This document shows, piece after piece, positions 1 to 64,000 of a stretch of 64,000 nucleotides of DNA; the first letter of the stretch is position 1; the number at the start of each line of letters is the position of its first letter. Source of the stretch: an uncultured Planctomycetia bacterium (GTDB lineage: Bacteria; Omnitrophota; Gorgyraeia; Pluralincolimonadales; Pluralincolimonadaceae); the NCBI GenBank assembly GCA_964650515.1, contig CAZYUB010000002.1, positions 12,708-76,707 of the forward strand. Direction: 5' to 3'. The notes below the pieces were generated by a model. The model was not told the origin of the DNA. It made no database searches and worked only from the letters and a program-made list of their open reading frames with translations. Made by a program: the position numbers and the translations under genes.

Positions 1-327
1 TTCCTGTTGAAATACGATGACCATGCGCAATTACGAACTATACGGCCCGTCACTCCATATCCCGGTTCGCCGCTTTATTATTACGCGATAGAGAAAGGAT
101 TATTGAAGGATTGTGCGGACTTCTATGAGAATAAACATGTCAATTCGGATCTCATGAGCGTAAACTTCACGGACATGGCGGAAGAGGAGTATTACAGCTG
201 CCTGCTGGACGCGAACAAGAGGTTGATAACTAAATATTACGAGAACAAACATTCCGATTCCATGAAACAGGTCGATGACATTTACCTGAAGAAGGATCCG
301 GCATTCAGGGGATTCAGGCAGACATAA
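1..327 (+). CDS. C-terminal fragment of a B12-binding radical SAM protein (5'-truncated by window edge)
   Basis: Frame is open from nt 1. The tail 'TPYPGSPLYYYAIEKGLL' parallels the C-terminal 'PG(S/A)P(L/I)Y' segment of the four complete B12-rSAM paralogues in this window (e.g. 'PIPGAPLYDFAKL', 'AYPGSPIYSEAV'). Confidence 0.5.
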   Translation, partial: FLLKYDDHAQLRTIRPVTPYPGSPLYYYAIEKGLLKDCADFYENKHVNSDLMSVNFTDMAEEEYYSCLLDANKRLITKYYENKHSDSMKQVDDIYLKKDPAFRGFRQT

Positions 328-351
328 ATGCGAAGAAGAGCGGAGGTTTAC

Positions 352-834
352 ATGGGTACTAAAAAATGCCGCATGTTGGATGATATCGGCCTTATTGTGT
401 ATGATTTCGACGGGGTCTTCACGGATAACAAGGTGATTCTCAGGGAGGACGGCAAGGAGAGCGTTGTTGTGAACAGGTCCGACGGACTTGCGGTTGGCAT
501 GCTGAAAACCCTGGGTGTCCCGCAATTCATACTGACTACAGAAACAAACGGTGTCGTCAGATCCCGTGCGAAAAAGTTGGGCATCGGTATCAAAAAAGGG
601 CTGAAAGACAAGAGGTCGGCGCTTGTATCATTATGCAAGACGCACGGCGTGTCTCTCAGGAATGTAATGTTCGTTGGAAATGATATCAATGACCTCGAAG
701 CGATGAGGGAATGCGGCTATCCGGTTGCGCCAGCCGACTCTTACGCCCCGGCAAAGAAGGCAGCAAGGATAATCACAAAGGCAAAAGGCGGCGGCGGGGT
801 AGTGCGTGAACTGCTGGATATACTGTTAAAATAA
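352..834 (+). CDS. KdsC-family HAD-IIIA phosphatase (3-deoxy-ulosonate-phosphate phosphatase-like)
   Basis: HAD motif I 'IVYDFDGVFTDN' and motif IV 'GNDINDL', about 160 aa, as in KdsC/NeuAc-9-P phosphatase. ATG 352 has GGAGG 6 nt upstream; ATG 328 directly abuts the previous stop and is an alternative start. Confidence 0.6.
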   Translation: MGTKKCRMLDDIGLIVYDFDGVFTDNKVILREDGKESVVVNRSDGLAVGMLKTLGVPQFILTTETNGVVRSRAKKLGIGIKKGLKDKRSALVSLCKTHGVSLRNVMFVGNDINDLEAMRECGYPVAPADSYAPAKKAARIITKAKGGGGVVRELLDILLK

Positions 835-836
835 AT

Positions 837-2669
837 ATGCTTACATATGACTTGGGTATGATGAGGTCACCGGACGGCTCGTCATTAAGATATGAAGTGG
901 AAAGAAAGTCCTCCGATCTTGCTATTAAAATTTCGGAGGCCATTGCATCCGAGCGCGCGTATGAAGAGATTTCTGGAAGGCTTCCAAGCCGAAGGGTTCG
1001 GTCGTATTTCCAGTACCTGCTGAAGAAGGAAGTGTATCCTTATGTCCGCCAAGCCTGCGTGATTGATTGGTATAGGCGAAACTCAAAAGAAGTATCTCCG
1101 GAGAACCGTCCTGTAAAGGTTCCGATCGGAGGAATATTCCCGCTACTGATTCAATGCTGGGATTTTAACGATATTAAGATAATACCCGAAATAAAAGTAT
1201 GCTCAGTTTATAAGTCATTACCTATTATTGGTAAGCGGATCAAAGATATGTTATATAGGAAGAATCGCGCTCATAATTATAGCATGACGTTGCGCAAACC
1301 TGACGGATATATGATCGCGTGCCATTATACAGAAGGAATTGATCCGCTCAAGAGGAATGACCTTAACTGGTATGATGGAAGCGGGATTGATCCCATGAAG
1401 GTATTAGTCTATTTCGACACCCCCAACAACAGTAACGGAAATCCTGTTAGGAAGGAAGAGGTTGATAAGCTGAGAAAAGCGGGGTTCACAACCGTGGTAT
1501 TGAAAGAAGGCATTGTCGAGGGGGGTGAAAATATTTTATGGCCGGGTCCGGCAAATTGTAGGGATAGTGCTGTAGATATCCGGTCTGCGTCCAATTCCGT
1601 GGAGCGTTGGATATACGCAGCAGGTAACGATATTATCGGAGATGTTAAATATTGGCGTGCATTCCATGATGATTTTAATGTTAGGATAAACTATATTCCC
1701 GAGGAAGGCGCCATAAAGAACCATGCGCAGGCAATTGCTTTCGATATGGACGGGGAAAAGGGTGGGTTGCTTGCAGGTAAACAGCGCTCGGAAGCATACC
1801 TTCCTTATAGATACCATTTGGGATATCATCCGAAGCATTTGTTCTTCATGTGGAACAGCAGGGCCGCGGGGCAACTAGGTTGTGGAACTGAAACAATAGA
1901 CGATATTGTACTGACCGGCTATACTTATGACGCACTAAAAAGGTTGCGTTTCGATGGAGAAGGTTTACCGTCAAAGGATATGAGGACTCGCGGGGCAAAG
2001 ACCGTAATAGCATTGTTTGATAACATGCATGGATGCGATTATTTTGTATCGACGAATGACATGGTGCGTTTCTATAAAGCATTTTTTGAATGGGCCATTG
2101 CAGATGATAAAATCGGGTTGATAATTAAATCCAAGAAACCCATGGTCATGGAGAGGCTGCCGCGGATCCGGACATTGATGGCCAAAGCAACGGATACGGG
2201 CAGATGTATAAAGATGGACGACGAGTGGGGAAGGTATCCGTCAGATGCATCATTCGGTGCGGATTTTGCAGTCGGAACCGGGATATCGTCCGCCGTAATG
2301 GAATCGGTGATTTCAGGATGCAGGGGCATACATTATGACGCGACTCATTTGATAGGGCATGAATTCTACAAATGGGGACATAACAGGATAATCTTTGATG
2401 ATCTTGATAAGATGGTGAGTGCGCTGAAAGGATATGCCTTTGACCCGGGAAGTGAAGAAGGCCTCGGGGATTGGTCAAATCATTTAAATGAGATCGACTC
2501 CTTCCGTGACTGGAAGGGTGGAGAACGCATGGGTCAGTATATGAGAATATTACTGGAATCGTTCGATAAAGGAATGACAAGGCGCGAGGCTTTGGACAAT
2601 GCCGATAGGTTTTACAGGGACAAATGGGGGCAGGACAAGGTCATAAGGACGGGACAAACAAATGGATAA
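837..2669 (+). CDS. hypothetical protein with GT-B-like C-terminal signature (candidate capsule-type KpsC/KpsS- or TagF-like transferase)
   Basis: 610-aa ORF in the lower-GC block. C-terminal 'AVGTGISSAVMESVISGCRGIHYD' resembles the GT-B donor-binding helix. Same architecture as 9641..11491 and 17197..18633. No firm family assignment. Confidence 0.35.
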   Translation: MLTYDLGMMRSPDGSSLRYEVERKSSDLAIKISEAIASERAYEEISGRLPSRRVRSYFQYLLKKEVYPYVRQACVIDWYRRNSKEVSPENRPVKVPIGGIFPLLIQCWDFNDIKIIPEIKVCSVYKSLPIIGKRIKDMLYRKNRAHNYSMTLRKPDGYMIACHYTEGIDPLKRNDLNWYDGSGIDPMKVLVYFDTPNNSNGNPVRKEEVDKLRKAGFTTVVLKEGIVEGGENILWPGPANCRDSAVDIRSASNSVERWIYAAGNDIIGDVKYWRAFHDDFNVRINYIPEEGAIKNHAQAIAFDMDGEKGGLLAGKQRSEAYLPYRYHLGYHPKHLFFMWNSRAAGQLGCGTETIDDIVLTGYTYDALKRLRFDGEGLPSKDMRTRGAKTVIALFDNMHGCDYFVSTNDMVRFYKAFFEWAIADDKIGLIIKSKKPMVMERLPRIRTLMAKATDTGRCIKMDDEWGRYPSDASFGADFAVGTGISSAVMESVISGCRGIHYDATHLIGHEFYKWGHNRIIFDDLDKMVSALKGYAFDPGSEEGLGDWSNHLNEIDSFRDWKGGERMGQYMRILLESFDKGMTRREALDNADRFYRDKWGQDKVIRTGQTNG

Positions 2670-3834
2670 GCTCAATATTCTTGTTGTGGGAACAGGCATG
2701 TACGTTTGCGGCCGCGGCACATCTGGGGACGGGACCATAATGCCGGCGATATTCGAATGGGGCAGGACTGGAAATATCGGGAAGGTAATTGTAGCGGGCA
2801 GGAGTGCGTCCGGCGCAAAGGAAGCGAGAAGGAAGATAAGCGCGCTCAGCAGGAAAATGGGCGTATCCATTCCGGTATCTTTCTATCCGCAAGGGAACGA
2901 CGACGCAAAGGCGTACCTTAAAGCTATAGAAGACATGCCTCGGCCGGCATGCGCACTTGTGGCGACACCTGACAGGCTGCATAAGCGTAACGCAAAGGCG
3001 GCCATAAAAGCGGGATTGAATACGCTTGTAGTCAAGCCGCTTGTATCGACCGCTGCGGAAGTAAGGTCGCTTGTAGGCCTTCAGAAACGGATGAAAGTGT
3101 ATTGCGCGGTGGAATTCCATAAAAGGTATGATGATGCCAATCTGAAGCTAAGGGATGTTATATCACAGGGTGCTATAGGTGACCCGCTGTATTTCCTTGC
3201 TGAGTTCAGCCAAAGGAAGAGCATGCCGGAAAAAGTATTCAGGAGATGGGCAGCCTCTACTAATATTTTCCAATACCTTGGGATCCATTATGTGGACATG
3301 ATCCACTTTGTCACCAAGGCGAAACCGGTGCGGGCAATGGCTACCGGCCAGTCGTATTGGCTGAAATCAAAAGGCATTGATACGTATGATGCCGTTGAAG
3401 CCGTTACCGAGTGGAAAATGAAGAATGGAAAAAGATTCGTCTCGCATATACTCACCAACTGGATAGATCCCGAGAAGACATCGGCAATGTCCGACCAGAA
3501 GATAAAGGTCATAGGCACGAAAGGAAGATTTGAGTCAGATCAAAAGGACCGCGGAGTTACGATGGTTACCGACAAGAATGGCATAGAAGAGATCAATCCG
3601 TATTTTTGCGGCCAGTATGGCCCTTATGGGAATGTGAGATTTCGCGGCTATGGAATAGACAGCATAAAGACCTTTCTCGATGATTCTATAGCGGTAGAAT
3701 ACGGCAGCAAAACCATTGAAGAACTTGAGAAGGAAAGGCCTACCTTCAGCGACTCGCTTATATCCACAATGGTGCTTGAAGCCGTTAATACAAGCTTGAA
3801 ACGCAACGGTAAATGGGTTGAGATAGGCGGATGA
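2662..3834 (+). CDS. Gfo/Idh/MocA-family NAD(P)-dependent oxidoreductase
   Basis: N-terminal Rossmann 'LNILVVGTGMYVCGRG' and 'EWGRTGNIGKVIVAGRSA'; 390 aa, typical for this family (sugar dehydrogenases). Confidence 0.65.
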   Translation: MDKLNILVVGTGMYVCGRGTSGDGTIMPAIFEWGRTGNIGKVIVAGRSASGAKEARRKISALSRKMGVSIPVSFYPQGNDDAKAYLKAIEDMPRPACALVATPDRLHKRNAKAAIKAGLNTLVVKPLVSTAAEVRSLVGLQKRMKVYCAVEFHKRYDDANLKLRDVISQGAIGDPLYFLAEFSQRKSMPEKVFRRWAASTNIFQYLGIHYVDMIHFVTKAKPVRAMATGQSYWLKSKGIDTYDAVEAVTEWKMKNGKRFVSHILTNWIDPEKTSAMSDQKIKVIGTKGRFESDQKDRGVTMVTDKNGIEEINPYFCGQYGPYGNVRFRGYGIDSIKTFLDDSIAVEYGSKTIEELEKERPTFSDSLISTMVLEAVNTSLKRNGKWVEIGG

Positions 3835-4874
3835 AAAGGATATCCGTACCGCACGAGCGGTTATCGGTATTTATAAAGAAAGTGCTTCTGAATGCCGGGG
3901 TGCGCGAAGATGTTGCGTATCATGTCACTGAAGGACTCGTGCAAGCGTCATTAAGGGGCGTCGATTCCCACGGCATAAGGCTCTTTCCGCATTATATGGC
4001 GTCGGTAAAAGCCGGCAGGATAAATCCCGGCCCCGCATATAAGTTCGAGAGGACATCAGCCTCTACCGGAAAGTTCGACGCGGACCATACGTTCGGGCAC
4101 GCCGCGGGCATAGAGTCGGCGAGGAAGGCTGTGGAGCTCGCGAAGGAAGCGGGGACGGGCAGCATAGCCGTGTTCAATTCGACCCACTTCGGCGCGGCCG
4201 CATATTTCACGCTCGAGATAGCCAAACAGGGGATGATAGGGTTGAGTTTCACTCATGCGGATTCCCTGATGAAGACATATGCGGGCAAGAGGGCGTTCCT
4301 CGGGACGAACCCGATATCTTTCGCCGCGCCGGTGGAGGGCGAAGAGCCGTTCTGCCTAGACATGGCCACGACGCTTTATAATTTCAACAAGATAAAACAG
4401 CTGAGGGAGCGCAAGCATCCCGCACCGGAAGGCGTAGGCGCGGATACGGAAGGCAATGAGACGACGGATGCGGATAAGATATCGATGCTGCTTCCAATAG
4501 GCGGATACAAAGGATACGGCCTCAGCCTGATGGTGGAGGTGCTTTGCGGGATACTTACCGGCATGCCATATGGCCCGAATATATCGAGCATGTTCAAGGC
4601 GCCGTTATCGCAGAAAAGGTTCCTCGGACATTTTATTTGCGCCATGAGGATAGACTGCTTCCAGGAAGAGAAAGTGTTCAAGCGGCGCATGTCCGCGCTT
4701 TTGAATGAACTGAGGAATGAGCCTCCCATGGAGAAAGGGGTACCGGTGCAGGTGGCGGGAGACCCGGAGAAGAAGGCCGCCTCGGCAAGGATGAAAGAAG
4801 GGATACCGATGGCCGCGCAGGAGGCGGAGGCCTTCATGAAGTTATCCGCCGAATACGGGGTGGAATTCATATAG
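3831..4874 (+). CDS. Ldh_2 family (malate/L-lactate/L-sulfolactate-type) dehydrogenase
   Basis: 'GVDSHGIRLFPHYMASVKAG', 'HTFGHAAG', 'GSIAVFNSTHFGAAAYF' match the type-2 malate/L-lactate dehydrogenase fold; 347 aa. Confidence 0.6.
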   Translation: MKRISVPHERLSVFIKKVLLNAGVREDVAYHVTEGLVQASLRGVDSHGIRLFPHYMASVKAGRINPGPAYKFERTSASTGKFDADHTFGHAAGIESARKAVELAKEAGTGSIAVFNSTHFGAAAYFTLEIAKQGMIGLSFTHADSLMKTYAGKRAFLGTNPISFAAPVEGEEPFCLDMATTLYNFNKIKQLRERKHPAPEGVGADTEGNETTDADKISMLLPIGGYKGYGLSLMVEVLCGILTGMPYGPNISSMFKAPLSQKRFLGHFICAMRIDCFQEEKVFKRRMSALLNELRNEPPMEKGVPVQVAGDPEKKAASARMKEGIPMAAQEAEAFMKLSAEYGVEFI

Positions 4875-6520
4875 TGGAAAGAGCGGACTTCGCGATAATA
4901 GTCCCTCCGGCGGGGGTAAGCAATACGGTGTATCCGCCGTACGGGGCGATGTACATAGCCAGCGCGGCAAGGAAGGCGGGGCTAGAGGTCCGCATAATCA
5001 ATGTCGATACAGACAGGATATCGAACGCTGAAGTGATTAAACGGCTGAAGGCGTTCGGGCCGGGGTTTATAGGCATAAGCGGTATAGTCGCGCCGTCATA
5101 TAGATATATCAAATGCCTCAGCACGGATATTAAGTCCGCGATGCCGGAGAGCATACAGATACTCGGCGGAGGGTTATCGAGCGCGGCAGAGACGGTCCTG
5201 AGGAACATGCCGGTGGATTACGTCATAGCGGGCGAAGGAGATTCGGCAATAACGGAACTCATCGGCCGCCTGCGGAACGGGAAGGTTCCTTCGGATGTAA
5301 CCGGGCTTTATTACAGGGATGGCGGAAAATACGTATTCACGGGCGCGAGGAGACTTATCGCGAATATAGATGAATTGCCGTATCCCGCATTCGACCTTGT
5401 CGATATGTCCAGGTATATGCCTGACGGGAAGGAGTTCATAGGGTATTTCATCCAGGATATAAAGGACAGAAGGATAACGGATCCCGGCCGTAAGGGCGGG
5501 ATGGTGACGATACCGACAGGCAGAGGATGCTTCGGGAAGTGCTCATTCTGCTTCAGGGCATACCCGGGGCTCAGGACCCATTCCATGAAATATGTATTCG
5601 ACCTCATAGAATACTGCGCGGAGAAATTCGGCACGAGCTACTTCTCCTTCGGGGACGAATGCTTCGCGCCGAACAAGGAACATAATTGGAGGTTTATCGA
5701 GGAGTACAAGAGGAGGAAGCTCGACCTCGTCTTCAGGATACTCGGCATGAGGGTCGACACGGTCGACAGGGATATATTGCACGCTTATAAAGATATAGGA
5801 TGCTGGATGATCGAATATGGTTTCGAGGCCGGCAACCAGAGGATGCTGAATATCATCGACAAGAGGGTTACTGTGGAGCAGAACAGGCAGGTCGCCCTCT
5901 GGACCAGGGAGGCGGGGATATATACGTCGCCGACGATCGTCCTCGCGATGCCCGGAGAGACGGACAGGACAGTCAACGAATCTATAGGGTTCCTTAAATC
6001 GCTGAACCTCGGTTATAAGCAGTACCAATGGTCGTACGCCCTGCCGATACCCGGCGCGCCGCTATATGATTTCGCGAAGCTGTCGGGCGCCATCAAGGAC
6101 GAAGACGAATATCTCACCTCGCTTGACGGCAAGGTCGCGGGCGCGGGGGTCTTCCATGTAAATCTTACCGATGAGCCGGACTCGACTGTCGCCGGATGGG
6201 CGGACAGGATAAAGGAAGAGGTCGACGCGGATTATTTCAGGAGGGTATACAGGTTCGGGGCGGTTGCCGCGATAGCGCGCCTTTTAAAGAAGATCCGCCT
6301 GCATTTAAGGAGGAAGGACCTGAAGGATGTCATCAAAGGAAAATTGAAGAGCATCTGGCGGGGACATCCGGGCGGGCAAACCTCTGCCCCTGTCGCAGTC
6401 CCGGCAAGGTTCAGGAAGAGAAGTGATATCGTATTCGAGGACCTGATAAAGGGCATGGACGATACGGTCATCAACAGGGATATGGCGCTGAAGAACATAA
6501 ATACGAGGATTGCGTCGTGA
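4874..6520 (+). CDS. B12-binding domain radical SAM protein (class B rSAM; probable sugar C-methyltransferase or epimerase)
   Basis: N-terminal cobalamin-binding Rossmann-like region, then 'TGRGCFGKCSFC' (CxxxCxxC) radical SAM cluster motif. GTG start overlaps the upstream stop. Confidence 0.7.
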   Translation: MERADFAIIVPPAGVSNTVYPPYGAMYIASAARKAGLEVRIINVDTDRISNAEVIKRLKAFGPGFIGISGIVAPSYRYIKCLSTDIKSAMPESIQILGGGLSSAAETVLRNMPVDYVIAGEGDSAITELIGRLRNGKVPSDVTGLYYRDGGKYVFTGARRLIANIDELPYPAFDLVDMSRYMPDGKEFIGYFIQDIKDRRITDPGRKGGMVTIPTGRGCFGKCSFCFRAYPGLRTHSMKYVFDLIEYCAEKFGTSYFSFGDECFAPNKEHNWRFIEEYKRRKLDLVFRILGMRVDTVDRDILHAYKDIGCWMIEYGFEAGNQRMLNIIDKRVTVEQNRQVALWTREAGIYTSPTIVLAMPGETDRTVNESIGFLKSLNLGYKQYQWSYALPIPGAPLYDFAKLSGAIKDEDEYLTSLDGKVAGAGVFHVNLTDEPDSTVAGWADRIKEEVDADYFRRVYRFGAVAAIARLLKKIRLHLRRKDLKDVIKGKLKSIWRGHPGGQTSAPVAVPARFRKRSDIVFEDLIKGMDDTVINRDMALKNINTRIAS

Positions 6521-7563
6521 TAAAGGAAGCACTGCTTGGCGCGGATTACAGGTTCGACGGGGCGCGGGCGCCCGAATCGCTGAGCAGCCCGCAGAATGAG
6601 GCGAGGGAGCTCTTCCTTAAGGAAATCCACGCGAGGGGAAGATACATCGACGTAGAAAGATGCCCTTTCTGCGGGGCGACGGAGTTCACTAAGATATCGG
6701 AAAGGGACGCGAGGGGGCTGCCGTGCGAAGTGGCCGTCTGCGACGCCTGCGGCGGTTGCTTCAAGAACAGGATATTGGACCCGGAGGCGAACAGGTACCT
6801 ATACGAGAAGATATCATACAAGCTTAGAGGCAAGGACCGTTCTCCCGGTGCGGTAGAAGCGCTGTTCAGGAAAAGGATAAAGGAATTCGCCTACCCGAGA
6901 TACGGGTTCATAAGGCATTTCGCCGAACTGGAGCAGGATATGGACCTTATCGCCGAATTCGGCTGCGGCGACGGAGCGAACCTGGTCCCGTGGAGGAATG
7001 ACGGTTTCAGCGTGACAGGCATCGAGTTCGACGGCGGAATGGTCGAGTTCGGCAAAAGCAAGGGGCTCGACCTCGTTCAGGGCGATTTCATGACTCACGA
7101 CCTCGGAGGGGCGAGGCCGAAGCTTATAATACTGTCGCACCTGCTTGAGCATGTATCGGACATGGACGCGGTCTTATCGCGCATACATTCCGTGCTCGAC
7201 CCTTACGGATACCTTTTCATAGAAGTGCCGGGCGTGAAAGGACAGGGCCTTGGCAGGCCGTTATCTTCGTTCGATGTTGAGCACAATTACTATTTTGACC
7301 TCGAAAGCCTTTCGTCGGCGCTGGGGAAGAACAGGTTCTCCGTGGCTTACGGAGACGAATATATAAGGATGATCTGCAGGCCGGCCGGCGCGCAGATCGC
7401 GGGACCGCAGAATAAGAAGGCCGGCGCGCGAAGGTTGTTGGACCTGTTCAGGCGAGAGGAGTCGGGAAGCATCAGGGCGAAGGTCATGAACAGGCTGACC
7501 GGCGCGTACTTCAAGGCGTATTATTCGATATTATCGTCAGGAGTCGGACATGGCAAAGCGTAA
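6517..7563 (+). CDS. class I SAM-dependent methyltransferase with N-terminal Zn-ribbon
   Basis: 'CPFCG...C..CG' zinc ribbon, then SAM motif I 'IAEFGCGDGANL'; GTGA start overlap. Confidence 0.6.
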   Translation: MIKEALLGADYRFDGARAPESLSSPQNEARELFLKEIHARGRYIDVERCPFCGATEFTKISERDARGLPCEVAVCDACGGCFKNRILDPEANRYLYEKISYKLRGKDRSPGAVEALFRKRIKEFAYPRYGFIRHFAELEQDMDLIAEFGCGDGANLVPWRNDGFSVTGIEFDGGMVEFGKSKGLDLVQGDFMTHDLGGARPKLIILSHLLEHVSDMDAVLSRIHSVLDPYGYLFIEVPGVKGQGLGRPLSSFDVEHNYYFDLESLSSALGKNRFSVAYGDEYIRMICRPAGAQIAGPQNKKAGARRLLDLFRREESGSIRAKVMNRLTGAYFKAYYSILSSGVGHGKA

Positions 7564-8287
7564 ATGCAGGACGGTCGCAATGATACCCGCGCGCATGGGC
7601 AGCACGAGGCTCGCTATGAAGAACCTCGCGTTGATAGGCGGGAAACCGATGATCTACTACGCGATAAAGGCGGCGAAGGATTCGGGCGTATTCGACAGGG
7701 TGGTCATAAATTCGGAAGACAGCGTATTCGCGAAGATAGCGAAGCGTTACGGCGCGGAATTCTACCTGCGCCCGCGGGAATGGGCGACCTCGGCCGCGAA
7801 ATCAGATTACGTGGTATATGATTTCGTCAGGAATAACCCGTGCGATGTGGTCGCGTGGGTCAACCCGACGTCGCCGCTGCAGACTGCGGACGAGGTAAGG
7901 GGCGCCATGGAATATTTCGAAAAAAAGAAGCTCGATTCGATGATAACCGTCAAGGACGAGCAGGTCCATTGCGTATATAAAGGAAAGCCGGTCAATTTCA
8001 AGCTGAAGGAGGTCTTCGCGCAGACGCAGGACCTCGTCCCTGTACAGCCCTTCGTATATTCGGTGATGGCATGGAAGACGGGAAGGTTCATGAAAGAGTT
8101 CGAAAAAAAGGGTTTTGCGTTCTTTTGCGGTAAGACGGGGTATTACCCGGTAAGCAAGCTCGCGGGCATAATAATCAAAAGGCAGGAAGACCTGATGGCC
8201 GCGGACCTTATACTGCGGTCTATCTCAAAAAAAGGCGGGTACAAGCTGCGATACGACAAGCTCGCCGTAAAGGGCAGGAGAGGATAA
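7550..8287 (+). CDS. acylneuraminate/CMP-ulosonic acid cytidylyltransferase (CTP_transf_3, NeuA/PseF/LegF-like)
   Basis: 'VAMIPARMGSTRLAMKNLALIGGKPMIYYAIKAA...FDRVVINSED...AKRYGAEFYLRP' matches the CMP-NeuAc synthetase N-terminal fingerprint. Confidence 0.7.
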   Translation: MAKRKCRTVAMIPARMGSTRLAMKNLALIGGKPMIYYAIKAAKDSGVFDRVVINSEDSVFAKIAKRYGAEFYLRPREWATSAAKSDYVVYDFVRNNPCDVVAWVNPTSPLQTADEVRGAMEYFEKKKLDSMITVKDEQVHCVYKGKPVNFKLKEVFAQTQDLVPVQPFVYSVMAWKTGRFMKEFEKKGFAFFCGKTGYYPVSKLAGIIIKRQEDLMAADLILRSISKKGGYKLRYDKLAVKGRRG

Positions 8288-8288
8288 T

Positions 8289-9641
8289 TTGGGAAAGCTC
8301 GCTTCTATCATAATCAGGACAAAGAACGAGGAGCGCTGGATAACGCAGTGCCTGCACGGCGTATTCGAGCAGGAATACAGGGATCTCGAGGTCATACTCG
8401 TGGATAACGAAAGCGAGGACAAGACGCTCGAGAAGGCTGGGCAGTTCAAACTTGCGAAAGTCGTGAAATGCACAGAATACCTGCCGGGCAAAGCCCTCAA
8501 CATCGGAATAAGGGAATCGAAGGGGGATTATATAGTATGCCTCTCGGGCCATTGCATACCCGTGAACTCGAAGTGGCTCGGGAACTTGCTGAAGGACCTC
8601 GATGACCCCGGGGTGGCAGGCGTATACGGCAGGCAGGAGCCGATGAGCTTTACCCCCGATTCCGACAAGCGGGACCTTACGCTCGTCTTCGGGCTCGACA
8701 GGAAGGTCCAGCAGAAGGACAGCTTTTTCCACAACGCGAACAGCGCGATGAGAAAAGAGACCTGGCGGAAATACCCGTTCAATGAGGCCGTCACGAATAT
8801 CGAGGACAGGGTCTGGGCGAAAAAGGTCCTCGAACAGGGATATAAGATAATATATGAGCCGGAGGCGAGCGTATACCATTACCACGGTATACACCAGAAC
8901 AGCAACGAACAGCGCTGCTCGAACGTCGTGAAGATAATGGAGAAGCTCCATGCAGGATTCAGCAGGAAGCCGATAGACATGGAGAAGATGGACGTCGCGG
9001 CGATAATACCGGTAAAGGGCGCGGCGAGGTATGTCGGGGATGCGCCGCTCATCGAATACACGATAAAGAGGGCCAAGGGATCGAAGTACATAAATAACGT
9101 GATAGTCTCCACGGATAACGAAGAGACCGGGCAGTTGGCGAGGAAGCTGGGCGCGAACGTGCCGTTCATAAGGGACCCTTCGCTCTCGAAAGAGAATATC
9201 GACCTCGCGCAGGTCCTGCGGTATACGATGAAGAAGCTCGAGGAGTCGCGCATACTTCCGGATATCGTCGTCCTGCTGGAGGTCACGTTCCCGTTCAGGC
9301 CCGAGGGCCTGCTCGACGACATGATCGCGCAGCTCGCGGAAGGCGGGTTCGACAGCGTCGTCGCGGCGAAGAAGGAGAACAAGGCGATATGGCAGCAGAA
9401 GGACGGTGTCATATCGCAGATAGAGGAAGGCATAACCCCGAGGCAGTTCAAGGAGCCCACGTATATAGAGTTGAAGGGTGTGGGCTGCGTGACGCATCCG
9501 GAGTTCCTCAGGGAAGGCAAGCTCCTCGGTGAGAAGGTGGGCATCTACGAACTGGACAACCCGTATTCGCACCTCGAGGTCAGGAGCGAGGAGGATTATA
9601 AGCTCGCGTCATCGCTCATAAAGGAGGTATTCGGGAGGTAA
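8289..9641 (+). CDS. bifunctional protein: N-terminal GT2 glycosyltransferase fused to C-terminal CTP_transf_3 cytidylyltransferase domain
   Basis: N-terminus 'ASIIIRTKNEERWITQCL...VILVDNESED' (GT2). C-terminus 'VAAIIPVKGAARYVGDAPLIEYTIKRA...VIVSTDNEETGQLARKLGANVPFIRD' (NeuA-like). TTG start with GGAGAGGA RBS. Confidence 0.6.
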   Translation: MGKLASIIIRTKNEERWITQCLHGVFEQEYRDLEVILVDNESEDKTLEKAGQFKLAKVVKCTEYLPGKALNIGIRESKGDYIVCLSGHCIPVNSKWLGNLLKDLDDPGVAGVYGRQEPMSFTPDSDKRDLTLVFGLDRKVQQKDSFFHNANSAMRKETWRKYPFNEAVTNIEDRVWAKKVLEQGYKIIYEPEASVYHYHGIHQNSNEQRCSNVVKIMEKLHAGFSRKPIDMEKMDVAAIIPVKGAARYVGDAPLIEYTIKRAKGSKYINNVIVSTDNEETGQLARKLGANVPFIRDPSLSKENIDLAQVLRYTMKKLEESRILPDIVVLLEVTFPFRPEGLLDDMIAQLAEGGFDSVVAAKKENKAIWQQKDGVISQIEEGITPRQFKEPTYIELKGVGCVTHPEFLREGKLLGEKVGIYELDNPYSHLEVRSEEDYKLASSLIKEVFGR

Positions 9642-11491
9642 TGGCTTTTTCCGGCGTTAAAAAGCTCGTATTCATCAACGGCATAAACGAGGCCGAAGCT
9701 TACATGGATGGCCGTCCCGCGGAAGATGCCGCCGGCGATACGCTCCTGATAGCGATGAACCCGTCTATCCGTGCGCGCCTGAAGAGAAAGGGGTTTCACG
9801 CTGCCGATACCGCGGACTATTTCACGACGGATTCCCATGTGAATACCCTGCAGAAGTCGGATGAGCTTGTCAAATGGTTCGAGGCGAATGCCCGTTTCGC
9901 CGATACCGGGATGGGGGTCAGCAGCGCCTACAGGGATTTCTTCATATACTGGGCAAGGTTCGCAATGCATTACTGCATCTGGGCAATAGATATAGCATCC
10001 GCGGCGATTGAGGCACATAGGCCGGAGGCGGTATGCGCATACGGGGCGGGCGGTAAAGCGGCGGTGTCCAGCCTGTATATCGAGAACAGCGAAGGCTATT
10101 TCGGCCGCCTGGTAAGGGATACCGCGAAGGCGAAAGGCGCAGGATTCATAGACCTAGGGAATGGGGACGCCGAGGCCCGCAGGGAACAGGGACCGCGCGC
10201 AATATACATGAAGTCGCTGGTAAGGTTCATCCTGCAGAACATAAAGTTCTCTTTATGGGAGGCCTCCGTATGGGCAAAGAACATATTCCCGGGCAAGAAG
10301 CCGGTATTCTTCACGACGAGGTTCTATAACCTCGACAAGCTCGCGAAGGAATCGGTAAAGGACGGCAGCGGCAAGAGGCCGGAGATACTGAGGGGGCCGG
10401 TAATATTCACATACGGCCTGTCTGACGCGGTCATAAAACTGTTCGGCGGCGCGTATTCCGCCGCTATAATATCGCAGAAGAAGAACTTCGCGGAGCTCGT
10501 CGAAAAGATGAGGAAAGACCCCTCGGTATTCTCCTACAAGGGGGTATCGTTCGCGGAGGCCGTCTCGGGCAAGATCGAGGATAACCTCGGCGACCATATA
10601 ATGGGCCTTATGCTGTGGACCGTGAAACTCAATGATTTTGTCGACAGGTCGAAGGCGTCATTGTTCGTCTCCAACGGCAACAGGGCGGACGATGTGATAC
10701 TGGCGGAATTATGCGCGAGGAAAGGTGTAAGGACGTTGCTGATAAGCCACGGTTCGCATGTCCGGCCTAAGAACGTCCCTGAGAGGATAGAATGGGGCGA
10801 GCACGGAAGGGCGCTTCTGAGGGCGCCGTTCTCGGATATCGCGCTGCAGACGCCCGTCGCGGAAGGATACGTCGATGCCTTCAAGACGGAAAGCAGGATG
10901 ATCAGGACCGGCCCTCTCATATGGGGAAAACCGGTGGAACGCAGGAAGAGCGGCGTGAGGACTATCGTGCATGCAGGCACGCCGAAGGCGGCGAACAGCT
11001 TAAGGCCGTTCGTCTACGAGACGCCCGATGAGTACATACGCGGCATATGCGAGCTCGCCGCGGCCGTGGAGGGGATACCCAATGCGGCGCTTATCGTGCG
11101 TTTCAGGCCGTCCTCGGATATAGGGATTGAAGATATCAGGGAACTCGTGCCATTTTCCGATAAAGTGAAGCTCAGCACAGACGGGCCTTTTTCGGCAGCG
11201 CTCGGAGCTGCGGACCTGCTGGTAAGCTTCTCATCTACGACGATAGAGGAAGCCCTGCAGAACAGGATACCCGTCCTTCTTTACGGAGGTTCGGGGCGCT
11301 ATATGCACATAGAAGCTGTCGAGGCGGGAAGCAACGGCGAAATGCCGCGGTCGGCGATATACCATGTGAGTAAGGCCGGCGACCTTAGACCTGCAATAGA
11401 GAAGATCCTCGGCCTAGGAACGGACGGTAAACTGTTCGACGAATATATATACCCTGAAAACGAAAGGCAACCGCTGGAGGCGCTATTATAA
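9641..11491 (+). CDS. hypothetical protein with GT-B-like C-terminal half (candidate CMP-sugar or CDP-alcohol dependent transferase)
   Basis: 616 aa. C-terminal 'AALGAADLLVSFSSTTIEEALQNRIPVLLYGG' resembles the GT-B C-domain helix-loop. Paralogous architecture to 837..2669 and 17197..18633. Confidence 0.35.
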   Translation: MAFSGVKKLVFINGINEAEAYMDGRPAEDAAGDTLLIAMNPSIRARLKRKGFHAADTADYFTTDSHVNTLQKSDELVKWFEANARFADTGMGVSSAYRDFFIYWARFAMHYCIWAIDIASAAIEAHRPEAVCAYGAGGKAAVSSLYIENSEGYFGRLVRDTAKAKGAGFIDLGNGDAEARREQGPRAIYMKSLVRFILQNIKFSLWEASVWAKNIFPGKKPVFFTTRFYNLDKLAKESVKDGSGKRPEILRGPVIFTYGLSDAVIKLFGGAYSAAIISQKKNFAELVEKMRKDPSVFSYKGVSFAEAVSGKIEDNLGDHIMGLMLWTVKLNDFVDRSKASLFVSNGNRADDVILAELCARKGVRTLLISHGSHVRPKNVPERIEWGEHGRALLRAPFSDIALQTPVAEGYVDAFKTESRMIRTGPLIWGKPVERRKSGVRTIVHAGTPKAANSLRPFVYETPDEYIRGICELAAAVEGIPNAALIVRFRPSSDIGIEDIRELVPFSDKVKLSTDGPFSAALGAADLLVSFSSTTIEEALQNRIPVLLYGGSGRYMHIEAVEAGSNGEMPRSAIYHVSKAGDLRPAIEKILGLGTDGKLFDEYIYPENERQPLEALL

Positions 11492-11492
11492 A

Positions 11493-13298
11493 ATGAGACC
11501 CGAAAGGAAAGTCAACGCAGTATGGTTCTTCCTGAAACGCTACAAGCGCATCTACGTGACGATGCTTTTAGTCACGATAGGATATTCCGTGCTCGAGAGC
11601 GTGAATATATCGATGTTCCTTCCGCTCTTCACGTCGGTCGTGGGGGAGAGCGCCGAGACGGCCGGAAAGTTCTTCCGGATAATGGAGGGCATCATATCGC
11701 TGATGCCGTTCGGGAACAGGTTCCTGAACATATGCGTGTTGATAGTGGTGCTGCTCGTGGTCAAGGAGATACTCGGATTCGTCAGGCACGTGCTGATCGG
11801 CTACGGGATAGGCAGGGTCATAACCGACGTCAAGGAAGAGATCTTCAACAAGTACGTCAATTCGGATTACCAGTTCTTCCTCGACAACAAGCAGGGCAGG
11901 CTCCTCTATAATATGCTTACGGCCACCGGACGCCTCGGCAGCTGCCTGCAGTTCATACCCGATTTCATAAACGCGATGCTGATGACGGTAAGCATAGGCG
12001 CGCTGCTCTTCTCGATGTCGTTCGGGGTGACGATGGTGCTCCTCGTAGCGGGCCTGGCTTTCAATCTCCTTACGCAGATACTGGCCAAACGCGTCTCTTA
12101 CCACATAGGGACGGAGAGGGCGACCGTCAGCACCGAAGCGAACGTCATAGCGAACGAGGTGATAGACGGGATAAAGCATATAAAGGTCTTCGGTTCGTCG
12201 GAGTTCTGGAGGCATAATTTCGAGCGATCGGTAAGGCGCTTCAAGACCCTCGTCATAGAGGATTTCGTATGGATAGGCATCCCCGAAAGGGTAATGCAGC
12301 TGCTTCCCGCGGCGATGCTTATAATGGTTGCCATATTCTTCAGGCATTTCAGCAAAGGCCCGGACGCCGATCAGGCGTTTTCCGCCAAGATAGCGCTTGT
12401 GGGCGTATATGCGTACGCGTTCTACAGGCTAATCCCTTTCCTGACGTCATTCGGAAGGCTGCGTATGCAGATAATGGGCGCGCTTCCCGAGGTCGAGCTA
12501 TTGTACGACGACCTGCATGAGGACACGAACAGGATCAAGGACGGCAATACGAAGATAGACGGGTTCAGGAAGGAACTGGCGTTCAGGGACGTGAGCTTCA
12601 ATTACAAGGGGAAGAAGGAGATACTTAACGGCGTCTCCTTCAATATCGAAAAGGGCAAGACCACCGCCATCGTGGGCGCCTCCGGAAGCGGCAAGACAAC
12701 GCTGATAAACCTCATTGTAAGGCTCTTCGTGCCTGACGAAGGCAGGATAACCCTGGACGGGACAGACCTGAGGGACATCAAGTACGCCTCGCTTATCAAG
12801 CTCATCGGGATGGTAAGCCAGGACACGTTCATATTCAACGCGACGATAAAGGAGAATATCATCTTCGGCCTTAAGGCAGTGACGCACGAACGGCTTGTCA
12901 ACGCGTGCAAGCTGGCCAACGCGCATGATTTCATAAGCAATTTCCCCGAAGGCTACGAGACGGTCGTCGGCGATAAGGGATTGAAGCTGTCGGGCGGGCA
13001 GAGGCAGAGGATAGCCATTGCGCGCGCGATAATCAGGGACCCGGAGATACTGATACTCGACGAGGCGACGAGCTCGCTCGATTACCATTCCGAGGCGATA
13101 GTGCAGGAGGCCATAAACGAGGTATCGAAGAACAGGACGGTCATAGTCGTAGCGCACAGGCTTTCCACGGTGATCGACGCGGACAAGATAATAGTCATGG
13201 ACAAGGGCAGGATAGTAGAGGAAGGGACGCATGCCGCGCTTATAAAGAAAGAAGGGGTCTACAGGGCTTTATATGAAAGACAGCAAAAAACGATATAA
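11493..13298 (+). CDS. fused TMD-NBD ABC exporter (MsbA/PglK-like, candidate lipid-linked glycan flippase)
   Basis: Six predicted N-terminal TM helices, Walker A 'GASGSGKTT', ABC signature 'LSGGQRQRIAIARA', Walker B 'ILILDEATS', H-loop 'VIVVAHRLS'. Confidence 0.85.
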   Translation: MRPERKVNAVWFFLKRYKRIYVTMLLVTIGYSVLESVNISMFLPLFTSVVGESAETAGKFFRIMEGIISLMPFGNRFLNICVLIVVLLVVKEILGFVRHVLIGYGIGRVITDVKEEIFNKYVNSDYQFFLDNKQGRLLYNMLTATGRLGSCLQFIPDFINAMLMTVSIGALLFSMSFGVTMVLLVAGLAFNLLTQILAKRVSYHIGTERATVSTEANVIANEVIDGIKHIKVFGSSEFWRHNFERSVRRFKTLVIEDFVWIGIPERVMQLLPAAMLIMVAIFFRHFSKGPDADQAFSAKIALVGVYAYAFYRLIPFLTSFGRLRMQIMGALPEVELLYDDLHEDTNRIKDGNTKIDGFRKELAFRDVSFNYKGKKEILNGVSFNIEKGKTTAIVGASGSGKTTLINLIVRLFVPDEGRITLDGTDLRDIKYASLIKLIGMVSQDTFIFNATIKENIIFGLKAVTHERLVNACKLANAHDFISNFPEGYETVVGDKGLKLSGGQRQRIAIARAIIRDPEILILDEATSSLDYHSEAIVQEAINEVSKNRTVIVVAHRLSTVIDADKIIVMDKGRIVEEGTHAALIKKEGVYRALYERQQKTI

Positions 13299-14997
13299 AG
13301 AATTCGAGATCCTTGATTGTACTATCAGGGACGGCGGTTACCTCAACGACTGGAAGTTCGATAAGGCGCTTGTCAGGGAGGTTTATAGGGCCGTCTCGAA
13401 AGCGGGTGTGCCTGTCATCGAGATAGGGTTCAGGGGGACGGATGAGCATTTCGACAGGAAGAGGTACGGCCCCTGGAGGTTCTCGGACGAGTTGTTGCTG
13501 CGCGAGACGATCGAAGGGATAGACGGCGCGAAACTCGCCCTGATGGGTGACTTCGGCAGGATATCGGCGGACGACTTTGTCCCGCGCGACGAGAGCGTTG
13601 TCGATATCGTGAGGATAGCGGCCCATAAGAACGATATAGCGGAAACTATCAAGACCCTCGGCAGGATAAAGAAGAAGGGCTATAAGACATCGCTTAATGC
13701 GATGGGATACAGCAACTACACGAAATCGGAACAGAAGAAGTTCGTCTCGATGGTCAGGAAGGCGGGCCTCGATTATGTATATGCGGTGGACAGCTACGGT
13801 TCGGTCTTCCCGAACGAGATAGAAGGGCTCATCAGCCCGCTGCTCGGCATACGCGGGACGAAGGTCGGGTTCCATCCGCATAACAGCCTGCAGATGGCGT
13901 TCGCGAACACGCTTGAGGCGGTCCGCTGCGGCGCGGATATAGCCGATTCTACGTTCTACGGCATTGGCCGCGGGGCGGGCAACCTGCCGACCGAAATAAT
14001 CGTACTCTATAAGGAACTTTTAGGCGATAAGAAATATAACGCGATCCCGGTCCTCAATTGCATAGACAGGTACTTCCTGCCGATGAGGAAGGAGATTGAC
14101 TGGGGATACCAGCTGCCGTTCATGCTCTCGGGGATGTACAAATGCCACCCGAACTACGCGAGCGGCCTGATAAATTACAGGGAATATACGATAGACGAGA
14201 TATGCAAGGCGATGGAGGCCATTGAGAAGAGGAACCCGTTAGGATACAAGCCGGAGATATTAAAGGAGATCATAGAGGACGGGCTTATCGGGAAGCTGAA
14301 GACCTCCTCCGTCACGAAGAAGGCGGGGAAGGCCAGGAAAACCGGGGCATCAGTGCCGTATGCGGGAAGGCATGAAGGCAGGGATTTCCTGGTGCTGGCC
14401 AACGGGCCCGGCCTGAAGGATAACAGGGAGAAGATAGAGGCGTTCATAAGGAAGACGGACCCCGTCATACTCGGTGCTAACAACCTCTCGGGGCTGTTCG
14501 TCCCGCATTATCACGCGTTCAACAACAAGAGGAGGTTCACGGATTACGCCGGTACCGTATCCGGGAAGTCGAAACTCCTCATAAGCGAATATTTCCCGGA
14601 TGAGTTCATCAGGGAATACACGGACAGGGACTACGAGAAACTGTATTATAACGATGTCCTGAACGCGCATTTCGGCATCGATGACGGGGTCATACGGACG
14701 AATTGCAGGACGATATCGGTCCTGCTTATCGGCGCGGCGATAGTAATGGGCGCCAGGAGGATATTCGTCGCCGGGATGGACGGCTACCTCGGCCCGGGCA
14801 CAGAGGGCAAGGCCCTCTATTACAACGAGAAAGACGAAAAGACCGACAAGCAGATGATCATCGAGAGGCATATGTGGTGCCAGAAGTTCCTGGAGGAGAT
14901 CGAGGCATACCTGCAGAAGAACGGCAGGGAGGGTATCCATATCATAACGCCCACGACCTACAAGGCGTTCTATAAAAGCGTGGAAAATTACATATGA
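13273..14997 (+). CDS. DRE-TIM (HMGL-like) pyruvate aldolase domain fused to MptE-like/DUF115 (Maf-type) domain
   Basis: N-terminus 'ILDCTIRDGGY', 'FHPHNSLQMAFANTLEAVRCGA', 'GIGRGAGNLPTE' match DmpG/HMG-CoA lyase/IPMS metallo-aldolases. C-terminus 'FLVLANGPGLKDNREKIEAF...PVILGANN' resembles DUF115/6-hydroxymethylpterin diphosphokinase MptE-like. Confidence 0.55.
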   Translation: MKDSKKRYKEFEILDCTIRDGGYLNDWKFDKALVREVYRAVSKAGVPVIEIGFRGTDEHFDRKRYGPWRFSDELLLRETIEGIDGAKLALMGDFGRISADDFVPRDESVVDIVRIAAHKNDIAETIKTLGRIKKKGYKTSLNAMGYSNYTKSEQKKFVSMVRKAGLDYVYAVDSYGSVFPNEIEGLISPLLGIRGTKVGFHPHNSLQMAFANTLEAVRCGADIADSTFYGIGRGAGNLPTEIIVLYKELLGDKKYNAIPVLNCIDRYFLPMRKEIDWGYQLPFMLSGMYKCHPNYASGLINYREYTIDEICKAMEAIEKRNPLGYKPEILKEIIEDGLIGKLKTSSVTKKAGKARKTGASVPYAGRHEGRDFLVLANGPGLKDNREKIEAFIRKTDPVILGANNLSGLFVPHYHAFNNKRRFTDYAGTVSGKSKLLISEYFPDEFIREYTDRDYEKLYYNDVLNAHFGIDDGVIRTNCRTISVLLIGAAIVMGARRIFVAGMDGYLGPGTEGKALYYNEKDEKTDKQMIIERHMWCQKFLEEIEAYLQKNGREGIHIITPTTYKAFYKSVENYI

Positions 14998-15728
14998 AAA
15001 TAATCGGGGTAATACCGGCGCGTTTCAAGTCATCGAGGTTTCCCGGCAAGCCGTTGGCGGATATATGCGGAAAGCCGCTCGTATGGTGGGTATATAAACA
15101 GGCCGAGAAGGTAAAAGAACTCGGGAAGGTCTATGTCGCTACGGATGACGGCAGGATAGCCCGGGTATGCAAAAAGCTCGCGATACCGTATGTGATGACC
15201 TCGGGCAGGCACCAGACAGGCACGGACAGGGTCGCCGAGGTCGCGAGGAAGGTCAAAGCGGATATTTACGTGAATATACAGGGGGATGAACCCCTGCTGA
15301 AACCCGCTATGATAAGAAGCGCGATAGGACCCCTTTTGAAAAAGAATTCCGGATTCGATGTTACGAACCTGATGTCTTTAATACGCAACCCGAAGGAGGT
15401 ACCGAGCCCGACCGTCCCGAAGGTCGCGGTGAGCGCGAAGGGCGACGCCGTATTCCTCTCGAGGGCGCCGATACCTTATCCGAAGAGGGGCGGCTACGCG
15501 CAGTATTATAAGCAGGTCTGCGTATACGGGTTCAGGAGGAAGGCGTTATTGGCGTTCGGCGGGCTTTCGAGAGGGGCTTCCGAGCTTATAGAGGATATCG
15601 AGCTGCTGCGCTTTATAGAGAACGGCATAAAGGTCAGGATGATCGAAGTGAAAAGCGGCAGCATGGCGGTTGATACTCCTGAGGACCTGAAGGCGGTAAA
15701 AAAGATAATATGCAAAAACCGGGCGTAA
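14994..15728 (+). CDS. 3-deoxy-manno-octulosonate cytidylyltransferase-like (CMP-Kdo synthetase family, KdsB-like)
   Basis: 'IIGVIPARFKSSRFPGKPLADICGKPLVWWVY...GKVYVATDD...VNIQGDEPLL' is the classic KdsB N-terminal pattern; 244 aa. Confidence 0.7.
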   Translation: MKIIGVIPARFKSSRFPGKPLADICGKPLVWWVYKQAEKVKELGKVYVATDDGRIARVCKKLAIPYVMTSGRHQTGTDRVAEVARKVKADIYVNIQGDEPLLKPAMIRSAIGPLLKKNSGFDVTNLMSLIRNPKEVPSPTVPKVAVSAKGDAVFLSRAPIPYPKRGGYAQYYKQVCVYGFRRKALLAFGGLSRGASELIEDIELLRFIENGIKVRMIEVKSGSMAVDTPEDLKAVKKIICKNRA

Positions 15729-17206
15729 TATTCATCAACCCGTCGCTTGCGCAGGATGGGGGCAAATGCGACGAAGTGCTGTTCCCGTTCGCTGCCATCA
15801 TGCTGCTCGCGACGATCCTCGACAAGTCGGGGTATGATGTCACGATCATCGACGGCAATATGTATACGTCGGCGGAATGCATCGGTAAGGTCCGCGCGGC
15901 GGTCAACGAAAACACGGTCTTCGCGGGATTTTCCGTGATGACCTCGCAGGTCAAATGGGCTTATGAAGTGGCCGGCGCGCTCAAGAAGTCGCATCCGGGC
16001 CTTAAGATAGTGTGGGGAGGGGTGCACGCGACCTTATACCCGGAACAGACGATCGCGGACCCGCTTATAGACATAATAGCCGTCAATGAGGCGTGCAGTT
16101 CGATAGCGATGCTCGCAGAGGCGTTGAAGAACGGCGGCGGCCTCTCGAACGTGCCCGGCATATATTTCAAGAAGGACGGAAAAACGATAAAGAACGCGCC
16201 GTACCTGCCTGATGACATCACGAAGATACCGCAGATCGATTTCTCTCTTTTCGATGCGCTCCGCTACGCCAGGAACAACCTGCTCCCGAAGGCATACGAC
16301 CTTCCGCTAAAGGATGCAGTGATGATGCCCATAATAACGGGGCTCGGATGCGCTTATAAGTGCTCGTTCTGCATAAACGTCATCCTGAACAGGAAATACC
16401 GGTATATGGAAGCGAAGGAGATAGTGGACAGGATAGAATTCCTGCAGAAGGAATACGGAGCGAACTTCTTCCAGCTGCTCGACGAGGACTTCTTCATAAA
16501 CAAGAAGAGGACGATGGATTTCATCGAGCTTGTCGAGAAGAGGGGGCTTAAGTTCTATTTCAGACCGTGGATGCGCGTATCGTATTTCAGGGACAACTAC
16601 ATTTCTGAAGAGGTCGCGAAACGGCTCGAGAAGATAGGCATGGTCACGGCGGTGATGGGGGCCGAGTGCGGCTCGCAGGCGATGCTGGATAAGATACATA
16701 AGCAGATAAAAGTGGAAGACACCGTGAACGCGGCGAGGACGCTTTCGAAGACGCGGATCGTGCCGAGGTATTCGATGATGGTAGGGCTTCCGGGAGAGAC
16801 GAAGGAAGATATACTGGCTACCTACCGGCTCGCGCTGAAGCTGAAAGATATAGACTGCAGGTCGGATATACCGATACTCAGTTTTGCCGCGTATCCCGGT
16901 TCGCCGATATACAGCGAAGCGGTCAGGAAATACGACCTGAAGGAACCCGGCAGCCTTGCGGAATGGGCAGCCCTCGACTTCTCGGGTTTCCTCGGATTCT
17001 ATTCCGCGCAGGGCAAGCCGTGGATATTCGACAGGAAGATATTCGAGAGGATGAACAATTATTACAATATCGGCTTCCAGTTCTCGCCGAGAAAGACATT
17101 GCGCAACAAAGTGCTCTACCCGCTGCTAAGATCGCTGATCAGGTTCAGGTTCGTTACAGGATGGTTCGGGTTCCCGGTCGAGGAGTTCATACTCGGATGC
17201 CGTTAA
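15710..17206 (+). CDS. B12-binding domain radical SAM protein
   Basis: N-terminal B12-binding region and 'TGLGCAYKCSFC' CxxxCxxC; C-terminal 'AAYPGSPIYSEA' as in the paralogues. Confidence 0.7.
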   Translation: MQKPGVIFINPSLAQDGGKCDEVLFPFAAIMLLATILDKSGYDVTIIDGNMYTSAECIGKVRAAVNENTVFAGFSVMTSQVKWAYEVAGALKKSHPGLKIVWGGVHATLYPEQTIADPLIDIIAVNEACSSIAMLAEALKNGGGLSNVPGIYFKKDGKTIKNAPYLPDDITKIPQIDFSLFDALRYARNNLLPKAYDLPLKDAVMMPIITGLGCAYKCSFCINVILNRKYRYMEAKEIVDRIEFLQKEYGANFFQLLDEDFFINKKRTMDFIELVEKRGLKFYFRPWMRVSYFRDNYISEEVAKRLEKIGMVTAVMGAECGSQAMLDKIHKQIKVEDTVNAARTLSKTRIVPRYSMMVGLPGETKEDILATYRLALKLKDIDCRSDIPILSFAAYPGSPIYSEAVRKYDLKEPGSLAEWAALDFSGFLGFYSAQGKPWIFDRKIFERMNNYYNIGFQFSPRKTLRNKVLYPLLRSLIRFRFVTGWFGFPVEEFILGCR

Positions 17207-18633
17207 CCGATTCCACGAAAAGATTGGTGGAGGAGTGCGCGGGCCTGAACGCGCGTACCGCTGGGCGGCTCGGCCCCGGGCTCGGATTCCTTGTATGGGC
17301 ATCCCCGACGGCATACAGGGACCCGGAAGATACGAAACTCTGGCATCCGGTATATCTTGAAAAGCCGGTTGCGTATAAGCTTCCCGCGCTTTGCTGCATG
17401 TACCTGCGTTATGCGCTAATAGGGGTAATAAGGTGTTTCGCTTACAGGGGTTTCTCCTACGCATACAGGGAGAAAAGAGCGCCGGTGCTTATCGTGATGG
17501 CTGAGGAGATAACGGACCATTCAAAGGAGTTCAGCACCGATTATATAATCGAAGATACTTCGCATCATGAAGACAAACTCGTCTTCTCGAGGACAAAAAT
17601 CATCGGCAGCAACTATACTGCGCTGGGCTTCTGGAAGAAGATGGTGATCGGAGAGAAGCTGGAAATGGCGCTGATCGCCGATTTCATCCGGAAACTATTG
17701 GCGGGACGCCTGAGCATGGCATACATGGAATCGCTGGCCATATTCCACAGGTGGGTGATATCTTATTCCTGGTGTTTTCATTATGATTTCTACATGCTGG
17801 TGCATAAGGTGCTCAGCCGCGAGCCTGCGGAATACCGTTCGGTGTTCGTACCGCATGAGATGCATTTCTATTCAAGGATGGTCTGGAAAGCGGCTAAAGA
17901 GCTGAATGTAAAAGGCATTACCGCGCAGCATGCGATGATATTGCCCGAGAAGCTGTGGTATTTTCCCGAGGCCGCCGAAGTTAGGGCCGGGTGCGCCCTT
18001 CCGGACATATTCTATGTTTACAGCGAGGGTATAAAAGCCCTACTCGGCAGGTACTACCCGGGCACGGACCTCCGGCTTTGCTGCAGCCCGAGGTTCAGGA
18101 AATGGAAGGACTCCGGCAGGCTGGACAGGTCGCGCGCTGACGCGGTAACGTTCGTATGCGGGATAATGGAGTATGACACCGCGATAATCGTGGAAGCGGC
18201 AAAGACATTGCTTGCGGAGGAATATAAGGATAAGAGGAAGATCCGGCTTCGGCTGCATCCCGCCGGTATAATAGGCAGGGAACAGAGGGATTGGATAGAA
18301 GCGGCATCCAAGACAGGCTCGATAGAGCTGTCGAAGGTGCAGCTCAAGGAGGAATTTGAGTTGTCTAGGCTGATAATAGGATCGAACTCCGCGGTGCTGC
18401 AGGAAGCGGTGCTTTCGGGCGTGCCGGCGCTCGCCCTAACCAGCAGGGAATATATATGCGCGTCCGTCCTTCCCGACGAAGATAAATGGACCATAGACGT
18501 ATCGCGGTTATCATGGAAACGGGTAGAAGAGCAATCCGCCAGGACGCCGGACCAGGACACGACACGCCGGTTCAGGGCAAACATGGGGCTCGACAACCCT
18601 GACCTGACCACGGCAACGGTGGCCGCGGCATGA
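17197..18633 (+). CDS. hypothetical protein, capsule-polysaccharide-biosynthesis (KpsC/KpsS-like) or other GT-B-like transferase candidate
   Basis: Most plausible start is ATG 17197, with GAGGAG 11 nt upstream. The 16963 extension is a spurious in-frame read-through. C-terminal 'LIIGSNSAVLQEAVLSGVPALALTS' resembles the Capsule_synth/GT-B motif. Confidence 0.35.
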   Translation: MPLTDSTKRLVEECAGLNARTAGRLGPGLGFLVWASPTAYRDPEDTKLWHPVYLEKPVAYKLPALCCMYLRYALIGVIRCFAYRGFSYAYREKRAPVLIVMAEEITDHSKEFSTDYIIEDTSHHEDKLVFSRTKIIGSNYTALGFWKKMVIGEKLEMALIADFIRKLLAGRLSMAYMESLAIFHRWVISYSWCFHYDFYMLVHKVLSREPAEYRSVFVPHEMHFYSRMVWKAAKELNVKGITAQHAMILPEKLWYFPEAAEVRAGCALPDIFYVYSEGIKALLGRYYPGTDLRLCCSPRFRKWKDSGRLDRSRADAVTFVCGIMEYDTAIIVEAAKTLLAEEYKDKRKIRLRLHPAGIIGREQRDWIEAASKTGSIELSKVQLKEEFELSRLIIGSNSAVLQEAVLSGVPALALTSREYICASVLPDEDKWTIDVSRLSWKRVEEQSARTPDQDTTRRFRANMGLDNPDLTTATVAAA

Positions 18634-19559
18634 AACCTTTGGTCAGCGTGCAGGTCTGCTGCTATAATTCGGAGAAATATCTTGCGCAAACCCTTGAGAG
18701 CGTGGCGGCCCAGACGTTCAATGGCTGGGAACTCGTGATCGTAAACGACGGTTCCACGGACGGGACGGAAGCGATAGTGGACGGTTTCGTGAAGAAGGGC
18801 CTGCCGATAACCTACCACAGCCAGCCAAACAGCGGTTTCGCAGCCGCGAGGAACAGGGCGGTAGGGTTGTCGAAAGGCGATTGGATAGCAATACTGGACC
18901 ACGACGACGTATGGCGTCCGGAAAAGCTTGATGTTCAGCTCAAAGCGGCCGAAAAATACCCGAAGGCTAAACTGCACTTCTCCAACTCGGAATGGTTCAC
19001 CGACGACGGTAAGATAGCGAGGAATACGATAGAGGACGGCAGGTTCTGCTCCGGCATAATAAAGGAGCCCTTCACGACGTTGCTGTCCGAGGGTTGCTTC
19101 ATAGACAGCGAGACTGCGCTGATAGACAAAAAGACTCTTGAAACCCTCGGCGGTTTCAACGAGAAATACAAGTATATCGTGGATTACGACATGTTCCTCA
19201 GGATAGCGAAGCAGGACACTATCTGCTATGAGGATAAGGTGCTTGCGGGATGGCGTATGCACCCGTCGCAGGCGACGAAGAAGCTTGAAGAGGAGATGAC
19301 GAGGGAATATATAGACCTTTTCGAGAAAGCGCTGAAGGAGAGCGGCCTGCCGGCGGAGGTAAAGGAGAAGGTGAAGAAGTCTATCGTTTACCACCTCAAC
19401 AACTACTCGCTTCTCATGCTGAAGAAGGAGGGCAAGAAGGCGTTCCTGCGCACGCTGCTGGGCGGGATAAGGAAGAGGCCGATGAGCCCTCACACGTACC
19501 TGAAGACGCTGCATACGTTCTGCAGGGCGTATATGGGCGAGGACATATCGTCAAGATGA
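18630..19559 (+). CDS. GT2 family glycosyltransferase
   Basis: 'VSVQVCCYNSEKYLAQTLESVAAQTF...ELVIVNDGSTDGT' and 'DHDD' are canonical GT-A/GT2 motifs. Confidence 0.75.
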   Translation: MKPLVSVQVCCYNSEKYLAQTLESVAAQTFNGWELVIVNDGSTDGTEAIVDGFVKKGLPITYHSQPNSGFAAARNRAVGLSKGDWIAILDHDDVWRPEKLDVQLKAAEKYPKAKLHFSNSEWFTDDGKIARNTIEDGRFCSGIIKEPFTTLLSEGCFIDSETALIDKKTLETLGGFNEKYKYIVDYDMFLRIAKQDTICYEDKVLAGWRMHPSQATKKLEEEMTREYIDLFEKALKESGLPAEVKEKVKKSIVYHLNNYSLLMLKKEGKKAFLRTLLGGIRKRPMSPHTYLKTLHTFCRAYMGEDISSR

Positions 19560-21076
19560 AGGTGTTGTTCATAAATTTCAATATCGGCTCCACACCGGGG
19601 ATCAATAACGGTATCGCGTGCCTATCCGCCGTCCTGAAGGAGAAGGGCCACAGCACGGCTCTCATATTCCTCTGCGAGCAGCTGGGCTACGGCTTTGACC
19701 CGGACAGGATAAAGAAGGACATATTGTCCGAGGCGCCCGGTATCATAGGGCTGTCGCTTATCGAGACGCAGCTTAAGTATGCCAGGAAACTGATGGAAGG
19801 GCTCAGGAGCTATTATAATGGCATCGTCGTATGCGGCGGGCCGTACCCGACGATGGACCCGGAAGGCTGCCTCGCGATAGAAGGCGTCGACGCCGTATGC
19901 GTCGGCGAGGGCGAGGATGCTCTTACCGAGCTTGCCGACGCGGTAGAGTCAGGCAGGAAGTACGACGGAATAAGGAACATATGGGTAAAGCGGGGCAATA
20001 CGGTAATAAAGAACAAACTGCGCCCGTTCAAGAGCTTATATGACCTGCCTCCGGACGATAAGGAGCTATTCGACCTGGACAGGATACTGCCGCTGAAGAA
20101 TTACCAGCTGGAGACGATGATAGGCAGGGGCTGCGTATACCAGTGCAGTTACTGCATAAACGATTCGTATGTGAGGAGGTACCGCGATCTTTGCGAACGC
20201 AAGGTCGGGCTCAACGATTACATAAGGTTCAAGGACGCCGTCAAGGCGGCTGCGGAGATAAAGGATACGGTCCTGAAACACCCGCAGATAAAGAAGATAG
20301 CTTTCATAGATGATAATTTCATAACCGACGAGAAATACCTCGCCAAGTTATGCGGGGAATATAAAAAGGCCGTGGCCCTGCCTTTCATGTGCAACGTAAA
20401 CCCCGCTTCCTATAACGAAAGGAAGGCGAGGATACTGAAAGAATCAGGCTGCGATGACGTGAGGTTCGGCATCGAGAGCGGAAGTGAGCGCGTAAAAAAA
20501 GAGGTGATGAAGCGTCCCGTCCCTAACAGGAGCGTATTGGAGGCATTCAGGATAAACAAGGAGCTGGATATGATGACCAGCTCATTCAATATGATAGGGC
20601 TGCCTACGGAGACGAAAGAGGAGGTCCTCGAGACGCTGAAGCTCAACGCGCGGATAATGCCGGACACGGTGAAGGTCATGACTTTCTACCCGTTCAAGAA
20701 CACGCCGATATACGGGTTCTGCGAAGAGCTCGGGCTCATCGATACGGAAGCAAAGGAAGAGCTCGATAATTACGATACTTTCACGTGTTTGAAGTTTCCC
20801 GGGGAGTACCGCCTGTTCCTCAGGAAGATGCAGGTCTGCTTCAACTGGTACCTGAACAGCATGCTGGGAAATGAGGCGTCCGGGGCGTACAGGGAGCTCG
20901 TGGAGAAGGCGGAGGGCATGTCCGGCGCGGAATGGGACGGCTATGATTTTTGCGCGGAGGACAAGAAGGTATCCGAAGCGATGAAGGCGAAGAATCTGGA
21001 GCATTACACGAAATATATGAACAGGAGCCTCGCGGTCAAATGGCCGAGCAGGCATACTATTGGAGAGTCGCGATGA
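19556..21076 (+). CDS. B12-binding domain radical SAM protein
   Basis: 'IGRGCVYQCSYC' CxxxCxxC with upstream B12-binding-like Rossmann; C-terminal 'FYPFKNTPIYG'. Confidence 0.7.
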   Translation: MKVLFINFNIGSTPGINNGIACLSAVLKEKGHSTALIFLCEQLGYGFDPDRIKKDILSEAPGIIGLSLIETQLKYARKLMEGLRSYYNGIVVCGGPYPTMDPEGCLAIEGVDAVCVGEGEDALTELADAVESGRKYDGIRNIWVKRGNTVIKNKLRPFKSLYDLPPDDKELFDLDRILPLKNYQLETMIGRGCVYQCSYCINDSYVRRYRDLCERKVGLNDYIRFKDAVKAAAEIKDTVLKHPQIKKIAFIDDNFITDEKYLAKLCGEYKKAVALPFMCNVNPASYNERKARILKESGCDDVRFGIESGSERVKKEVMKRPVPNRSVLEAFRINKELDMMTSSFNMIGLPTETKEEVLETLKLNARIMPDTVKVMTFYPFKNTPIYGFCEELGLIDTEAKEELDNYDTFTCLKFPGEYRLFLRKMQVCFNWYLNSMLGNEASGAYRELVEKAEGMSGAEWDGYDFCAEDKKVSEAMKAKNLEHYTKYMNRSLAVKWPSRHTIGESR

Positions 21077-21783
21077 CGAGCATTCTCATTATGTGCGGAG
21101 GAAGGGGCGCTAGGCTCGGAGATATCACGAAAAATTGTCCGAAGCCGCTGATTAAGATCGGGGGCGTGACTATACTTGAGCGAAAGATCGGGCATTATAT
21201 GCGAAATGGTTTTAAGGATTTCATTGTCTGTATCGGGTATAAGGCAGATATGATAAAATCTTCATTACGAAAAGGCGGTTTTTCAAGATATTGCAGGTAT
21301 TCAGATTCCGGTGAACCCGCGGGAATACTTAAAAGGCTGTATAACGCTCGAAATATGTTTGATGATAATGTGGTTCTTACATACGGAGACACTTTCGCGA
21401 ATATTGATCTGTCTTTGCTCCTAAAGACGCATATAAAGGAGAAGAATTCCGCCACCATAGTAGTGGCTCCTATCCAGAACCCTTTCGGCCTGGTAGAGTA
21501 TGATAATAATAGGAAAGTTTTGTCGTTCAAGGAAAAACCCGTTCTGAATTATTATATCGGATATGCGGTCATTAATAAATCTGACATAGAAAGAGTGCCG
21601 CAGAAAATGATAGGTATGCCCGACGGTAAAGGACTCGTGGAATTTTATAAATATCTTATAGATAAAGGCAGTCTCGGAATATTTGAATATTCGGGGCCGC
21701 AGATAACGTTTAATACGGAGGACGAGCTTAGGCTGGCTCGCAGGAAAATGACCGCATTCTATACAAGCAGGGAGGAAACTTGA
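21073..21783 (+). CDS. sugar-phosphate nucleotidyltransferase (NTP_transferase family)
   Basis: 'ILIMCGGRGARLGDITKNCPKPLIKIGG' G-x-G-x-R-L nucleotide-binding signature. ATGA overlap start at 21073; the ORF-track start 20950 is an upstream extension. Distinctly AT-richer than flanks. Confidence 0.6.
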   Translation: MTSILIMCGGRGARLGDITKNCPKPLIKIGGVTILERKIGHYMRNGFKDFIVCIGYKADMIKSSLRKGGFSRYCRYSDSGEPAGILKRLYNARNMFDDNVVLTYGDTFANIDLSLLLKTHIKEKNSATIVVAPIQNPFGLVEYDNNRKVLSFKEKPVLNYYIGYAVINKSDIERVPQKMIGMPDGKGLVEFYKYLIDKGSLGIFEYSGPQITFNTEDELRLARRKMTAFYTSREET

Positions 21784-22751
21784 AAAACAAGACGGTATTG
21801 GTGACCGGCGGGGCAGGTTTCATAGGTTCGCATTTAACGAAGAGGCTCGTGAAATCGGGCGCGAAAGTATCAGTAGTCGTGAAATACAAGAGCATAATAG
21901 ATAACGTCAGGCTAGCCCCGATATGGGATGATATTACGCCGATTGAGGCCGACCTGAGGAATATCGATTCAATGAGGCAATTTTCGGGAACTTCATACGA
22001 TCTCATATTCCATCTTGCGGCATACAACCATGTCGGAGACAGTTTCATGCACGTCAGTGAGGCGATTGAATCGAATGCGATGGCAACGGCCAACCTGCTT
22101 GAATTCGCCCCGCAATATAAGAGATTCATATATACATCTTCATCTGAAGTGTACGGAAAGCAAAATACCGTTCCGTTCGAAGAGAGCTTTACCCCGCATC
22201 CTATCTCGCCTTACGCTATCGGTAAATATGCCGGAGAGCTTTACGCGAAGATGAAACGCGAGCAGACAGGAAAAGATATAATCTGCTTAAGGTTCTTTAA
22301 CGTGTTCGGGCCTTACCAGAGCGAGAGGGCCGTAATACCGGAACTTATCATTAAGAGCCTGCGGGGGGAACCAATCAAGACTACCGAAGGGAAACAGACG
22401 AGGGAATTCAATTATGTAGATAATATTGTCGACGCCTTTATCGCCGCAGCAAAATTAAAAAAACCTCCGGAGGAGGTCATAAATATTGGCGCGCAGGAAG
22501 AGATATCGATATCGGACCTGGTGCGCAAGATACATAAGATGTCGGGCTCGCGGTCCAAGCTGATGATAGGAGCGCTTGCCTATAGGCCGACGGAAATTTG
22601 GAGGATGTATTCCAATAATACAAGGGCAAAGGAAATACTCGGATGGCAGCCACGGGTGGATTTTGATGAAGGCCTTAAGAAGACCGTGGAATGGTTCAGA
22701 AGGTATGTAAAACTATTCAGGGAAAAAGACTCGCTTCTTTGCAAGCTATGA
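21780..22751 (+). CDS. NAD-dependent epimerase/dehydratase (extended SDR; NDP-sugar 4,6-dehydratase/4-epimerase-like)
   Basis: '[14 protein letters not shown]' Rossmann, 'YAIGKYAGE' YxxxK catalytic motif. TTG start overlaps the upstream stop, with GGAGGA RBS. Confidence 0.7.
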   Translation: MKNKTVLVTGGAGFIGSHLTKRLVKSGAKVSVVVKYKSIIDNVRLAPIWDDITPIEADLRNIDSMRQFSGTSYDLIFHLAAYNHVGDSFMHVSEAIESNAMATANLLEFAPQYKRFIYTSSSEVYGKQNTVPFEESFTPHPISPYAIGKYAGELYAKMKREQTGKDIICLRFFNVFGPYQSERAVIPELIIKSLRGEPIKTTEGKQTREFNYVDNIVDAFIAAAKLKKPPEEVINIGAQEEISISDLVRKIHKMSGSRSKLMIGALAYRPTEIWRMYSNNTRAKEILGWQPRVDFDEGLKKTVEWFRRYVKLFREKDSLLCKL

Positions 22752-23620
22752 TGAACGTGAAGATAGGGATAACAGGGTCAAGAGGGTTCATAGGTTCCGA
22801 GTTGGCGGGGCATCTTGAAAGCAACGGCTTCAAGGTAGTCAAGCTGGACGGACATACTCGGCAGGAAAGCGGCGAGAATGAAAAGAGCGCCTTGCCGAAA
22901 GGCCTGAAATGGGTACTTCATTTTGCCGCATCGACATCTATTGAGGAGAGCCGGAAAGACCCGTTTCGAACATATAGGAACAATATAGATTCTACTCTTG
23001 CGGCGATTGAAATAGCCAAAGAGTCGAAAGCCGCCTTATTGTTCATGAGTTCATATGTTTACGGAAACCCGAAGTACGTTCCTATTGACGAGGACCATCC
23101 TCTTGGGGCTGTGAACCCATACATGTCGAGTAAGATAATATGCGAGGATATCTGCCGTCAGGTATCCAAGTTAATGTCAATACCTCTTGTCATATTAAGA
23201 GGATCGAATATTTATGGAAAAACCCTTATCAAGGGAAGGCTTATTCCCGATTTGCTGGAATCGGCGAAAAAGGGCGAGCAATTGACGATAACCGACCCTC
23301 TTCCAAGGAGGGATTACCTGTACATAAGGGATTTTTGCGGGTTGATTATCAAAATACTTGATAACGATCCCCCTATACAAGGGACATTCAATGCCGGACA
23401 GGGCCAAAGCTATTCCAACAAGGAAGTTGCGGAAATAGTTAGACGGCTTAGTTCAAATAAATACCCGGTAGCTGTTAACGGTCCGAAAAGGGAGAACGAC
23501 ATTAAGGACGCCTCGATAAACGTTTCTCTTGTAAAGAAGACTTTCATGTGGGAACCGTCATACAGTCTGGAAGACGGGCTGAAGGAACTCATAGGTCATA
23601 GAAAGAGAGGGTTAATATGA
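22748..23620 (+). CDS. NAD-dependent epimerase/dehydratase family (short form; NDP-4-keto-6-deoxyhexose reductase/epimerase-like)
   Basis: 'IGITGSRGFIGSEL', 'YMSSKIICE' YxxxK; about 290 aa. ATGA overlap start. Confidence 0.65.
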   Translation: MMNVKIGITGSRGFIGSELAGHLESNGFKVVKLDGHTRQESGENEKSALPKGLKWVLHFAASTSIEESRKDPFRTYRNNIDSTLAAIEIAKESKAALLFMSSYVYGNPKYVPIDEDHPLGAVNPYMSSKIICEDICRQVSKLMSIPLVILRGSNIYGKTLIKGRLIPDLLESAKKGEQLTITDPLPRRDYLYIRDFCGLIIKILDNDPPIQGTFNAGQGQSYSNKEVAEIVRRLSSNKYPVAVNGPKRENDIKDASINVSLVKKTFMWEPSYSLEDGLKELIGHRKRGLI

Positions 23621-24552
23621 TATCAATAATATCTCCGGTCTACAACGAAGCCGAAAATCTTGAAGAGCTTTGCAACAGGATCACGTCGGCCGTTAAGAAA
23701 GAGGAAGTTGATTATGAGGTCATCTTTGTAGATAACGGAAGCACGGATCGGTCGCTCGATGTAATAAAAAAGCTCAGGAAAAGCGACGCTAAAGTAAAAT
23801 ATGTAAGCCTTTCAAGGAATTTCGGCCATCAGGGAGGTATTGTTGCGGGTCTTTCAAGTGCATCTGGTGACGCGGTAATTTCACTTGACGCCGATCTTCA
23901 GCATCCGCCCGAACTCATACCGGAACTGATCAGGAAGTGGAAGGGCGGTTACTGTGTTGTTTCAACGACAAAGAAATTCAAAGGGGTGAGTTCAGGATTC
24001 AGCCTGTTCCCGAGCAGGATATTTTACAAGCTGATAAGCTCCATATCGGACATCAATTTGACCTACGGAGAATCGGATTATCGCCTGCTCGACCGGAAGG
24101 TGGTTGATGCAGTGTTGGAGATACCTGAAAAGCACAAATTCCTTCGCGGTATGGTCAAATGGGTCGGATTTTCGCAGACATCGGTCGAATACGAGGTAGC
24201 CCAGAGAAAATCCGGCGAATCGAAATTCTCGTTCTGGAATTACGTTAATTTTGCGTTTGACGGGATATTTTCATTCTCTATCGTACCTTTGAGGGTCTTC
24301 CTTTGGTCGGGCATCCTGGTGGCGTTATTCTGCATATTATGGGGAGCGTTCTATTTTGTAATGGGCCTGATCAGCCTTTTTTCCCCCGAGAAGAACCTTT
24401 TGCCGCCCGGCTCTGCCACGATAACGGTCAGCATAATGTTTCTCGGCGGAGTGCAGCTTATCGGGATAGGGATACTCGGCGAGTACCTTGGGCGCGTATA
24501 CCAGCAGACGAAGGAAAGGCCGGATTTTATCGTGAAGGAAAAAGAGCTGTAA
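23617..24552 (+). CDS. GT2 polyprenyl-phosphate glycosyltransferase (DPM1/ArnC/GtrB-like) with C-terminal TM helices
   Basis: 'ISIISPVYNEAENL...IFVDNGSTDRS...VSLSRNFGHQGGIVAGL...ISLDADLQHPPE', then two hydrophobic helices at the C-terminus. Confidence 0.75.
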   Translation: MISIISPVYNEAENLEELCNRITSAVKKEEVDYEVIFVDNGSTDRSLDVIKKLRKSDAKVKYVSLSRNFGHQGGIVAGLSSASGDAVISLDADLQHPPELIPELIRKWKGGYCVVSTTKKFKGVSSGFSLFPSRIFYKLISSISDINLTYGESDYRLLDRKVVDAVLEIPEKHKFLRGMVKWVGFSQTSVEYEVAQRKSGESKFSFWNYVNFAFDGIFSFSIVPLRVFLWSGILVALFCILWGAFYFVMGLISLFSPEKNLLPPGSATITVSIMFLGGVQLIGIGILGEYLGRVYQQTKERPDFIVKEKEL

Positions 24553-24558
24553 TAAGCC

Positions 24559-25401
24559 ATGGGTAATTGCATAGTTTGCGGCAGCAACGATAAAGGCCCC
24601 TTATTCGGAAAAATATCCAGATGCAAGGGGTGCGGCCATATATATTATGGTATAGAGCATACCGATGAAGAGATAGAAAGGCTTTATTCACATGGGTATT
24701 TCTTCGGGGAGGAATACAGCGATTATGTTGCTGACAGGAAAACCGCGAGCAAAAATTTCAGGCTTAGGGTCAAGGTTCTTAAACGGTTCCTGGACGCAAG
24801 CAAGCATAAGCGGCTGCTTGAGATTGGATGCGCATACGGGTTTTTTCTCGAGGAGGCTAAGGAATATTTTACTTCCGTTAAAGGCATCGATGTCTCTAAA
24901 GAGGCTGTGTCATACGCTAAGGACAGGCTGTTTTTGGATGTTGAAAGCGATGAATTCCTTAAACACGATTATAAGGGACAAAAATTCGATTGTGTATGCA
25001 TGTGGGACACCATCGAGCACTTGAAAAGGCCGGACCTGTATATTGAGAAGATCGGGCAGCTGACCGATAAGGGGGCTTTGCTTGCGCTGACGACCGGGGA
25101 TATAGCGAGCTTTAGCGCAAGAATGATGAAAAGTAAATGGCGCCTTATCCATCCACCCACCCATATACATTATTTTTCGGAAAAATCGCTTGCTAAGTTA
25201 TTGGAAAGGGGCGGTTTTAGGATTATTTATAAGTCTCATTGCGGATTTTTCAGGAGCATAGATATGCTGTTTAACAGGACCGTAGGCAAGATCCCGGGAT
25301 TGGGCAGATTATGTTCATTTATCGGCAAAACCGCTATTGGAAGGGTTGATTTTTATGTTAATCTTCGTGATATCATGTATTTGATCGCAAAAAAAGATTA
25401 G
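24559..25401 (+). CDS. class I SAM-dependent methyltransferase with N-terminal Zn-ribbon
   Basis: 'CIVCGSN...CKGCGH' ribbon; 'LLEIGCAYGFF' SAM motif I; 'DCVCMWDTIEHL' motif III. Confidence 0.6.
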   Translation: MGNCIVCGSNDKGPLFGKISRCKGCGHIYYGIEHTDEEIERLYSHGYFFGEEYSDYVADRKTASKNFRLRVKVLKRFLDASKHKRLLEIGCAYGFFLEEAKEYFTSVKGIDVSKEAVSYAKDRLFLDVESDEFLKHDYKGQKFDCVCMWDTIEHLKRPDLYIEKIGQLTDKGALLALTTGDIASFSARMMKSKWRLIHPPTHIHYFSEKSLAKLLERGGFRIIYKSHCGFFRSIDMLFNRTVGKIPGLGRLCSFIGKTAIGRVDFYVNLRDIMYLIAKKD

Positions 25402-25417
25402 TCTAGGGAGGTTAGAG

Positions 25418-27391
25418 ATGTGCGGCATATTCGGGTTCGTGCTAAACAAGGAATCAAAGATGTCGGAGGATGGCATCCGCGGGATGTTGCCTCTGATATG
25501 CAGGCTTTCGGAAAGGCGGGGGAGCGAAGCATCGGGTATCGCGATAGGCTTAGAAGGCGCGATATCATATTTTAAGAAGCCGATGAGGCCTACGCAGCTG
25601 GTCAAGGAAACGGATTTCCGGAAATTTATCGATTCTAAACTGGGACTGGCGGCCTCCGGCGAGTCAAGGATGGTAGAAAAGCCTTTTGCGGTGATCGGGA
25701 ACAGCCGCCTTGTGACGAACGGCACGCAGGCGGTGGCCCAGAACAACCAGCCGGTCGGCGCCGGCCGCGTAGTCGGCGTTCACAACGGGATCATAACCAA
25801 TTCGGACAGGATCCTGGAGAAGTACCCGAATGTCAGAAACGCGGTTGTGGATAGTTCGGATTCAGATACGTCAGTGCTTATGGGGTTGATAAATGAAAAA
25901 TACGCGGAAAGCGGCGATATAAAAAGTGCGCTCGCAGAAACGTATTCTGATATAGAAGGTTCTGCGTCTATTGCATTCATGTGCGAGAACGCGCCGTTTA
26001 TCGCGCTTGCGACAAATACAGGTTCCTTATTCTACAGTAACGATCCAAGTGCACGGATGTTTGTATTCGGTTCAGAGAAATTCATTGTAGAACGGTTCCT
26101 TGCCGGCAGTAAGATAGCATCCGGAAGGGATTTTGTTCCGGTGGTGCAGATCAAGCCGCATACCGCCGCTATAGTGGATATACATTCGGGCGCGCCTGAT
26201 ATTTACGACATGAGAGGGTACCAAAGCGGGAAAAAGATGGTTATCTCGGGCAAGAGATCCGGGTTATACAAGATATTTGATGAAAGCGAATCGAAGGTTG
26301 AATTAAAGCGATGCACGAGATGCATCCTGCCCGAATCATATCCGTTCATTGCTTTTGACGAAGAAGGTGTATGCAATTACTGCAGAAGATATAAGAAACA
26401 GGAATACCTTGGAAAAGCCGCGCTGGAAGAGGTGTTGTCAAAACACAGGTCGAAGGATGGTAAGCCCGACTGCATTTATGGCTTAAGCGGGGGCAGGGAC
26501 AGTTCCTACGGGTTGCATGTGCTTGTAAAAGAATTCGGGATGCATCCTATAGCGTATACATATGATTGGGCGCTTGTTACAGACCTTTCCAGGAGGAACC
26601 AGGCAAGGATCACCGGGAAGCTCGGAGTTGAGCATCTTATCAGAGCAGCGGATATACACGCCAAGAGGAGGCATATACGAAAGAATATCTACGCATGGCT
26701 TAAAAGGCCTAAGCTTGGCATGGTCACGATTTTCATGGCTGGCGACAAAATGTTTTACTACTATGGAAGGCAGTTGCGGAAAGAGACGGGGATTGATTTC
26801 ACCGTATTCGCTTCTGGACAACAGGTGGAGCAGATGGAATTCAAAGTCGGCTATTGCGGCATAAACAAGCAGCTTGTGAATAATACGCGCCTTTACGATT
26901 ACGGAGCATCGGCGAAGATGCGCCTTGCGCTATGGTACGGAAAGGAATTCATGCTTAATCCCTCCTACCTCAACGAATCACTCCCGGACAATATATTCGC
27001 GTTTTATTCCAGTTTCCTGAATAAGGATGACTATCTCTATCTCTATAATTACCTGCCTTGGGATGAAAAGCTGATAGAAAAAACAGTAATAGAACAATAC
27101 GGATGGGAGTCCGACGTTAAGTACGGCGGAAATCAGTGGAGAATGGGCGATGGCCAGACGGCTTTTATTAATTATATATATTATACGATAGGAGGTTTCT
27201 CCGAGTTTGATAATTTCCGAAGCAACCAGGTAAGGGAGGGATGGATTAAGAGGGAAGAGGCGCTTAACCTTGCGGAAAAGGATAACAGGCCTCGAATAGA
27301 CATGCTCCTTGATTTCAGCCAGCTGATAGGTTTTAATCTCGAAGACGTGCTTTTAAGGATTAATTCGATACCAAAGACATATATAAAATAA
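25418..27391 (+). CDS. class-II (Ntn) glutaminase domain fused to WbuX/PseA-type N-acetyl-sugar amidotransferase (PP-loop)
   Basis: N-terminus 'MCGIFGFV' with nucleophile Cys2 and AsnB-like 'GNSRLVTNG'. Middle 'CTRCILPESYPFIAFDEEGVCNYC' matches the WbuX/PseA zinc ribbon. 'SGGRDSS' PP-loop. GGGAGG RBS in the 16-nt gap upstream. Confidence 0.65.
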   Translation: MCGIFGFVLNKESKMSEDGIRGMLPLICRLSERRGSEASGIAIGLEGAISYFKKPMRPTQLVKETDFRKFIDSKLGLAASGESRMVEKPFAVIGNSRLVTNGTQAVAQNNQPVGAGRVVGVHNGIITNSDRILEKYPNVRNAVVDSSDSDTSVLMGLINEKYAESGDIKSALAETYSDIEGSASIAFMCENAPFIALATNTGSLFYSNDPSARMFVFGSEKFIVERFLAGSKIASGRDFVPVVQIKPHTAAIVDIHSGAPDIYDMRGYQSGKKMVISGKRSGLYKIFDESESKVELKRCTRCILPESYPFIAFDEEGVCNYCRRYKKQEYLGKAALEEVLSKHRSKDGKPDCIYGLSGGRDSSYGLHVLVKEFGMHPIAYTYDWALVTDLSRRNQARITGKLGVEHLIRAADIHAKRRHIRKNIYAWLKRPKLGMVTIFMAGDKMFYYYGRQLRKETGIDFTVFASGQQVEQMEFKVGYCGINKQLVNNTRLYDYGASAKMRLALWYGKEFMLNPSYLNESLPDNIFAFYSSFLNKDDYLYLYNYLPWDEKLIEKTVIEQYGWESDVKYGGNQWRMGDGQTAFINYIYYTIGGFSEFDNFRSNQVREGWIKREEALNLAEKDNRPRIDMLLDFSQLIGFNLEDVLLRINSIPKTYIK

Positions 27392-27392
27392 T

Positions 27393-28220
27393 ATGGGCGT
27401 AAACTGCACTATTTGCGGAAACAGCGCGAATACCATCCTCGCAGACGGGACGATAAACCGGTATGACTGCGTATCCTGCGGACATTCATTTTCCGTGATT
27501 GAGCCGTCAAAACAAGTTTCTTACAATGCGGATTACTATGACCTTAAGCATGCAAACTGGTTCAGCAATCCCAATATATGGTTATTCAGGTACATTTTGA
27601 AGCAGGCGCGGATCATCCTGGGCGACGGCAGGATATCGGTGGTCGATGTGGGGTGCGGTAAGGCTGATTTCCTGAAATACGCAAGGATAAAAGACCGCAA
27701 GGTCGATGTTTACGGCATAGACCTGTGCGATAACGATATTCCGGACATAGCGTTCTATAGGGCAGATTTCCTAAAAACGGAGATCAACCGGAAATTTGAT
27801 CTGGTTACAAGCATGGCCTCGATCGAACATGTTGAAGATGTGAATTCTTTTGTCAGGAGGCTGGCGAATCTATCGTCTCAGGGAGGCATTATATCCGTAA
27901 CTACGGATAATGCAGGCGGGATATTCTTTTCATTGTCGAGATTTCTAAAAAAGGCGGGATTGGCAACGCCTTATTACAGCCTTTATGAGCCGGCCCATTT
28001 GCAGCATTTCACGAATAAATCATTGCGGATCCTTCTTGAAAAGAACGGACTTAAGGTCATCTCGCAAAGGAACCACAATTATCCCGCTGAAGCGGTGGAC
28101 ATGCCGGATGCAAACCCGTTCATGAAGATGGTTTATATATTAGGAGTACGCTTCCTGTTTGCCATGCCGTCGAACTTCGGGATCCTGCAGACAGCTATTT
28201 GCAGGAAGGAAAGAAATTGA
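27393..28220 (+). CDS. class I SAM-dependent methyltransferase with N-terminal Zn-ribbon
   Basis: 'CTICGNS...CVSCGH' ribbon; 'VVDVGCGKADFL' motif I; 'FDLVTSMASIEHV'. Confidence 0.55.
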   Translation: MGVNCTICGNSANTILADGTINRYDCVSCGHSFSVIEPSKQVSYNADYYDLKHANWFSNPNIWLFRYILKQARIILGDGRISVVDVGCGKADFLKYARIKDRKVDVYGIDLCDNDIPDIAFYRADFLKTEINRKFDLVTSMASIEHVEDVNSFVRRLANLSSQGGIISVTTDNAGGIFFSLSRFLKKAGLATPYYSLYEPAHLQHFTNKSLRILLEKNGLKVISQRNHNYPAEAVDMPDANPFMKMVYILGVRFLFAMPSNFGILQTAICRKERN

Positions 28221-30094
28221 ACCGCAGCCCTTTCCGTATTAAATACGGGCTTTACGCGATCTTGCTTCTTGTTATCTGTATTGCGGTCGCATCATCTGTT
28301 TTGCCCGGTATCGGCAAACACCTCGACAACCCTAACCTTATACCGTATTTCAACGTTGACGAAGGTTATCTTATGGACCTGATGTGGTATTACTACTCAG
28401 GGGAGATCAGGGACAGTTTCCAGATGACGCTTGATTACGGGTTGGAGATGGTTTACGTGGTCAAGTTCTGCCGCATATTCCTTTCGGAGAAAATGGTATT
28501 CACCCCGGGCACTTTCGTAATGATATTCAGGTATATTCATCTCATATCCTGGATCGCGGCTATTATTTGTTTATGGGGGCTGGTCGGCAGGCATTTCCGT
28601 AAAGGCGCAGAGCAGGTAGTTGTGGCGGGCCTTCTTGCCGTTAGCCCGAGTTTCGGTTATTTCATGAACAGCCTTAAGCCGGACCCTTTGTTATTACTTA
28701 TCATGGTCTTGGGCATGGATTATACTCTCAGGATGATAGATAAACCGCGAACAGCATATTTCATTGCCGTCATATTTTTGTCTGCAATGGGATTCGTGGT
28801 CAAATTTTCCGGCATATTTATGCTCTTGCCGTTAATAGCGTCATTATATATTTCACGCCAAATGTTAAATAATGAGAATAGCTGGATCGCGCGGTTCAAT
28901 ATAAGAGGGGTGTGGTGCATACCCTTGGTTGCTTCGGCAGTAATGATCGCGCTGCCGATAGCGGCTATATTTATATATGTTCGAAAAACATCGGGAATGA
29001 CATATTTTCAGGAATATGGATTTTGGCAGGCGTTTATAAGATATAAGATAGCGACGGTATTTGGCGCGGCCGGTTTGTCTCTTGCGGCATTTAGTATCGC
29101 CTTGTACAAGATGAGCAGGTCAAGGAAGGACTACGTGCGGGAAATATGGAAAAAACTTGAGATATTTGGGTCGTATTCGGTCTTTGCCGCGGGCGCTTTT
29201 ATCATTGCTTTATTGATCGTAGGATTCGGATGGCTGCTGATGCCGGCGCATTTCTTCGAAACATATTTTCTTAACGGGATGGATTTTACCGGTGGCGAGA
29301 TCCTTAAGCAGGTAAAGACCATACCGCAGTTAACCGCGGTATATTCTTCTGCGATCGCCGAAAGGTTAGGGTCATTGGATATCGTCATGTTAGCGCTGTT
29401 TGCCGTGTATGCGTTAGTTGAATATAATTATCGTACGACTCTTGCCAGGGAAGATGAAGCCAGACGCAGAAAAAGATTACTAATATCCGTTTATTTGATC
29501 CCTTTTTTCATGATGATGTTTACGCTGGGCCGGTTTACGAACCATCACGCGCTTATATTCACTGTTTTTGTGTCATTGTTGGCCGTAGAAGGTATATATA
29601 TCATCATGACGAGGCCGAATATGAATATGCTTGTAAAGTCGGTTATCGGGACAGGCGCTGCCGTATATTTCCTGATTGATTTGACGCTGGGCGGTTATGC
29701 GATGGCAAAAGAGCGCATGTATGAGCTGAGAAAAGATGAAGATGTTTGCTTCGAGGTGGAAAAATGGATCCGGAATAACCTTCCCCAGGACGCAAGAATC
29801 CTCACCGATTATCATACTAGGGCCTATGTTCCCCCTTATCTTAATAATCCGATAACTCTGAAGCACGGGGGTAAGGACAGGCTTACACAGATAACAGAGC
29901 TTATTAATGATGCCAGGCCGCGCTATATATATTTGAATGAAGGGACCGGTGATGAGAACCTGCCTCCTATCGAAAAAATAGTCACGGGCGGAAAAACCAG
30001 GCTGTTGGCTTACTTCGAAAGCAAGGGAAGGCAATACCAGAGAAGGAGAGGAGATAAATACGTAATATATGAAATATTTTACGAAAGTAAGTAG
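28199..30094 (+). CDS. polytopic membrane protein, GT-C fold (ArnT/PMT-like) glycosyltransferase candidate with C-terminal periplasmic domain
   Basis: At least 11 hydrophobic helices, then a soluble ~150-aa tail. TTG start is uncertain: the first in-frame ATG lies after the first TM helix. Low-GC region. Confidence 0.5.
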   Translation: MQEGKKLNRSPFRIKYGLYAILLLVICIAVASSVLPGIGKHLDNPNLIPYFNVDEGYLMDLMWYYYSGEIRDSFQMTLDYGLEMVYVVKFCRIFLSEKMVFTPGTFVMIFRYIHLISWIAAIICLWGLVGRHFRKGAEQVVVAGLLAVSPSFGYFMNSLKPDPLLLLIMVLGMDYTLRMIDKPRTAYFIAVIFLSAMGFVVKFSGIFMLLPLIASLYISRQMLNNENSWIARFNIRGVWCIPLVASAVMIALPIAAIFIYVRKTSGMTYFQEYGFWQAFIRYKIATVFGAAGLSLAAFSIALYKMSRSRKDYVREIWKKLEIFGSYSVFAAGAFIIALLIVGFGWLLMPAHFFETYFLNGMDFTGGEILKQVKTIPQLTAVYSSAIAERLGSLDIVMLALFAVYALVEYNYRTTLAREDEARRRKRLLISVYLIPFFMMMFTLGRFTNHHALIFTVFVSLLAVEGIYIIMTRPNMNMLVKSVIGTGAAVYFLIDLTLGGYAMAKERMYELRKDEDVCFEVEKWIRNNLPQDARILTDYHTRAYVPPYLNNPITLKHGGKDRLTQITELINDARPRYIYLNEGTGDENLPPIEKIVTGGKTRLLAYFESKGRQYQRRRGDKYVIYEIFYESK

Positions 30095-30797
30095 AGCTGA
30101 AGTCGTAATACTATGCGGCGGTATGGGCACGCGCATGAAAGAGGAGACGGAATACAGGCCCAAGCCGATGGTCGAGATAGGCGGAAAACCGATCATCTGG
30201 CATATAATCAGGCACTATTCACTGTTCGGGTTCGACAGGTTCATATTGGCACTCGGGTATAAGGGCGACCAGATAAGGGAATATTTCTCAGGGGACGGGA
30301 ACGTCGTCTGCGTCGAAACGGGGCTTAAGACGCTGAAAGGCGGAAGGATAAAGAGATTGGAGCCCTTCATCCAGGGTAAGCATTTCCATCTTACATACGG
30401 TGACGGGCTGAGCGATGTTGATATCGGCCGGCTTGAAGCGTTCCACAGGAAGCACGGGAAGATATGCACGGTCACGGCCGTAAGGCCGCCTTCCCGCTTC
30501 GGGGAGATGGTGATAAAGGGGAACAAGGTCAGGGAGTTTGAGGAGAAACCGCAGCTTTCGACCGGGCATATAAACGGCGGATATTTCGTGTTCAAGAGGG
30601 AGATATTCGATTACCTGACTTCATCGAAGGATTGTGATTTCGAGTTCGGGCCCCTGCAAAAGCTGTCAAGGAAAGGGCAGATGATGGCATACCGGCATTA
30701 CGGGTACTGGCAGTGCATGGATACGGTCAGGGACGCGGAGTACCTGAACAAGCTATGGAAGTCGGGAGCCGCGCCGTGGAAGACGTGGAAGAGATGA
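30069..30797 (+). CDS. rfbF: glucose-1-phosphate cytidylyltransferase (CDP-glucose pyrophosphorylase, RfbF-like)
   Basis: 'VVILCGGMGTRMKEETEYRPKPMVEIGGKPIIWHIIRHYSLFGFDRFILALGYKGDQIREYF' is near-canonical RfbF. Confidence 0.7.
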   Translation: MKYFTKVSRAEVVILCGGMGTRMKEETEYRPKPMVEIGGKPIIWHIIRHYSLFGFDRFILALGYKGDQIREYFSGDGNVVCVETGLKTLKGGRIKRLEPFIQGKHFHLTYGDGLSDVDIGRLEAFHRKHGKICTVTAVRPPSRFGEMVIKGNKVREFEEKPQLSTGHINGGYFVFKREIFDYLTSSKDCDFEFGPLQKLSRKGQMMAYRHYGYWQCMDTVRDAEYLNKLWKSGAAPWKTWKR

Positions 30798-31852
30798 AAG
30801 AAAAGCGTACGGTACTTGTGACCGGCAACGCCGGATATATAGGCACCGTCATGACGGGATATTTGAAGGACAGGTCGTACAGGGTATTCGGTCTGGATAC
30901 ATGCTATTTCTCGGACGACCTGCTTTATCCGGTGCCCGAGGGTTCGAGACCAGACAGGCAGGCGGTAAAGGACATACGCGATGTTTGCGCCGCGGACCTT
31001 GAAGGCGTCGATGCGGTCGTGCACCTCGCCGCGTTATCGAACGACCCACTCGGCGAGATAAACCCCGGATTGACCGAGGAGGTCAATTTCAGGTCAACCA
31101 TAAGGCTTGCCGGCCTCTGCAGGGACGCCGGGGTAAAGAGGTTCATATTCGCCTCCTCATGCAGCATATACGGCATATCGGGCAGCGATGCCCCGGTCGA
31201 TGAGAAGGGCAAGATTAATCCGGTAACGGCATACGCGAAGGCGAAGGTCCAGGCCGAGGAAGGACTTTCTAAACTTGCGGGAAGGGATTTTCACCCCGTC
31301 TTCATGCGGAACGCCACGGTATACGGTTTGTCCCCGCGGCTAAGATTGGATCTCGTGGTCAATAACCTGTTGGCCTGGGCATACCTGACTAAGGAAGTGG
31401 CAATTATGAGCGACGGCAAGCCGTGGAGGCCGATATTGCATATAGAGGATTTCTGCGCGGCGTTCGCGGCCGCGCTTGAAGCGCCGGAGGACAGGGTGCA
31501 TAACGAGGCATTCAATGTGGGGCAGGACACGGAGAATTACCGCGTGAAGGATATAGCCGCCGAAGTGCAGAAGGCGGTACCCGGCTCTGAGGTCAGAATA
31601 TTGAACAAGACAGGCGCGGATGAGCGAAGTTATAAAGTTGATTTCTCGAAAATAAAGAAGATATTGCCGGAATTCAGGCCCCGATGGGGACTGAAAGCGG
31701 GCATCGGGCAGCTCCTCGAGGCATACACCGGGTACGGGCTGACGCGCGAAGGGTTCGATTCCGAGAGATATTTCCGCATAAGGGCCATAAGGTCGTTGAT
31801 GAAGGAAGGGAAGGTAGATAATAACCTGAAGATAACGGGAGGTAAAAGATGA
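30794..31852 (+). CDS. NAD-dependent epimerase/dehydratase (candidate CDP-sugar 4,6-dehydratase/epimerase)
   Basis: 'VLVTGNAGYIGTVM' Rossmann, 'YAKAKVQAE' YxxxK. ATGA overlap at 30794; the track start 30713 is an upstream extension. Confidence 0.65.
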   Translation: MKEKRTVLVTGNAGYIGTVMTGYLKDRSYRVFGLDTCYFSDDLLYPVPEGSRPDRQAVKDIRDVCAADLEGVDAVVHLAALSNDPLGEINPGLTEEVNFRSTIRLAGLCRDAGVKRFIFASSCSIYGISGSDAPVDEKGKINPVTAYAKAKVQAEEGLSKLAGRDFHPVFMRNATVYGLSPRLRLDLVVNNLLAWAYLTKEVAIMSDGKPWRPILHIEDFCAAFAAALEAPEDRVHNEAFNVGQDTENYRVKDIAAEVQKAVPGSEVRILNKTGADERSYKVDFSKIKKILPEFRPRWGLKAGIGQLLEAYTGYGLTREGFDSERYFRIRAIRSLMKEGKVDNNLKITGGKR

Positions 31853-32298
31853 TAGACGGCGTAAAGGTAATACCGCTCAAGAAGATATCGGACGAGAGGG
31901 GCACGATCATGCACATGCTGAAGAATACTGACCCCCATTTCGAGCAGTTCGGCGAGGTCTATTTCTCGACCGCTTATCCCGGAGTGATAAAAGGATGGCA
32001 TGAGCATACGAAACAGGTCCAGTTCTACGCAGTTATAAAGGGGATGATCAAGCTCGTCATGTGCGACAACAGGCCGAAATCCCCTACATACAAGGAGCTT
32101 ATGGAGGTCTGCGTAGGCGACGATAATTACCAGCTCGTCAGGATACCTGCCGGCGTAATAAACGGTTATAAGAACATCGGGACGGATACAGTGATAGTTG
32201 CCAACTGCTCCACGCTGCCGCATGAGCCTAACGAGATGCTCCGGTACGACCCTCACGGGGACAAGGTCCCTTACGAATGGAAAAGAATAGATAAGTAG
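31849..32298 (+). CDS. cupin-fold NDP-sugar epimerase/ketoisomerase (RmlC/FdtA-like)
   Basis: 149 aa; 'DERGTIMHM', 'KGWHEH' His pair and β-rich composition typical of the dTDP-4-dehydrorhamnose 3,5-epimerase/WxcM-like domain. Confidence 0.55.
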   Translation: MIDGVKVIPLKKISDERGTIMHMLKNTDPHFEQFGEVYFSTAYPGVIKGWHEHTKQVQFYAVIKGMIKLVMCDNRPKSPTYKELMEVCVGDDNYQLVRIPAGVINGYKNIGTDTVIVANCSTLPHEPNEMLRYDPHGDKVPYEWKRIDK

Positions 32299-32299
32299 G

Positions 32300-33199
32300 A
32301 TGCAGACCGTCGATTTTCTCGTCATAGGGGCGAACGGATTGGTGGGGAGGCGCGTCCTGTCATTGCTGAAGGCAAAAGGGGAAAGCGCGTCAGGCACATA
32401 CAACAGGCGCGCCGAGGGCGGGCTCATTCCCTTTGATATAACTGATGGGGCATCGGCCAGGCGGATATTCAAGGACCTTGCGCCGAGACGGGTGTACCTT
32501 TGTGCTAACCTGCCAGGCGGAGTTGACTATTGCGAAAAAAACCCGGCGCAAGCCCGCAGGTTCTATTATGACGCGACCGTGAATATCGGTAACTTGTGCG
32601 GCGAGTCTGGCGCATCCCTAATATTCATCTCCACGGACTATGTATTTGACGGATCTAAGGGGCCTTATATGGAGGAGGACGGAAAGAACCCCCTCAATCT
32701 TTACGGCCGGCTGAAGCTTGAGGCCGAGGAATGGATCCGGAAAAACATGAAAAAGCACATAATAGCCAGGACAACAAATGTTTTTGGATGGGATCCGCAG
32801 ACCGTAACGCCTAATTATGTAATGAACCTTTACATGACTTTAAGGTCAAGCAAATTATTCAATGCGCCGTCATATCTGTGGGGTAACCCGACGTACGCGG
32901 GGGACCTTGCAGCAGCGCTCATAGAACTGTCGGATTGTAATGCCTCGGGCATATTTCATGTGGTCGGCGGCAGTTTCGTGAACAGGTATGAGTGGGCTAT
33001 CGAGGCATGCAGGGCGCTGGAACTGGATGCAGGGCTCATAAAAGAAGTCAAGGATCCCCCGCAGAACGCAGTTCCACGCCCGTTAAAATCATGGCTTGGA
33101 ACGGATAAATTCCGCGGCTCTTTCAAGACGGTATTGCATAGCATGAAGGAAGGCCTCGCTCTTATGAAGGAAGAGTCAGATAAGGACGATGGGAGATAA
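32300..33199 (+). CDS. RmlD-like NDP-4-keto-6-deoxyhexose reductase (dTDP-4-dehydrorhamnose reductase family)
   Basis: 'FLVIGANGLVGRRV', 'IFISTDYVFDGSKGPYMEED', 'YGRLKLEAE' (YxxxK) match the RmlD substrate-binding domain. Confidence 0.7.
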   Translation: MQTVDFLVIGANGLVGRRVLSLLKAKGESASGTYNRRAEGGLIPFDITDGASARRIFKDLAPRRVYLCANLPGGVDYCEKNPAQARRFYYDATVNIGNLCGESGASLIFISTDYVFDGSKGPYMEEDGKNPLNLYGRLKLEAEEWIRKNMKKHIIARTTNVFGWDPQTVTPNYVMNLYMTLRSSKLFNAPSYLWGNPTYAGDLAAALIELSDCNASGIFHVVGGSFVNRYEWAIEACRALELDAGLIKEVKDPPQNAVPRPLKSWLGTDKFRGSFKTVLHSMKEGLALMKEESDKDDGR

Positions 33200-34094
33200 T
33201 TTGCCCCTATTCACGGTGGTCATTTCGACCTATAACAGGAAGCACGTCCTGCCGCGCGCGATATCGAGCGTGCTGGGGCAGACGTGCGGGGATTTCGAGC
33301 TTATAGTGATAGACAACGGCTCCACGGACGGCACGGAGTCTGCCGTCAGCGACATAAAGGACCCGAGGATAAAATACATCAGGAACCCAGAACCGACCTC
33401 ATCCTGCGACGGGCCGCGCAACATGGGCATAGAAATGGCCAAAGGAAGCTACATCGCGTTCCTCGATGACGATGACATCTGGTATCCGCAGCGCCTCGAG
33501 AAAGTAAAAGAAGCATTCGATAGCGACCCGGGAGTATCCGCCATATGCCACAACGAGAACAGGAATTACAAGGGCAAAGTCGACAAGGTACTCGAATACG
33601 GGCCTTGGTCTGAGGACCTGCATGAGCGGCTCCTGTATGACGGCAACTGCATGTCGTCGTGCGGGACTACGGTCAGGGCGGAAGTGTTGAGGGCGCTGAA
33701 CGGTTTCGATACGCGCAGGGAATATGCCGCTGCGGGCGACTACGAGTTCTGGATAAGGATGACCGCTTCAGGCGCCAAGGTCGGTTTTATCAAAGAGCCT
33801 CTCGGCGAATTCGGCTTTACCGGGGTTAATTGGAGCTTAAGGGACGCGGCTTTCCAATCAAGGGTCGCGGCGATCGTACGCGACCACATACTGATGCAAG
33901 AGAAGAAGAATATATACGGCGTATCGGAAAGGGGAGCCGCGCGCCTCTCGAAGCTTTACGCTATAGCAGCGAGGTCTTTTTTTAGGGCGGGCAGGCCGCT
34001 GCCTGCGCTGGCATATTCGTTAAAAGCGCTGTTTCTCGTCCTGATAAGGCCGAACCTGGTTATCAGGATGTTATCAAGGGGGAAAGAGCGGTAA
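33189..34094 (+). CDS. GT2 family glycosyltransferase
   Basis: 'FTVVISTYNRKHVLPRAISSVLGQT...ELIVIDNGSTDGT...FLDDDD'. Confidence 0.7.
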   Translation: MGDNLPLFTVVISTYNRKHVLPRAISSVLGQTCGDFELIVIDNGSTDGTESAVSDIKDPRIKYIRNPEPTSSCDGPRNMGIEMAKGSYIAFLDDDDIWYPQRLEKVKEAFDSDPGVSAICHNENRNYKGKVDKVLEYGPWSEDLHERLLYDGNCMSSCGTTVRAEVLRALNGFDTRREYAAAGDYEFWIRMTASGAKVGFIKEPLGEFGFTGVNWSLRDAAFQSRVAAIVRDHILMQEKKNIYGVSERGAARLSKLYAIAARSFFRAGRPLPALAYSLKALFLVLIRPNLVIRMLSRGKER

Positions 34095-34097
34095 TAA

Positions 34098-35246
34098 ATG
34101 AAGATGCGGAAGGCTGTCATAATAATATTATGCTGTACCGTAGCGTTTACGTTATTTCCGTTCGCGATGTTGGCCAACAGGGGTACGGCATATTTCGCTT
34201 ACAAAGAGATAGCATATAAAACGATGGCAGATAGGCTGGCCAGCAGCTCTGACGGGCCTGAAGAAGCAGCGATGCGCATCAGCGAGTATTATCACCGGTA
34301 CCTGTTCACGCCGTTAGGGGCCCAAGCCGTAGATAAGGATACTTATAATGACATCATCAGGGGAATAGCATATTGCGACCAGAAGGCCTGGGGGATGTCC
34401 GCTTTTCTTGCGAAACGGGGAATAGACAGCAGGATGATTATGGCAGTCAATCCCGACGGCCAGTCAAACCATACCGCCCTTGAAGCGAATATCGGAGGAA
34501 AATGGAGGTATTTCGACCCACAATATGCGCTAGTTATACGCAGGAAGGACGGGGAGCTTGCTTCATACAATGATATGTGCGAGGACTCGTCGCTTTTGGT
34601 CGATTCTCCAAGGATGTGCCTGCTGGAGAAGGCCTGCCCCGCGGAGTTCGAGATCGTAAGTAAATACCTGGAAAAGAACGTGTTCAATCCGGGAGTTATA
34701 AAACCGGTAATATGGAATAGCCCCGCCAAAAGCAAGGGAAACGCAAAACGCGCCCTATCGGGCGTTTTGGACACTTATGTCGCGTTCTTCGGCAGGAAAT
34801 TCTCCTGTCTCTTCCAGGACGCGTATCTGGGCATCTATTCCGGGAAGGGCGGACATAATGCCGATTATCTGCTCGCAAGGAATTATGATATCTACGGAAG
34901 GTACGATAAAGCGGCCTATTATTACAGGAAGTTCATAGGGAATTCTTCATCAGATGCCGAAAGGTATTCCGCAATGCTGTTCCTCTCGATCATATATACA
35001 AATAGCGGGGACTATGAGGCCGCGATAGGTACACTCAGGACTATGATGGCGGAGCAGGCGTCATCTAAATGGGCGTCGTCTATGTATTACTGGCTCGGTT
35101 ATAATTATGAGGCCCGGAATGATGCGGAAAAGGCAGCGGATTGCTACCGGACCTCCATAAAGGAACGCGCGAAGACGGGTGACCCGTCGGATATGGTAAA
35201 ACTACTAGAACTAGATTCATTCGAAAGGCTTGCGGAATTGGAATGA
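34098..35246 (+). CDS. secreted or membrane-anchored transglutaminase-like (Cys-His-Asp) domain protein with C-terminal TPR repeats
   Basis: N-terminal hydrophobic signal/anchor. 'CDQKAWGMSAF' (Cys), 'NHTALE' (His), 'RYFDPQ' (Asp) are spaced as in transglutaminase-like cores. C-terminal repeated 'Y..A...Y..' TPR-like helices. Confidence 0.45.
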   Translation: MKMRKAVIIILCCTVAFTLFPFAMLANRGTAYFAYKEIAYKTMADRLASSSDGPEEAAMRISEYYHRYLFTPLGAQAVDKDTYNDIIRGIAYCDQKAWGMSAFLAKRGIDSRMIMAVNPDGQSNHTALEANIGGKWRYFDPQYALVIRRKDGELASYNDMCEDSSLLVDSPRMCLLEKACPAEFEIVSKYLEKNVFNPGVIKPVIWNSPAKSKGNAKRALSGVLDTYVAFFGRKFSCLFQDAYLGIYSGKGGHNADYLLARNYDIYGRYDKAAYYYRKFIGNSSSDAERYSAMLFLSIIYTNSGDYEAAIGTLRTMMAEQASSKWASSMYYWLGYNYEARNDAEKAADCYRTSIKERAKTGDPSDMVKLLELDSFERLAELE

Positions 35247-37066
35247 AAATCAAATCGTTCATCGTATCTTCCATGATATATGCCGCGGCCTCGCTATTAT
35301 TGCTTGTCAATGTGACGGCCGGAGAAGGTTTTTACGAGAGTTGGGACACGGCCAGGTATATAGCCATATATTTACTTATCTCGGTGCTGTACTTCTCCAA
35401 AGTAAAGTTATCGCATGGAGTGAATATCGCTGCGGGAATGATATCCTCGGTAATATTCAGCCTGGGAGCGATGCTTATAAGGATGAACGGAGTTTTACTG
35501 GATGTGCCATCCCCCCTGAAGATACAAAAAGTATATTTCGTGGTAATATTGTTCTCATTTATATGTTTCGTGTTAGTTATGTCGATGATAAATATGGCTG
35601 CAGCGGTACGGTGGGCGCGCGGAAAAGACACGGGCCCTGGACGCGGTTTCTACCTGTCGTTCCATTATATAGCGCTTATCCCGTATGCCATATATGAGTT
35701 GTGTGTGCCGGGCGGGCAACACGGTTGTACTGCATTGGGTGTCGCACTGTGTATTTCGGCGGCAACCATATATTTGCTGCATATCGGGCGCATTCGCGAA
35801 GCGATAAAAAGGGCGGTCCTTTACCTTTGGGATGCAAAAAGGTTCCTTGCCGTTATATTCATATTTGCGCTTGCGGCAAGGGTCATGTTCGCCTTCCAGC
35901 TGACGCACAACCTGCCTGAAGGGTTCATGGAGGGACCGGATACGCAGGAGATCCACAACGAGTCAATAGAGCTCTCAAGGACATGGGATATCCTTAACGG
36001 GAAGCCGGTATTCCTTAACCAGAAGGGTTCCGCGGTGATATTTTACGCGGCGATCTACAAGGCGTTCGGAGAAGACCCGCTGTACGGCCGGCTGGCGGAC
36101 GCGATACTCGGCGCGTTATGCGTGTTGATGGCCTTCTATATAGCTGACAGGATGTTCGGAGCCACGGCCGCGAAGATAGCGGCGGCACTCGGCGCCGGGT
36201 ACGGTTATCTTATTCAATACGGCGTGTATATAGGCACGGAATCTATAGGCCTTTTCTCGCTCATGCTGTTCGTGTGCGGAGTGATCGCGGTGGAAGGAAA
36301 ACGCGGCATTATGCCGTATATGTTTGCGCTTGTTTCGGGCTTGAGCTTCGCCGTATGCGTCATGGCGAGGTCCGAATACTATTATGCTATACTACCGGCT
36401 TTCATATGGGTAGCATGGACATTGAGGAAGAGTAAGGCGCATATGCTGCCTTTCTTCGCGGGTTTCGCGGTAATAGCATTGTTATGGTCATGGAGGAACA
36501 TGATAGCGTTTGGTGATTTTACGATCTCGCACCTGCTGAGCCCCGCGTTCAAGGATGAGTGGCTGGGGCAGCTCTGGCAGTTCGAGAAAGGAAGGTTCGC
36601 CGAGGCGGGCATAATGGTGTCCGGCGTAGGGGATATGTTCGCGCAGCTGCTGCTGCATCCGGAGGCCGCGTTCGGGATATTGATGCCGCATATCGCAAAG
36701 GGTTTCTACAGCTTCTGGGATTACAACGTATTCTTCACGCCGGCATTTATATTCCTCGAGCCGAAAAACTCCTGTTATAATATGGCGCTGTGTTTATATC
36801 TTTACATGTTCATGATAATTGGCTTTTTTATCAAAGGGAAAGCAAGGAGCGCGGCTTTGTTCCTTATATTCCTTATCGCGTTCAAGACGGTCAGTTACAT
36901 ATTTACGACTACACCGACATTTTACGAAGAGGGCAGGCTTATGCCTCTTTTTAAGGACTGGTACAGGTTCACTATTATCCCGTTCACGCATGTGTTCATG
37001 GGCGCTGGGATCGCGTGGTTGATATCAAGGGCGCGTGACGCACAAACAGGGAAGGCAAAAGAATGA
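35243..37066 (+). CDS. polytopic GT-C fold membrane glycosyltransferase candidate (ArnT/PMT_2-like)
   Basis: 'FYAAIYKAFGEDPLYGRLADAILGALCVLMAFYIADRMFG' matches the ArnT/PMT_2 N-terminal loop-helix signature; more than 12 predicted TM helices. Confidence 0.55.
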   Translation: MKIKSFIVSSMIYAAASLLLLVNVTAGEGFYESWDTARYIAIYLLISVLYFSKVKLSHGVNIAAGMISSVIFSLGAMLIRMNGVLLDVPSPLKIQKVYFVVILFSFICFVLVMSMINMAAAVRWARGKDTGPGRGFYLSFHYIALIPYAIYELCVPGGQHGCTALGVALCISAATIYLLHIGRIREAIKRAVLYLWDAKRFLAVIFIFALAARVMFAFQLTHNLPEGFMEGPDTQEIHNESIELSRTWDILNGKPVFLNQKGSAVIFYAAIYKAFGEDPLYGRLADAILGALCVLMAFYIADRMFGATAAKIAAALGAGYGYLIQYGVYIGTESIGLFSLMLFVCGVIAVEGKRGIMPYMFALVSGLSFAVCVMARSEYYYAILPAFIWVAWTLRKSKAHMLPFFAGFAVIALLWSWRNMIAFGDFTISHLLSPAFKDEWLGQLWQFEKGRFAEAGIMVSGVGDMFAQLLLHPEAAFGILMPHIAKGFYSFWDYNVFFTPAFIFLEPKNSCYNMALCLYLYMFMIIGFFIKGKARSAALFLIFLIAFKTVSYIFTTTPTFYEEGRLMPLFKDWYRFTIIPFTHVFMGAGIAWLISRARDAQTGKAKE

Positions 37067-38022
37067 TAAAAGGCAGCAGGATATTCCTGACGGGCGGGGC
37101 CGGGTTCATCGGTTCGGCCCTGATAAGGCGGCTTATCGAAAATAACAAAGTCACTGTATATGATAACCTGCACCGTGATGCGCTCAAGCATACGGGTCTA
37201 GCCGATCACCCGAACCTGAAGTTCGTGAACGGGGACGTGCTCGACGCGGCGAGCGTCGAGGGGAGCATCGGTGATTCGGATATCATAGTTCACCTCGCGG
37301 CTATCGCCGGGGTCGATACCGTGCTTTCGATGCCGGTCAGGACGATGGAGGTGGCGCTGATAGGCTCGTATAACATGCTGAAGGCATGCGCCGGCCGCAA
37401 GGGGATAAAGAGGTTCATAGATTTCTCTACGAGCGAGGTATACGGCGCGGTCGCGAGGGACGTAAAGGAAAGCGATGCGACCCCGGTCGGCGCCGTAGGA
37501 GAGCCGAGATGGACGTACGCGGTAAGCAAGCTTGCCGCCGAGCATCTTGCGTTCAGCTATTACATGCAGCAGAAGCTGCCCGCCGTATCCATAAGGCCCT
37601 TTAACATATTCGGGCCTATGCAGGTGGGCGTTGGCGCTATACATATATTCATCAAGAAGGCGTTGAGGGGGGAGCCGATAACGCTCAATAACGGCGGCGG
37701 ACAGGTAAGGTCGTGGTGCTATATTGACGACATTGCGGACGCGGTCCTTCTTTGTATGGAGAAGGAAGCCGCCGTCGGGCAGGCGTTCAATATAGGCAAC
37801 CCGCAGAACACCGTCACGATAAAGGAACTCGCGGAGATGGTAAAGAAGGTTACCGGGTCTGCGAGCGGCATAGTGCCGGTCAACAACGACCGCGCCGAGG
37901 TCGAAGTAAGGATACCCGATATAGAAAAAGCGAAGAAACTCCTGGGTTTCATGCCTAAGGTCGGGCTCGAGGAAGGCTTGTCCAGGACCGTCGACTGGTA
38001 CAGAAAAGAACAGAAGGGGTGA
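37063..38022 (+). CDS. NAD-dependent epimerase/dehydratase (UDP-sugar 4-epimerase/decarboxylase-like extended SDR)
   Basis: '[14 protein letters not shown]', 'STSEVYG', 'YAVSKLAAE' YxxxK; 319 aa. Confidence 0.7.
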
Positions 38023-38026
38023 AGCG

Positions 38027-38545
38027 ATGAAAAGACCGGAATCCCACGGAAGCGGCGCATGCAAACGCTCGCAATTCGCGAAGATAGGCAAAGGAGTAGT
38101 GATCGAGAAAGGGGCGCTATTCTTCCATCCCGAGAATATCGAGATAGGTGATAACGTATATGTCGGGCATTACGCGATAATCAAGGGTTACTACAGGAAC
38201 AGGATGAAGATAGGAAGCGGGACGTGGATAGGCCAGCAGGCGTTCCTGCACAGCGCTGGCGGCATCACGATCGGCAAAGGCGTGGGGATCGGCCCGCATG
38301 TCCAGGTCCTGACATCGTCGCACGGGACCGGCGGCGCCGGGACCCCGGTAATGCGCAATAAGCTGCAATTCAAGCCCGTCATAATAGAGGACGGTTCGGA
38401 CATCGGCACCGGGGCAATCATACTGCCGGGAGTCAGGATCGGCAAGAACGCGATAATAGGCGCGGGAGCGGTGGTCACGAAGGATGTCCCTGCGTCATCG
38501 ATAGCCGTCGGGAACCCGGCAAAGGTAATAAAGAAAAGGAAATGA
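38027..38545 (+). CDS. hexapeptide-repeat (LbH) sugar O-/N-acetyltransferase (WbbJ/maltose acetyltransferase-like)
   Basis: Tandem hexapeptide '[13 protein letters not shown]', '[32 protein letters not shown]' and tail 'VGNPAKVI'. Confidence 0.75.
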
Positions 38546-39228
38546 AGCCCGTAATCTCGGCCATAGTGATGGCATATAACGAGGCTGCGAGCATAGATGA
38601 CACATGCCGCGAGATACACGGAGAATTATCCCGTATCGGCGACCCGTTCGAGCTCCTTATCATAGACGACGGCAGCACCGACGGGACGTCCGCGAAGGCC
38701 GACTCTATCGCCGCTTCCCTGCCGTACAGCAGGGTCGTGCACCATGCGGCAAATTCGGGCCTCGGGGGCGTATACAGGACGGGCTTCTCGGCCGCAGAGG
38801 GCAGTTATGTGACGTTCTTCCCGGCAGACGGGCAATTCCCCGCCGATATAATAGGGAAGTTCAGGCCCATGATGGGCGAATATGACATGGTGCTCGGATA
38901 CCTCCCCGAGAGGAAAGGGCAGGCGTTCGCGAAATTCCTGTCTAAGGCGGAGAGGTGCCTCTATGCCGCGCTGTTCGGGAAATTGCCGGTATTCCAGGGG
39001 ATAATGATGTTCAGGAGGGAACTGCCGGGCATGTTCAGGCTGAAGTCCTCCGGCAGGGGCTGGGCGGTCGTCATGGAGCTCATAATAAGGGTATCCCGCG
39101 CGGGTTTCAGGATAACGAGCGTCCCGACCGGATACCGGCCGCGGAAAAGCGGTTCATCGAAGGTCAATAACCTGAGGAATATCGTCGCAAACCTTGTCCA
39201 GGTCATCGTGCTGAGGTTCAATATATAG
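38542..39228 (+). CDS. GT2 polyprenyl-phosphate glycosyltransferase (DPM1/ArnC-like, short soluble form)
   Basis: '[14 protein letters not shown]...[11 protein letters not shown]...[14 protein letters not shown]...FPADGQFP' as in 23617..24552 and 49246..50184. Confidence 0.65.
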
Positions 39229-39229
39229 C

Positions 39230-40765
39230 ATGAAAAGGCCCGTAGCCATAGCGTTGCTGTTGCTGATGAACCTTACGGCGCATTTCATGCCGTTCGAAAG
39301 GGCGGCGCTCGCGCCGGATGATTACGCGACGCTCGTAAGGTCGCTTCCGGCCGTGGAATGCGGGACTTCACACATAAAGGCGTATGCAGACAGGCCGCTG
39401 AATTACGCGTTCCTCGCCCTGCAGGCAAAATACATAGGCGACAATGCCGGGCTGGCGTTCATCCTGTTATTCCTGTCCGCCTGCGCGCTTTTGCTGGCCG
39501 TATTTATGCTGCTTGAAAGGATATTCGGGGATACAGCCGCGGCTTTCATAGGGGCGGCGGTATTTTGCCTGCTCCCGAACAAGCTTGAGACGTACCATAC
39601 GCTAATATTCCTTAATATTAACCTCGTATCGCTTATATATGTCGTGAGCTTCGCGCTATTCATCGCCCATGCAGGCACAGGCAGGAGAGAGGTCCTTCTT
39701 GCGTCAGTGTTGTTGTATGCCGCGGGCATATTCTGGTATGAAGTGGGATTTTTTATGCCTTTGCTGATGTTATCCTATTGTTTCCTGGACAAGAGATGCA
39801 GGCCGGTATCGGTAATGCCTTTCATGGCGGTGGCGTTGTTTTATGCGGTCTACAGGTTCACGGGGGCCTACGGCATGGCTGCCGGAGCGGAAGGGCAGTC
39901 CCATTCCGTCTCATTGGCTATGCTGCCGCTCAACATCAAGGAGCTGTTCCATCATTATGCCGGAAGGTATGCGGCCCGCAGCGTATTATACGGTTTCTAT
40001 AATTTCGCGGCTATGCAGACCGTATGGCTTGTCGCCGTGTCGGCGGCGCTGCTTGCGCTCATCATTTCGGTGAGGTCTGCTCTTGCGGGCACGGGAACGC
40101 CGGAAATAAGAAAGGGCACCTTTATGCTCGGGCTGGCGGCGTTCTTAACCATGATGTTGCCGATATTGTTCAATGATAAGGGAGGAATAGGCGGAAGGCA
40201 CCTGATGCTTCCGTCGATAGGCGTGTCCATAATGGCGGTGCCGGCGCTGATGTACGCGGGCAAGGCGTGGAAACATATTCTGATAGCGTTCATAATTATT
40301 ATGTCCGTCGTGGGAGCAGGGAATGCATGGACACAGGTGGTCGCCTGCCGGATAAACGCGGCGGTGTTCGGGTATTTGAAGTCGAACGGCCCGGCGCTGG
40401 GATCCGCAAAGGCCGTGGTAATAGATACGAACAGTTTTGCGGAGAAGATAAAATATACGCTGGTGAAGAGGGATTTTAACCTCTTTAACACATATTACGG
40501 GGCGCAGGCTTTTGAGGATTGGGGGCTCATAAGCATGGTAAGGTGGGCGGCGAAGGACAGCGGAAAGCAGGTATACGTATCCATAAGCTCGCCATATGCC
40601 AAAAAGGGCGAGGTCAAGTTCTGCGTTTACGAATATAAAGGATACCGTTCAAAGGGCGTAAAGGACATACGCCTGCCCGCCGATGGGACGTTCGTGGTAG
40701 GAGCTAAAGAGGTATTCGGAGGCGATACGGATGCAGGCATCAGAAAGCTGGGCATAAGGAAATGA
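39230..40765 (+). CDS. polytopic membrane protein (GT-C-like glycosyltransferase or polymerase candidate)
   Basis: About 12 hydrophobic helices with a short soluble C-terminal tail; no soluble catalytic domain; lies in the GT2/GT-C context. Confidence 0.4.
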   Translation: MKRPVAIALLLLMNLTAHFMPFERAALAPDDYATLVRSLPAVECGTSHIKAYADRPLNYAFLALQAKYIGDNAGLAFILLFLSACALLLAVFMLLERIFGDTAAAFIGAAVFCLLPNKLETYHTLIFLNINLVSLIYVVSFALFIAHAGTGRREVLLASVLLYAAGIFWYEVGFFMPLLMLSYCFLDKRCRPVSVMPFMAVALFYAVYRFTGAYGMAAGAEGQSHSVSLAMLPLNIKELFHHYAGRYAARSVLYGFYNFAAMQTVWLVAVSAALLALIISVRSALAGTGTPEIRKGTFMLGLAAFLTMMLPILFNDKGGIGGRHLMLPSIGVSIMAVPALMYAGKAWKHILIAFIIIMSVVGAGNAWTQVVACRINAAVFGYLKSNGPALGSAKAVVIDTNSFAEKIKYTLVKRDFNLFNTYYGAQAFEDWGLISMVRWAAKDSGKQVYVSISSPYAKKGEVKFCVYEYKGYRSKGVKDIRLPADGTFVVGAKEVFGGDTDAGIRKLGIRK

Positions 40766-42114
40766 AAAGGGTCTCGGCGGGATTTCTGGCGGCCTGCGCG
40801 ATCTTCGGCTCGTCGTATCTCATATCACCGGGTTTTGCGTTATGTATACTGTTGTCCGTTGCGTTCTTTTACGCGGTCCGCAGGAATACCGGCGAAGACG
40901 ACAGGATGTTCGTATTATTCATGATATCGGCCGCGGTGGTCCTGAGGGTCGCGGGCCTCATAATACTGCAATACAAATGCCTTTCGATGGGCCAACTGGA
41001 TATCTTCGGGGACGCCCAGGACAACATCATACAGGGGATAAATATAAGCGATTCAATCAGGAACATGAAAGAGATCCCGGTCACGCCGCAATCGATATTA
41101 TCGAGCAGGTACAATACGCATTCGATGACAATATTCAACGGGATATTCTTTTTATTGTTCGGACACGATATCGTATCGTTGAAATACGTAAATATACTGG
41201 CGATATGCGCGACGGCGTGGATAATATACGACTTCGCAAAAAATATATATTCCGGCGCGGCAGGCAGGATCGCACTCGCGATAATACTATTCTGGCCTAC
41301 TGTATTCATCTGGTCGTTGACAGACCTCAAGGAGAGCCACCTGTTGTTCACGGTCGCATGCTCGTTCTGGCTGCTTGACAAGGCGGCAAGGGGGAAGGGA
41401 GTGTTAAGGAAGGCCGTTTTCGTCACGCTGTCGGTCCTGTTCGCGTTCTATTTCGTACTGCTGAAGATAAAGTTGATGATGCCGGTTTTCATCCTATCCG
41501 CGTCATTGATCGTGCTTTATAACGCGCTGCATTACGGGTTCTCTAAAGACCCGGCACTGTCGCGGAAGGTGTTGTACGTATCGCTTGTACCCGCAGCCGC
41601 GATCATAATGGCGTTCGGCGGCCGCATATTACAGGCCGCTAAGGGAATGTATGCGTTGATACTACATTACCATATAGGGTTCCTTAACAGCGGAGGATGG
41701 AATGTAAACCTTATAGGCGACCAGTCACAGTGCTATTTCACGCTGCAATTTATAACAAAATATATCGTAAAAGCCTGGTTGTATTTCCTTCTTGAGCCGC
41801 TTCCGTGGCATTTTTATTCGTTTAGCCTTACCGTTACATATCCGGTGATGATCACATGGTACATCCTCGTGGCGTTCTCCGTTGTCGGTATAGGAAAGAT
41901 ATTTTACTCTGGTAAGGCGAAAGAGATTTTTGCGATGCTTGTATTTATGACTATATATATCACGGTAGTCGGAATGTCTGTGGCGAACATAGGGACTTTA
42001 ATACGTTTTAGGGATGCAATGGTGCCTATCGTGGCGTTGTTCGCGGGGATAGGGCTATCGGGGATATCGCGGATACCTACGGTAACGGAGGAGAGATGCA
42101 AGAACATACGATAA
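40762..42114 (+). CDS. polytopic membrane protein (GT-C-like glycosyltransferase/O-antigen polymerase-like candidate)
   Basis: 450 aa, at least 10 hydrophobic helices; ATGA overlap with the upstream gene. Confidence 0.4.
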   Translation: MKRVSAGFLAACAIFGSSYLISPGFALCILLSVAFFYAVRRNTGEDDRMFVLFMISAAVVLRVAGLIILQYKCLSMGQLDIFGDAQDNIIQGINISDSIRNMKEIPVTPQSILSSRYNTHSMTIFNGIFFLLFGHDIVSLKYVNILAICATAWIIYDFAKNIYSGAAGRIALAIILFWPTVFIWSLTDLKESHLLFTVACSFWLLDKAARGKGVLRKAVFVTLSVLFAFYFVLLKIKLMMPVFILSASLIVLYNALHYGFSKDPALSRKVLYVSLVPAAAIIMAFGGRILQAAKGMYALILHYHIGFLNSGGWNVNLIGDQSQCYFTLQFITKYIVKAWLYFLLEPLPWHFYSFSLTVTYPVMITWYILVAFSVVGIGKIFYSGKAKEIFAMLVFMTIYITVVGMSVANIGTLIRFRDAMVPIVALFAGIGLSGISRIPTVTEERCKNIR

Positions 42115-43547
42115 GGAAGGCCTTGATACCGGCGGCCGGGAAAGGTATAAGGGCATATCCGAAGAGCAGGTATCTTCCGAAGACGCTCCTCGAGATAGAA
42201 GGAAAACCCCTGATCGAGAATAACATAGCGATATTAAGGGACCAGCTCGGGATAAAGGACATTACCGTGATCGTGGGGCACCTTGCCGATAAGATAAAAG
42301 CCCGGCTCGGGGACGGGAGCCGGTTCGGGGTGTCTATCAAGTATTTGGATTGCGGCGATCCCGACGAAGGCCTCGCGAAGGGCATACTGCTGGCAGAGAA
42401 GGAGTTCGACGAGCCGTTCATATGCATATTGGGCGATGAGTACTACTTCGGTTCCAACCATTCCGGGCTTGCGAAGATCCCGGCAGACGCCGGCTATGTC
42501 TGCGCGGTAAAGCACTCGACAGACATTAAGTCCATCAAGAAAAATTATAACGTCGAGATCGAGGGCGGGTTCGTCAGCAGGATAATCGAGAAACCGGCCG
42601 AGATCAGGCAATGGAACCTGGGGTGCGGGACATATCTGCTCAGGCCGGAGATATTCGGCCTGATACGCAGGACGAAGCCGTCGCACAGGAGCCATAAGGT
42701 CGAATTCATGGATGCGCTCGACCTCGCCGTGCAGGAAGGCGCGAAGGTGAAGCCGTACTACCTCGAAGGCATATACTATAACATCAATACCATCGAAGAC
42801 GTGAACCAGTGCAATTATGATATCCGTTCGCTGAATTTCGGAAAATACAAGGTAAGCGTCGTGATACCCGCGCATAATGAGGAAGCGACCATAGCTACCG
42901 TCATCGAGGACCTGCGGCAGCACGTCGACGAGGTGCTTGTAGTCAATAACGGCTCGAACGACAGGACCTCCGAGGTCAGCAGGAAGGCCGGCGCGAGGGT
43001 CGAGGAGGTCTCGTTGAAGGGCTACGGCGACACTATAAAGCACGGCCTCGAAAAGGCGTCCGGCGACATACTCATCGTGACCGAGGCGGATTACTCGTTC
43101 CGTTCGAAGGATATAGGCAAGTTCCTCGAGTACATAAAGGATGCCGACATGGTCATTGGCACGCGGACGACGCGGCAGCTCGTTGAACAGGGGGCGAACA
43201 TGAGCCTGATGCTGCTGCTCGGGAACCTCGTATACGCGAAGATAGTCGAGATCCTCTGGTGGGGCATCGACCCGCCGCGTTTTACCGATGTCGGCTGCAC
43301 CTACAGGGCCATTTGGAAGAGCTCGTTCGAGAAGATAAAGGGAGACCTGAAGTCTACGGGGCCGGAGTTCTCCGTCGAGATGATGATAAAGACGCTCAAA
43401 TACAAACTGCGCGTCCTTGAGATACCGATATCGTATTACCCGCGCCTTGAAGGCGTATCGAAACATTCGAAGAACTGGTTCGGCATCCTGAGGACTGCCT
43501 CGAGGATGATGCGCCTTATAATAAGAGAAAGGCTGGACAACAGGTGA
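42096..43547 (+). CDS. bifunctional sugar-phosphate nucleotidyltransferase / GT2 (DPM1-like) glycosyltransferase fusion
   Basis: N-terminus 'ALIPAAGKGIRAYPKSRYLPKTLLEIEGKPLI' (NTP_transferase). C-terminus 'VSVVIPAHNEEATI...LVVNNGSNDRTSEV...ILIVTEADYSF' (GT2). Confidence 0.6.
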   Translation: MQEHTIRKALIPAAGKGIRAYPKSRYLPKTLLEIEGKPLIENNIAILRDQLGIKDITVIVGHLADKIKARLGDGSRFGVSIKYLDCGDPDEGLAKGILLAEKEFDEPFICILGDEYYFGSNHSGLAKIPADAGYVCAVKHSTDIKSIKKNYNVEIEGGFVSRIIEKPAEIRQWNLGCGTYLLRPEIFGLIRRTKPSHRSHKVEFMDALDLAVQEGAKVKPYYLEGIYYNINTIEDVNQCNYDIRSLNFGKYKVSVVIPAHNEEATIATVIEDLRQHVDEVLVVNNGSNDRTSEVSRKAGARVEEVSLKGYGDTIKHGLEKASGDILIVTEADYSFRSKDIGKFLEYIKDADMVIGTRTTRQLVEQGANMSLMLLLGNLVYAKIVEILWWGIDPPRFTDVGCTYRAIWKSSFEKIKGDLKSTGPEFSVEMMIKTLKYKLRVLEIPISYYPRLEGVSKHSKNWFGILRTASRMMRLIIRERLDNR

Positions 43548-44992
43548 AGCGCGCGATAAGGAAAGCGCTGCTTTGCTATCCGCCGGTGGGGCTGTTCCAG
43601 AGGGGCGAGGAGAGGTGCCAGGCGGATATCGAGGGCTCGGCGACACAGGCGCCGCATGCACCTAATGACCTCGGGTATATCGCCGCTTGCCTCGGAAGGC
43701 GGGGGATAGAATGCATAATAAAGGATTATCCGGCAGAGGGGGTGCAGGAGGCGGCCGTGCTGGAAGAGGTAAAGGCATACTCGCCGGACATTATGCTTAT
43801 CAGCACGACTACGCCTACGTTCCCCGAAGACGTCCGGTTCCTGGAGAAGGTAAAGTCGGCTCTGCCGGGGACATTTACCGTCGCTAAGGGAAGTTGTTTC
43901 TGCTCGCTTCCGCTGGATGAACTTCAGAAATGCGAATACAGGCCGCTCGACGCTGCCATTTACGGGGAAGCCGAATTTATAATAGAGGAACTGGTTAAAG
44001 CTTTGGGGGCGGACGGCCGCCTCGACGGAGTAGAGGGTATAATAATAAATATCGGGACGAAGGATGCCGCGAGGACCGCGCGCCCGCGATTCCGTGAGGA
44101 CCTCGATTCCCTGCCGTTCCCAGCGAGGGGCCTGATGAACAACGGGCTCTACAGGAACCCGCTTACCGGCAGGCCCATGGCCACTATACTTGTCTCCCGC
44201 GGGTGCCCTTCACAATGCATATTTTGCCTTACGCCGGTAATATCCGGGCATAAGTTCAGGAAGAGGTCCGTCGGTAATGTCTTGGATGAGATAAAGGACT
44301 GCGTTAAGAATTACGGCATCAGGGATTTCTTCTTCCGTGCCGACACATTTACAATGGATAACGAATACGTGAAACAGCTGTGCGGCAGGATACTGGATGA
44401 AGGGCTCAAGATAACATGGGTGGCTAATAGCAGGGCCGACGTGGTAAGCAAGGAGCTCCTCGCGGCGATGAAGGCGGCGGGATGCGCGCTCGTCGCGTTC
44501 GGGTTCGAATCCGGCAATGAGGATATACAGCGGAAGATCAAGAAGAACGCGTCCGCGGATGACGCGCGCCGCGCGGTCAGGTTATGCAGGGAAGCGCGGC
44601 TGAAGACGCTCGGGTTCTTCATGATAGGTTTCCCGTGGGACGATGAGAAGACGGTTGAGGACACGGCCGCGCTGGTCAGGGAACTCGATTGCGATTTCAT
44701 AGAAGTGCATATAGCGCTGCCGTTCGAGGGCACGGAGCTCAACGACATATGCCGGGACCTCGGGCTCATAAAGGAGACATCGGTCGGATACAACTATTTC
44801 TCGAACCCTTACGGCGGCGGGACGCTGCACCTGGGAAGGGAACGCCTGGCACAGCTCAGGAAAGATATCATAAAGAGACAGTACCTGAGGTTACCGTATA
44901 TATTTCGCATGCTTACGCACTGCAGCTCTTTTTATGAATTCATGAACTACATCAAGTACGGTTTCAGGCTCCTCGGAAAGGTCGCGTGTTGA
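43544..44992 (+). CDS. B12-binding domain radical SAM protein
   Basis: 'VSRGCPSQCIFC' CxxxCxxC. N-terminal B12-binding-like region 'IGSATQAPHAPNDLGYIAACL' as in paralogues. GTGA overlap start. Confidence 0.7.
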   Translation: MKRAIRKALLCYPPVGLFQRGEERCQADIEGSATQAPHAPNDLGYIAACLGRRGIECIIKDYPAEGVQEAAVLEEVKAYSPDIMLISTTTPTFPEDVRFLEKVKSALPGTFTVAKGSCFCSLPLDELQKCEYRPLDAAIYGEAEFIIEELVKALGADGRLDGVEGIIINIGTKDAARTARPRFREDLDSLPFPARGLMNNGLYRNPLTGRPMATILVSRGCPSQCIFCLTPVISGHKFRKRSVGNVLDEIKDCVKNYGIRDFFFRADTFTMDNEYVKQLCGRILDEGLKITWVANSRADVVSKELLAAMKAAGCALVAFGFESGNEDIQRKIKKNASADDARRAVRLCREARLKTLGFFMIGFPWDDEKTVEDTAALVRELDCDFIEVHIALPFEGTELNDICRDLGLIKETSVGYNYFSNPYGGGTLHLGRERLAQLRKDIIKRQYLRLPYIFRMLTHCSSFYEFMNYIKYGFRLLGKVAC

Positions 44993-46119
44993 GGAAAATA
45001 TCATTGCCCGTATACGAGGCATCGCGCTGCCGATTGTATGCGTTGGGAAGGAACGCGATGTATGCCGCGTGCAAGGCGTTCGGGCTGAAAGAAGGCGACG
45101 AGATATTGACGCCCGCGTTCGATTGCGACGGGTCTCTACAGCCGTTCAGGGCGCTCGGGCTGAAACTGAAGTTCTACCGTTCGGACCCGTACACTTTCGA
45201 AGCGGATACGGGCGATATGGAAGCAAGGATGGGGCCGTCTACAAAGATGGTCCACGTCATCAACCATTTCGGAATGCCCCAGCCGTGGGACAGGATAAAG
45301 AGGATATGCGTGGCCTCGAAGGTCCCCGTCATGGAGGACTGCGCGTATTCGCTGTTCTCGAAAGGATTCGGCACGAACGGCGATGCAGCGATATTCTCGC
45401 TGAGGAAGAACCTGCCGATTGTTGACGGCGGTATGCTGCGTATGAACAACGGGAATTACGCGCTGGGCCGTCAGGCAGAACGCGCGCCCCTATTCTACCG
45501 GACGGAATCGGCAAATGTGCTGACATTGGTCAAATCGGCGATGGGGTATTATAAGGCGCCAGAAGGGCTCAGGCGGATGCTCAGGAAGGCAAACCCGGCG
45601 GTCGAACCGCCTCCGCCTTTGTACTCGGAGAAGGAGAAGGGGTATCCCGAGTGGCCCCTGCGCGATCATACGGGCGAGGAGTTCAGCTGCGATTATGAAA
45701 GGCCCATCTCCGCGTTGGCGAGGTTCCAGCTGGAAGGCCTGCCGGAAGGATATTATAAAAATGCCGCGGAGATGAAACGGCGCTATTATTCGGAGCTCGC
45801 CGGGAAATTTGCCGGGCTGAACGGGTTACGGGTGCTCTGGCCGGAACTTCCGGAAGGGATAGTCCCTTTTTGCCTTTCCGTATTAGTGCACCGGGACAGG
45901 GACAGCATATTCGCGGAATTAAGGAAAAGATATGACGTGATGGCCTGGCCGACGCTTTCGCAGGAAGTCATCGACCGGCTTGACGAATACCCGGAAGTGG
46001 AGATCCTCGGCAGGAAGGTCCTGCAGTTCAACCTGCCGGCCGACAAGGTCATGAGGCGGGATTATCCCTTGTATATAGGCAGGCTCGCGCGCGATCTCAC
46101 CGCGCTTACGGAAAGATAG
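44986..46119 (+). CDS. DegT/DnrJ/EryC1/StrS-family PLP-dependent sugar aminotransferase-like (N-terminally short, divergent)
   Basis: 'NAMYAACKAFGLKEGDEILTPAF' aligns with the DegT 'alhlal.algi..GDEVivP.f' segment; 'VPVMEDCAYS', 'IFSLRKNLP' matches the SFxxxK PLP-lysine motif. GTG start. Confidence 0.5.
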   Translation: MLRKISLPVYEASRCRLYALGRNAMYAACKAFGLKEGDEILTPAFDCDGSLQPFRALGLKLKFYRSDPYTFEADTGDMEARMGPSTKMVHVINHFGMPQPWDRIKRICVASKVPVMEDCAYSLFSKGFGTNGDAAIFSLRKNLPIVDGGMLRMNNGNYALGRQAERAPLFYRTESANVLTLVKSAMGYYKAPEGLRRMLRKANPAVEPPPPLYSEKEKGYPEWPLRDHTGEEFSCDYERPISALARFQLEGLPEGYYKNAAEMKRRYYSELAGKFAGLNGLRVLWPELPEGIVPFCLSVLVHRDRDSIFAELRKRYDVMAWPTLSQEVIDRLDEYPEVEILGRKVLQFNLPADKVMRRDYPLYIGRLARDLTALTER

Positions 46120-47220
46120 ATGGAATACCGCTGGATCGAGGATATAGAGGATTTCAGGAAGATAGCGGGAGAATGGGACATGCTCGTCTCCAGCGGAGAC
46201 TCGCACCCTTTCCTGCTGTCGGATTTCATAATAACGTGGTGGAAATATTTCGGGAAGGGCAAGAAACTCAGGATATTCGTCATCGAGGAGGGCGGAAAGG
46301 TCAAAGGCGGCCTGCCTTTATGCCTTAACAGGGGCGGCGCAAGGGAGGGTTTCGCGGATCTCCTCCATTATATAGGAGAGGTCGCCGCGAATTACACGGA
46401 ACCGCTTTATTCAAACGGGAAGCCGGAGATATTCCCGTTGCTGGCCCGTGCGCTTTCGGAGAGGAACGACTGGGATGTCTTTTGCCTGACCGATATCAGG
46501 GAAGGCAACCGGTTCCTGAAGGAGCTCAAAGGCGCGACGGGTCAGAAGGGCTGTTCGATATTCCTCATAAGCGACCATATGAACTACGCGATAGACCTTG
46601 GTAAGGGGCTCGACAGTTATCTTTCGTCGTTATCGCCGAAACTCAAGAGGGACCTGAGATCGAAGCGCAAGCACCTCACGCAGAAGTGCGGAGCGATAGT
46701 CCTCGAGAAGGCCTCGGGCGAAAAGGAAGTTGGAGAAAGCGCCGCCCTTTACAAGAAGTTCTCAAGGGAAGCGTTCGCGGCGAGGAACAGGAAGAGCAAT
46801 TTCGAGAACGACAAATACGCGGATTTCTTCGGGGAATTCCTAGTCCTGATGGAAAAGGCCGGCCGGCTGGACGCGCACCTGCTCAAGGCGGGAGATACCG
46901 TGCTTGCGATAAGCTTCGCGTACAGGTTCGGCAGGGGCTTCAACTGGGTCCTTACGGCGTTCGATTACGAATATAAGTATTACAGGCCGGGATATATCCT
47001 CATAGAGGAATTACTGAAGGAGATATGCGCGAGGGGCGAGACATATTACAACTGGTACGGGCACGGGCGTTTTTACAAGGACCAGCTTTGCAACCTGCTT
47101 AAGCCCCTGTATAAGGTGATGATGGTAAGGAAGACGTTGAAAGGTTCGTCGTACCTGCTTTCGCAAAAAGCCAAGAAGGCGGTCAAGTACCTGAAAGGGC
47201 TGGTCGACGGTGCAAAATAA
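46120..47220 (+). CDS. FemAB/BioF2-like (Acetyltransf_6, CelD-like) GNAT-fold acyl- or aminoacyltransferase
   Basis: 366 aa. The N-terminal 'W..L......PFL...F...W' segment and C-terminal 'GYILIEELLKEICARGETYYNWYGHG' resemble the BioF2-like acetyltransferase family. Confidence 0.45.
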   Translation: MEYRWIEDIEDFRKIAGEWDMLVSSGDSHPFLLSDFIITWWKYFGKGKKLRIFVIEEGGKVKGGLPLCLNRGGAREGFADLLHYIGEVAANYTEPLYSNGKPEIFPLLARALSERNDWDVFCLTDIREGNRFLKELKGATGQKGCSIFLISDHMNYAIDLGKGLDSYLSSLSPKLKRDLRSKRKHLTQKCGAIVLEKASGEKEVGESAALYKKFSREAFAARNRKSNFENDKYADFFGEFLVLMEKAGRLDAHLLKAGDTVLAISFAYRFGRGFNWVLTAFDYEYKYYRPGYILIEELLKEICARGETYYNWYGHGRFYKDQLCNLLKPLYKVMMVRKTLKGSSYLLSQKAKKAVKYLKGLVDGAK

Positions 47221-48181
47221 CCCGGTACGCCGCCGCCTGCGCAGGGATTACCATGCCGTAAGGCGCGTCGTCGCGCATGCAAAAAATGCGCTTACGGACC
47301 CTTCGCCGAAACTCATAGTCCTTACGTACCACAGGATATTGCCTGCTGCCGGGCATAACCCTTTGAATACGGCTGTGTCGGAACGCGCCTTCGTAAAGCA
47401 GGTCGAGGGCGTTGCAAGGAAGGCGGGCATAATATCGCTGTCGGATGCGGCCGACCAGCTCAGGAACGGACGCGTTAAACGGGATTTGCAGGCGGTGATA
47501 AGCTTTGACGACGGGTATTCGGATAATTACGGGACGGCCTTCCCGCTATTGAAGCGGAAGGGCCTACCGGCGGTATTCTCCGTTTCGACCGCTTATATCG
47601 GCGCAGGTCTGCCGCTTTGGGATTCCGAAGCGATAATGAGGATAATCCGCGGGAATATAGGCCGGATAGACACCGCAGGTTTCACTGCCGAGAGAAGCAT
47701 GGCGGAATCGGCGCGTTCTTTCGCTTTCAGGGTCTTCGATGAACTGAAATCGAAGGACTTCGCGGTGATAGGAAAAGTCCTCGAATTCCTGAGGGAGAAG
47801 GACCCCGGATACGGAAACGAGGAAGGGCGCTGCATGACGTGGGAACAGGTAAAGGAATTGTCCGATGCGGGCATGGAGATCGGGTCGCACGCAGTGACCC
47901 ATAGGTCCCTCGCGAGGATACCCTTCGCGGAGGCGGAGTCCGAGGTGAACGCAAGCAAGGCCGAAATAGAGAAGAGGACCGGAAGGCGCTGCGCCCATTT
48001 CGCTTTCCCGTTCGGAAGCGCAAGGGATTATAATCCGAGACTGATAGAATGCGTAAGGAAGGCCGGATACGGGACCTGCCTGCTCAATATACACGGTTAC
48101 AACAGGATGGGCGAGGGCGCTTTCGCGCTGAAGAGGACTGTCATGGAAGAGGATACGGACGTGAGGTTCATACTTGGCTGA
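47210..48181 (+). CDS. polysaccharide deacetylase (NodB-homology, CE4 family)
   Basis: 'VISFDDGYSDNYGTAFPLLKRKGLPAVFSV', 'MEIGSHAVTHRSL' are NodB motifs 1-3. GTG start. Confidence 0.65.
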   Translation: MQNNPVRRRLRRDYHAVRRVVAHAKNALTDPSPKLIVLTYHRILPAAGHNPLNTAVSERAFVKQVEGVARKAGIISLSDAADQLRNGRVKRDLQAVISFDDGYSDNYGTAFPLLKRKGLPAVFSVSTAYIGAGLPLWDSEAIMRIIRGNIGRIDTAGFTAERSMAESARSFAFRVFDELKSKDFAVIGKVLEFLREKDPGYGNEEGRCMTWEQVKELSDAGMEIGSHAVTHRSLARIPFAEAESEVNASKAEIEKRTGRRCAHFAFPFGSARDYNPRLIECVRKAGYGTCLLNIHGYNRMGEGAFALKRTVMEEDTDVRFILG

Positions 48182-49244
48182 GAATATCATGCCGGAAGTG
48201 GATGTCATAATCCTGAGCTATCTCGATTACGGGAGGCTGCAGAAATGCGCCGATTCCGTATTGGCGTCCACCTACCCGAACCTGAAACTGGTCATAGCCG
48301 ATAACGGATCGGGGCCTAACGTCATCGCTGCCGTAAAGGAGAGGTATTCAGGGAACCCTAAGGTGGCAATAATAGAGAACAGGGAGAACCTCGGTTACGC
48401 CGAGGGCAACAACGTCGCGTTGAGGGCGACCGGAGGCAAATACTGCGTGATCCTCAACAACGACGCGATAGTCGACCGTAACTGGCTCGAGCCGATGGTC
48501 GAATACCTCGACAGGAACGCGAAAGCCGGCGCGTGCCAGCCGAAGATACTCGACATAAAGGACCCGCGCAGGTTTGAGCATTCCGGCGCCGCCGGCGGGT
48601 ACCTGGACAGGTACGGTTACCCGTTCATGAGGGGAAGGCTGTTCGATACGCTCGAGAACGATGAGGGCCAGTATGACGACCACGCATCGCTCGACTGGTG
48701 CTCCGGGACCGCGTTCATGGCCAAGCGCGAAGTGCTCGAAAAGGTGGGCCTTTTCGACCCGATATATTTCATGTATGGCGAAGAGAACGACCTCTGCTGG
48801 AGGATAAAGCGCTGCGGATACGACATCGCGTTCGTGCCGAGGTCGAAGGTCTACCACGAAGGCATGGGCTCTATAGGGAAACGCCCGCTTTTCAAGCTTC
48901 ACCTTAACTACAGGAATAACATAATACTGCTCATGAAGAATTTCAGCATGACCCAGCTGGCCGTAAGGCTTCCGGTAAGGATGGCGCTGGACGCCGTTAA
49001 TATCCTGTATTTTATCGCCAGCAAGCCAATGAGCTTCAGGTTTGCCAGCATCGTATGGGCTTATTGCGAGCTTGCGATCATGCTGCCGCGGATTATCCTC
49101 GCGAGGATACGCACGCAGCGCCTGTTCCGCGAACTCGGAAGCGAAAACGCCCCGCTATACCCGATGTACCAGATAAGCGTCGTCTTCCAGTATTTCCTGA
49201 TGGGAAGGAAAAAATTCAGCCAATTGAAATTAAGGAGAGCGTAA
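48174..49244 (+). CDS. GT2 family glycosyltransferase
   Basis: 'VDVIILSYLDYGRLQKCADSVLAST...LVIADNGSG...LNNDAIV'. The start could be TTG 48174 or ATG 48189. Confidence 0.7.
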   Translation: MAENIMPEVDVIILSYLDYGRLQKCADSVLASTYPNLKLVIADNGSGPNVIAAVKERYSGNPKVAIIENRENLGYAEGNNVALRATGGKYCVILNNDAIVDRNWLEPMVEYLDRNAKAGACQPKILDIKDPRRFEHSGAAGGYLDRYGYPFMRGRLFDTLENDEGQYDDHASLDWCSGTAFMAKREVLEKVGLFDPIYFMYGEENDLCWRIKRCGYDIAFVPRSKVYHEGMGSIGKRPLFKLHLNYRNNIILLMKNFSMTQLAVRLPVRMALDAVNILYFIASKPMSFRFASIVWAYCELAIMLPRIILARIRTQRLFRELGSENAPLYPMYQISVVFQYFLMGRKKFSQLKLRRA

Positions 49245-49245
49245 T

Positions 49246-50184
49246 ATGAATACGGCCCTTTCTATCGTCATCCCCACGTATAACGAGGAAGCTTCCATCG
49301 TCAAGCTACACGCAAGGATAAAAGAAGCCCTGCGCGGCAAGGTCAAATACGAGGTCATATTCGTCGACGACGGGAGCACCGACGGGACATGCGGCATATT
49401 GGGCAGGCTGAACCGCGAGGACCCGGACGTAAAGGCCGTGAGACTCTCGAGGAATTTCGGGCACGAGATAGCGACGTCCGCGGGGCTCAAATATGCGTCG
49501 GGAGAGGCCGTAGTCGTAATGGACTCCGACCTGCAGCATCCTCCCGAGACGATAAATGAACTGTTGGAGAAAATGAAGGAAGACTATGATATCGTCTTCG
49601 CGGTAAGGCGCAACAGGGAAGCCGGATCCGCGCTTAAAAAATTCTGCTCGAAGGCCTTCTACGGCATATTGGGCAGGCTGTCGGAGGTCAAACTGCCGGA
49701 TGACGTGACGGATTTCATGATACTCAACAGGAAAGCGGTCGACGCGTTCCTGAAGCTCAAGGAGAAGAGCCGGTTCTTCAGGGCCATGGTATCGTGGATG
49801 GGCTTCAGGACGGCATTCGTGCCGTTCGAGGAGGGCAAGAGGCGCAGCGGCAGCTCGAAATACGGCCTGCGGAAGCTCGCGGGCCTTTCGGTAGACGTAG
49901 TGACCGGATATTCGATAAAACCGCTGGCGTTCGTCGCATGGACAGGGTTCATAATATCGGCGTCAAGTTTTGCGCTGCTGATTTTCTACCTGGTCAAGAC
50001 GGTATTCTACGGCGCGTCCATGCCGGGTTACGCGTCGATGATGATAACGATATTGTTCATAGGCGGCATACAGCTGCTGTCGATCGGGATAATAGGCCAG
50101 TATATCGGCAGGATTTACAAGGAGACACAGAAGAGGCCGTTATACCTAGTCGGCAGCCTTATCGGACTGGAAGAAAAGGAATGA
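49246..50184 (+). CDS. GT2 polyprenyl-phosphate glycosyltransferase (DPM1/ArnC/GtrB-like) with C-terminal TM helices
   Basis: 'LSIVIPTYNEEASI...[11 protein letters not shown]...VRLSRNFGHEIATSAGL...VVMDSDLQHPPE', then two TM helices. Confidence 0.75.
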   Translation: MNTALSIVIPTYNEEASIVKLHARIKEALRGKVKYEVIFVDDGSTDGTCGILGRLNREDPDVKAVRLSRNFGHEIATSAGLKYASGEAVVVMDSDLQHPPETINELLEKMKEDYDIVFAVRRNREAGSALKKFCSKAFYGILGRLSEVKLPDDVTDFMILNRKAVDAFLKLKEKSRFFRAMVSWMGFRTAFVPFEEGKRRSGSSKYGLRKLAGLSVDVVTGYSIKPLAFVAWTGFIISASSFALLIFYLVKTVFYGASMPGYASMMITILFIGGIQLLSIGIIGQYIGRIYKETQKRPLYLVGSLIGLEEKE

Positions 50185-51896
50185 CACGTAAGAAGGCCGC
50201 CCTGTTGTTGGCCGTCGTGCTGCTGGCGGCATTCCACATCGCCGCAAGCATCGCGCAGATGTCTAACAAGTTCGACGATGAGCCCGCCGCAGGGCCTTTC
50301 GGCGGGATACGCCTGCATTACCTGAATGTCCTCAACTTCGATTTCTCGCATGGGGTGTCAGCGCCGGCCGGCACGTCGCATATACTGGACAATTTCATCA
50401 AGTCGGCGGTCAGCGGAACGCACGGGCTCCTTGATTTTGCGCACTGGTACGCATACGCGGGCATATATGACATGCTCGGGATACCGGTGAACGAGTTCTG
50501 GCTTTTGTTCGCGCAGACCGTGGTGATGTTCTGCGGCCTCATGTTGATGGCATACGCGGTATACAGGCTCTACGATGATGCAGTAGCGGCGCTGGTATTC
50601 CTGGCGATAACGTCCCAGGCGTATGTGCAGCACTCCATCAGTTTCTATATAATACCGGCCAATACGCTATATGAGGGACTCCTACTTCTCGCGATATACT
50701 TTTACGACTGGAAGGAGAAGGGGTTTGCGCGGAAAATCCCGCTTCTCGCGATGTTATTCATAAACTCGGCCTGCGGCAACGTGATAAAACTGCCGGTATA
50801 CCTGTATTTCGCATGGGCCGCGGCGTATAAACGGGACAATTACGGGCCGGTGCGTTCGGCCAGGGAATACTTCGTAAAGAACCCCGCGAACCTGACGCTT
50901 GCGGTCCCGGTCATTGCCGCGGCCGTCGCGCACCTCTATGTATACAAGAGGATAGGAGAGAGCAATCTCGGGCTTTTGGGCTGGGTCTCGCAGAAGATAG
51001 GCATAGGAGCTCCGCTCGTTTCGAAGTTCGCAGCGATAGGAAGTTCGCTGAAGAGCATGCTGCTGTCAGGCATGTGGCAGTGGTGGGCGTTTGCAGCACT
51101 TGCGGCATTTTACGCGATAGCCGTAATGCGGGGAAAGAAACAAACACCGCTGCTGTTATTTCCCGTCGTATATTACCTGTACCTCATAAATCTCGAGCCG
51201 TATTCGGCGATGCTTCCCTATATGATTATCGCGTCTATAGCGATAGCGCAGGCCTTCAGGATGGCATCCGATAAAACACGGAATGCGGCCGCGAGGTATG
51301 TTTCAACTGCGGCAGCCGCGGTCTTCACGGCATACATACTGTCGGTCCCGGCGTCCGCGAACATGGCTTCCCTCGTCTCGCCGAGGCAACGGTCACCCAA
51401 TTACCTGAAGAGCGTCGGTTATTACCTTAGGGAGCATATGAGCAAGGATGATAAGATCGCAAGCTTGCTCGACCAGAGGGAGAACATCCTGAACGAATAT
51501 TATTACGGAAAGAACTTCTTCAAGAGCCCGGTATTCGGGAAATATATCTATGACATGAGGAACATTTCGGAGCCGCCGTCTTCAACGAACCCGGTAGCCG
51601 AAGGCGAGGCGGACATGGAATTCCCTTTTTATGTCGTATCTGCGTCGTGTTATAAAAAGGACGCGGGATATGCCTCATTTGTAGATAGGCTCGCAAAGAA
51701 ATACTCTCTCAAGAAGGTCGCCGATATCGCCTCGGGCGGCACCGTCTATGCGTCGGTGTATTCTTCGAGGCCTCTGCAATACGAGAGGTTAGAGGCCGAG
51801 AATGCCAATGGGAAATTTGACAGGAAATACGCAAATTTAAAGAAACTGTTCTACAACAGGCATGTCGGCGTAGCCTCGACATGGGGGTTCTATTGA
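50181..51896 (+). CDS. polytopic GT-C fold membrane glycosyltransferase candidate (PMT_2/ArnT-like)
   Basis: ATGA overlap start at 50181 'MTRKKAALLLAVVLL'; the track start 49794 is an upstream extension. At least 11 TM helices and a C-terminal soluble ~150-aa tail. Confidence 0.5.
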   Translation: MTRKKAALLLAVVLLAAFHIAASIAQMSNKFDDEPAAGPFGGIRLHYLNVLNFDFSHGVSAPAGTSHILDNFIKSAVSGTHGLLDFAHWYAYAGIYDMLGIPVNEFWLLFAQTVVMFCGLMLMAYAVYRLYDDAVAALVFLAITSQAYVQHSISFYIIPANTLYEGLLLLAIYFYDWKEKGFARKIPLLAMLFINSACGNVIKLPVYLYFAWAAAYKRDNYGPVRSAREYFVKNPANLTLAVPVIAAAVAHLYVYKRIGESNLGLLGWVSQKIGIGAPLVSKFAAIGSSLKSMLLSGMWQWWAFAALAAFYAIAVMRGKKQTPLLLFPVVYYLYLINLEPYSAMLPYMIIASIAIAQAFRMASDKTRNAAARYVSTAAAAVFTAYILSVPASANMASLVSPRQRSPNYLKSVGYYLREHMSKDDKIASLLDQRENILNEYYYGKNFFKSPVFGKYIYDMRNISEPPSSTNPVAEGEADMEFPFYVVSASCYKKDAGYASFVDRLAKKYSLKKVADIASGGTVYASVYSSRPLQYERLEAENANGKFDRKYANLKKLFYNRHVGVASTWGFY

Positions 51897-51897
51897 T

Positions 51898-52842
51898 ATG
51901 GCCCTGATAAGCGTAGTCATACCTACATACAACAGGGCCGGTTACCTCAAGCAAGCGGTAGACAGCGTCCTCGCGCAGACGCATAAGGATATCGAAGTGA
52001 TCGTCGTGGATGACAGTTCCACCGACAGGACAGGGAGCGTGGCCGCATCGTTCGGCGGGAAGATCAGGTATATCCTGCAGGACAACCGCGAGCGCGGGGC
52101 GGCAAGGAACAGGGGAATAAAGGATTCGAAAGGGGAGTATGTCGCATTCCTCGATTCCGACGACCTTTGGCTGCCGGCGCACCTTGAGTCGTGCCTGTGC
52201 GCGTGCGAGTCGTCGGGAGCGGAGGTCTCCTATTCGGGCTCATACCTTATAGACGAGTCCGGCGGGACCATAGGAAAGCTTGAGGCGTCATCGTTCGGGA
52301 AAGACCCGCTGCGGGAGATGGTCGCAGGTTATTCGTCGCGCGGATGCAACGCCTCGTCCTGCCTTATTAAGAAGAGCGCGTTCGGGAAGGCGGGCTATTT
52401 CAGCGAGAGGAGGGAACTCTCCGGCTCGGAGGATTGGGAGATGTGGGCAAGGCTTGCGTCATGCTGCCGGATGGCCTTTACGGGGGATTATACGGCGAAG
52501 GTCAGGTTCCATCCGGGCAAATCATCGATAGTCCCCGAGAGGATGGCCGGGTCTATGAAGCTTGCGCTGGATATGGCCTTCGGGAACGAAATGCTCGCGC
52601 CGAGGATAGCAGACCTGAAAGGAAAAGCATATTCGCGCCTGTATACGGTGACCGCCATCAATTATTATGCCGCCGGAAGGATGAAGGACGCAAGGCGATA
52701 TCTTGCGCTCGCATTGCGGAGCCGGCCGGTTGCGTTAGCCGAGGACCTTCTCCTGGCATATACGTTCCTTAGGAGTTTCCTCGGCGCGCGCGCGGCATCG
52801 GCGCTCAGGAACGCGAAATGGGGGATGGGCAAGCGGGCATGA
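51898..52842 (+). CDS. GT2 family glycosyltransferase
   Basis: 'ISVVIPTYNRAGYLKQAVDSVLAQT...VIVVDDSSTDRT...FLDSDD'. Confidence 0.75.
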   Translation: MALISVVIPTYNRAGYLKQAVDSVLAQTHKDIEVIVVDDSSTDRTGSVAASFGGKIRYILQDNRERGAARNRGIKDSKGEYVAFLDSDDLWLPAHLESCLCACESSGAEVSYSGSYLIDESGGTIGKLEASSFGKDPLREMVAGYSSRGCNASSCLIKKSAFGKAGYFSERRELSGSEDWEMWARLASCCRMAFTGDYTAKVRFHPGKSSIVPERMAGSMKLALDMAFGNEMLAPRIADLKGKAYSRLYTVTAINYYAAGRMKDARRYLALALRSRPVALAEDLLLAYTFLRSFLGARAASALRNAKWGMGKRA

Positions 52843-54077
52843 AGGTCCTTTTCATAACATATAACGGCGCGACCGAACCTCTGATAAGGTCCCAGGGCAT
52901 ACCATACCTGAAGGGCCTATCAAAGAGAGGCGTCGGATGCGCGATAATGAGCTTCGAGAAATCGCGGCCTGACGCGGCGTCCGGGCGGCTTGAGGATGAG
53001 TTAAAGGCATCGGGCATTATATGGAAGAAGCTAAGATACCATAAAAGCCCCTCGCTTCCGGCCACGGTATTTGATATACTTACCGGTATTGCCGCAGGCG
53101 TAAAACTGGCGATATCCCATAAGGCGGACATTATACATGCGCGGGCGACGGTCCCGGCCGTGATGGCGTATGCCATTGCCTCGATCACGCGGAAGAAGTT
53201 CGTGTATGACGAGAGGGGCCTCATGGCGGAGGAATACGCCGACGGCGGGATCTGGAAGAGGGACGGCCTCGTATACAGGGCCGTACGGCGTATCGAGAAA
53301 TATCTTCTGTTGAAAGCCGACGCCGTCGTGGTCCTTACGGAGAACATAAGGAAATTCCTCGTCGACGGGGATTACCTCGGCGGCGGTGTCAAGGGGCTTA
53401 ACATACACGTGATACCGTGCTGTGTTGACCTGGAAAAGTTCAAAAGCCCCGATGCGGAAAAACAGGCACTAAGGGATAGGATAGCCCCCGGTTTCGGCGG
53501 CAGGTTCATGTTCATTTATACCGGCTCCATAGGCACGTGGTACATGCCGGCAGAAATGCTTGATTTCATTGCAGCGGCCAAGGAAGAGATACCCGGCGCA
53601 TGCATGATGTTCGTAACGCATATAGACAGGGAAGCTGTCATCAGGGAGAGGGATAAAAAGGGCCTTACGGCCTCGGACGTTATAGTTACGGGCGCCGAAT
53701 ATGACAGGATGCCGGAATACCTGTGCGCAGCCGATGCGGGCATGTTCTTCATCAAGCCCGTCCTGTCGAAGAGGTCTTCATGCCCTATAAAGTTCGCTGA
53801 ATACCTTTCGTGCGGGCTGCCAGTGGTCATAAACTCCGGCATAGGCGATACAGCGCGGACGGTGGAGGAGAACTCCGCCGGTGCCGTCGTAAAGGGTTTC
53901 AGCAGACTCGAATACAAGGAAGCCGCGCGCAGGATAGCCTCGATAGCGGCCGAGGGCCCGGAGGCATCGAAGCGCTGCCGCAACGCGGCCGAGAGCGGTT
54001 TTTCGCTCGGTTCGGGAGTGGAAAAATATATGGATGTTTACGATAGCGTGTTTAAAACGAAGAAAGGGAATAAATGA
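52839..54077 (+). CDS. GT4 (GT-B, group 1) glycosyltransferase
   Basis: ATGA overlap start 'MKVLFITYN'; C-terminal 'KFAEYLSCGLPVVINSGIGD' EX7E-like motif. Confidence 0.65.
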   Translation: MKVLFITYNGATEPLIRSQGIPYLKGLSKRGVGCAIMSFEKSRPDAASGRLEDELKASGIIWKKLRYHKSPSLPATVFDILTGIAAGVKLAISHKADIIHARATVPAVMAYAIASITRKKFVYDERGLMAEEYADGGIWKRDGLVYRAVRRIEKYLLLKADAVVVLTENIRKFLVDGDYLGGGVKGLNIHVIPCCVDLEKFKSPDAEKQALRDRIAPGFGGRFMFIYTGSIGTWYMPAEMLDFIAAAKEEIPGACMMFVTHIDREAVIRERDKKGLTASDVIVTGAEYDRMPEYLCAADAGMFFIKPVLSKRSSCPIKFAEYLSCGLPVVINSGIGDTARTVEENSAGAVVKGFSRLEYKEAARRIASIAAEGPEASKRCRNAAESGFSLGSGVEKYMDVYDSVFKTKKGNK

Positions 54078-54952
54078 TGAAAAAGAAAGCCATGGTCACA
54101 GGAGCGAACGGGATGCTGGCGGACGCATTATGCCCGCTGCTCATAAAGAACGGTTATGAGCTCATACTCACCGATATTTCGGGTGAAGAAGGGATAACGA
54201 AGTGCGATATCAGGGACATAAACGGCATGTTATCCGTTGTGAAGGAGGTGCGTCCCGAAATAATTTTCCATCTCGCCGCCGAGACCGACGTAGACAAGTG
54301 CGAGCTCCAGCCCGAGCATGCCTACGCGACGAACTGGCAGGGGACGGAGAATATCGCGCAGATATGCAAGGAACTGGATATCGCGATGGTATACATAAGC
54401 ACGGGCGCAGTATTTGACGGCGAGAAGGAAGGCGGGTATAAGGAGACAGACAAGCCCAACCCGATAAGCATATACGGCATGAGCAAGCTCAAGGGCGAGG
54501 AATCCGTCCGGTCGCTGCTTAAGAGGTACTTTATCGTGCGCGCCGGATGGATGATAGGCGGGCACAACAAGGACAAGAAATTCGTGTGGAAGATAGTCCA
54601 GCTGCTGAACACCAAGAAGGAGATATCAGTCGTCACGGACAAAACGGGAAGCCCGACGTTCACTACGGATTTCTCGCAGGGCATAGTCGACATAGTAAAG
54701 AGCGGGAAATACGGGCTCTACCACTGCGTGAATAAAGGAATATGCACGCGGTATGACATAGCCGTAAAGATCGCAGAATACCTCGGCAGGAAGGATGTCG
54801 TGATAAAGCCGGTAACATCGGACGCTTTCCCCCTTCCCGCGCCAAGGGGCAAGTCCGAGGCGATGCTGAACAGCAACCTCTCGAAGCTCGGTCTCGACAA
54901 GACAAGGCCGTGGCAGGACGCGCTTAAGGAGTACCTGAAAGCCATAAAATGA
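54074..54952 (+). CDS. RmlD-like NDP-4-keto-6-deoxyhexose reductase (second copy)
   Basis: 'AMVTGANGMLADAL', 'VYISTGAVFDGEKEGGYKETD', 'YGMSKLKGEE' YxxxK. Confidence 0.65.
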   Translation: MMKKKAMVTGANGMLADALCPLLIKNGYELILTDISGEEGITKCDIRDINGMLSVVKEVRPEIIFHLAAETDVDKCELQPEHAYATNWQGTENIAQICKELDIAMVYISTGAVFDGEKEGGYKETDKPNPISIYGMSKLKGEESVRSLLKRYFIVRAGWMIGGHNKDKKFVWKIVQLLNTKKEISVVTDKTGSPTFTTDFSQGIVDIVKSGKYGLYHCVNKGICTRYDIAVKIAEYLGRKDVVIKPVTSDAFPLPAPRGKSEAMLNSNLSKLGLDKTRPWQDALKEYLKAIK

Positions 54953-56031
54953 AAGTCCTGTTCCTGGAACCGTATCCTACGGAAGGGCCCAGCAGCAGGT
55001 ACAGGGTAGAGCAGTATATACCGTACCTGAGGCAGAACGGCATAGACTGCGAAGTCAGGCCGTTCGTCAGTTCCCCGTTTTACAGGATACTGTACAAGAA
55101 GGGGATGTATCTCAGGAAGCTCGCGTATTTCGCGGCCTGCGCGTTCAGGAGGATATCCGACCTGTTTGCAGCGTTCTCGTCCGATGCGGTATTCATACAC
55201 CTCGAGGCGTTCCCGTTCGGCCCGCCGGCCATAGAATGGCTTCTTGCCGTGACGGGCAAGAAGATAATATACGACCTCGACGACGCGATATACCTGGGCG
55301 CGGCGAGCAGTACGAACAGTTTTTTGAAGGGGCTGAAATGCCCGTGGAAGATACCGAAGATAATAGCGATGAGCAGGCGCGTAATAACCTGCAACGAATA
55401 TCTTGCGGAATACGCATCAAAGTATAATAAGGAAGTGACGGTCATACATACATCTGTCGACACGGAGAAATTTAGGCCTTCAGGGCGGTCCGGCGACAAC
55501 CTGATAACAATAGGGTGGATAGGAAGCCATAGCACCGCGAAATATCTCGAGTCCCTGAAAGGCGTTTTTGAAGAGCTCGTGAAAAGGGGTTTCAGGTTCA
55601 GGTTGAAGATCATAGGCGCATCGGGCAGGATCACGGAAGTGCCGGGAGTCGAGGTCATATATAAGGATTGGAACTTGAAGGATGAGATAGCCGAGTTCCA
55701 GTCGATAGATATCGGCGTCTATCCTCTTACGGATGACGAATGGACCGCAGGCAAGACGGGGTTCAAGACGATACAGTATATGAGCGTCGGCATACCGTGC
55801 GTCGCCTCAAACGCGAGCCCGAACAGGGTGATAATAGAGGAAGGCAGGAACGGTTTTCTCGCGAGGGACTCGGGAGAATGGGTCGAGAAACTGTCGAAGC
55901 TTATCGGGGATGCCGGCCTGAGGCAAAGGATAGGCGAAGCCGGCCGCAGGACCGTCCTGGAAAGGTATTCGCTCGAGGTCAACGCTCCTAAGATAATGGC
56001 GATAATCAAGAAAACGGGGGCAGAGAGGTAA
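54949..56031 (+). CDS. GT4 (GT-B, group 1) glycosyltransferase
   Basis: 'MKVLFLEPYP...'; C-terminal 'IQYMSVGIPCVASNASPNRVIIEEGRNGFLA' is the GT4 signature. Confidence 0.7.
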   Translation: MKVLFLEPYPTEGPSSRYRVEQYIPYLRQNGIDCEVRPFVSSPFYRILYKKGMYLRKLAYFAACAFRRISDLFAAFSSDAVFIHLEAFPFGPPAIEWLLAVTGKKIIYDLDDAIYLGAASSTNSFLKGLKCPWKIPKIIAMSRRVITCNEYLAEYASKYNKEVTVIHTSVDTEKFRPSGRSGDNLITIGWIGSHSTAKYLESLKGVFEELVKRGFRFRLKIIGASGRITEVPGVEVIYKDWNLKDEIAEFQSIDIGVYPLTDDEWTAGKTGFKTIQYMSVGIPCVASNASPNRVIIEEGRNGFLARDSGEWVEKLSKLIGDAGLRQRIGEAGRRTVLERYSLEVNAPKIMAIIKKTGAER

Positions 56032-56033
56032 AC

Positions 56034-57926
56034 ATGTGCGGGATCTGCGGGATCATAGACATCTCCGGAAAGCCTGTAAGCGCCGACGCGGTAAAGGCAA
56101 TGTGCTCGGAGATGAAGCACCGCGGCCCCGACGACGAAGGGATATACCTGAATGATGCCGGCAGCGGCCCCTCGGCCGCTCTCGGCCACAGGAGGCTGAG
56201 CATCATAGACCTGTCGTCGTGCGCGAAGCAGCCGATGTCGAACGAGGACGGTTCGGTATGGCTTGTCCTGAACGGAGAGATATATAATTACAACGAGCTG
56301 AGGCCCGGGCTCGAGAGTAAGGGCCATAAGTTCAGGTCGCATTCCGATACCGAGACGCTAGTGCACCTGTACGAGGAATACGGCGTAAAGTGCGTCGACA
56401 TGCTCAGGGGGATGTTCGCGTTCGCGATCTGGGACGATAATAAGAAGGAGCTTTTTGCGGCCCGGGACAGGGTCGGGAAGAAGCCGTTCATATATCAGCA
56501 TAAGGACGGAAGGTTCGTGTTCGCGTCCGAATTCGCGGCGATCCTGAAGAGCGGCGATATATCCCGAAAAGTAAGCGATGACGCGATACACTATTACATG
56601 AGCCTTGGTTACGTCCCGGCCCCGATGTCGGCGCTGGAAGGCGTAAGCAAACTGTCGCCTGCCTGCTATCTTACGCTTTCCAGGAACGGCCTTAAGGTGG
56701 AACGATATTGGGAACTGGATTACTCCAGGAAGCTAAAGATAAGCGAGGAAGATGCCGCGGCCGAGGTCAGAAGGCTTGCTGAAGAAGCGGTAAAGATAAG
56801 GTTGTTCAGCGACGTCCCTCTCGGCGCTTTCCTGAGCGGCGGGGTAGACTCAAGCTGTGTAGTGGCGATGATGAGCAAACTCTCCCCTGGAAAGGTCAGG
56901 ACCTTTACGATAGGCTTCGAGGAAAAGGACTACAGCGAGCTCGAATACGCAAGGAAGATATCGGGCCTTTTCGGCACCGAACACCGTGAATTCATCGTGA
57001 AGCCGAATGCGCTCGATATCATAGGCATGCTTGCGGAAAGGTACGGCGAACCGTATGCCGACTCTTCGTGCATACCGACGTACTACGTATCGAAGGAGAC
57101 GCGCGCGTTCGTGACTGTCGCCCTTAACGGCGACGGCGGCGACGAATCATTCGCTGGATACGAGCGTTACCAGGCGATGAGCGCGGCGGAAAAGATCCGC
57201 GGCCTCGGGCTGGGCGCGGCGGCTAAAGCCGCCGCAACGGTATTGCCGGACTCGACAGACCCGAAGGACCTTGCGCGCAGGGCAAGGAGGTTCCTTACCA
57301 ACGCGGGGCTGCCAGCGGCCGAAAGATACTTGAGATGGGTCGGGATAGCGGGGGACGTAAAACCTGAGGGGCTGTATTCCGGGGATTACCTTGGCCGTAT
57401 AGATAGAAGCGGCCCGTTAAACCTGCTGAAACCGTATATAGGCGACAGGTCGTGCCCGGAGTTCCTCGACAGGCTCCTGAAGGCCGACGTGAACACGTCG
57501 CTGCCGAACGACCTGCTCGTAAAAGTCGATATCGCGGGCATGGCGGCGTCGCTCGAAGGGCGTTCGCCGTTCCTCGACCATAAGCTTATGGAATTCGCGG
57601 CGTCACTTCCCTCGTCATATAAGATAAAAGGAAGCGTCAAGAAGTACATACTTAAGAAGGCCTTCTCGGGGGTGATACCCGCCGACATACTTTCGAGGAG
57701 GAAAATGGGATTCGGCGTGCCTGTAAGCGCGTGGTTCAGGGGAGAGCTGAAGGGAATACTGGCGGAGACCCTGCTTTCAAAGGCGTCGCTATCGAGGGGA
57801 TATTTCAGGCAGGAGGCGGTAAAAGGGATGGTCGAGAGCCATACCTCCGGAAGGAAGGATTATTCGTTCCAATTGTGGGCGATGTTGATGCTCGAACTGT
57901 GGCATAAGAGGTTCATCGACGGATGA
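56034..57926 (+). CDS. asnB: asparagine synthase (glutamine-hydrolysing) family amidotransferase, AsnB-like
   Basis: 'MCGICGI', 'LGHRRLSIIDLS', 'LNGEIYNYNELR', PP-loop 'SGGVDSS'; 630 aa. AGAGAGG RBS upstream. Confidence 0.8.
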   Translation: MCGICGIIDISGKPVSADAVKAMCSEMKHRGPDDEGIYLNDAGSGPSAALGHRRLSIIDLSSCAKQPMSNEDGSVWLVLNGEIYNYNELRPGLESKGHKFRSHSDTETLVHLYEEYGVKCVDMLRGMFAFAIWDDNKKELFAARDRVGKKPFIYQHKDGRFVFASEFAAILKSGDISRKVSDDAIHYYMSLGYVPAPMSALEGVSKLSPACYLTLSRNGLKVERYWELDYSRKLKISEEDAAAEVRRLAEEAVKIRLFSDVPLGAFLSGGVDSSCVVAMMSKLSPGKVRTFTIGFEEKDYSELEYARKISGLFGTEHREFIVKPNALDIIGMLAERYGEPYADSSCIPTYYVSKETRAFVTVALNGDGGDESFAGYERYQAMSAAEKIRGLGLGAAAKAAATVLPDSTDPKDLARRARRFLTNAGLPAAERYLRWVGIAGDVKPEGLYSGDYLGRIDRSGPLNLLKPYIGDRSCPEFLDRLLKADVNTSLPNDLLVKVDIAGMAASLEGRSPFLDHKLMEFAASLPSSYKIKGSVKKYILKKAFSGVIPADILSRRKMGFGVPVSAWFRGELKGILAETLLSKASLSRGYFRQEAVKGMVESHTSGRKDYSFQLWAMLMLELWHKRFIDG

Positions 57927-57938
57927 GTGAGGGTAAAG

Positions 57939-59783
57939 ATGCTTAAGAACCACGACATTATATGCATATCTTCTATCGACTGGGATTTTATCTGGCAGGG
58001 GCACCAGGAGATCATGTCCGCGTTCGCCGCGAACGGCAACCGCGTACTGTTCATCGAGAATACCGGCGTGCGCGCGCCGAAGATAAAAGATATTTCCCGG
58101 CTGCGCAAGAGGTTCAGGGATTACTTCAGGGGCGTAAAGGGCATAAGGGAGGAAACGAAGAACCTTTATATATACTCCCCGATAGTGCTTCCGTTCCCGT
58201 ACTCGCGCATAGCGAGGTTTGTCAATAAGTCCATCCTTCTCTCGGTCATCAAAAGATGGATGAGGGCGATGAATTTCGTGAACCCGGTAATATGGACATT
58301 CCTTCCGACGGGCACCGCGATGGACATCATAGAGAACATAGACAAGAAACTGCTGATCTATTATTGCATAGATAATTTCGCGGTCAGTTCCGCGTCCGCG
58401 AAAAAGATAATAGCGTACGAGAAGAAACTGATAAGCGCGGCGGACCGCGTGTTCGTGACCTCGCAGGCGTTGTATGACCACTGCGTGAGGTTCAATGATA
58501 ATGTGACGATCTTCCCGTTCGGCGTGAATATCGAGAATTTCGAGAAGGTAAGGAAGGAGCAAACACGGGTGCCCGCAGAGCTTGAGGGCCTGAAGCCGCC
58601 GGTCATCGGATATGTCGGAGGGGTGCACAAGTGGATAGATTTCGAGCTTGTCAAATATGCCGCTTCCGCGCACCCGGAGATGCAGTTCGTGTTCGTCGGG
58701 CCGGTGCAGACAGACGTGTCGCAGCTTTCCGGCTGCCCCAATATCCGTCTTTTGGGGGGACGCAAGCATTCCGAGCTTCCGAACCTCGTTAAGCATTTTA
58801 CCGCGGCTGTCATTCCTTACCTGTTAACGGAGTATACGAAGAACGTCTATCCCACAAAACTTAACGAATACCTCTCGATGGGCAAGCCGGTCGTATCATC
58901 CTATCTTCCCGAAGTGGATACGTTTAACGGCAGGTACGGCGGCATAGTATATATTGGCAAGGACAAGCAGGAGTTCTCCTCGCTGTTATCCAGGGCGATA
59001 GCGGAAGATAACGACGCGCTGAGGCAGAAGAGGATATCTGCGGCTTCGGAGAACAGCTGGAGGTCGCGCATAGAGCTGATGAGCGCGGCCATAGACGAGG
59101 CCATAGAGGAGAAGACGAGGAAGGGCGAGGCCGGCTGGAAGGACAACCTTGCCGGATTATTTGCCGCCGCGAGGCGCAGGATCGCGCGGCCGGTGATATA
59201 TACCGCGGCGGCCATTCTGCTCGTATTCTGCACGCCCGCGATATGGTTTTTCGCCGAGCCGCTTAAGATAAGCGAACAGCCGCAAAAGGCCGACGCGATA
59301 GTCGTCTTTGCCGGCGGAACGGGTGAATCGGGAAAGCAGGGGCAGGGATATGAGGAGAGGGTCGATTACGCGGTCGAGCTTTATAAGAAGGGCTACGCGG
59401 AGAACATCATCTTCTCATCGGGATATTCCTACGCGATAAAGGAAGTCGATATCATGAAAGCGTTGGCGGTCTCGATGGGAGTTCCCGCAAACGCGATAAC
59501 GCTCGAGGACAAGTCCGGATATACGTATGAATTTGTGAAGAACACGAACGATATCGTGCGCAGGAACGGCTGGAAGAGGATACTGCTGGTCAGTTCGCCA
59601 TATCATATGAGGCGCGCGTCATTGGTTTATGGTAAACTCGGAGAAGGTATAGACGTCATATATACGCCTATCAGGGACAGCAAGTTCTACAGGCACGGGT
59701 TTGGCGCGTCGCCGAGACAGATAAAGGGTATTTTACACGAGTACGCCGGTATAGTATATTACCTTATAAAGGGATATATCTAA
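57939..59783 (+). CDS. GT4-like GT-B glycosyltransferase fused to C-terminal DUF218 (YdcF/ElyC/SanA-like) domain
   Basis: GT4 C-domain 'TKLNEYLSMGKPVVSS'. Then a hydrophobic helix and 'ADAIVVFAGGTGESG...RVDYAVELYKKGYAENIIFSSG...ILLVSSPYHMRRA' (DUF218). ATG 57939 has GAGGG upstream; GTG 57927 is also possible. Confidence 0.5.
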   Translation: MLKNHDIICISSIDWDFIWQGHQEIMSAFAANGNRVLFIENTGVRAPKIKDISRLRKRFRDYFRGVKGIREETKNLYIYSPIVLPFPYSRIARFVNKSILLSVIKRWMRAMNFVNPVIWTFLPTGTAMDIIENIDKKLLIYYCIDNFAVSSASAKKIIAYEKKLISAADRVFVTSQALYDHCVRFNDNVTIFPFGVNIENFEKVRKEQTRVPAELEGLKPPVIGYVGGVHKWIDFELVKYAASAHPEMQFVFVGPVQTDVSQLSGCPNIRLLGGRKHSELPNLVKHFTAAVIPYLLTEYTKNVYPTKLNEYLSMGKPVVSSYLPEVDTFNGRYGGIVYIGKDKQEFSSLLSRAIAEDNDALRQKRISAASENSWRSRIELMSAAIDEAIEEKTRKGEAGWKDNLAGLFAAARRRIARPVIYTAAAILLVFCTPAIWFFAEPLKISEQPQKADAIVVFAGGTGESGKQGQGYEERVDYAVELYKKGYAENIIFSSGYSYAIKEVDIMKALAVSMGVPANAITLEDKSGYTYEFVKNTNDIVRRNGWKRILLVSSPYHMRRASLVYGKLGEGIDVIYTPIRDSKFYRHGFGASPRQIKGILHEYAGIVYYLIKGYI

Positions 59784-59798
59784 AAAGGAGCGGGCAAA

Positions 59799-60290
59799 AT
59801 GAGGATGATAGACGAAAAGGGAAGGGTTTTCGGAAAGATCAACATTATTGATTTCATCTTTGTGGTCCTGCTACTGAGCGTTATCCCGGCCTTTTATTAC
59901 GGCAACAGGCTTACGGAAATGAAGAAGCCGGCGGAGAAGACGTATGAGAAGGTCATCGCAGAGATAAAGTTCCCGAAGATCATGCCCGAGCTGGCGTCGG
60001 TGGTCAGGGAGGGCGATGTGGACAAGGATCCGGGAGGGGGCGCGGCCGGCGTCCTAAAAAAGATAATTTCCAGCGAGAACAGCCGGTTCGCCGCCCTGGG
60101 CAAAAACGATCAGGTGGTGATCATGGAAGACCCGACGGCCAAGGACATACAGGCATCCTTCGAGCTGAACTGCGTAAACGATAACGGCTCGCTCGACTTC
60201 GAGGGATATCCCGTGAAGATAGGAAGCAATATCGTATTTACTACCGACCTCTACAGCATGCAGGGCATAGTGGTGAAGATAGAGAAATGA
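59799..60290 (+). CDS. small N-terminally membrane-anchored conserved hypothetical (DUF4330-like)
   Basis: 'MRMIDEKGRVFGKINIIDFIFVVLLLSV' resembles the DUF4330 N-terminus often found in polysaccharide loci. AAAGGAG RBS in the 15-nt gap upstream. Confidence 0.4.
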   Translation: MRMIDEKGRVFGKINIIDFIFVVLLLSVIPAFYYGNRLTEMKKPAEKTYEKVIAEIKFPKIMPELASVVREGDVDKDPGGGAAGVLKKIISSENSRFAALGKNDQVVIMEDPTAKDIQASFELNCVNDNGSLDFEGYPVKIGSNIVFTTDLYSMQGIVVKIEK

Positions 60291-60715
60291 AAAGGGGCAG
60301 AACGGCCGGAAGCGGGCTTGTAAAAGCGGCTCAATACACCTGGGGCGTCTATAGCCGGTTCATCGACCGCCTTGAATCAGTATTCCTGCAGAGTTTGGTG
60401 ATAAAGTTTTTAAGGAAAGCAGCGGATATCCTGTCGGCAAGCGTTGAAGGAAGCTTCCTGGCGAGTGTCTCAAGGCCGTTGAACGGGTGCGTTTATTCCG
60501 GAAGCGTGCTGATAGGGAGCATAAAGAGGCCGTTCCGCAGGGCGGAATCGCGGATAGGCGCGTATTATGAGGAAAGCGGATTCAGGCGCATCGCGTCGGA
60601 GATAGAAGCGCTGTTCGTCCGCGTCGACAAGTTATTTTCCGGCTCTGGATGGAAGACGCTGAAGGATAACAGCAAGATGATCGGCATGCTGAGAAGATGC
60701 AGCGGAAAAAAATAA
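60287..60715 (+). CDS. hypothetical protein
   Basis: 142-aa ORF translationally coupled (ATGA) to the upstream gene; no recognisable motif. Confidence 0.3.
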   Translation: MKRGRTAGSGLVKAAQYTWGVYSRFIDRLESVFLQSLVIKFLRKAADILSASVEGSFLASVSRPLNGCVYSGSVLIGSIKRPFRRAESRIGAYYEESGFRRIASEIEALFVRVDKLFSGSGWKTLKDNSKMIGMLRRCSGKK

Positions 60716-61893
60716 AAGTCCTGAGGATAATCGCCCGCCTCAATGTCGGCGGCCCTGCCATACACACCATCCTTCTGACATCGGCCCTTAAAGGAGAGGA
60801 TTATGAATCGATCCTTGTCTGCGGGATCGTAGACAGTTCCGAAAAGGATATGTCCTACCTCGCGGATGCAAAGGGGGTCAAGCCGGTCGTCATTCCGGAC
60901 CTTTGCAGGAGCATAAACCCGGTAAGGGACCTGCGCGCGTTTTTTTCCATATTCAAGGCCATCAGGGAATTCAAGCCGGATATAGTCCATACTCATACGG
61001 CGAAGGCCGGAGCGATAGGAAGGGCGGCCGCGGTGCTCGCAGGAGTCCCGGTCAGGATACATACCTTCCACGGCCATATATTCGACGGTTATTTCAGCAG
61101 GCTGCAGGCGGCGGTCTTCCTGGCGATAGAGAGGATGCTGGCATATTTCACGAAATATATAATCGTCGTCAGCGAAGCGCAAAAATCGGATATCGCGGTA
61201 AGATACCGGATCGCCGGAGGGCGCAAGATAAAGGTCGTCCCTCTCGGCCTGGAGCTGGGGAAGTACGCCGTCATCGGCGGAAGGGATAAGAATTTCAGGA
61301 GGGAGCTCGGGATCGGAGACGGCGCGGTGCTGGTCTCGATAATCGGCAGGCTCGTGCCCGTAAAGAACCACAGGATGTTCATAGATGCCGCGAAAATAGC
61401 GGTGGCGGAAGCCCCCGCCGAGGATATGAGGTTCGCCGTAATAGGGGACGGCGAGGAGAGGGCATCGCTGGAAAAATATGTATCCGACTGCGGCCTGGAC
61501 GGCAAGGTATCGTTTTGCGGATGGAAGGAGGATATGTCGGGTGTCTACGCGGATTCGGATATTGTAGCGCTCACCTCGTTGAACGAGGGGACGCCCGTAG
61601 CCCTGATAGAGGCCCTGGCCTCGGGAAGGCCGGTCGTCTCGACCGACGTGGGCGGCGTAAAGGATGTCGTTCAGGACGGCATGACAGGATATCTCGTCGC
61701 TTCCGGGGATACGCGCGCGTTCGCGAAAAAGCTGCGTGAGCTTGCGGATGACGCCGCGAAGCGTGTGTCGTTCGGGGCGGCCGGAAGGGTCTCGGTCATG
61801 GGGAAATACTCAAGCGACAGGCTGGTATCCGACATAAAACGGCTTTACACAGATTCCCTAATAGATTATAATAAGGGCAAAAAAGGAGTATAG
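60697..61893 (+). CDS. GT4 (GT-B, group 1) glycosyltransferase
   Basis: 'IKVLRIIARLNVGGPAIH...', 'SLNEGTPVALIEALASGRPVVSTDVGGVKDVV'. Confidence 0.75.
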   Translation: MQRKKIKVLRIIARLNVGGPAIHTILLTSALKGEDYESILVCGIVDSSEKDMSYLADAKGVKPVVIPDLCRSINPVRDLRAFFSIFKAIREFKPDIVHTHTAKAGAIGRAAAVLAGVPVRIHTFHGHIFDGYFSRLQAAVFLAIERMLAYFTKYIIVVSEAQKSDIAVRYRIAGGRKIKVVPLGLELGKYAVIGGRDKNFRRELGIGDGAVLVSIIGRLVPVKNHRMFIDAAKIAVAEAPAEDMRFAVIGDGEERASLEKYVSDCGLDGKVSFCGWKEDMSGVYADSDIVALTSLNEGTPVALIEALASGRPVVSTDVGGVKDVVQDGMTGYLVASGDTRAFAKKLRELADDAAKRVSFGAAGRVSVMGKYSSDRLVSDIKRLYTDSLIDYNKGKKGV

Positions 61894-61897
61894 ATAA

Positions 61898-62863
61898 GTG
61901 CGCTATCTAATAACCGGCGGCGCCGGTTTCATAGGTTCCCATCTGTCGGATAAACTTATAAAAGAAGGCCACCAGGTGACTGTTTTGGATGACCTGTCTA
62001 CGGGAAAGACAGGCAATATCAGGCATCTCGAAGGAAACCCCTCGTTTAGCCTGGTCGTCGGGACGATCCTGAATGAATACCTTGTGGACAAGCTCGCGGA
62101 GCGCTGTGACGCGATATTCCATCTCGCGGCCGCGGTAGGGGTTGAGCTTATTGTCAACCATCCACTGGAGTCGCTTACCACGAACATAAAGGGAAGCGAG
62201 ATAGTGCTGGATATGGCGTGCCGCTACCACAAGAAGGTGCTGATAACATCTACGTCGGAGATATACGGGAAGAATACACAGGGCCCGCTCAAGGAAGACC
62301 AGGACAGGATCCTCGGGTCGCCGCTAAAATCAAGGTGGAGCTACTCCACCGCGAAGGCGGTAGATGAGATGCTCGCCTATACATATTGGAAGACCAAGGA
62401 TGTCCCGGCGGTCATAGTGCGGCTGTTCAATACCGTCGGGCCTAGGCAGACCGGGACGTACGGTATGGTAGTGCCGAGATTTGTCAGGCAGGCGGTCGAG
62501 GGGAAGGATATCACCGTTTACGGCTCCGGCAAGCAGAGCAGGTGCTTCCTGCACGTGAAAGACGTGGTCGCCGCGCTGCCTAAACTTATCGAGGAACCTA
62601 AGGCGTACGGCCAGGTGTTCAATATCGGCAGCCAGGAAGAAGTGACGATCGACGCGCTCGCGCGGAAGGTCATAGAGATCACGAAAAGCAGCTCCAAAGT
62701 AGTGAATATCCCCTATGAAAAGGCGTATGAAGAGGGTTTTGAGGACATGGAGAGAAGGGTCCCCGACACCTCAAAGATACGCGGGCTGATCGGTTTCGCC
62801 CCGACGGCGGACCTTAAAGCGATAATAGAAGATGTGGTAAGGTATATAAAGGAAAACAAGTAA
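61898..62863 (+). CDS. NAD-dependent NDP-sugar epimerase/dehydratase (GalE/UDP-glucuronate epimerase-like)
   Basis: GTG start '[15 protein letters not shown]'; 'TSTSEIYG'; 'YSTAKAVDE' YxxxK. Confidence 0.75.
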   Translation: MRYLITGGAGFIGSHLSDKLIKEGHQVTVLDDLSTGKTGNIRHLEGNPSFSLVVGTILNEYLVDKLAERCDAIFHLAAAVGVELIVNHPLESLTTNIKGSEIVLDMACRYHKKVLITSTSEIYGKNTQGPLKEDQDRILGSPLKSRWSYSTAKAVDEMLAYTYWKTKDVPAVIVRLFNTVGPRQTGTYGMVVPRFVRQAVEGKDITVYGSGKQSRCFLHVKDVVAALPKLIEEPKAYGQVFNIGSQEEVTIDALARKVIEITKSSSKVVNIPYEKAYEEGFEDMERRVPDTSKIRGLIGFAPTADLKAIIEDVVRYIKENK

Positions 62864-62865
62864 CA

Positions 62866-64000
62866 GTGGCTTATGTTTACCTTTTTTTGGCCGCATTTTC
62901 AGTCGCGTTCCTGACGACCCCGGTAGTCAAGGTTTTGGCAGGGCGGCTCGGCGCCGTGGCAAAGCCCAAGGAAGACAGGTGGCATAAGAAGGTCATACCG
63001 CTGATGGGAGGCGTCGCCATCTATGCGGCGTTCATGGCCGCGTACCTGTTCTTCATGCGCGAAAGGATGAATACGGGGCTCGTGGTCGGCGCCACGTCGA
63101 TATTCATCCTCGGCGTCATCGACGATATTAGAGGGCTGAGCCCCCAATCGAAACTTATAGGGCAGATCGTCTGCGCATCCCTTGCGGTGATGTTCGGGGT
63201 ATCGATCAAGGCTATCCCGATCGCCGCCATATCCGTGCCGCTTACCATACTCTGGATGGTCGGGATAACGAATTCATTCAATCTGCTCGATAATATGGAC
63301 GGCTTGTCGGCAGGCGTGGCGGCCATAGCATCCCTCACGCTCTTCGCGTGTTCGCTCGCGCTGCATAATTATGAGATAGCGATGGTATCCCTTGTAATGG
63401 CGGGCGCGGCGCTCGGTTTCCTGCCGCATAATTTCTACCCGGCGAGGATATTCATGGGCGACTGCGGCGCTATGTTCCTCGGGTTCACGCTGTCGTCGCT
63501 CGCAATAATGGGCACGTGGAAGGAGGCCTCGCACCTTTTCCTGGTGTTGCTTATCCCCGTTTTGGCGCTGGCCGTCCCTATATTCGATACACTCTTCGTT
63601 GCTATAACGCGCACGATAGACGGGAGGTCGGTAGCGAAGGGCGGAAAGGACCATACGTCGCACAGGATGGTCTTCCTCGGATGGCAGGAGAGAAAGGCGG
63701 TCATGGTGCTTTACGCCATATCTATACTGTTCGGGGCCGCGGCATACATGTCGCTGCACGTGAAGATATACGTGAGCGCTGTCATTATGTCGCTTCTCGT
63801 GCTGGTCGTCTCGGCTTTCGCGATCTTCCTGAACCATTCCACCATGTCGAGGCGCTCAGCGAGGCAGCCCGGCGATAAAGAGGTCTCGTTCTACAAGAAC
63901 GAATCAGAGCTGATAGAGGCCCTTGTAAAATACAAGAGGGTCATATTCGAGGTCATATGCGATTTTGTCCTGATATGCCTCGCGTACATGTCGAGCTATA
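62866..64000 (+). CDS. WecA/MraY-family polyprenyl-phosphate N-acetylhexosamine-1-phosphate transferase (3'-partial, runs off window)
   Basis: Not in the ORF track because no stop falls in the window. Translating from GTG 62866 gives 'GVIDDIRGLSPQSKLIGQ', 'ITNSFNLLDNMDGLSAGV', 'FMGDCGAMFLGF', which are canonical WecA/MraY motifs. Confidence 0.7.
   Translation, partial: MAYVYLFLAAFSVAFLTTPVVKVLAGRLGAVAKPKEDRWHKKVIPLMGGVAIYAAFMAAYLFFMRERMNTGLVVGATSIFILGVIDDIRGLSPQSKLIGQIVCASLAVMFGVSIKAIPIAAISVPLTILWMVGITNSFNLLDNMDGLSAGVAAIASLTLFACSLALHNYEIAMVSLVMAGAALGFLPHNFYPARIFMGDCGAMFLGFTLSSLAIMGTWKEASHLFLVLLIPVLALAVPIFDTLFVAITRTIDGRSVAKGGKDHTSHRMVFLGWQERKAVMVLYAISILFGAAAYMSLHVKIYVSAVIMSLLVLVVSAFAIFLNHSTMSRRSARQPGDKEVSFYKNESELIEALVKYKRVIFEVICDFVLICLAYMSSY

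Follow-up and report, generated by a model that had tools for sequence, protein, structure and literature searches.

A glutaminase-fused relative of the N-acetyl-sugar amidotransferases in a surface-glycan cassette: architecture, context and predicted function

Acetamidino groups make neutral or acidic surface sugars cationic, and in Pseudomonas, Legionella and Campylobacter the sugars that carry them affect serotype, recognition by phages and antibodies, and colonisation of the host. An acetamidino-forming O-antigen system, made up of WbpG, WbuX or LfnA together with HisH2 and HisF2 (WbuY and WbuZ), is known from Pseudomonas aeruginosa O5 and O12 and from Escherichia coli O145. The amidotransferase itself, a member of the N-acetyl-sugar amidotransferases (NASATs), is a stand-alone protein of about 380 residues. 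It draws its ammonia from HisH, a separate class-I glutaminase, together with a HisF-like barrel; the interaction of WbpG with HisF2 and the proposal for ammonia delivery have been described in PMC11445079. The structure of LpNASAT served to define the tetracysteine motif of the family (CxxC-xn-[GN]xCxxC), its zinc binding, and the SGGxDS PP-loop (PMC10607449). According to that report, the sole structural paper on the family, the structure and function of NASATs are little characterised, and even for the canonical enzymes the chemistry is derived from genetic work and a structure without ligand (PMC10607449). No report of an in-vitro NASAT reconstitution was found in the literature searched.

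As proposed, the canonical ammonia relay takes three proteins. What, then, of a single polypeptide that brings its own glutaminase? Such an enzyme would be much simpler, and it could be used to study the mechanism, from how ATP is turned into AMP and PPi to the ammonia tunnel and the stage of the substrate. This article describes a candidate, encoded in a window of 64,000 nucleotides (the whole stretch of DNA analysed), with particular attention paid to its two domains, its gene neighbourhood and the reactions that it may carry out.

One gene, two domains

The initial annotation had described a glutaminase fused to a PP-loop enzyme within a single ORF, and this is what the ORF list and its translations contain: a protein of 657 residues with an MCGIFGF start, a zinc ribbon and an SGGRDSS motif (Table 1). 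A protein 100% identical to it is present in a public collection. The ribosome-binding site, as read from the sequence, is strong (GGGAGG, 6 nt before ATG-TGC), and since the ORF lister takes the first start codon after a stop, no in-frame extension upstream is possible. The objections raised along with the annotation, a different start or an artefactual fusion, therefore fail: MCGIFGF is the only possible start, and hundreds of full-length homologs share the two-domain layout. The AlphaFold2 model (mean pLDDT 89.8, pTM 0.88), whose sole low-confidence stretch is made of linker residues 275–279, suggests that the two domains have a defined mutual arrangement. All catalytic motifs are kept in 61 aligned fusion homologs (45–62% identity), which on alignment evidence is far beyond chance.

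Table 1. Features of the fusion gene and its cassette, in window coordinates
Feature	Position	Strand	Basis
Upstream cassette genes	20950..25401	+	Pfam/NCBIfam scans, motifs
Shine-Dalgarno GGGAGG	25406..25411	+	read from sequence
Fusion-protein gene, complete, stop codon included	25418..27391	+	ORF list; full-length homologs, 45–62% identity
Class-II (Ntn) glutaminase domain, aa 1 to ~240	25418..26137	+	
Inter-domain linker with short beta-hairpin, aa ~241–295	26138..26302	+	AlphaFold2 pLDDT by block, secondary structure
NASAT-type PP-loop ATP-pyrophosphatase domain, aa 296–657	26303..27388	+	
Zn-binding tetracysteine CxxC-x14-GVCxxC (C299, C302, C319, C322)	26312..26383	+	sequence; PMC10607449 motif definition
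PP-loop SGGRDS, aa 357–362, ATP alpha-beta pyrophosphatase signature	26486..26503	+	sequence
Downstream cassette genes (methyltransferase and GT-C)	27393..30094	+	Pfam
Second SAM methyltransferase	27393–28220	+	Pfam
ArnT-like PMT_2 GT-C glycosyltransferase	28199–30094	+	Pfam

The N-terminal domain has the features of a class-II (Ntn) glutaminase: the nucleophile Cys2 directly after the initiator methionine, the glutamine-binding and oxyanion residues, Pfam matches above the gathering threshold, and an Ntn fold. R97, N123-G124 and D150 align with R73, N98-G99 and D123 of GlmS (1xff). Together with C2 they are invariant or nearly so in the 61 homologs, at least 90% of which keep the M1-C2 pair in the alignment. 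Over residues 88–220 the GATase check proposed in the initial annotation was positive for two Pfam models: GATase_6 reached 41 bits against a cutoff of 27, and GATase_7 reached 29.6 against 25.

The C-terminal domain carries the tetracysteine segment CTRCILPESYPFIAFDEEGVCNYC at residues 299–322 and SGGRDSS at residues 357–363, with the cysteines placed N-terminal to the PP-loop as in the NASAT definition. All four cysteines are invariant in the 61 homologs, as is SGGRDS, whose counterpart in the alignment with 8wex is the PP-loop SGGKDS. Comparison with NASATs by hhalign gives a probability of 99.96% (E 6e-39, 314 columns). Homology and fold extend beyond the PP-loop core over the whole domain of some 350–380 residues, and D314, N394, D443, E471, Y517, Y545, S602 and R612, all outside the PP-loop, are common to the fusion and the canonical enzymes. 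The WbuX/PseA/LfnA-type assignment made at the outset thus holds for motifs and whole-domain homology, but not for close membership: the NCBIfam model TIGR03573 (WbuX) returns E 3.5e-38 and 131.9 bits, under its cutoff of 203.2, and fusion C-domains form a separate clade in a neighbour-joining tree. Given this low score, an identity of no more than about 21% with NASATs and 26 invariant residues that are specific to the clade, among them W384, R392, K444, W574, R575, D578, E596 and D598, the substrate or the chemistry could differ from theirs. The best explanation of these comparisons is that the fusion would be a divergent member of the NASAT superfamily.

Where would its ammonia come from? 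The HisH/HisF2 (WbuY/WbuZ) association is typical but not universal for NASATs: the initial annotation took these partners to be normally needed, and four of six sampled canonical loci have adjacent hisH and hisF2. The fusion has no such association. That annotation's statement that the window encodes neither partner was upheld twice: domain scans detected no HisH or HisF domains in plus-strand ORFs of at least 150 residues across the 64 kb, and a tblastn of all six frames, for which HisH and HisF2 of a canonical triad served as queries, yielded no match (best E 0.75), which rules out copies hidden in unannotated frames. Among 80 related loci, hisH/hisF occur in only one, which also has its own canonical NASAT. 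The fusion clade appears to have swapped a separate HisH/HisF supply for a built-in glutaminase, a clear example of a module for ammonia supply being displaced by an unrelated one while the synthetase scaffold stays the same.

The cassette and the spread of the family

The cassette that contains the fusion gene is low in GC and similar to the Arn pathway. Upstream come, in this order, a sugar-1-phosphate nucleotidyltransferase (true start probably near 21073), two SDR genes (SDR1 and SDR2), an ArnC/PgfS-like polyprenyl-phosphate GT2 matching PgfS with 299 bits and ArnC with 184 bits, and a Zn-ribbon SAM methyltransferase, so that two methyltransferases flank the fusion gene. The best family match of SDR1 is LegB, a GDP-GlcNAc 4,6-dehydratase. 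Of its motifs SSSEVYG and YAIGK, the former contains a Glu as in dehydratase or decarboxylase-type SDRs, and excludes a plain GalE-type epimerase and nothing further. Its solved relatives are mixed (epimerases, UDP-GlcA decarboxylases, 4,6-dehydratases), and epimerases, decarboxylases and dehydratases are likewise mixed among those of both SDRs and the nucleotidyltransferase taken together. Genes of the NeuB/NeuC type for nonulosonic acids are absent beside the fusion gene, and three family-linked flippases, used as queries against the window, found no Wzx flippase there. Further away, the AsnB-type enzyme noticed earlier (56034..57926) is a genuine AsnB, which scores 326.9 bits with Asn_synthase and 157 bits with GATase_7 and has the start MCGICG.

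The cassette is conserved in Omnitrophota, in Brocadiaceae and in one other metagenome contig. Three loci (L001, L002 and L005) repeat the upstream gene order of the window and have a PMT_2 gene after the fusion gene. In 9 of 80 loci, across phyla, the fusion gene has a methyltransferase gene directly beside it. Wzx-type flippases occur within 10 kb of it in 41 of the 73 loci with enough downstream sequence, about 25 of them having the flippase directly downstream.

The family is large and widespread, with members in at least 571 species genomes from many phyla, including the abundant marine lineages SAR11, Prochlorococcus and Rhodospirillales, Omnitrophota, anammox bacteria and cultured strains such as Solidesulfovibrio carbinolicus DSM 3852 (WP_129355994.1), Pseudomonas abietaniphila ATCC 700689, Agrobacterium sp. 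MA01 (WP_153763859.1) and Legionella londiniensis ATCC 49505; the closest relatives of the window protein are from Omnitrophota MAGs (58% identity). It is without an established name, and a search of the literature for a glutaminase-fused NASAT found none. In keeping with the score of the window protein below the TIGR03573 cutoff, PGAP does not name homologs NASAT. Members are at present unnamed or misnamed, and both their annotation and predictions of surface-glycan chemistry would gain from a correct definition of the family.

Proposed function and its alternatives

The best inference from the sequence, with a probability of roughly 0.6, is that the fusion enzyme would convert the N-acetyl group of a sugar to an acetamidino group. 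It would act as a single-chain amidotransferase dependent on glutamine and ATP. The Zn-ribbon/PP-loop domain would bind ATP and adenylate the carbonyl oxygen of the N-acetyl group, releasing PPi, while the Ntn domain would hydrolyse glutamine by means of Cys2, bared once the initiator methionine is removed. An internal route would then bring the ammonia to the adenylated intermediate, from which it would displace AMP, giving a cationic acetamidino (acetimidoylamino) sugar that is 0.984 Da lighter. In this scheme the fused class-II glutaminase would take over the role proposed for the HisH glutaminase and the HisF2 barrel with WbpG/WbuX. The self-sufficient acetamidino-forming enzyme of the initial annotation is partly borne out: in its architecture, its homology and the absence of HisH/HisF, its product being probable to the degree just given.

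Most plausibly, the cassette would make a nucleotide-activated 6-deoxy-N-acetylhexosamine and load it onto polyprenyl phosphate, its N-acetyl being turned into an acetamidino group, and the sugar would be handed on, beyond the cytoplasmic membrane, to an acceptor at the surface. The amidine may be N-methylated beforehand, by analogy with Campylobacter, where the NASAT PtmG is followed by the N-methyltransferase PtmH (PMC3766260). A more ambitious and decidedly tentative reading would make the fusion clade more than a repetition of WbpG chemistry, namely a separate, horizontally mobile, Arn-like system of surface charge modification. The polyprenyl-phosphate-linked 6-deoxy-N-acetylhexosamine would be amidinated on its lipid carrier, and the flanking methyltransferases would N-methylate it. 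A dedicated Wzx-type flippase would then flip it, and the GT-C enzyme would pass it to an envelope acceptor. If true, this would be an unrecognised route to a permanently cationic sugar, from Omnitrophota and anammox bacteria through to SAR11 and Prochlorococcus.

Another carbonyl may be the target instead. PP-loop enzymes such as AsnB, NadE and QueC commonly adenylate carboxylates, and AsnB-like WbpS or MoeF5-type enzymes make carboxamides (uronamides). It is possible, if unlikely, that the fusion does the same with a carboxylate, for example that of a hexuronic or ulosonic acid whose carrier is a nucleotide or polyprenyl, or with some other non-acetyl carbonyl. The divergence of the clade (its score under the TIGR03573 cutoff, its 26 specific invariant residues) points in this direction, as do the closest solved relatives of SDR1, which include the UDP-GlcA 4-epimerase MoeE5 and UDP-GlcA decarboxylases, and the UDP-sugar 6-dehydrogenase genes near the fusion homologs of P. 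abietaniphila and a Rhodospirillales MAG. The minimal cassette, for its part, is without aminotransferase, acetyltransferase or sugar 6-dehydrogenase, which makes a GlcNAc-1-P-derived sugar the simplest nitrogen-bearing substrate.

Still less probable is a substrate other than a carbohydrate, a peptide, lipid or small-molecule precursor being amidated or amidinated, with an incidental position among glycan genes. The same Zn-ribbon/PP-loop scaffold does occur in a Bacillus thuringiensis cluster of ACP, ketosynthase and adenylating-enzyme genes and in NRPS fusions, but these relatives are distant (24–36% identity) and have no glutaminase domain. The homolog of Legionella londiniensis lies among ATP-grasp ligases and ComA, with no obvious adjoining sugar genes; however, in the window and most related loci the fusion gene is surrounded by glycan genes (GT2, GT-C, SDR, nucleotidyltransferases), to which the flippase counts given above may be added.

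It is very improbable that the Ntn domain is dead or merely regulatory and that free ammonia or an unlinked glutaminase is used, an idea with no direct support apart from the modest Pfam scores of 41 and 29.6 bits. There is next to no chance that the public names are right: homologs, where not simply called hypothetical, are labelled by RefSeq and JGI as QueC (7-cyano-7-deazaguanine synthase), GlmS (glucosamine 6-phosphate synthetase) or AsnB (asparagine synthetase B), yet the fusion has no PF00733 (Asn_synthase) match at E ≤0.1, GlmS models cover residues 1–198 only (43–52 bits against cutoffs of 381–418), with neither the C-terminal SIS isomerase domains nor the full-length match of a GlmS, and domain tests returned no QueC model or fold.

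Comparison with known systems

With WbpG, WbuX and LfnA, the fusion has in common the Zn tetracysteine, the SGGxDS PP-loop, the fold over about 310 residues and a location in surface-glycan clusters. Presumably, both activate the acetamido carbonyl with ATP for attack by ammonia derived from glutamine. Unlike them, the fusion carries a class-II Ntn glutaminase at its N-terminus, and no HisH/HisF is encoded. PtmG (Cj1324) and PseA of Campylobacter, as well as ORF28/LpNASAT of Legionella pneumophila (PDB 8wex), are single-domain enzymes with CMP-legionaminic or CMP-pseudaminic acid as substrates, whereas the fusion cassette has a polyprenyl-phosphate route (GT2 and GT-C) and no adjacent NeuB/NeuC-type genes.

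The order of domains, a Cys2 Ntn glutaminase followed by a C-terminal PP-loop ATP pyrophosphatase, is that of AsnB, WbpS and the second such enzyme of the window. Internal transfer of ammonia belongs to this shared logic and would extend to the fusion.

The cassette as a whole is reminiscent of Arn (ArnC/ArnT) and Pgf (PgfS/PgfM), which modify surface molecules by way of polyprenyl-phosphate-linked sugars: it has an ArnC/PgfS-like GT2, a PMT_2 GT-C and, between them, sugar-modifying enzymes, with a flippase in relatives. Its likely product is a cationic sugar, like the L-Ara4N of Arn. In contrast to Arn, it has no homologs of ArnA, ArnB or ArnD, and its charge would come from an amidine, where that of Arn comes from a free amine.

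Architecture of the fusion protein

The initial annotation described a WbuX/PseA-type N-acetyl sugar amidotransferase (NASAT) with an N-terminal glutaminase, and the features on which it was based are all present exactly as claimed: the ORF, its N-terminal MCGIFGF, a zinc ribbon (CTRCILPESYPFIAFDEEGVCNYC, residues 299–322) and the PP-loop SGGRDSS (residues 357–363). Both motifs defining the NASAT family, the SGGxDS PP-loop and the zinc-binding CxxC-xn-[GN]xCxxC (PMC10607449), are found in the protein. Upstream in-frame extension is impossible, since the ORF already opens at the earliest start codon that follows a stop, and a Shine-Dalgarno sequence (GGGAGG) lies 6 nt 5′ of the ATG-TGC. With an upstream start thus ruled out, Cys2 is the N-terminal residue after loss of the initiator methionine.

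Pfam recognizes only GATase_6 (41 bits, cutoff 27) and GATase_7 (29.6 bits, cutoff 25) at residues 88–220, and none of its models matches the C-terminal 360 residues. The NCBIfam models for GlmS and PurF match weakly at the N-terminus. The proposed assignment stands for the glutaminase, but for TIGR03573 (WbuX, NASAT) the match, despite its E-value of 3.5e-38, scores 131.9 bits, under the curated cutoff of 203.2. Among solved structures, the best match by sequence is the Legionella pneumophila NASAT (8wex), followed by GlmS glutaminase domains, in which R73, N98-G99 and D123 align with R97, N123-G124 and D150 of the fusion protein.

In a tblastn search of plasmids with the C-domain, PGAP-named NASATs match only its first 100–180 residues (26–38% identity). 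Aligned profile to profile against 14 canonical NASATs, the fusion C-domains match over the whole domain (99.96% probability, E = 6.4e-39, 314 columns, 21% identity). The C-domain of an AlphaFold2 model built from a 61-sequence alignment (mean pLDDT 89.8, pTM 0.88) aligns with 8wex over about 375 columns (Foldseek, TM 0.58). Beyond the motifs, D314, N394, D443, E471, Y517, Y545, S602 and R612 are common to both groups, and 26 further residues are invariant in the fusion clade only. A neighbour-joining tree, a crude method, groups the fusion C-domains in one clade, and the distance from it to two clades of canonical NASATs is about the same as the distance separating those two. Whole-domain homology, shared residues and separate clade indicate, from sequence and model, that the C-domain is a distinct subfamily of the NASAT superfamily rather than a strict TIGR03573 member. 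The tetracysteine motif itself is not universal among PGAP-named NASATs, since the canonical enzyme of Spirosoma oryzicola (locus L008, 4001–5158) has lost two of the four zinc cysteines (MKICTKG...GVSNFC), as have its close homologs P0121-P0240.

A conserved family and its proposed ammonia supply

A search of 5.8 billion proteins gave 4439 matches, the best 120 of which are nearly all full-length (about 650 residues, 44–62% identity) and come from Omnitrophota, Brocadiaceae, Rhodospirillales, Bdellovibrionota and other groups. Among library representatives at 50% identity, E ≤ 1e-30 is reached by 446 clusters, the best 150 being almost all two-domain proteins of 620–690 residues, and a genome scan found relatives in at least 571 GTDB species genomes. 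Across 61 aligned members, M1-C2-G3-I4-F5-G6, R97, N123, G124 and D150 are invariant or nearly so, as are C299, C302, C319, C322 and S357-S362. The 80 loci kept from these genomes for comparison, all matching essentially the full protein length, span Omnitrophota, Alphaproteobacteria (including SAR11), Planctomycetota, Myxococcota, Bdellovibrionota, Acidobacteriota, Nitrospinota, Bacillota, Verrucomicrobia, Patescibacteria, one Woesearchaeote and one Prochlorococcus single-cell genome; the cultured strains Pseudomonas abietaniphila ATCC 700689 and Legionella londiniensis ATCC 49505 are among them. Plasmid records add homologs from Solidesulfovibrio carbinolicus DSM 3852 (labelled QueC) and Agrobacterium sp. 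MA01 (labelled GlmS).

The proposed glutaminase fusion is thus borne out by full-length two-domain homologs that keep the catalytic residues; it is a conserved family, and an annotation artefact is rejected. The family is widespread and currently misannotated: matches are named hypothetical, asparagine synthetase B or glutamine-fructose-6-P transaminase, no NCBIfam model names it, and full-text literature searches turned up no description of a glutaminase-fused NASAT.

HisH2 and HisF2 have been proposed to deliver ammonia to WbpG, with experimental support for a WbpG-HisF2 interaction (PMC11445079), and the same WbuX-HisF2-HisH triad is found in a Sphingomonas cluster (PMC11340318). Genes for hisH and hisF2 adjoin the canonical NASAT in four of six sampled loci but not in the other two. 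The window had been read as lacking such partners, and indeed Pfam finds no HisH/HisF domain in its + strand ORFs of at least 150 residues, nor does tblastn with a canonical HisH/HisF2 pair in all six frames (best E 0.75). HisH/HisF lies within 10 kb of the fusion gene in only one of the 80 loci, a Bacillota MAG (L073, 7436–11944) in which a complete canonical hisH-hisF-NASAT triad stands directly upstream of the fusion homolog. One cluster thus holds both types of enzyme, which suggests that they are not redundant.

The cassette and its genomic context

A single long glycan cluster on the + strand makes up the window, and in it GC is 0.45–0.48 over about 20–30 kb (20001–30000) against 0.53–0.56 in the flanks; this stretch coincides exactly with the cassette carrying the fusion gene.

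Genes of the cassette, in order, and other features of the window
Feature	Position	Strand	Remarks
Nucleotidyltransferase		+	cassette gene 1
SDR1		+	cassette gene 2; LegB best family match, 195 bits, under model cutoff
SDR2		+	cassette gene 3
GT2		+	cassette gene 4; PgfS-like (299 bits), ArnC-like (184 bits)
Methyltransferase		+	cassette gene 5; directly before fusion gene
Fusion gene	25418–27391	+	cassette gene 6; 657 aa; N-terminus MCGIFGF
Second methyltransferase		+	cassette gene 7
PMT_2 GT-C	28199–30094	+	cassette gene 8
CMP-activated-sugar-like module	328–15728		HAD phosphatase, GFO/IDH/MocA oxidoreductase, Ldh_2 dehydrogenase, three CTP_transf_3 cytidylyltransferases
CTP_transf_3-GT2 fusion (one of the module's three cytidylyltransferases)	8289–9641
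ABC exporter of the same module	11493–13298
HMGL-like aldolase or synthase of the same module	13273–14997
B12-binding radical SAM	4874–6520
B12-binding radical SAM	15710–17206
B12-binding radical SAM	19556–21076
B12-binding radical SAM	43544–44992
Transglutaminase-like TPR protein	34098–35246
PMT_2 GT-C	35243–37066
PMT_2 GT-C	40762–42114
Nucleotidyltransferase-GT2 fusion	42096–43547
Acetyltransf_6/polysaccharide-deacetylase pair	46120–48181
AsnB	56034–57926
GT1-DUF218 fusion	57927–59783
Large ORF	837–2669		no Pfam match
Large ORF	9641–11491		no Pfam match
Large ORF	16963–18633		no Pfam match
Large ORF	39230–40765		no Pfam match
Large ORF	49794–51896		no Pfam match

The cassette's gene order recurs in one Omnitrophota MAG, one metagenome contig and one Brocadiaceae MAG (L002), the last two with a Wzx-type flippase in place of the second methyltransferase. 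In L002 the cassette forms an island bounded by toxin-antitoxin genes, which, with the low GC, suggests a horizontally mobile glycan-modification unit. What stays constant around the gene in Rhodospirillales and a number of other phyla is a Wzx-like flippase just downstream. Of the 73 loci whose sequence continues far enough past the fusion gene, 41 have a flippase homolog within 10 kb, and in about 25 this homolog is the very next gene, in the same orientation. In 9 of the 80 loci, drawn from several phyla, a homologous methyltransferase directly adjoins the fusion gene. Upstream of it in P. abietaniphila come a UDP-sugar dehydrogenase, a methyltransferase and a GT2. In L. londiniensis (L055, 2889–11348) the genes flanking the homolog encode two ATP-grasp ligases, a ComA-like phosphosulfolactate synthase and a transglutaminase-like protein, a setting that does not resemble a typical glycan cluster.

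More distant relatives include a stand-alone, single-domain zinc-ribbon/PP-loop protein of 323 residues on a Bacillus thuringiensis HD1002 plasmid (L009, 6004–6975; named QueC by PGAP), beside ACP, adenylating-enzyme and ketosynthase genes, and domains within NRPS or condensation-domain proteins of Roseovarius and Streptomyces (plasmid matches H15, H17). The scaffold therefore also serves outside sugar metabolism.

Elsewhere in the window, the second AsnB-type enzyme of the initial annotation proves a bona fide AsnB. The four B12-binding radical SAM enzymes, also found in related clusters (L001, L003, L005), probably act on sugars, as C-methyltransferases or in some other radical tailoring step, and the CMP-activated-sugar-like module may make an unusual ulosonic-type sugar. 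The three PMT_2 enzymes and the TPR protein suggest that several modifications relying on polyprenyl-phosphate-linked sugars take place outside the cytoplasmic membrane. Synteny of the GT1-DUF218 fusion and the acetyltransferase/deacetylase pair with an Omnitrophota MAG (L005) fits an Omnitrophota-like origin of the window.

Proposed reaction and known systems

The best-supported reading of the sequence is a single-chain, glutamine- and ATP-dependent amidotransferase. Its PP-loop domain would adenylate the acetamido carbonyl, and the Cys2 glutaminase would supply ammonia internally, presumably through a tunnel, to displace AMP and leave an acetamidino sugar (probability about 0.6). The main rival, amidation of a carboxylate to a uronamide, seems unlikely. 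The minimal cassette encodes no aminotransferase, N-acetyltransferase or sugar 6-dehydrogenase, and SDR1 carries SSSEVYG and YAIGK, so it is a Glu-containing dehydratase/decarboxylase-type SDR; a GalE-type epimerase is rejected on the first motif. An NDP-GlcNAc-derived 6-deoxy-HexNAc would then be the simplest substrate for acetamidino formation, an assignment that is not secure because the solved relatives of SDR1 mix epimerases, UDP-GlcA decarboxylases and dehydratases. By analogy, the ArnC-like and ArnT-like enzymes suggest delivery to a putative acceptor via a polyprenyl-phosphate carrier. What the sequences establish is the domain layout, the homology, the residue conservation, the lack of HisH/HisF partners and the recurrence of the cassette; substrate, product, tunnel, step order and acceptor are inferred.

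PtmG followed by PtmH yields N-methylacetimidoyl legionaminic acid (PMC3766260), and the cassette's flanking methyltransferases recall this NASAT-then-methyltransferase pair. In practical terms, the fusion would let NASAT chemistry be dissected with a single protein. Asparagine synthetase already follows the same design principle, a PP-loop synthetase with an attached Ntn glutaminase, so the kind of system is not new; the novelty lies in pairing the NASAT scaffold with a different, covalently attached ammonia supplier.

Follow-up and report, generated by a model that had tools for sequence, protein, structure and literature searches.

A sugar-1-phosphate nucleotidyltransferase fused to a DPM1-type glycosyltransferase: a candidate activate-and-load enzyme family of uncultured bacteria

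The window (the whole 64,000-nucleotide stretch of DNA that was analysed) encodes, on a single polypeptide, a sugar-1-phosphate nucleotidyltransferase followed by a DPM1-type GT2 glycosyltransferase. This fusion is not rare, as it belongs to a large uncharacterised family which is frequent in uncultured bacteria. We consider it fairly probable that the protein is a bifunctional 'activate-and-load' enzyme feeding the adjacent GT-C glycosyltransferase. The fusion gene and its two domains are as follows:

42096..43547, plus strand: fusion gene, sugar-1-phosphate nucleotidyltransferase and DPM1-type GT2, 483 aa, single ATG-to-TGA ORF
42117..42830, plus strand: N-domain, RmlA/ST0452/GlmU-N-type nucleotidyltransferase, aa 8-245
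42849..43544, plus strand: C-domain, DPM1/AglJ/ArnC-type polyprenyl-phosphate glycosyltransferase core, aa 252-483

A Shine-Dalgarno GGAGG is found 4 nt 5' of the ATG, and the translation contains all the strings that the sequence-only reading had quoted (VVIPAHNEE, VVNNGSNDRT and TEADYSF) as well as G-K-G-I-R at residues 15-19. HMM domain calls assigned both halves to the families named in that reading, above the Pfam cutoffs: NTP_transferase (PF00483) on residues 8-224 with 60 bits (cutoff 21.2) and Glycos_transf_2 on residues 254-379 with 74.3 bits (cutoff 23.3). The AF2 model displays a pLDDT of 85.4 and a pTM of 0.82 and, given this pTM and an interdomain linker of ~ 6 residues, it suggests a fixed two-domain unit. 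That the single ORF would be an assembly or frameshift artefact merging two neighbouring genes is practically out of the question. Indeed, the in-frame junction is collinear both in a 98%-identical Omnitrophota MAG (locus L004) and in an independent JGI contig (locus L084), with only third-position, synonymous-type substitutions and neither a stop nor a frameshift, and the gene call made independently for L084 is one 483-aa product. Furthermore, homologues number more than 1,200 (more than 1,237 at E ≤ 1e-5) and, among the matches listed, 120 out of 120 carry both domains on one chain of 472-558 aa.

These homologues, of ~ 480 aa and more than 46% identical, come from many phyla, all from metagenomes; a relative is encoded in 246 species-representative genomes, and the source names of the cluster members are all generic. 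The comparison covered 82 loci with fused sequences spanning 46-100% identity; the fusion coordinates were anchored by tblastn and the neighbours grouped by all-ORF clustering. Mean column identity is 66% along the full length, and the catalytic residues examined, in the N-domain as in the C-domain, do not vary in any of the 82 loci. The fusion reached no equivalog cutoff of the curated NCBIfam models, and no description of a nucleotidyltransferase-GT2 architecture was found in the literature searched, which likewise gave no characterised example among Arn, Gtr or DPM systems.

The assignment of the N-terminal part to RmlA/GlmU-like nucleotidyltransferases with a G-x-G-x-R signature holds, on the Pfam match and on the aligned catalytic residues. 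These are G15-x-G17-x-R19, K29, D114, K166 and N231; G15-K-G17-I-R19, K29, D114 and K166 align with the GGSGTR, SKQ, GDN and EKP motifs of RmlA, and the G-x-G-x-R loop together with K29, D114 and K166 is invariant in 82/82 loci. The fold agrees with the RmlA/GalU/GlmU-N class. The best NCBIfam match is Arch_glmU (110.6 bits for a cutoff of 292), along with AglF on residues 8-240 (103.9 for 400), rmlA_long (94.9 for 320) and rmlA (63.3 for 360). Given that the RmlA/GalU/GlmU/AglF equivalog cutoffs are missed, substrate specificity is not assignable.

The C-domain is DPM1-type rather than processive, as had been proposed from the letters alone. Its best solved-structure match, by sequence and by fold, is PfDPMS (PDB 5MLZ), and its best full-length matches are PfDPMS, AglJ (NCBIfam model on residues 252-454, 104 bits for a cutoff of 325), a haloarchaeal Dol-P-hexose transferase, ArnC and PpgS, the similarity to DPMS and ArnC running through the half that holds the interface helix and the acceptor loop. 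A processive GT2 synthase (of the cellulose, chitin, PNAG or hyaluronan kind) was ruled out by the absence of both a Q/RxxRW motif and a multi-TM channel; the similarity to PgaC is limited to the N-terminal nucleotide-binding part (NCBIfam, E 2.4e-7, residues 226-334).

In PfDPMS, Asp91 binds metal and donor, Arg117 positions the Dol-P phosphate, and the acceptor loop is held by Glu12, Arg202 and Lys208 (PMC5526996). Asp91, Arg117, Glu12, Arg202 and Lys208 map to D332, R357, E262, R450 and K456 of the fusion, all invariant or nearly so among the 82 loci (R357 and R450 in 82/82, K456 in 81/82). The acceptor-phosphate Arg is R117 in PfDPMS, R122 in GtrB and R128 in ArnC, the acceptor-loop Arg being R202 or R205, and a DADLQx motif is common to the three enzymes (PMC5526996, PMC12690121). 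The counterpart of this motif in the fusion family is E-A-D-x-[S/T]-F: the metal-binding Asp is kept (D332) while the first Asp is replaced by Glu (E330) and the metal-binding Gln by Ser/Thr (S334 in the window protein), and an invariant Phe (F335) stands in place of the sugar-contacting His/Asp/Asn. The second phosphate ligand on interface helix 1, which is R131 and S135 in PfDPMS, R137 in ArnC and K132 in GtrB, shows a further difference. Indeed, Arg131/Ser135 align to Ser370/Leu374 of the window protein, and position 374 is Arg in 79/82 loci, as read from a profile alignment in a stretch of low pLDDT. The fusion has in common with PfDPMS its GT-A core and interface helices, the metal-binding Asp, the Arg117 equivalent and the Arg and Lys of the acceptor loop, but differs from it in the DADLQH motif (EADxS/TF) and at the Ser135 position, and scores under the thresholds of the curated DPM-like models. 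The donor is probably not GDP-mannose.

TM analysis of the whole protein detected neither a TM hairpin nor a TM anchor. The C-domain holds one hydrophobic segment at most, the interface helix at ~ 366-389, and the protein ends with a basic amphipathic helix (461-481), so that the C-domain represents an anchor-less subtype of polyprenyl-phosphate GT2. It differs in this from ArnC and GtrB-type enzymes, which have a two-helix TM anchor, and from PfDPMS, which has four TM helices. Human DPM1 has no TM helices either. The same is seen in mycobacterial Ppm1/D2, from a protein with a D1/D2 domain arrangement (PMC3485146). Compared with these DPM1-type synthases, the fusion has an additional N-terminal nucleotidyltransferase domain.

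The genes surrounding the fusion in the window are the following:

37063..38022, plus strand: SDR NDP-sugar 4,6-dehydratase/decarboxylase-like enzyme (Pfam Epimerase, GDP_Man_Dehyd)
38027..38545, plus strand: left-handed beta-helix (LbH, hexapeptide) acetyltransferase (Pfam Hexapep; WcaF-like, 96 bits)
38542..39228, plus strand: small soluble GT2, 228 aa (PF00535, 74 bits; weak PgfS, ArnC, AglJ and PpgS matches), possibly another DPM1-like enzyme
39230..40765, plus strand: polytopic membrane protein, 511 aa, 9-10 TM helices
40762..42114, plus strand: GT-C glycosyltransferase, 450 aa, ~ 10 TM helices, ArnT/AglB/PMT fold
43544..44992, plus strand: B12-binding radical SAM enzyme, 482 aa (Pfam Radical_SAM and B12-binding)
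44986..46119, plus strand: DegT/DnrJ/EryC1-type sugar aminotransferase (Pfam, 60.9 bits)
46120..47220, plus strand: Acetyltransf_6 (FemAB-like GNAT) acyltransferase (Pfam, 65.7 bits)
47210..48181, plus strand: polysaccharide deacetylase family protein, PF01522 (Pfam, 73.5 bits), which we take to be the family of ArnD
49246..50184, plus strand: polyprenyl-P glycosyltransferase of the canonical GtrB/ArnC/PgfS type, ending in a two-helix TM hairpin
50181..51896, plus strand: membrane protein, 571 aa, 3 TM segments (strict) or 9 (lax)

Three GT-C membrane proteins had been proposed around the fusion, 39230..42114 being given as one upstream feature. This feature consists of two ORFs, 39230..40765 and 40762..42114, and the GT-C assignment stands for the latter, which shows the fold together with the conserved acidic residue close to its N-terminus. 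Its stop overlaps the fusion start by 19 nt and it is presumed to be the consumer of the lipid-linked sugar. The other two proteins fall in no detectable family: 39230..40765 has no Pfam or NCBIfam match even at E ≤ 5 and 50181..51896 has no Pfam (E ≤ 5) or NCBIfam match, and for both the hhalign probability against a GT-C alignment is 0.1. A marginal BLASTP similarity links the 511-aa and 571-aa proteins (E 0.003 over 126 residues), while hhalign among the shallow alignments of the flanking membrane proteins gave no significant relationship. The 39230..40765 ORF is kept in position in L004, L005, L008 and L084 and could encode a second transferase, a flippase or a polymerase.

On its other side, the fusion is translationally coupled to 43544..44992 via a GTGA overlap, the top NCBIfam match of this radical SAM enzyme being HpnJ at 192 bits, far under the cutoff of 577. 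The SDR matches dTDP-glucose 4,6-dehydratase (176 bits), UDP-xylose synthase (157 bits) and the ArnA C-domain (130 bits), all below the NCBIfam cutoffs. Located 5.7 kb downstream of the fusion, 49246..50184 matches PgfS (275.8 bits) and ArnC (187 bits), again below the NCBIfam cutoffs, and its TM hairpin (helices at ~ 227 and ~ 262) contrasts with the hairpin-less C-domain of the fusion. The window as a whole is a 64-kb island with many further glycosyltransferases.

Of the 82 loci, 32 have, no further than 300 bp from the fusion, an ORF of at least 300 aa with at least 7 TM segments, for a background expectation of ~ 8%, an enrichment with a crude binomial P of ~ 2e-14 which is approximate because the loci are not phylogenetically independent. 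Within 2.6 kb such an ORF is present in 39 of the 57 loci with full flanks, about one third of these well-flanked loci having no polytopic neighbour at this distance. Among 69 such neighbours, 28 match PMT_2, 12 PMT, 3 DUF2142, 2 YfhO, 2 GT87 and 1 DUF2079, counts that can overlap, and GT-C neighbours of the fusion match WsfD, Agl23, YfhO and PMT_2 models. The fusion is strongly tied to GT-C-type membrane proteins across the family, and in the window it adjoins one with the GT-C fold. Minimal modules exist as well, for example L001, where the fusion is immediately followed by one polytopic membrane protein with no sugar-tailoring genes nearby.

Other recurrent partners are B12-radical SAM homologues (within 7 kb in 17/82 loci, adjoining in 10), PF01522 genes (within 7 kb in 15/82, directly adjoining in 11) and methyltransferases. 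DegT and SDR homologues each occur in 11/82 loci, LbH acetyltransferases in 13/82 and Acetyltransf_6 in 3/82 only. Given the recurrence of PF01522, B12-radical SAM and methyltransferase partners, the fusion loci suggest, by analogy, an Arn/Lgm/PpgS-like logic. In Planctomycetota-type loci, MurQ (above cutoff) and NagA-like genes adjoin the fusion; together with the PF01522 partner and the Arch_glmU-type match of the N-domain, these neighbours hint at a HexNAc as the sugar.

In the Lgm system, LgmA, LgmC and LgmB are respectively the DPM1-like GT2, the deacylase and the GT-C. The lgmA-C genes are required for the glucosamine of Bordetella lipid A (PMC4993483), and in ArnC-ArnD-ArnT (lipid A aminoarabinose) and PpgS-Rv3779 (arabinogalactan galactosamine) the GT2 puts an N-acylated aminosugar on polyprenyl-P, a deacylase removes the acyl group while the sugar is lipid-bound, and the GT-C then delivers it outside the membrane (PMC12690121, PMC3485146). 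As in these systems, the window encodes together a DPM1-like GT2 (the fusion), a PF01522 protein (47210..48181) and a GT-C (40762..42114), and it also has DegT and SDR genes matching Arn-type enzyme classes; however, Arn, Lgm and Ppg systems obtain their NDP-sugar from separate enzymes or housekeeping pools, and among the genes assigned around the fusion none was recognised as an ArnE/F-like flippase. Haloferax volcanii AglF and AglJ are among the best NCBIfam matches of the two successive halves, so that the fusion looks like these two archaeal enzymes placed in tandem on one chain, although AglF and AglJ are separate proteins and the fusion scores far below both equivalog cutoffs. AglF is a glucose-1-P uridylyltransferase and AglJ a Dol-P-hexose synthase. 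Two-gene modules of a Pren-P-sugar synthase and a GT-C, like the fusion with its GT-C, are also known for side-chain glycosylation (WsfH/WsfD, CsbB/YfhO, GtrB/GtrC and PgfS-type pairs), but their synthases carry no nucleotidyltransferase domain. In GlmU and in Archaeoglobus fulgidus IPCT/DIPPS (PDB 4MND), the partner domains, a left-handed beta-helix acetyltransferase and a CDP-alcohol phosphotransferase respectively, are unrelated to GT2, and the products are not lipid-linked sugars.

The explanation we favour, and which we hold to be fairly probable as a whole, has four steps. The N-domain would make an NDP-sugar from an NTP, most likely UTP or dTTP, and a sugar-1-phosphate, that of a hexose or N-acetylhexosamine being the likeliest. 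The C-domain, as a DPM1-type inverting GT2, would then move the sugar onto polyprenyl (undecaprenyl) phosphate, its interface helix and basic amphipathic C-terminal helix, instead of a TM segment, keeping it on the cytoplasmic side of the membrane. The NDP-sugar might even be channelled directly from one domain to the other, as the sequence-only reading had proposed. The polyprenyl-P-monosaccharide would next be flipped. Some lineages would tailor the sugar beforehand, while it is lipid-bound, with a PF01522 deacetylase (as the parallel with ArnD and LgmC suggests), a methyltransferase and a B12-radical SAM enzyme as candidates. Finally, the adjacent GT-C (40762..42114) would use it to modify a glycoconjugate of the envelope beyond the cytoplasmic membrane. 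We infer both activities, the polyprenyl-phosphate acceptor, the consecutive order of the steps, the identity of the sugar and the final acceptor.

The strongest rival, unlikely on balance, is an Arn-type pathway in which the fusion unites the opening and the closing step in the cytoplasm rather than two consecutive ones. The N-domain would release an NDP-hexose, which the SDR (37063..38022), DegT (44986..46119) and an N-acyltransferase (38027..38545 or 46120..47220) would convert into an N-acylated amino-deoxy sugar; the C-domain would then load it onto polyprenyl phosphate, PF01522 would deacylate it and the GT-C transfer it, following the Arn order (PMC12690121). ArnA likewise joins non-consecutive steps. 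In favour of this rival, every class of enzyme encoded by the arn operon (DegT, DPM1-like GT2, SDR, PF01522 and GT-C) is found on one strand within 11 kb, the SDR resembles ArnA-C and UDP-xylose synthase, its homologues recur with the fusion as do those of DegT and LbH, and the altered S334 and F335 in the DXD region suggest an unusual donor. Since SDR, DegT and acyltransferases, whose usual substrates are NDP-sugars, could act between the two steps, the 'one-polypeptide route' of the sequence-only reading may be non-consecutive in the window. However, ~ 70 of the 82 loci have no SDR and DegT genes within 7 kb, minimal fusion-plus-membrane-protein modules occur, and the active-site residues are essentially identical in all contexts, an argument for a single shared donor that is made directly. 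Moreover, the window being an island with many other glycosyltransferases, its tailoring genes could serve these.

It is improbable that the acceptor of the C-domain is a soluble phospho-acceptor, as in glucosyl- or mannosyl-3-phosphoglycerate synthases, or another lipid, giving a self-contained compatible-solute or glycolipid route. A GpgS-like identity was judged unlikely because the similarity stops after the first 82 positions, i.e. at the nucleotide-binding half, whereas R357, R450 and K456 are conserved and a hydrophobic interface helix is present. GT-C enzymes take polyprenyl-P-sugar donors, and a soluble product would leave the family-wide GT-C adjacency unexplained. Still harder to accept is a fusion with only one catalytic domain, the other being a degenerate sensor or regulatory module such as an allosteric NDP-sugar or NTP binder. 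Nucleotidyltransferase folds are regulatory elsewhere, and eIF2B and GMPPA-type proteins are found among the structural matches, but the invariance of the checked catalytic residues of both domains over 46-100% identity and the conservation over the whole length speak against it.

A more far-reaching form of the activate-and-load reading, which we regard as rather improbable, is that the fusion keeps an NDP-sugar supply of its own at the membrane, from which it loads polyprenyl-P, the sugar being remodelled while lipid-linked by the HpnJ-like B12-radical SAM enzyme and PF01522. The GT-C would then install a head group of a type that is not known from polyprenyl-phosphate donors. Such remodelling could be a C-methylation, or a deacetylation and ring contraction in the style of HpnI/HpnK/HpnJ leading to a carbocyclic aminocyclitol.

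To our knowledge, all periplasmic or extracytoplasmic glycosylation by GT-C enzymes draws on polyprenyl-phosphate monosaccharides as donors, be it the modification of lipid A, the side chains of O-antigen and teichoic acid, the mycobacterial cell wall or protein O-mannosylation, and in all characterised polyprenyl-P-sugar synthases that we know of the NDP-sugar is supplied by a separate enzyme. The size of the fused family makes the finding less of a surprise and gives it more generality, and the fusion itself would bring no new chemistry unless the associated radical SAM enzyme acts on the lipid-linked sugar. If activate-and-load is correct, it would offer a one-enzyme chemo-enzymatic path from a sugar-1-phosphate to a lipid-linked sugar and would help to annotate the very extensive glycan islands found in Omnitrophota, Planctomycetota, Acidobacteriota and further uncultured phyla, in which the fusion and its GT-C would constitute a compact, portable two-gene module for decorating the envelope with a sugar not otherwise activated.

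The nucleotidyltransferase-glycosyltransferase fusion is encoded on the forward strand (42096..43547) by a single ORF that starts with ATG, ends with TGA and has 483 codons. A ribosome-binding site, GGAGG, is found 4 nt 5' of its start. The upstream gene runs 19 nt into the fusion before it stops, and the downstream gene starts with a GTG inside the GTGA that it shares with the fusion stop. Every motif quoted in the sequence-only reading is present in the translation, and the two domains claimed there for one polypeptide are both far over their curated Pfam cutoffs, NTP_transferase at residues 8-224 (60 bits) and Glycos_transf_2 at residues 254-379 (74 bits). A copy with 98% identity was found in L004, a Candidatus Omnitrophota MAG, and the gene order of L084, an independent JGI metagenome contig, matches the window from 35 to 52 kb; independent gene calling on L084 gave a fusion product of 483 aa. 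The domain junction is collinear and in frame in these three assemblies (window, L004 and L084), with synonymous-type substitutions as the only differences. Furthermore, when 5.8 billion protein clusters were searched, 1,237 matched at E<=1e-5, and among the 120 matches listed all were 472-558 aa long with 94-100% query coverage and both Pfam domains. Given the three assemblies, the independent call and the number of matches, an assembly artefact is unlikely: the fusion is real. The structure model of the whole protein is confident (pLDDT 85.4, pTM 0.82) and displays a short linker; a structure search retrieved no solved structure spanning both domains.

Homologues in the cluster search came from Omnitrophota, Planctomycetota, Acidobacteriota, Cyanobacteriota, Spirochaetota and Aminicenantales, and a genome scan extended this spread to Gemmatimonadota, Binatia, Myxococcota, Nitrospirota and others. 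Relatives are encoded in 246 GTDB species representatives, the best 80 of the 246 being all MAGs. The cluster homologues bear generic source names such as 'glycosyltransferase', 'sugar phosphate nucleotidyltransferase' or 'dTDP-glucose pyrophosphorylase'. One MAG with Blastocatellia loci, JAEUQN01, has three fusion copies. Three fusion-bearing MAG contigs are titled Klebsiella pneumoniae (L070), Enterobacteriaceae (L083) and Aenigmatarchaeota (L074); these MAGs look mis-binned or mislabelled, since their fusion proteins group with Binatia and deltaproteobacterial-type sequences.

Residue alignment of the N-domain to RmlA shows conservation of R19 (GxGxR), K29 (SKQ), D114 (GD) and K166 (EKP), which are invariant in 82/82 members of the family comparison set. 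Asn231 is likewise invariant among the 82 and falls at the second metal-ligand position, where RmlA has Asp and GlmU has Asn. The domain stays below every NCBIfam equivalog cutoff; it scores best with an archaeal GlmU-type model (110.6 bits), AglF (103.9) and rmlA_long (94.9).

The reading of the C-domain as DPM1/ArnC-like was borne out. With a profile built from 14 family C-domains, PfDPMS, the dolichyl-phosphate mannose synthase of solved structure (PDB 5MLZ), ranks first (1.4e-16, 224/237 positions) and ArnC is aligned near full length (1e-9, 207 positions). A soluble-acceptor (GpgS-like) function, in which the fusion would resemble glucosyl-3-phosphoglycerate synthases, is unlikely; alignment of these synthases is limited to the first 82 positions of the profile. 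NCBIfam gives AglJ (104 bits), the haloarchaeal Dol-P-hexose transferase (75) and PpgS (58) as top matches, all under cutoff, and the domain would act in the manner of DPM1, AglJ, PpgS or ArnC. In PfDPMS, Asp91 serves the metal, Arg117 the acceptor phosphate, and Arg202 and Lys208 the acceptor loop (PMC5526996); residue roles in ArnC and GtrB were also used for the mapping (PMC12690121). By alignment, Glu12, Asp91, Arg117, Arg202 and Lys208 of PfDPMS correspond to E262, D332, R357, R450 and K456, all invariant or nearly so in the 82 members, and it is unlikely that either domain is degenerate. The DADLQx motif of ArnC, GtrB and PfDPMS (PMC12690121) reads E-A-D-x-S/T-F in the fusion family, with Ser or Thr in place of the metal-binding Gln; Phe occupies the sugar-contacting position without exception.

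Ser370 and Leu374 of the window protein align by profile to PfDPMS Arg131 and Ser135, in a segment modelled with low confidence. Position 374, aligned to an acceptor-phosphate ligand of PfDPMS, is Arg in 79/82 family members and Leu in the window; at position 370 a basic residue is common in the family and the window lineage has Ser, the other catalytic residues being unchanged. L004 shares the state of the window protein at both positions (about 43203..43217 in the window).

A motif and TM check found neither a QxxRW motif nor a TM hairpin in the C-domain, and a processive synthase was thereby ruled out. With no hairpin, a single hydrophobic helix (about 366-389) and a C-terminal helix that is basic and amphipathic, the domain is placed in the anchor-less subtype of DPM1 and of domain D2 of mycobacterial Ppm1.

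The following genes surround the fusion in the window.

Upstream: SDR resembling 4,6-dehydratases, UDP-xylose synthase and the ArnA C-domain
Upstream: hexapeptide acetyltransferase
Upstream: small GT2
Downstream: B12-radical SAM protein, best NCBIfam match HpnJ (192 bits vs a cutoff of 577)
Downstream: DegT aminotransferase, Acetyltransf_6 enzyme and PF01522 deacetylase (Pfam)
5.7 kb downstream: canonical GtrB/ArnC/PgfS-type enzyme with a two-helix anchor

Membrane glycosyltransferases of the GT-C fold had been proposed on both sides. This stands for 40762..42114, which overlaps the fusion start and has a GT-C fold. Its PMT_2 score is just under the Pfam cutoff, and among only 43 detectable homologues some carry PF13231 and are named GT39 or ArnT-like. 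The membrane proteins at 39230..40765 and 50181..51896, on the other hand, matched no family by Pfam at E<=5 or by hhalign against a GT-C alignment. The L004 counterpart of the overlapping GT-C (8676..10019) is 72% identical to it, although the fusions are 98% identical; from this sequence comparison, evolution or exchange runs much faster for the acceptor-side enzyme than for the enzyme that makes the donor.

Across the family, an ORF of at least 300 aa with at least 7 TM segments lies <=300 bp from the fusion in 32/82 non-redundant loci, and <=2.6 kb away in 39 of the 57 loci flanked by at least 3 kb in either direction. The polytopic background density of 0.042 per kb gives an expectation of about 8% (crude binomial P about 2e-14). 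Pfam assigned the 69 polytopic neighbours to PMT_2 (28), PMT (12), DUF2142 (3), YfhO (2), GT87 (2) and DUF2079 (1), counts that may overlap; all six are GT-C-type families. These neighbours are highly diverse in sequence while the fusion is at least 46% identical throughout, a pattern consistent with a single conserved enzyme that makes the donor for many acceptor-specific transferases. Minimal modules also occur, as in locus L001, where the fusion is followed by a single polytopic protein with unrelated genes around.

Within 7 kb of the fusion, the 82 loci contain a class I methyltransferase (23 loci), a B12-radical SAM protein (17, 10 adjacent), a PF01522 deacetylase (15, 11 adjacent), an FAD amine-oxidase-like protein (13), a hexapeptide acetyltransferase (13), an SDR (11) and DegT (11). 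A SIS-domain gene is found at this distance in 11 loci, mainly Planctomycetota-type, and the representatives tested are MurQ, the N-acetylmuramic acid 6-phosphate etherase (306.7 bits vs a cutoff of 168). MurQ and a NagA-like deacetylase, 0.05-2 kb downstream of the fusion, form a conserved trio with it in Planctomycetota-type loci (L020, L023, L034, L036, L041, L045, L046, L053 and L054), a tie between the family and the recycling of amino sugars in these lineages. In these nine loci, the SIS-domain loci of the ORF clustering, no polytopic ORF was found within 10 kb of the fusion. Blastocatellia loci (L022, L026, L031, L032, L035, L038 and others) share a conserved operon in the order hexapeptide (NeuD/PglB/VioB-like) acetyltransferase, FAD amine-oxidase-like protein (NCBIfam PRK07233, 480 bits), PF01522 deacetylase, fusion, PMT_2 GT-C, second PMT_2 GT-C and Zn-ribbon class I methyltransferase.

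The best-supported reading is that the fusion is a bifunctional 'activate-and-load' enzyme. It would make an NDP-sugar from sugar-1-P and NTP and put the sugar on polyprenyl phosphate; after flipping, the lipid-linked sugar would be passed to GT-C enzymes. This operon logic is like that of ArnC-ArnD-ArnT, LgmA-C and PpgS-Rv3779 (PMC12690121, PMC4993483, PMC3485146). In the main rival reading, other reactions come between the two steps in the window, where the SDR, DegT and acyltransferases would turn an NDP-hexose into an N-acylated amino-deoxy sugar before loading, and the fusion would link the first and last cytoplasmic steps of an Arn-like pathway. However, the active-site residues are identical even in contexts without SDR, DegT and acyltransferase genes. 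For the activate-and-load enzyme, an N-acetylhexosamine is weakly favoured as the sugar because of the deacetylase, MurQ/NagA and GlmU-type hints. The sequence-only interpretation is largely sound.

Nearly all of the window (1..64000) is one co-directional glycan-biosynthesis island on the forward strand, with at least 10 GT2/GT4 glycosyltransferases. In two segments, 1-4 kb and 20-30 kb, GC is lowered to about 0.46, vs about 0.55 elsewhere. Its other features are as follows.

28199..30094, 35243..37066, 40762..42114: three PMT_2-type GT-C genes
Starts 21780, 22691, 30713, 37063, 61898: SDR dehydratase/epimerase-type genes
Starts 32300, 54074: RmlD-type reductases (54074..54952 over the RmlD equivalog cutoff)
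25418..27391, 56034..57926: two asparagine-synthase/GATase-like genes
11493..13298: ABC exporter
4874..6520, 15710..17206, 19556..21076, 43544..44992, forward: four B12-binding radical SAM genes
8289..9641, forward: second glycosyltransferase/nucleotidyltransferase fusion in reversed domain order, Glycos_transf_2 at residues 6-157 (1e-24) and CTP_transf_3 cytidylyltransferase at 250-360 (2e-10), no TM segments
7550..8287, 14994..15728: stand-alone CTP_transf_3 genes
57927..59783, forward: GT4-type (Glycos_transf_1) fused to a C-terminal DUF218 (90.6 bits)

Four B12-radical SAM genes seem many for one polysaccharide locus and suggest extensive sugar C-methylation or rearrangement.

According to the sequence-only reading, such a fusion is not known among characterised Arn/Gtr/DPM systems. 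In agreement, a literature search of incomplete coverage turned up no characterised polyprenyl-phosphate glycosyltransferase to which a nucleotidyltransferase is fused, and no curated model for the architecture was found in NCBIfam; IPCT/DIPPS is a precedent for a nucleotidyltransferase fused to a transferase using its product. The fusion is a new architecture of a known enzyme kind, widespread in uncultured phyla, and it would gain in interest should the B12-radical SAM enzymes coupled to it turn out to remodel the lipid-linked sugar.

Follow-up and report, generated by a model that had tools for sequence, protein, structure and literature searches.

A conserved DegT-like, Fem-like and CE4 gene trio with a probable role in amino-sugar acylation in a surface-sugar gene cluster of an uncultured Omnitrophota bacterium

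Three adjacent genes, encoding a short DegT-like PLP enzyme, a Fem-like acyltransferase and a CE4 deacetylase, form a conserved module within a giant surface-sugar gene cluster of one uncultured Omnitrophota bacterium. The trio probably puts an acyl, possibly an amino-acid, group onto an amino sugar. The window, that is, the whole 64,000-nucleotide stretch of DNA that was analysed, carries the trio and its neighbours as follows.

40762..42114, + strand: multi-TM GT-C-like protein, weak PMT_2 match (Pfam, TM prediction)
42096..43547, + strand: sugar-1-phosphate nucleotidyltransferase fused to a polyprenyl-phosphate-type GT2 (Pfam/NCBIfam)
43544..44992, + strand: B12-binding radical SAM enzyme (rSAM), HpnJ/BchE-like, a lineage-specific accessory (Pfam, NCBIfam)
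44986..46119, + strand: short-form DegT-family PLP enzyme, 377 aa, first trio gene (Pfam, alignment, AF2/Foldseek)
46120..47220, + strand: FemX-fold tandem-GNAT transferase (Acetyltransf_6), 366 aa, hub of the trio (Pfam, fold)
47210..48181, + strand: cytoplasmic PgaB/IcaB-type CE4 metallo-deacetylase, 323 aa, third trio gene (Pfam, alignment)
48174..49244, + strand: GT2 glycosyltransferase directly 3' of the trio (Pfam)
49246..50184, + strand: GtrB/ArnC/PgfS-like polyprenyl-phosphate glycosyltransferase with two C-terminal TM helices (NCBIfam, TM prediction)

Gene organization and conservation

A sequence-only reading of this DNA had proposed a four-gene cassette running from the rSAM gene to the deacetylase; the four open reading frames are present on the + strand at the coordinates it gave, and Pfam matches bear out all four of its domain calls. 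The genes from rSAM through GT2 overlap or abut (by 7 nt at the rSAM/DegT-like junction, 0 at DegT-like/Fem-like, 11 at Fem-like/CE4 and 8 at CE4/GT2), and promoter-like and terminator-like sites between 40 and 52 kb are no commoner than the chance level; both observations are consistent with a single operon. No transmembrane segment or signal peptide is predicted in the DegT-like, Fem-like or CE4 protein. All three are basic, and the charge of +14 on the Fem-like protein is therefore not discriminating.

The trio genes are contiguous in 11 of 17 independent lineages, which come from several uncultured phyla and are labelled Omnitrophota, 'Planctomycetia', Nitrospirae or Latescibacterota or are unlabelled metagenome contigs; in a Nomurabacteria MAG the three genes are scattered within 13 kb. 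The DegT-like gene adjoins the Fem-like gene in 13/17 lineages, and on a single contig (L025) the two are fused into one 800-aa protein. This contiguity, together with the fusion, upholds the functional link among the three enzymes that had been proposed. The DegT-like and CE4 genes mostly co-occur, and each can pair with the Fem-like gene without the other (DegT-like/Fem-like without CE4 in L016, CE4/Fem-like without DegT-like in L015), which suggests that the Fem-like enzyme is a hub fed by two amine-producing enzymes. Two Fem-like genes lie between DegT-like and CE4 in L009 and L025.

The flanking glycosyltransferases recur as well. In L003, L008 and L018 the GT-C-like gene at 40762 is found directly 5' of the DegT-like gene; the GT2 at 48174 is kept after CE4 in L007, L008, L018 and L009, and some GT2 also stands 3' of CE4 in L001, L003, L021 and L025. 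The fusion at 42096 has Pfam/NCBIfam matches to AglF, AglJ, dolichyl-P hexose transferase and PpgS, and the enzyme at 49246 matches the NCBIfam models of PgfS (4e-82) and the ArnC family (4e-55), both below cut-off.

The three enzymes of the trio

Residues that appear to be catalytic were located as follows.

45406..45408, + strand: codon of K141 of the DegT-like protein, the predicted Schiff-base lysine (alignment)
47077..47079, + strand: codon of K320 of the Fem-like protein, in the motif R-F-Y-K-x-Q-(W/L) (alignment)
47507..47512, + strand: codons of D100-D101 of the CE4 protein, FDDG motif, catalytic base and metal ligand (alignment)
47888..47902, + strand: H227-x3-H231 of the CE4 protein, metal-binding histidines (alignment)

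The DegT-like protein matches DegT_DnrJ_EryC1 (PF01041, 1.6e-16) over residues 22-158 only, corresponding to positions 49-191 of the 360-position profile. The stretch FSLRKNLP, previously singled out as carrying the PLP-binding lysine, spans residues 137-144; K141 within it (F-S-L-R-K, of the form F-x-x-x-K) is invariant among 47 aligned homologs, as are D118, E117, F137 and S138, and the motif aligns by eye, free of gaps, with the SFxxxK...GG motif of 7b0m. The protein is N-terminally short, as had been claimed: its residues 12-13 correspond, in alignments with solved DegT enzymes, to residues 49-72 of the latter, and the stop-to-stop frame leaves at most 16 extra codons upstream. The short N-terminus is common to all aligned family members (47/47), in which about 40 N-terminal residues are absent and an insertion of about 80 residues is conserved; given these two features, the substrate may be something other than a classical NDP-sugar. 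The AF2 model (pLDDT 92.5) has DegT-family enzymes as all of its best 50 Foldseek matches in the PDB, with TM about 0.6-0.65, and the clade is distinct, its members scoring above ~260 bits and, after a gap, canonical longer DegT proteins following from ~190 bits.

The Fem-like protein belongs to Acetyltransf_6 (PF13480, 6e-18), a family in which, as far as a limited literature search shows, no member is known whose donor or acceptor has been established. A tandem-GNAT fold of the FemX type was found, in keeping with the earlier FemAB-like assignment. The best structural matches are FemX, FemA and Sbb17, and in structure comparison the fold is nearest to aminoacyl-tRNA enzymes, a similarity that does not by itself prove tRNA use. 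Among GNAT-superfamily Pfam families, its sub-threshold matches are confined to FemAB (15 bits, the cut-off being 24), FemAB_like and ATE_C, and hhalign against FemA gives 4% probability. K320 is invariant in 24 homologs and in every locus copy, and its motif, [F/Y]-K-x-x-aromatic, is common to F304-K305 of FemX, where K305 is the catalytic residue (PMC12945691), and to the FK of FemA. Compared with FemX/FemABX and their relatives (Orf11/Sbb17, PacB, VlmA, DhpH), the protein is without a coiled-coil arm, and it is encoded in a polysaccharide cluster instead of one for peptidoglycan or antibiotic synthesis. Among these relatives, Orf11 uses Gly-tRNA to aminoacylate streptothrisamine, an amino sugar intermediate (PMC12945691); the solved enzyme Sbb17 has this compound bound, and the acceptor of Weissella FemX is UDP-linked (PMC12945691). 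Residues 340-365 form a basic C-terminal helix (+6).

The third protein is a CE4 enzyme (Polysacc_deac_1, PF01522, 2e-20), as the sequence-only reading had it, yet of the motif-permuted PgaB/IcaB type and not of the canonical NodB type it named: the N-terminus matches PgaB (1.3e-17), the best PDB sequence match is 4wcj, and the residue pattern agrees. D100, D101, H227, H231 and R309 are invariant in the alignment and Y40-H41 nearly so; the active site is intact, and the enzyme is placed in the cytoplasm.

Probable keto-sugar supply and the favoured reading

A second group of genes bears on the sugar that is modified.

30069..34094, + strand: NDP-6-deoxyhexose block (RfbF-like nucleotidyltransferase, SDR, cupin, RmlD-like reductase, GT2)
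31849-32298, + strand: RmlC/FdtA cupin, 149 aa, above the Pfam thresholds of both RmlC and FdtA

In the window this block lies 11 kb upstream of the trio. Its orthologs, 48-77% identical, stand immediately 5' of the DegT-Fem pair in L010, L016 and L003; L001 has a partial block (nucleotidyltransferase, an SDR, cupin and a weakly similar GT2), and in L011 a Fem-like gene lies inside it. The nucleotidyltransferase looks CDP-type and RfbF-like (280 bits, the cut-off being 300). This pathway, with its GT2, is the likely supplier of the keto-sugar. The sequence-only reading mentioned neither a link to the 6-deoxyhexose block nor the Arn-like alternative discussed below.

The reading that we favour, at a probability of roughly 45%, is that the cytoplasmic, translationally coupled trio acts on an amino sugar destined for a surface glycan: it aminates a keto-6-deoxyhexose, N-acylates the amine and de-N-acetylates a HexNAc. 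We infer all of the substrates, the acyl donor (including its being non-acetyl or aminoacyl), the acceptor and the order of the steps. First, the DegT-like enzyme, its fold and the residues K141 and D118 being observed, would transaminate a presumed NDP-4-keto- or 3-keto-6-deoxyhexose derived from the Rml/Fdt-like block (30069-33199 in the window). The Fem-like transferase, with its observed fold and invariant K320, would then N-acylate the new amine; as putative donor, aminoacyl-tRNA supplying an aminoacyl group is slightly favoured over acyl-CoA supplying an acyl group. Finally, the CE4 enzyme would de-N-acetylate a HexNAc of a nucleotide- or lipid-linked intermediate, exposing a second amine that might remain free or receive an acyl group from the Fem-like enzyme as well. 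Incorporation of the products would fall to the flanking GT2 enzymes, and the rSAM would be a lineage-specific add-on.

The same gene logic is found in the dTDP-Qui3NAc/Fuc3NAc-type pathways (RmlA, RmlB, QdtA/FdtA, QdtB/FdtB, QdtC/FdtC) and in related 4-amino-6-deoxyhexose pathways, namely a nucleotidyltransferase, a 4,6-dehydratase-type SDR, a small cupin, a DegT-family aminotransferase, an N-acyltransferase and then a glycosyltransferase. The trio loci differ from all of these systems in that the aminotransferase belongs to a short, insertion-bearing subfamily, a FemX-fold tandem GNAT takes the place of an LbH or single-domain GNAT acyltransferase, a cytoplasmic CE4 is an integral partner and the nucleotidyltransferase seems to be of the CDP, RfbF-like type.

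Alternative readings

A serious rival, although an improbable one, is transient protection as in the Arn system (ArnA, ArnB, ArnC, ArnD, ArnT) for lipid A aminoarabinose. The DegT-like enzyme would aminate a keto-sugar, an unfavourable transamination that N-acetylation or N-acylation by the GNAT would drive forward; the product would be transferred to polyprenyl phosphate by the GtrB/ArnC-like GT2 and stripped of its acyl group by the cytoplasmic CE4, which would act like ArnD, and a GT-C enzyme would install the free cationic amino sugar outside the membrane. Every functional class of the Arn system is clustered within about 12 kb of the window: a keto-sugar-forming SDR (UXS/ArnA-C-like, at 37063), a DegT-type aminotransferase, an N-acyltransferase, a polyprenyl-P GT2 (the ArnC-like enzyme at 49246), a CE4 deacylase and a GT-C (at 40762, along with several PMT_2 genes). 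In L011 a GtrB/ArnC-like GT2 comes straight after the DegT-like gene, which is the arnB-arnC order. CE4 enzymes act specifically on small acyl groups (acetyl, formyl), which suits such a cycle, as does the usual co-occurrence of DegT-like and CE4. However, a formyltransferase domain is missing and there is no match of equivalog level to ArnB, ArnC or ArnD, the CE4 having no NCBIfam match to ArnD and the GT2 falling far under the ArnC cut-off. A GtrB-like GT2 does not always accompany the trio, none being detected beside it in L001, L010, L016 or L019-L021; CE4/Fem-like without DegT-like (L015) and loci with two Fem-like genes sit awkwardly with a protection and deprotection cycle; and the Fem-like fold is nearest to aminoacyl-tRNA enzymes, while an aminoacyl group would make an odd temporary protecting group.

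Re-acylation alone is similarly doubtful: a GlcNAc-type residue carried on a lipid would be de-N-acetylated by the CE4, precisely the amine so exposed would be re-acylated by the Fem-like enzyme, and the DegT-like enzyme would act either on another sugar or on the acyl or aminoacyl group just attached. In Nod factor synthesis, cytoplasmic de-N-acetylation by the CE4 enzyme NodB is followed by N-acylation of the freed amine by NodA; the logic is the same, but here the CE4 is of the permuted PgaB/IcaB type and the acyltransferase is unrelated to NodA. PEP-CTERM/exosortase EPS loci combine a FemAB-family protein (TIGR03019) with a polysaccharide deacetylase (TIGR03006); neither the Fem-like nor the CE4 protein of the window has a match to these NCBIfam models at E<=0.01, and no exosortase or PEP-CTERM marker was seen within the window. 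Caulobacter holdfast synthesis also employs a cytoplasmic CE4 (HfsH) and a FemX-like tandem-GNAT putative N-acyltransferase (HfsK) on a polysaccharide precursor; hfsH and hfsK mutants are alike in phenotype, and HfsK is proposed to acylate the amines that HfsH exposes (PMC5362036). HfsK homologs are reportedly linked genetically to EPS systems and have a basic, membrane-targeting C-terminal extension (PMC5362036), of which the basic C-terminal helix of the Fem-like protein is reminiscent. The CE4-Fem pair in L015 and the intact cytoplasmic CE4 fit this reading too. Against it, the DegT-Fem adjacency is tighter than that of CE4-Fem and includes a fusion, L016 has DegT-Fem without CE4, and the DegT-like enzyme is left without a clear role. 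The chemistry of HfsK is putative, and deletion of hfsK in Hirschia is without effect. Moreover, hfsK is unlinked to hfsH in Caulobacter, whereas here the two kinds of gene lie next to each other together with a DegT-like gene; no relative turned up in a tblastn search of plasmids.

Far less probable is O-acylation or O-aminoacylation of a deoxyhexose hydroxyl to give an MprF-style ester, with the DegT-like and CE4 enzymes acting in parallel and independently. It is suggested by L005 and L012, where Fem-like genes without DegT-like or CE4 adjoin deoxyhexose genes (RmlD-like, RmlC-like, GT1, GT2); at those loci a DegT-made amine is excluded as the acceptor, which could be a hydroxyl, a point that also counts against the favoured reading. 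Such a scheme leaves the trio in 11/17 lineages and the DegT-Fem fusion unexplained, and FemX, FemA and Sbb17 all make amides.

The radical SAM gene

The motif of the rSAM and its position are given below.

44204-44227, + strand: CxxxCxxC motif of the rSAM (sequence)

The protein has matches to Radical_SAM (7e-24) and B12-binding (3e-09) in Pfam. In the hopanoid route HpnI is a GT2, HpnK a deacetylase and HpnJ an rSAM, and it is scarcely probable that the rSAM is central to a comparable route to a carbocyclic amino-pseudosugar (the fusion making polyprenyl-P-HexNAc, the CE4 deacetylating it and the rSAM rearranging it before further tailoring): its resemblance to HpnJ (192 bits) clearly exceeds that of the other three B12-rSAMs of the window (81-122 bits) and it always accompanies the nucleotidyltransferase-GT2 fusion, beside a deacetylase, but its score is far under the HpnJ cut-off of 577 and most trio loci are without it. 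Orthologs above 60% identity occur beside the trio in L007 and L009 only, and none is found in the closer relatives L008 and L018. Of the four-gene cassette first proposed, the DegT-like, Fem-like and CE4 genes stand and the rSAM drops out, three sampled homologs, 43-48% identical, being stand-alone genes in unrelated, non-glycan contexts. The presence or absence of the fusion at 42096 tracks that of the rSAM.

Gene organization and conservation

The window is one 64-kb plus-strand gene cluster of which nearly all genes belong to glycan biosynthesis, and the public genomes closest to it are MAGs of Candidatus Omnitrophota, with proteins of L007 being 88–98% identical across the region. The sequence-only reading had taken four consecutive genes as a cassette for amino-sugar N-acylation; ORF calls and Pfam bore out all four frames and their domains:

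43544-44992, plus strand, B12-binding radical SAM enzyme (Pfam)
44986-46119, plus strand, DegT-family PLP enzyme (Pfam), here DegT-like
46120-47220, plus strand, Acetyltransf_6 protein (Pfam), here Fem-like
47210-48181, plus strand, CE4 Polysacc_deac_1 protein (Pfam), here CE4

Successive overlaps or abutments around these genes amount to 7, 0, 11 and 8 nt, and promoter-like and terminator-like sites across 40–52 kb show no excess over chance. A transmembrane segment or signal peptide was predicted in none of the four proteins, which are by this measure cytoplasmic. A tRNA gene was sought across the window and none was found.

The conservation of the last three genes (the trio) was explored in 17 independent lineages carrying a Fem-like or a DegT-like gene, each scanned with profiles of the three families. 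Four of the loci (L019–L021 and L025) were found via the DegT-like family and the remaining lineages via the Fem-like family.

Arrangement of the three genes in 17 lineages (L numbers denote public genomes and metagenome contigs)
DegT-like, Fem-like and CE4 contiguous (11 lineages): window/L007, L008/L018, L009, L010, L003, L017, L001, L019, L020, L021, L025
All three dispersed within 13 kb: L011
DegT-Fem only: L016; L013 (contig stops after Fem)
CE4-Fem only: L015
Fem alone: L005, L012

In L025 (6001-8403) a single 800-aa polypeptide joins the DegT-like and Fem-like proteins and is followed by a second Fem-like gene, CE4 and a GT2; the fusion comes from one Logan contig and may therefore be an assembly or frameshift artefact. 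A tandem Fem-like duplication sits between DegT and CE4 in L009 (8824-11209). In a neighbour-joining tree of the Fem-like proteins, trio-associated copies are spread across the whole family and the Fem-alone copies are nested among them; L025 has its two copies in separate deep clades, and the two of L009 share the clade of the window protein. On this tree we rejected a simple split of the family into DegT-side and CE4-side types. Separately, L005, which has neither DegT nor CE4, encodes two divergent paralogs of the Fem-like gene (4208-5413, minus strand, and 7992-9104, plus strand), and L019 has a second short DegT (10017-11084) 3' of its Fem-like gene.

Upstream of the trio lie two further groups of genes:

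30069-34094, plus strand, deoxyhexose block: RfbF-like nucleotidyltransferase, SDR, 149-aa cupin (31849-32298), RmlD-like reductase, GT2
34098-44992, plus strand, insert of ~11 kb: transglutaminase/TPR protein, GT-C (PMT_2), UXS/ArnA-C-like SDR, LbH acetyltransferase, GT2, two membrane proteins, nucleotidyltransferase-GT2 fusion, radical SAM enzyme

For RmlC and FdtA alike, the cupin scores above threshold. The insert separates block and trio in the window, whereas in L010, L016 and L003 the block lies directly 5' of DegT-Fem; L001 has a partial form of the block, and in L011 the Fem-like gene is inside the block. Downstream, a GtrB/ArnC-like GT2 is the second gene 3' of CE4 in the window.

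The DegT-like protein

The PF01041 match of the DegT-like protein (60.9 bits, cut-off 19.8) covers only profile positions 49–191 of 360, and Pfam and PDB sequence matches are confined to residues 12–170, aligned to canonical residues 49 onward. Because these matches begin at canonical residue 49, the protein lacks ~40 N-terminal residues. The open frame 5' of its start has room for at most 16 further codons, all 47 aligned homologs are equally short, and canonical relatives begin 20–40 residues earlier; the N-terminal shortness first noticed from the sequence is thus a family-wide absence of the canonical ~40-residue segment. We looked for loss of the PLP-binding lysine and found K141 (FSLRK) present and, like D118, E117, F137 and S138, invariant in the alignment of 47 sequences, with the register of the Schiff-base lysine (SFxxxK) and of the aspartate, D118, that pairs with the pyridine nitrogen checked against 7b0m. 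A family-specific conserved insertion (PPPPLYS...RD..G.EF..DY.RP.S) occupies approximately residues 155–240. The AF2 model (pLDDT 92.5) shows both domains of the fold-type I PLP fold, and the 50 best Foldseek matches in the PDB are all DegT-family enzymes, aligned over both domains (E-values down to 6e-19, TM 0.59–0.66).

When 1.84 billion representative proteins were searched with a profile, the DegT-like protein fell into a small distinct clade: only ~20 near-full-length clusters score above ~260 bits, after which scores fall to ~190 bits, the level of canonical, longer DegT proteins. Judged from these sequence comparisons, the clade is a distinct short DegT subfamily, which the trio marks out. 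The presence of the lysine speaks against an E1/ColD-type dehydratase, and since K141 is retained we ruled out that role. By gene context, the Rml/Fdt-like genes directly 5' in several genomes support transamination of an NDP-keto-sugar as the putative reaction.

The Fem-like protein

All 24 homologs of the Fem-like protein match PF13480, the window protein with 65.7 bits (cut-off 22). It has the tandem GNAT fold of FemABX proteins, and the comparison scores are highest for FemX and FemA.

Fold comparison of the Fem-like protein (protein, score)
FemX (4ii9), 20.6
FemX (6snr), 20.2
FemA (1lrz), 20.1
Sbb17, bound to the amino sugar streptothrisamine, 18.2
2hqy, function unknown, 17.0
MprF synthase domains (four chains), 15.8–16.6
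acyl-CoA tandem GNATs, about 12

K320 is invariant in the homolog alignments and lies in the motif R-F-Y-K-x-Q-W, an aromatic-Lys-x-x-aromatic pattern as around F304-K305 of FemX and the FK of FemA; K305 is the catalytic residue of FemX (PMC12945691). K320 is a candidate equivalent of it. Similarity at the level of primary sequence is faint. The match to FemAB (PF02388) reaches 15.2 bits (cut-off 24) and is sub-threshold in 8 of the 24 members; among the Pfam families of the GNAT superfamily, sub-threshold matches are to FemAB, FemAB_like and ATE_C only, other weak Pfam matches being scattered and unrelated; and hhalign against FemA gave a weak local match with 4% probability. The protein had been proposed to be a FemAB/BioF2-like acyltransferase and, rather than a match to an unrelated family, we found PF13480 and a FemX-type fold.

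A PDB sequence search with the protein and the family profile gave nothing useful, its sole match, a TLR2 TIR domain (E 0.01), being judged spurious, and tblastn of the protein against 72,556 plasmids gave no match. The net positive charge of the Fem-like protein was not counted as a sign of tRNA binding, since CE4 and the DegT-like protein are basic too and FemA is neutral.

The CE4 protein

CE4 matches PF01522 with 73.5 bits, and D100, D101, H227, H231 and R309 are invariant, so that the D-D and H-x3-H metal/base motifs are present. H295, at the place of the histidine of canonical motif 5, is not conserved; Y40-H41 is nearly invariant, and we take H41 to be the catalytic acid by equivalence to H55 of PgaB. 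The N-terminus aligns to the N-termini of PgaB and IcaB, and by alignment the protein has the permuted motif order of PgaB/IcaB, with an intact active site. Prediction of export signals (signal peptide or transmembrane segment) found none, and the substrate should therefore be cytoplasmic, either nucleotide-linked or lipid-linked.

Proposed reaction and alternatives

The trio is a conserved, uncharacterised variant made up of known enzyme kinds, on which literature searches found no paper. The reading that we prefer, at a probability of about 0.45, is that the Fem-like protein is an N-acyltransferase for amines made by the DegT-like protein and exposed by CE4. The DegT-like protein would act on an NDP-keto-6-deoxyhexose and CE4 on a HexNAc, and the Fem-like protein would N-acylate the resulting amines, with aminoacyl-tRNA slightly more likely than acyl-CoA as the donor. 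What the data show directly are the folds, the catalytic residues, the cytoplasmic location, the conservation and the fusion; the substrates, the donor and the order of steps are inferred. A bolder form of this reading is more tentative: an amino acid would pass from aminoacyl-tRNA to the amine of a nucleotide- or lipid-linked amino-6-deoxyhexose and/or of a de-N-acetylated HexNAc. Qdt/Fdt-type amino-deoxyhexose pathways follow a similar logic, except that the trio has a Fem-type acyltransferase in place of the usual one.

Two alternatives are less likely, both to the same degree. One is a transient acylation as in the Arn pathway, every functional class of which is present, and in L011 (1640-3674) the DegT-like gene is directly followed by a GtrB/ArnC-like GT2, in the order arnB-arnC; however, scores for the ArnB and ArnC families are 33 bits against 631 and 187 against 529, respectively, and there is no ArnD match and no formyltransferase was seen. 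More generally, neither the trio nor the radical SAM enzyme attains equivalog level for the Arn, HpnJ, FemAB or PEP-CTERM-associated families. The other is Nod/Hfs-like re-acylation alone of the amine exposed by CE4; the trio is similar in logic to the putative HfsH/HfsK pair of Caulobacter (PMC5362036, PMC8449245). O-acylation of a sugar hydroxyl is improbable.

Searches of the literature on PF13480/Acetyltransf_6, and on Fem-like enzymes in amino-acid decoration of O-antigens, found nothing specific. Exopolysaccharide loci commonly carry FemX-like GNAT genes, for example HfsK, CelD/BcsL and the PEP-CTERM-associated FemAB proteins; as far as our literature searches reached, we know of none with a demonstrated reaction. 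The trio places such a GNAT between two amine-generating enzymes, once fused to one of them, and beside a defined deoxyhexose pathway, and it therefore yields a specific hypothesis that is testable in vitro: the acceptor would be an NDP-amino-6-deoxyhexose or a GlcN-type sugar and the donor an aminoacyl-tRNA or acyl-CoA. If N-acylation by the Fem-like protein proves tRNA-dependent, the trio would be a dedicated and widely conserved system for decorating surface polysaccharides with amino acids in Omnitrophota and other uncultured phyla, taking Fem-type chemistry into a field other than peptidoglycan, membrane lipids and antibiotics and giving a concrete hypothesis for the reaction of HfsK-like exopolysaccharide enzymes. 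Non-ribosomal use of aminoacyl-tRNA would then extend to surface glycans, and might explain some of the N-aminoacyl amino sugars in bacterial polysaccharides.

The radical SAM gene

The gene directly 5' of the trio encodes a class B radical SAM enzyme, with a B12-binding domain (Pfam) and a CxxxCxxC motif (CPSQCIFC, residues 221–228). Only in L007 and L009 is the trio flanked by its orthologs with >60% identity, together with the nucleotidyltransferase-GT2 fusion (42096-43547). L008 and L018, in their trio closer to the window than L009 is, lack both genes. The family is large (1553 matches at E<=1e-30 among 8000 candidates scored), and three sampled homologs (L022, L023 and L024; 43–48% identical) are stand-alone genes in unrelated, non-glycan neighbourhoods of other phyla, contexts that hint at a different, possibly lipid-related ancestral role. 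One of the three adjoins a UbiA prenyltransferase.

On this presence/absence pattern and these contexts we dropped the enzyme from the proposed cassette and treat it as a lineage-specific accessory; what had been observed from the sequence stands, and its interpretation stands in part. The window contains four B12-binding radical SAM genes (4874-6520, 15710-17206, 19556-21076 and 43544-44992), of which the last is the most HpnJ-like (192 bits versus 81–122 for the other three, whose best-scoring models are of the BchE or MJ_1487 type). Its 192 bits fall far short of the NCBIfam equivalog cut-off of 577.6, and an HpnJ-like route centred on this enzyme is the least probable of the alternatives.

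Other features of the cluster

Three enzyme fusions are encoded: a sugar-1-P nucleotidyltransferase with a polyprenyl-P-type GT2 (42096-43547), a GT2 with a cytidylyltransferase (8289-9641) and a GT1 with DUF218 (57927-59783). Five large ORFs of 511–616 aa have no Pfam match (837-2669, 9641-11491, 16963-18633, 39230-40765 and 50184-51896); that at 39230-40765 has at least eight predicted transmembrane segments and is found together with the GT-C gene 5' of the trio in L008, L009, L013 and L018. Long minus-strand ORFs (450–486 aa; 8220-9572, 18054-19514 and 42234-43661) mirror plus-strand genes and are probably non-coding shadows. Near-identical cluster proteins in public MAGs carry clashing taxon labels (Omnitrophota, Dehalococcoidales and 'Planctomycetia'), which indicates binning or labelling inconsistencies. 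The GC content drops to 0.45–0.48 at 1-4000 and 20000-30000, versus ~0.55 in the rest of the cluster, suggesting a mosaic origin for these parts of the locus. Finally, genes for a GFO/IDH/MocA oxidoreductase, Ldh_2, an HMGL-like protein and two CMP-type cytidylyltransferases (2662-4874, 7550-8287 and 13273-15728) suggest a second pathway in the same cluster, for a CMP-activated acidic sugar.
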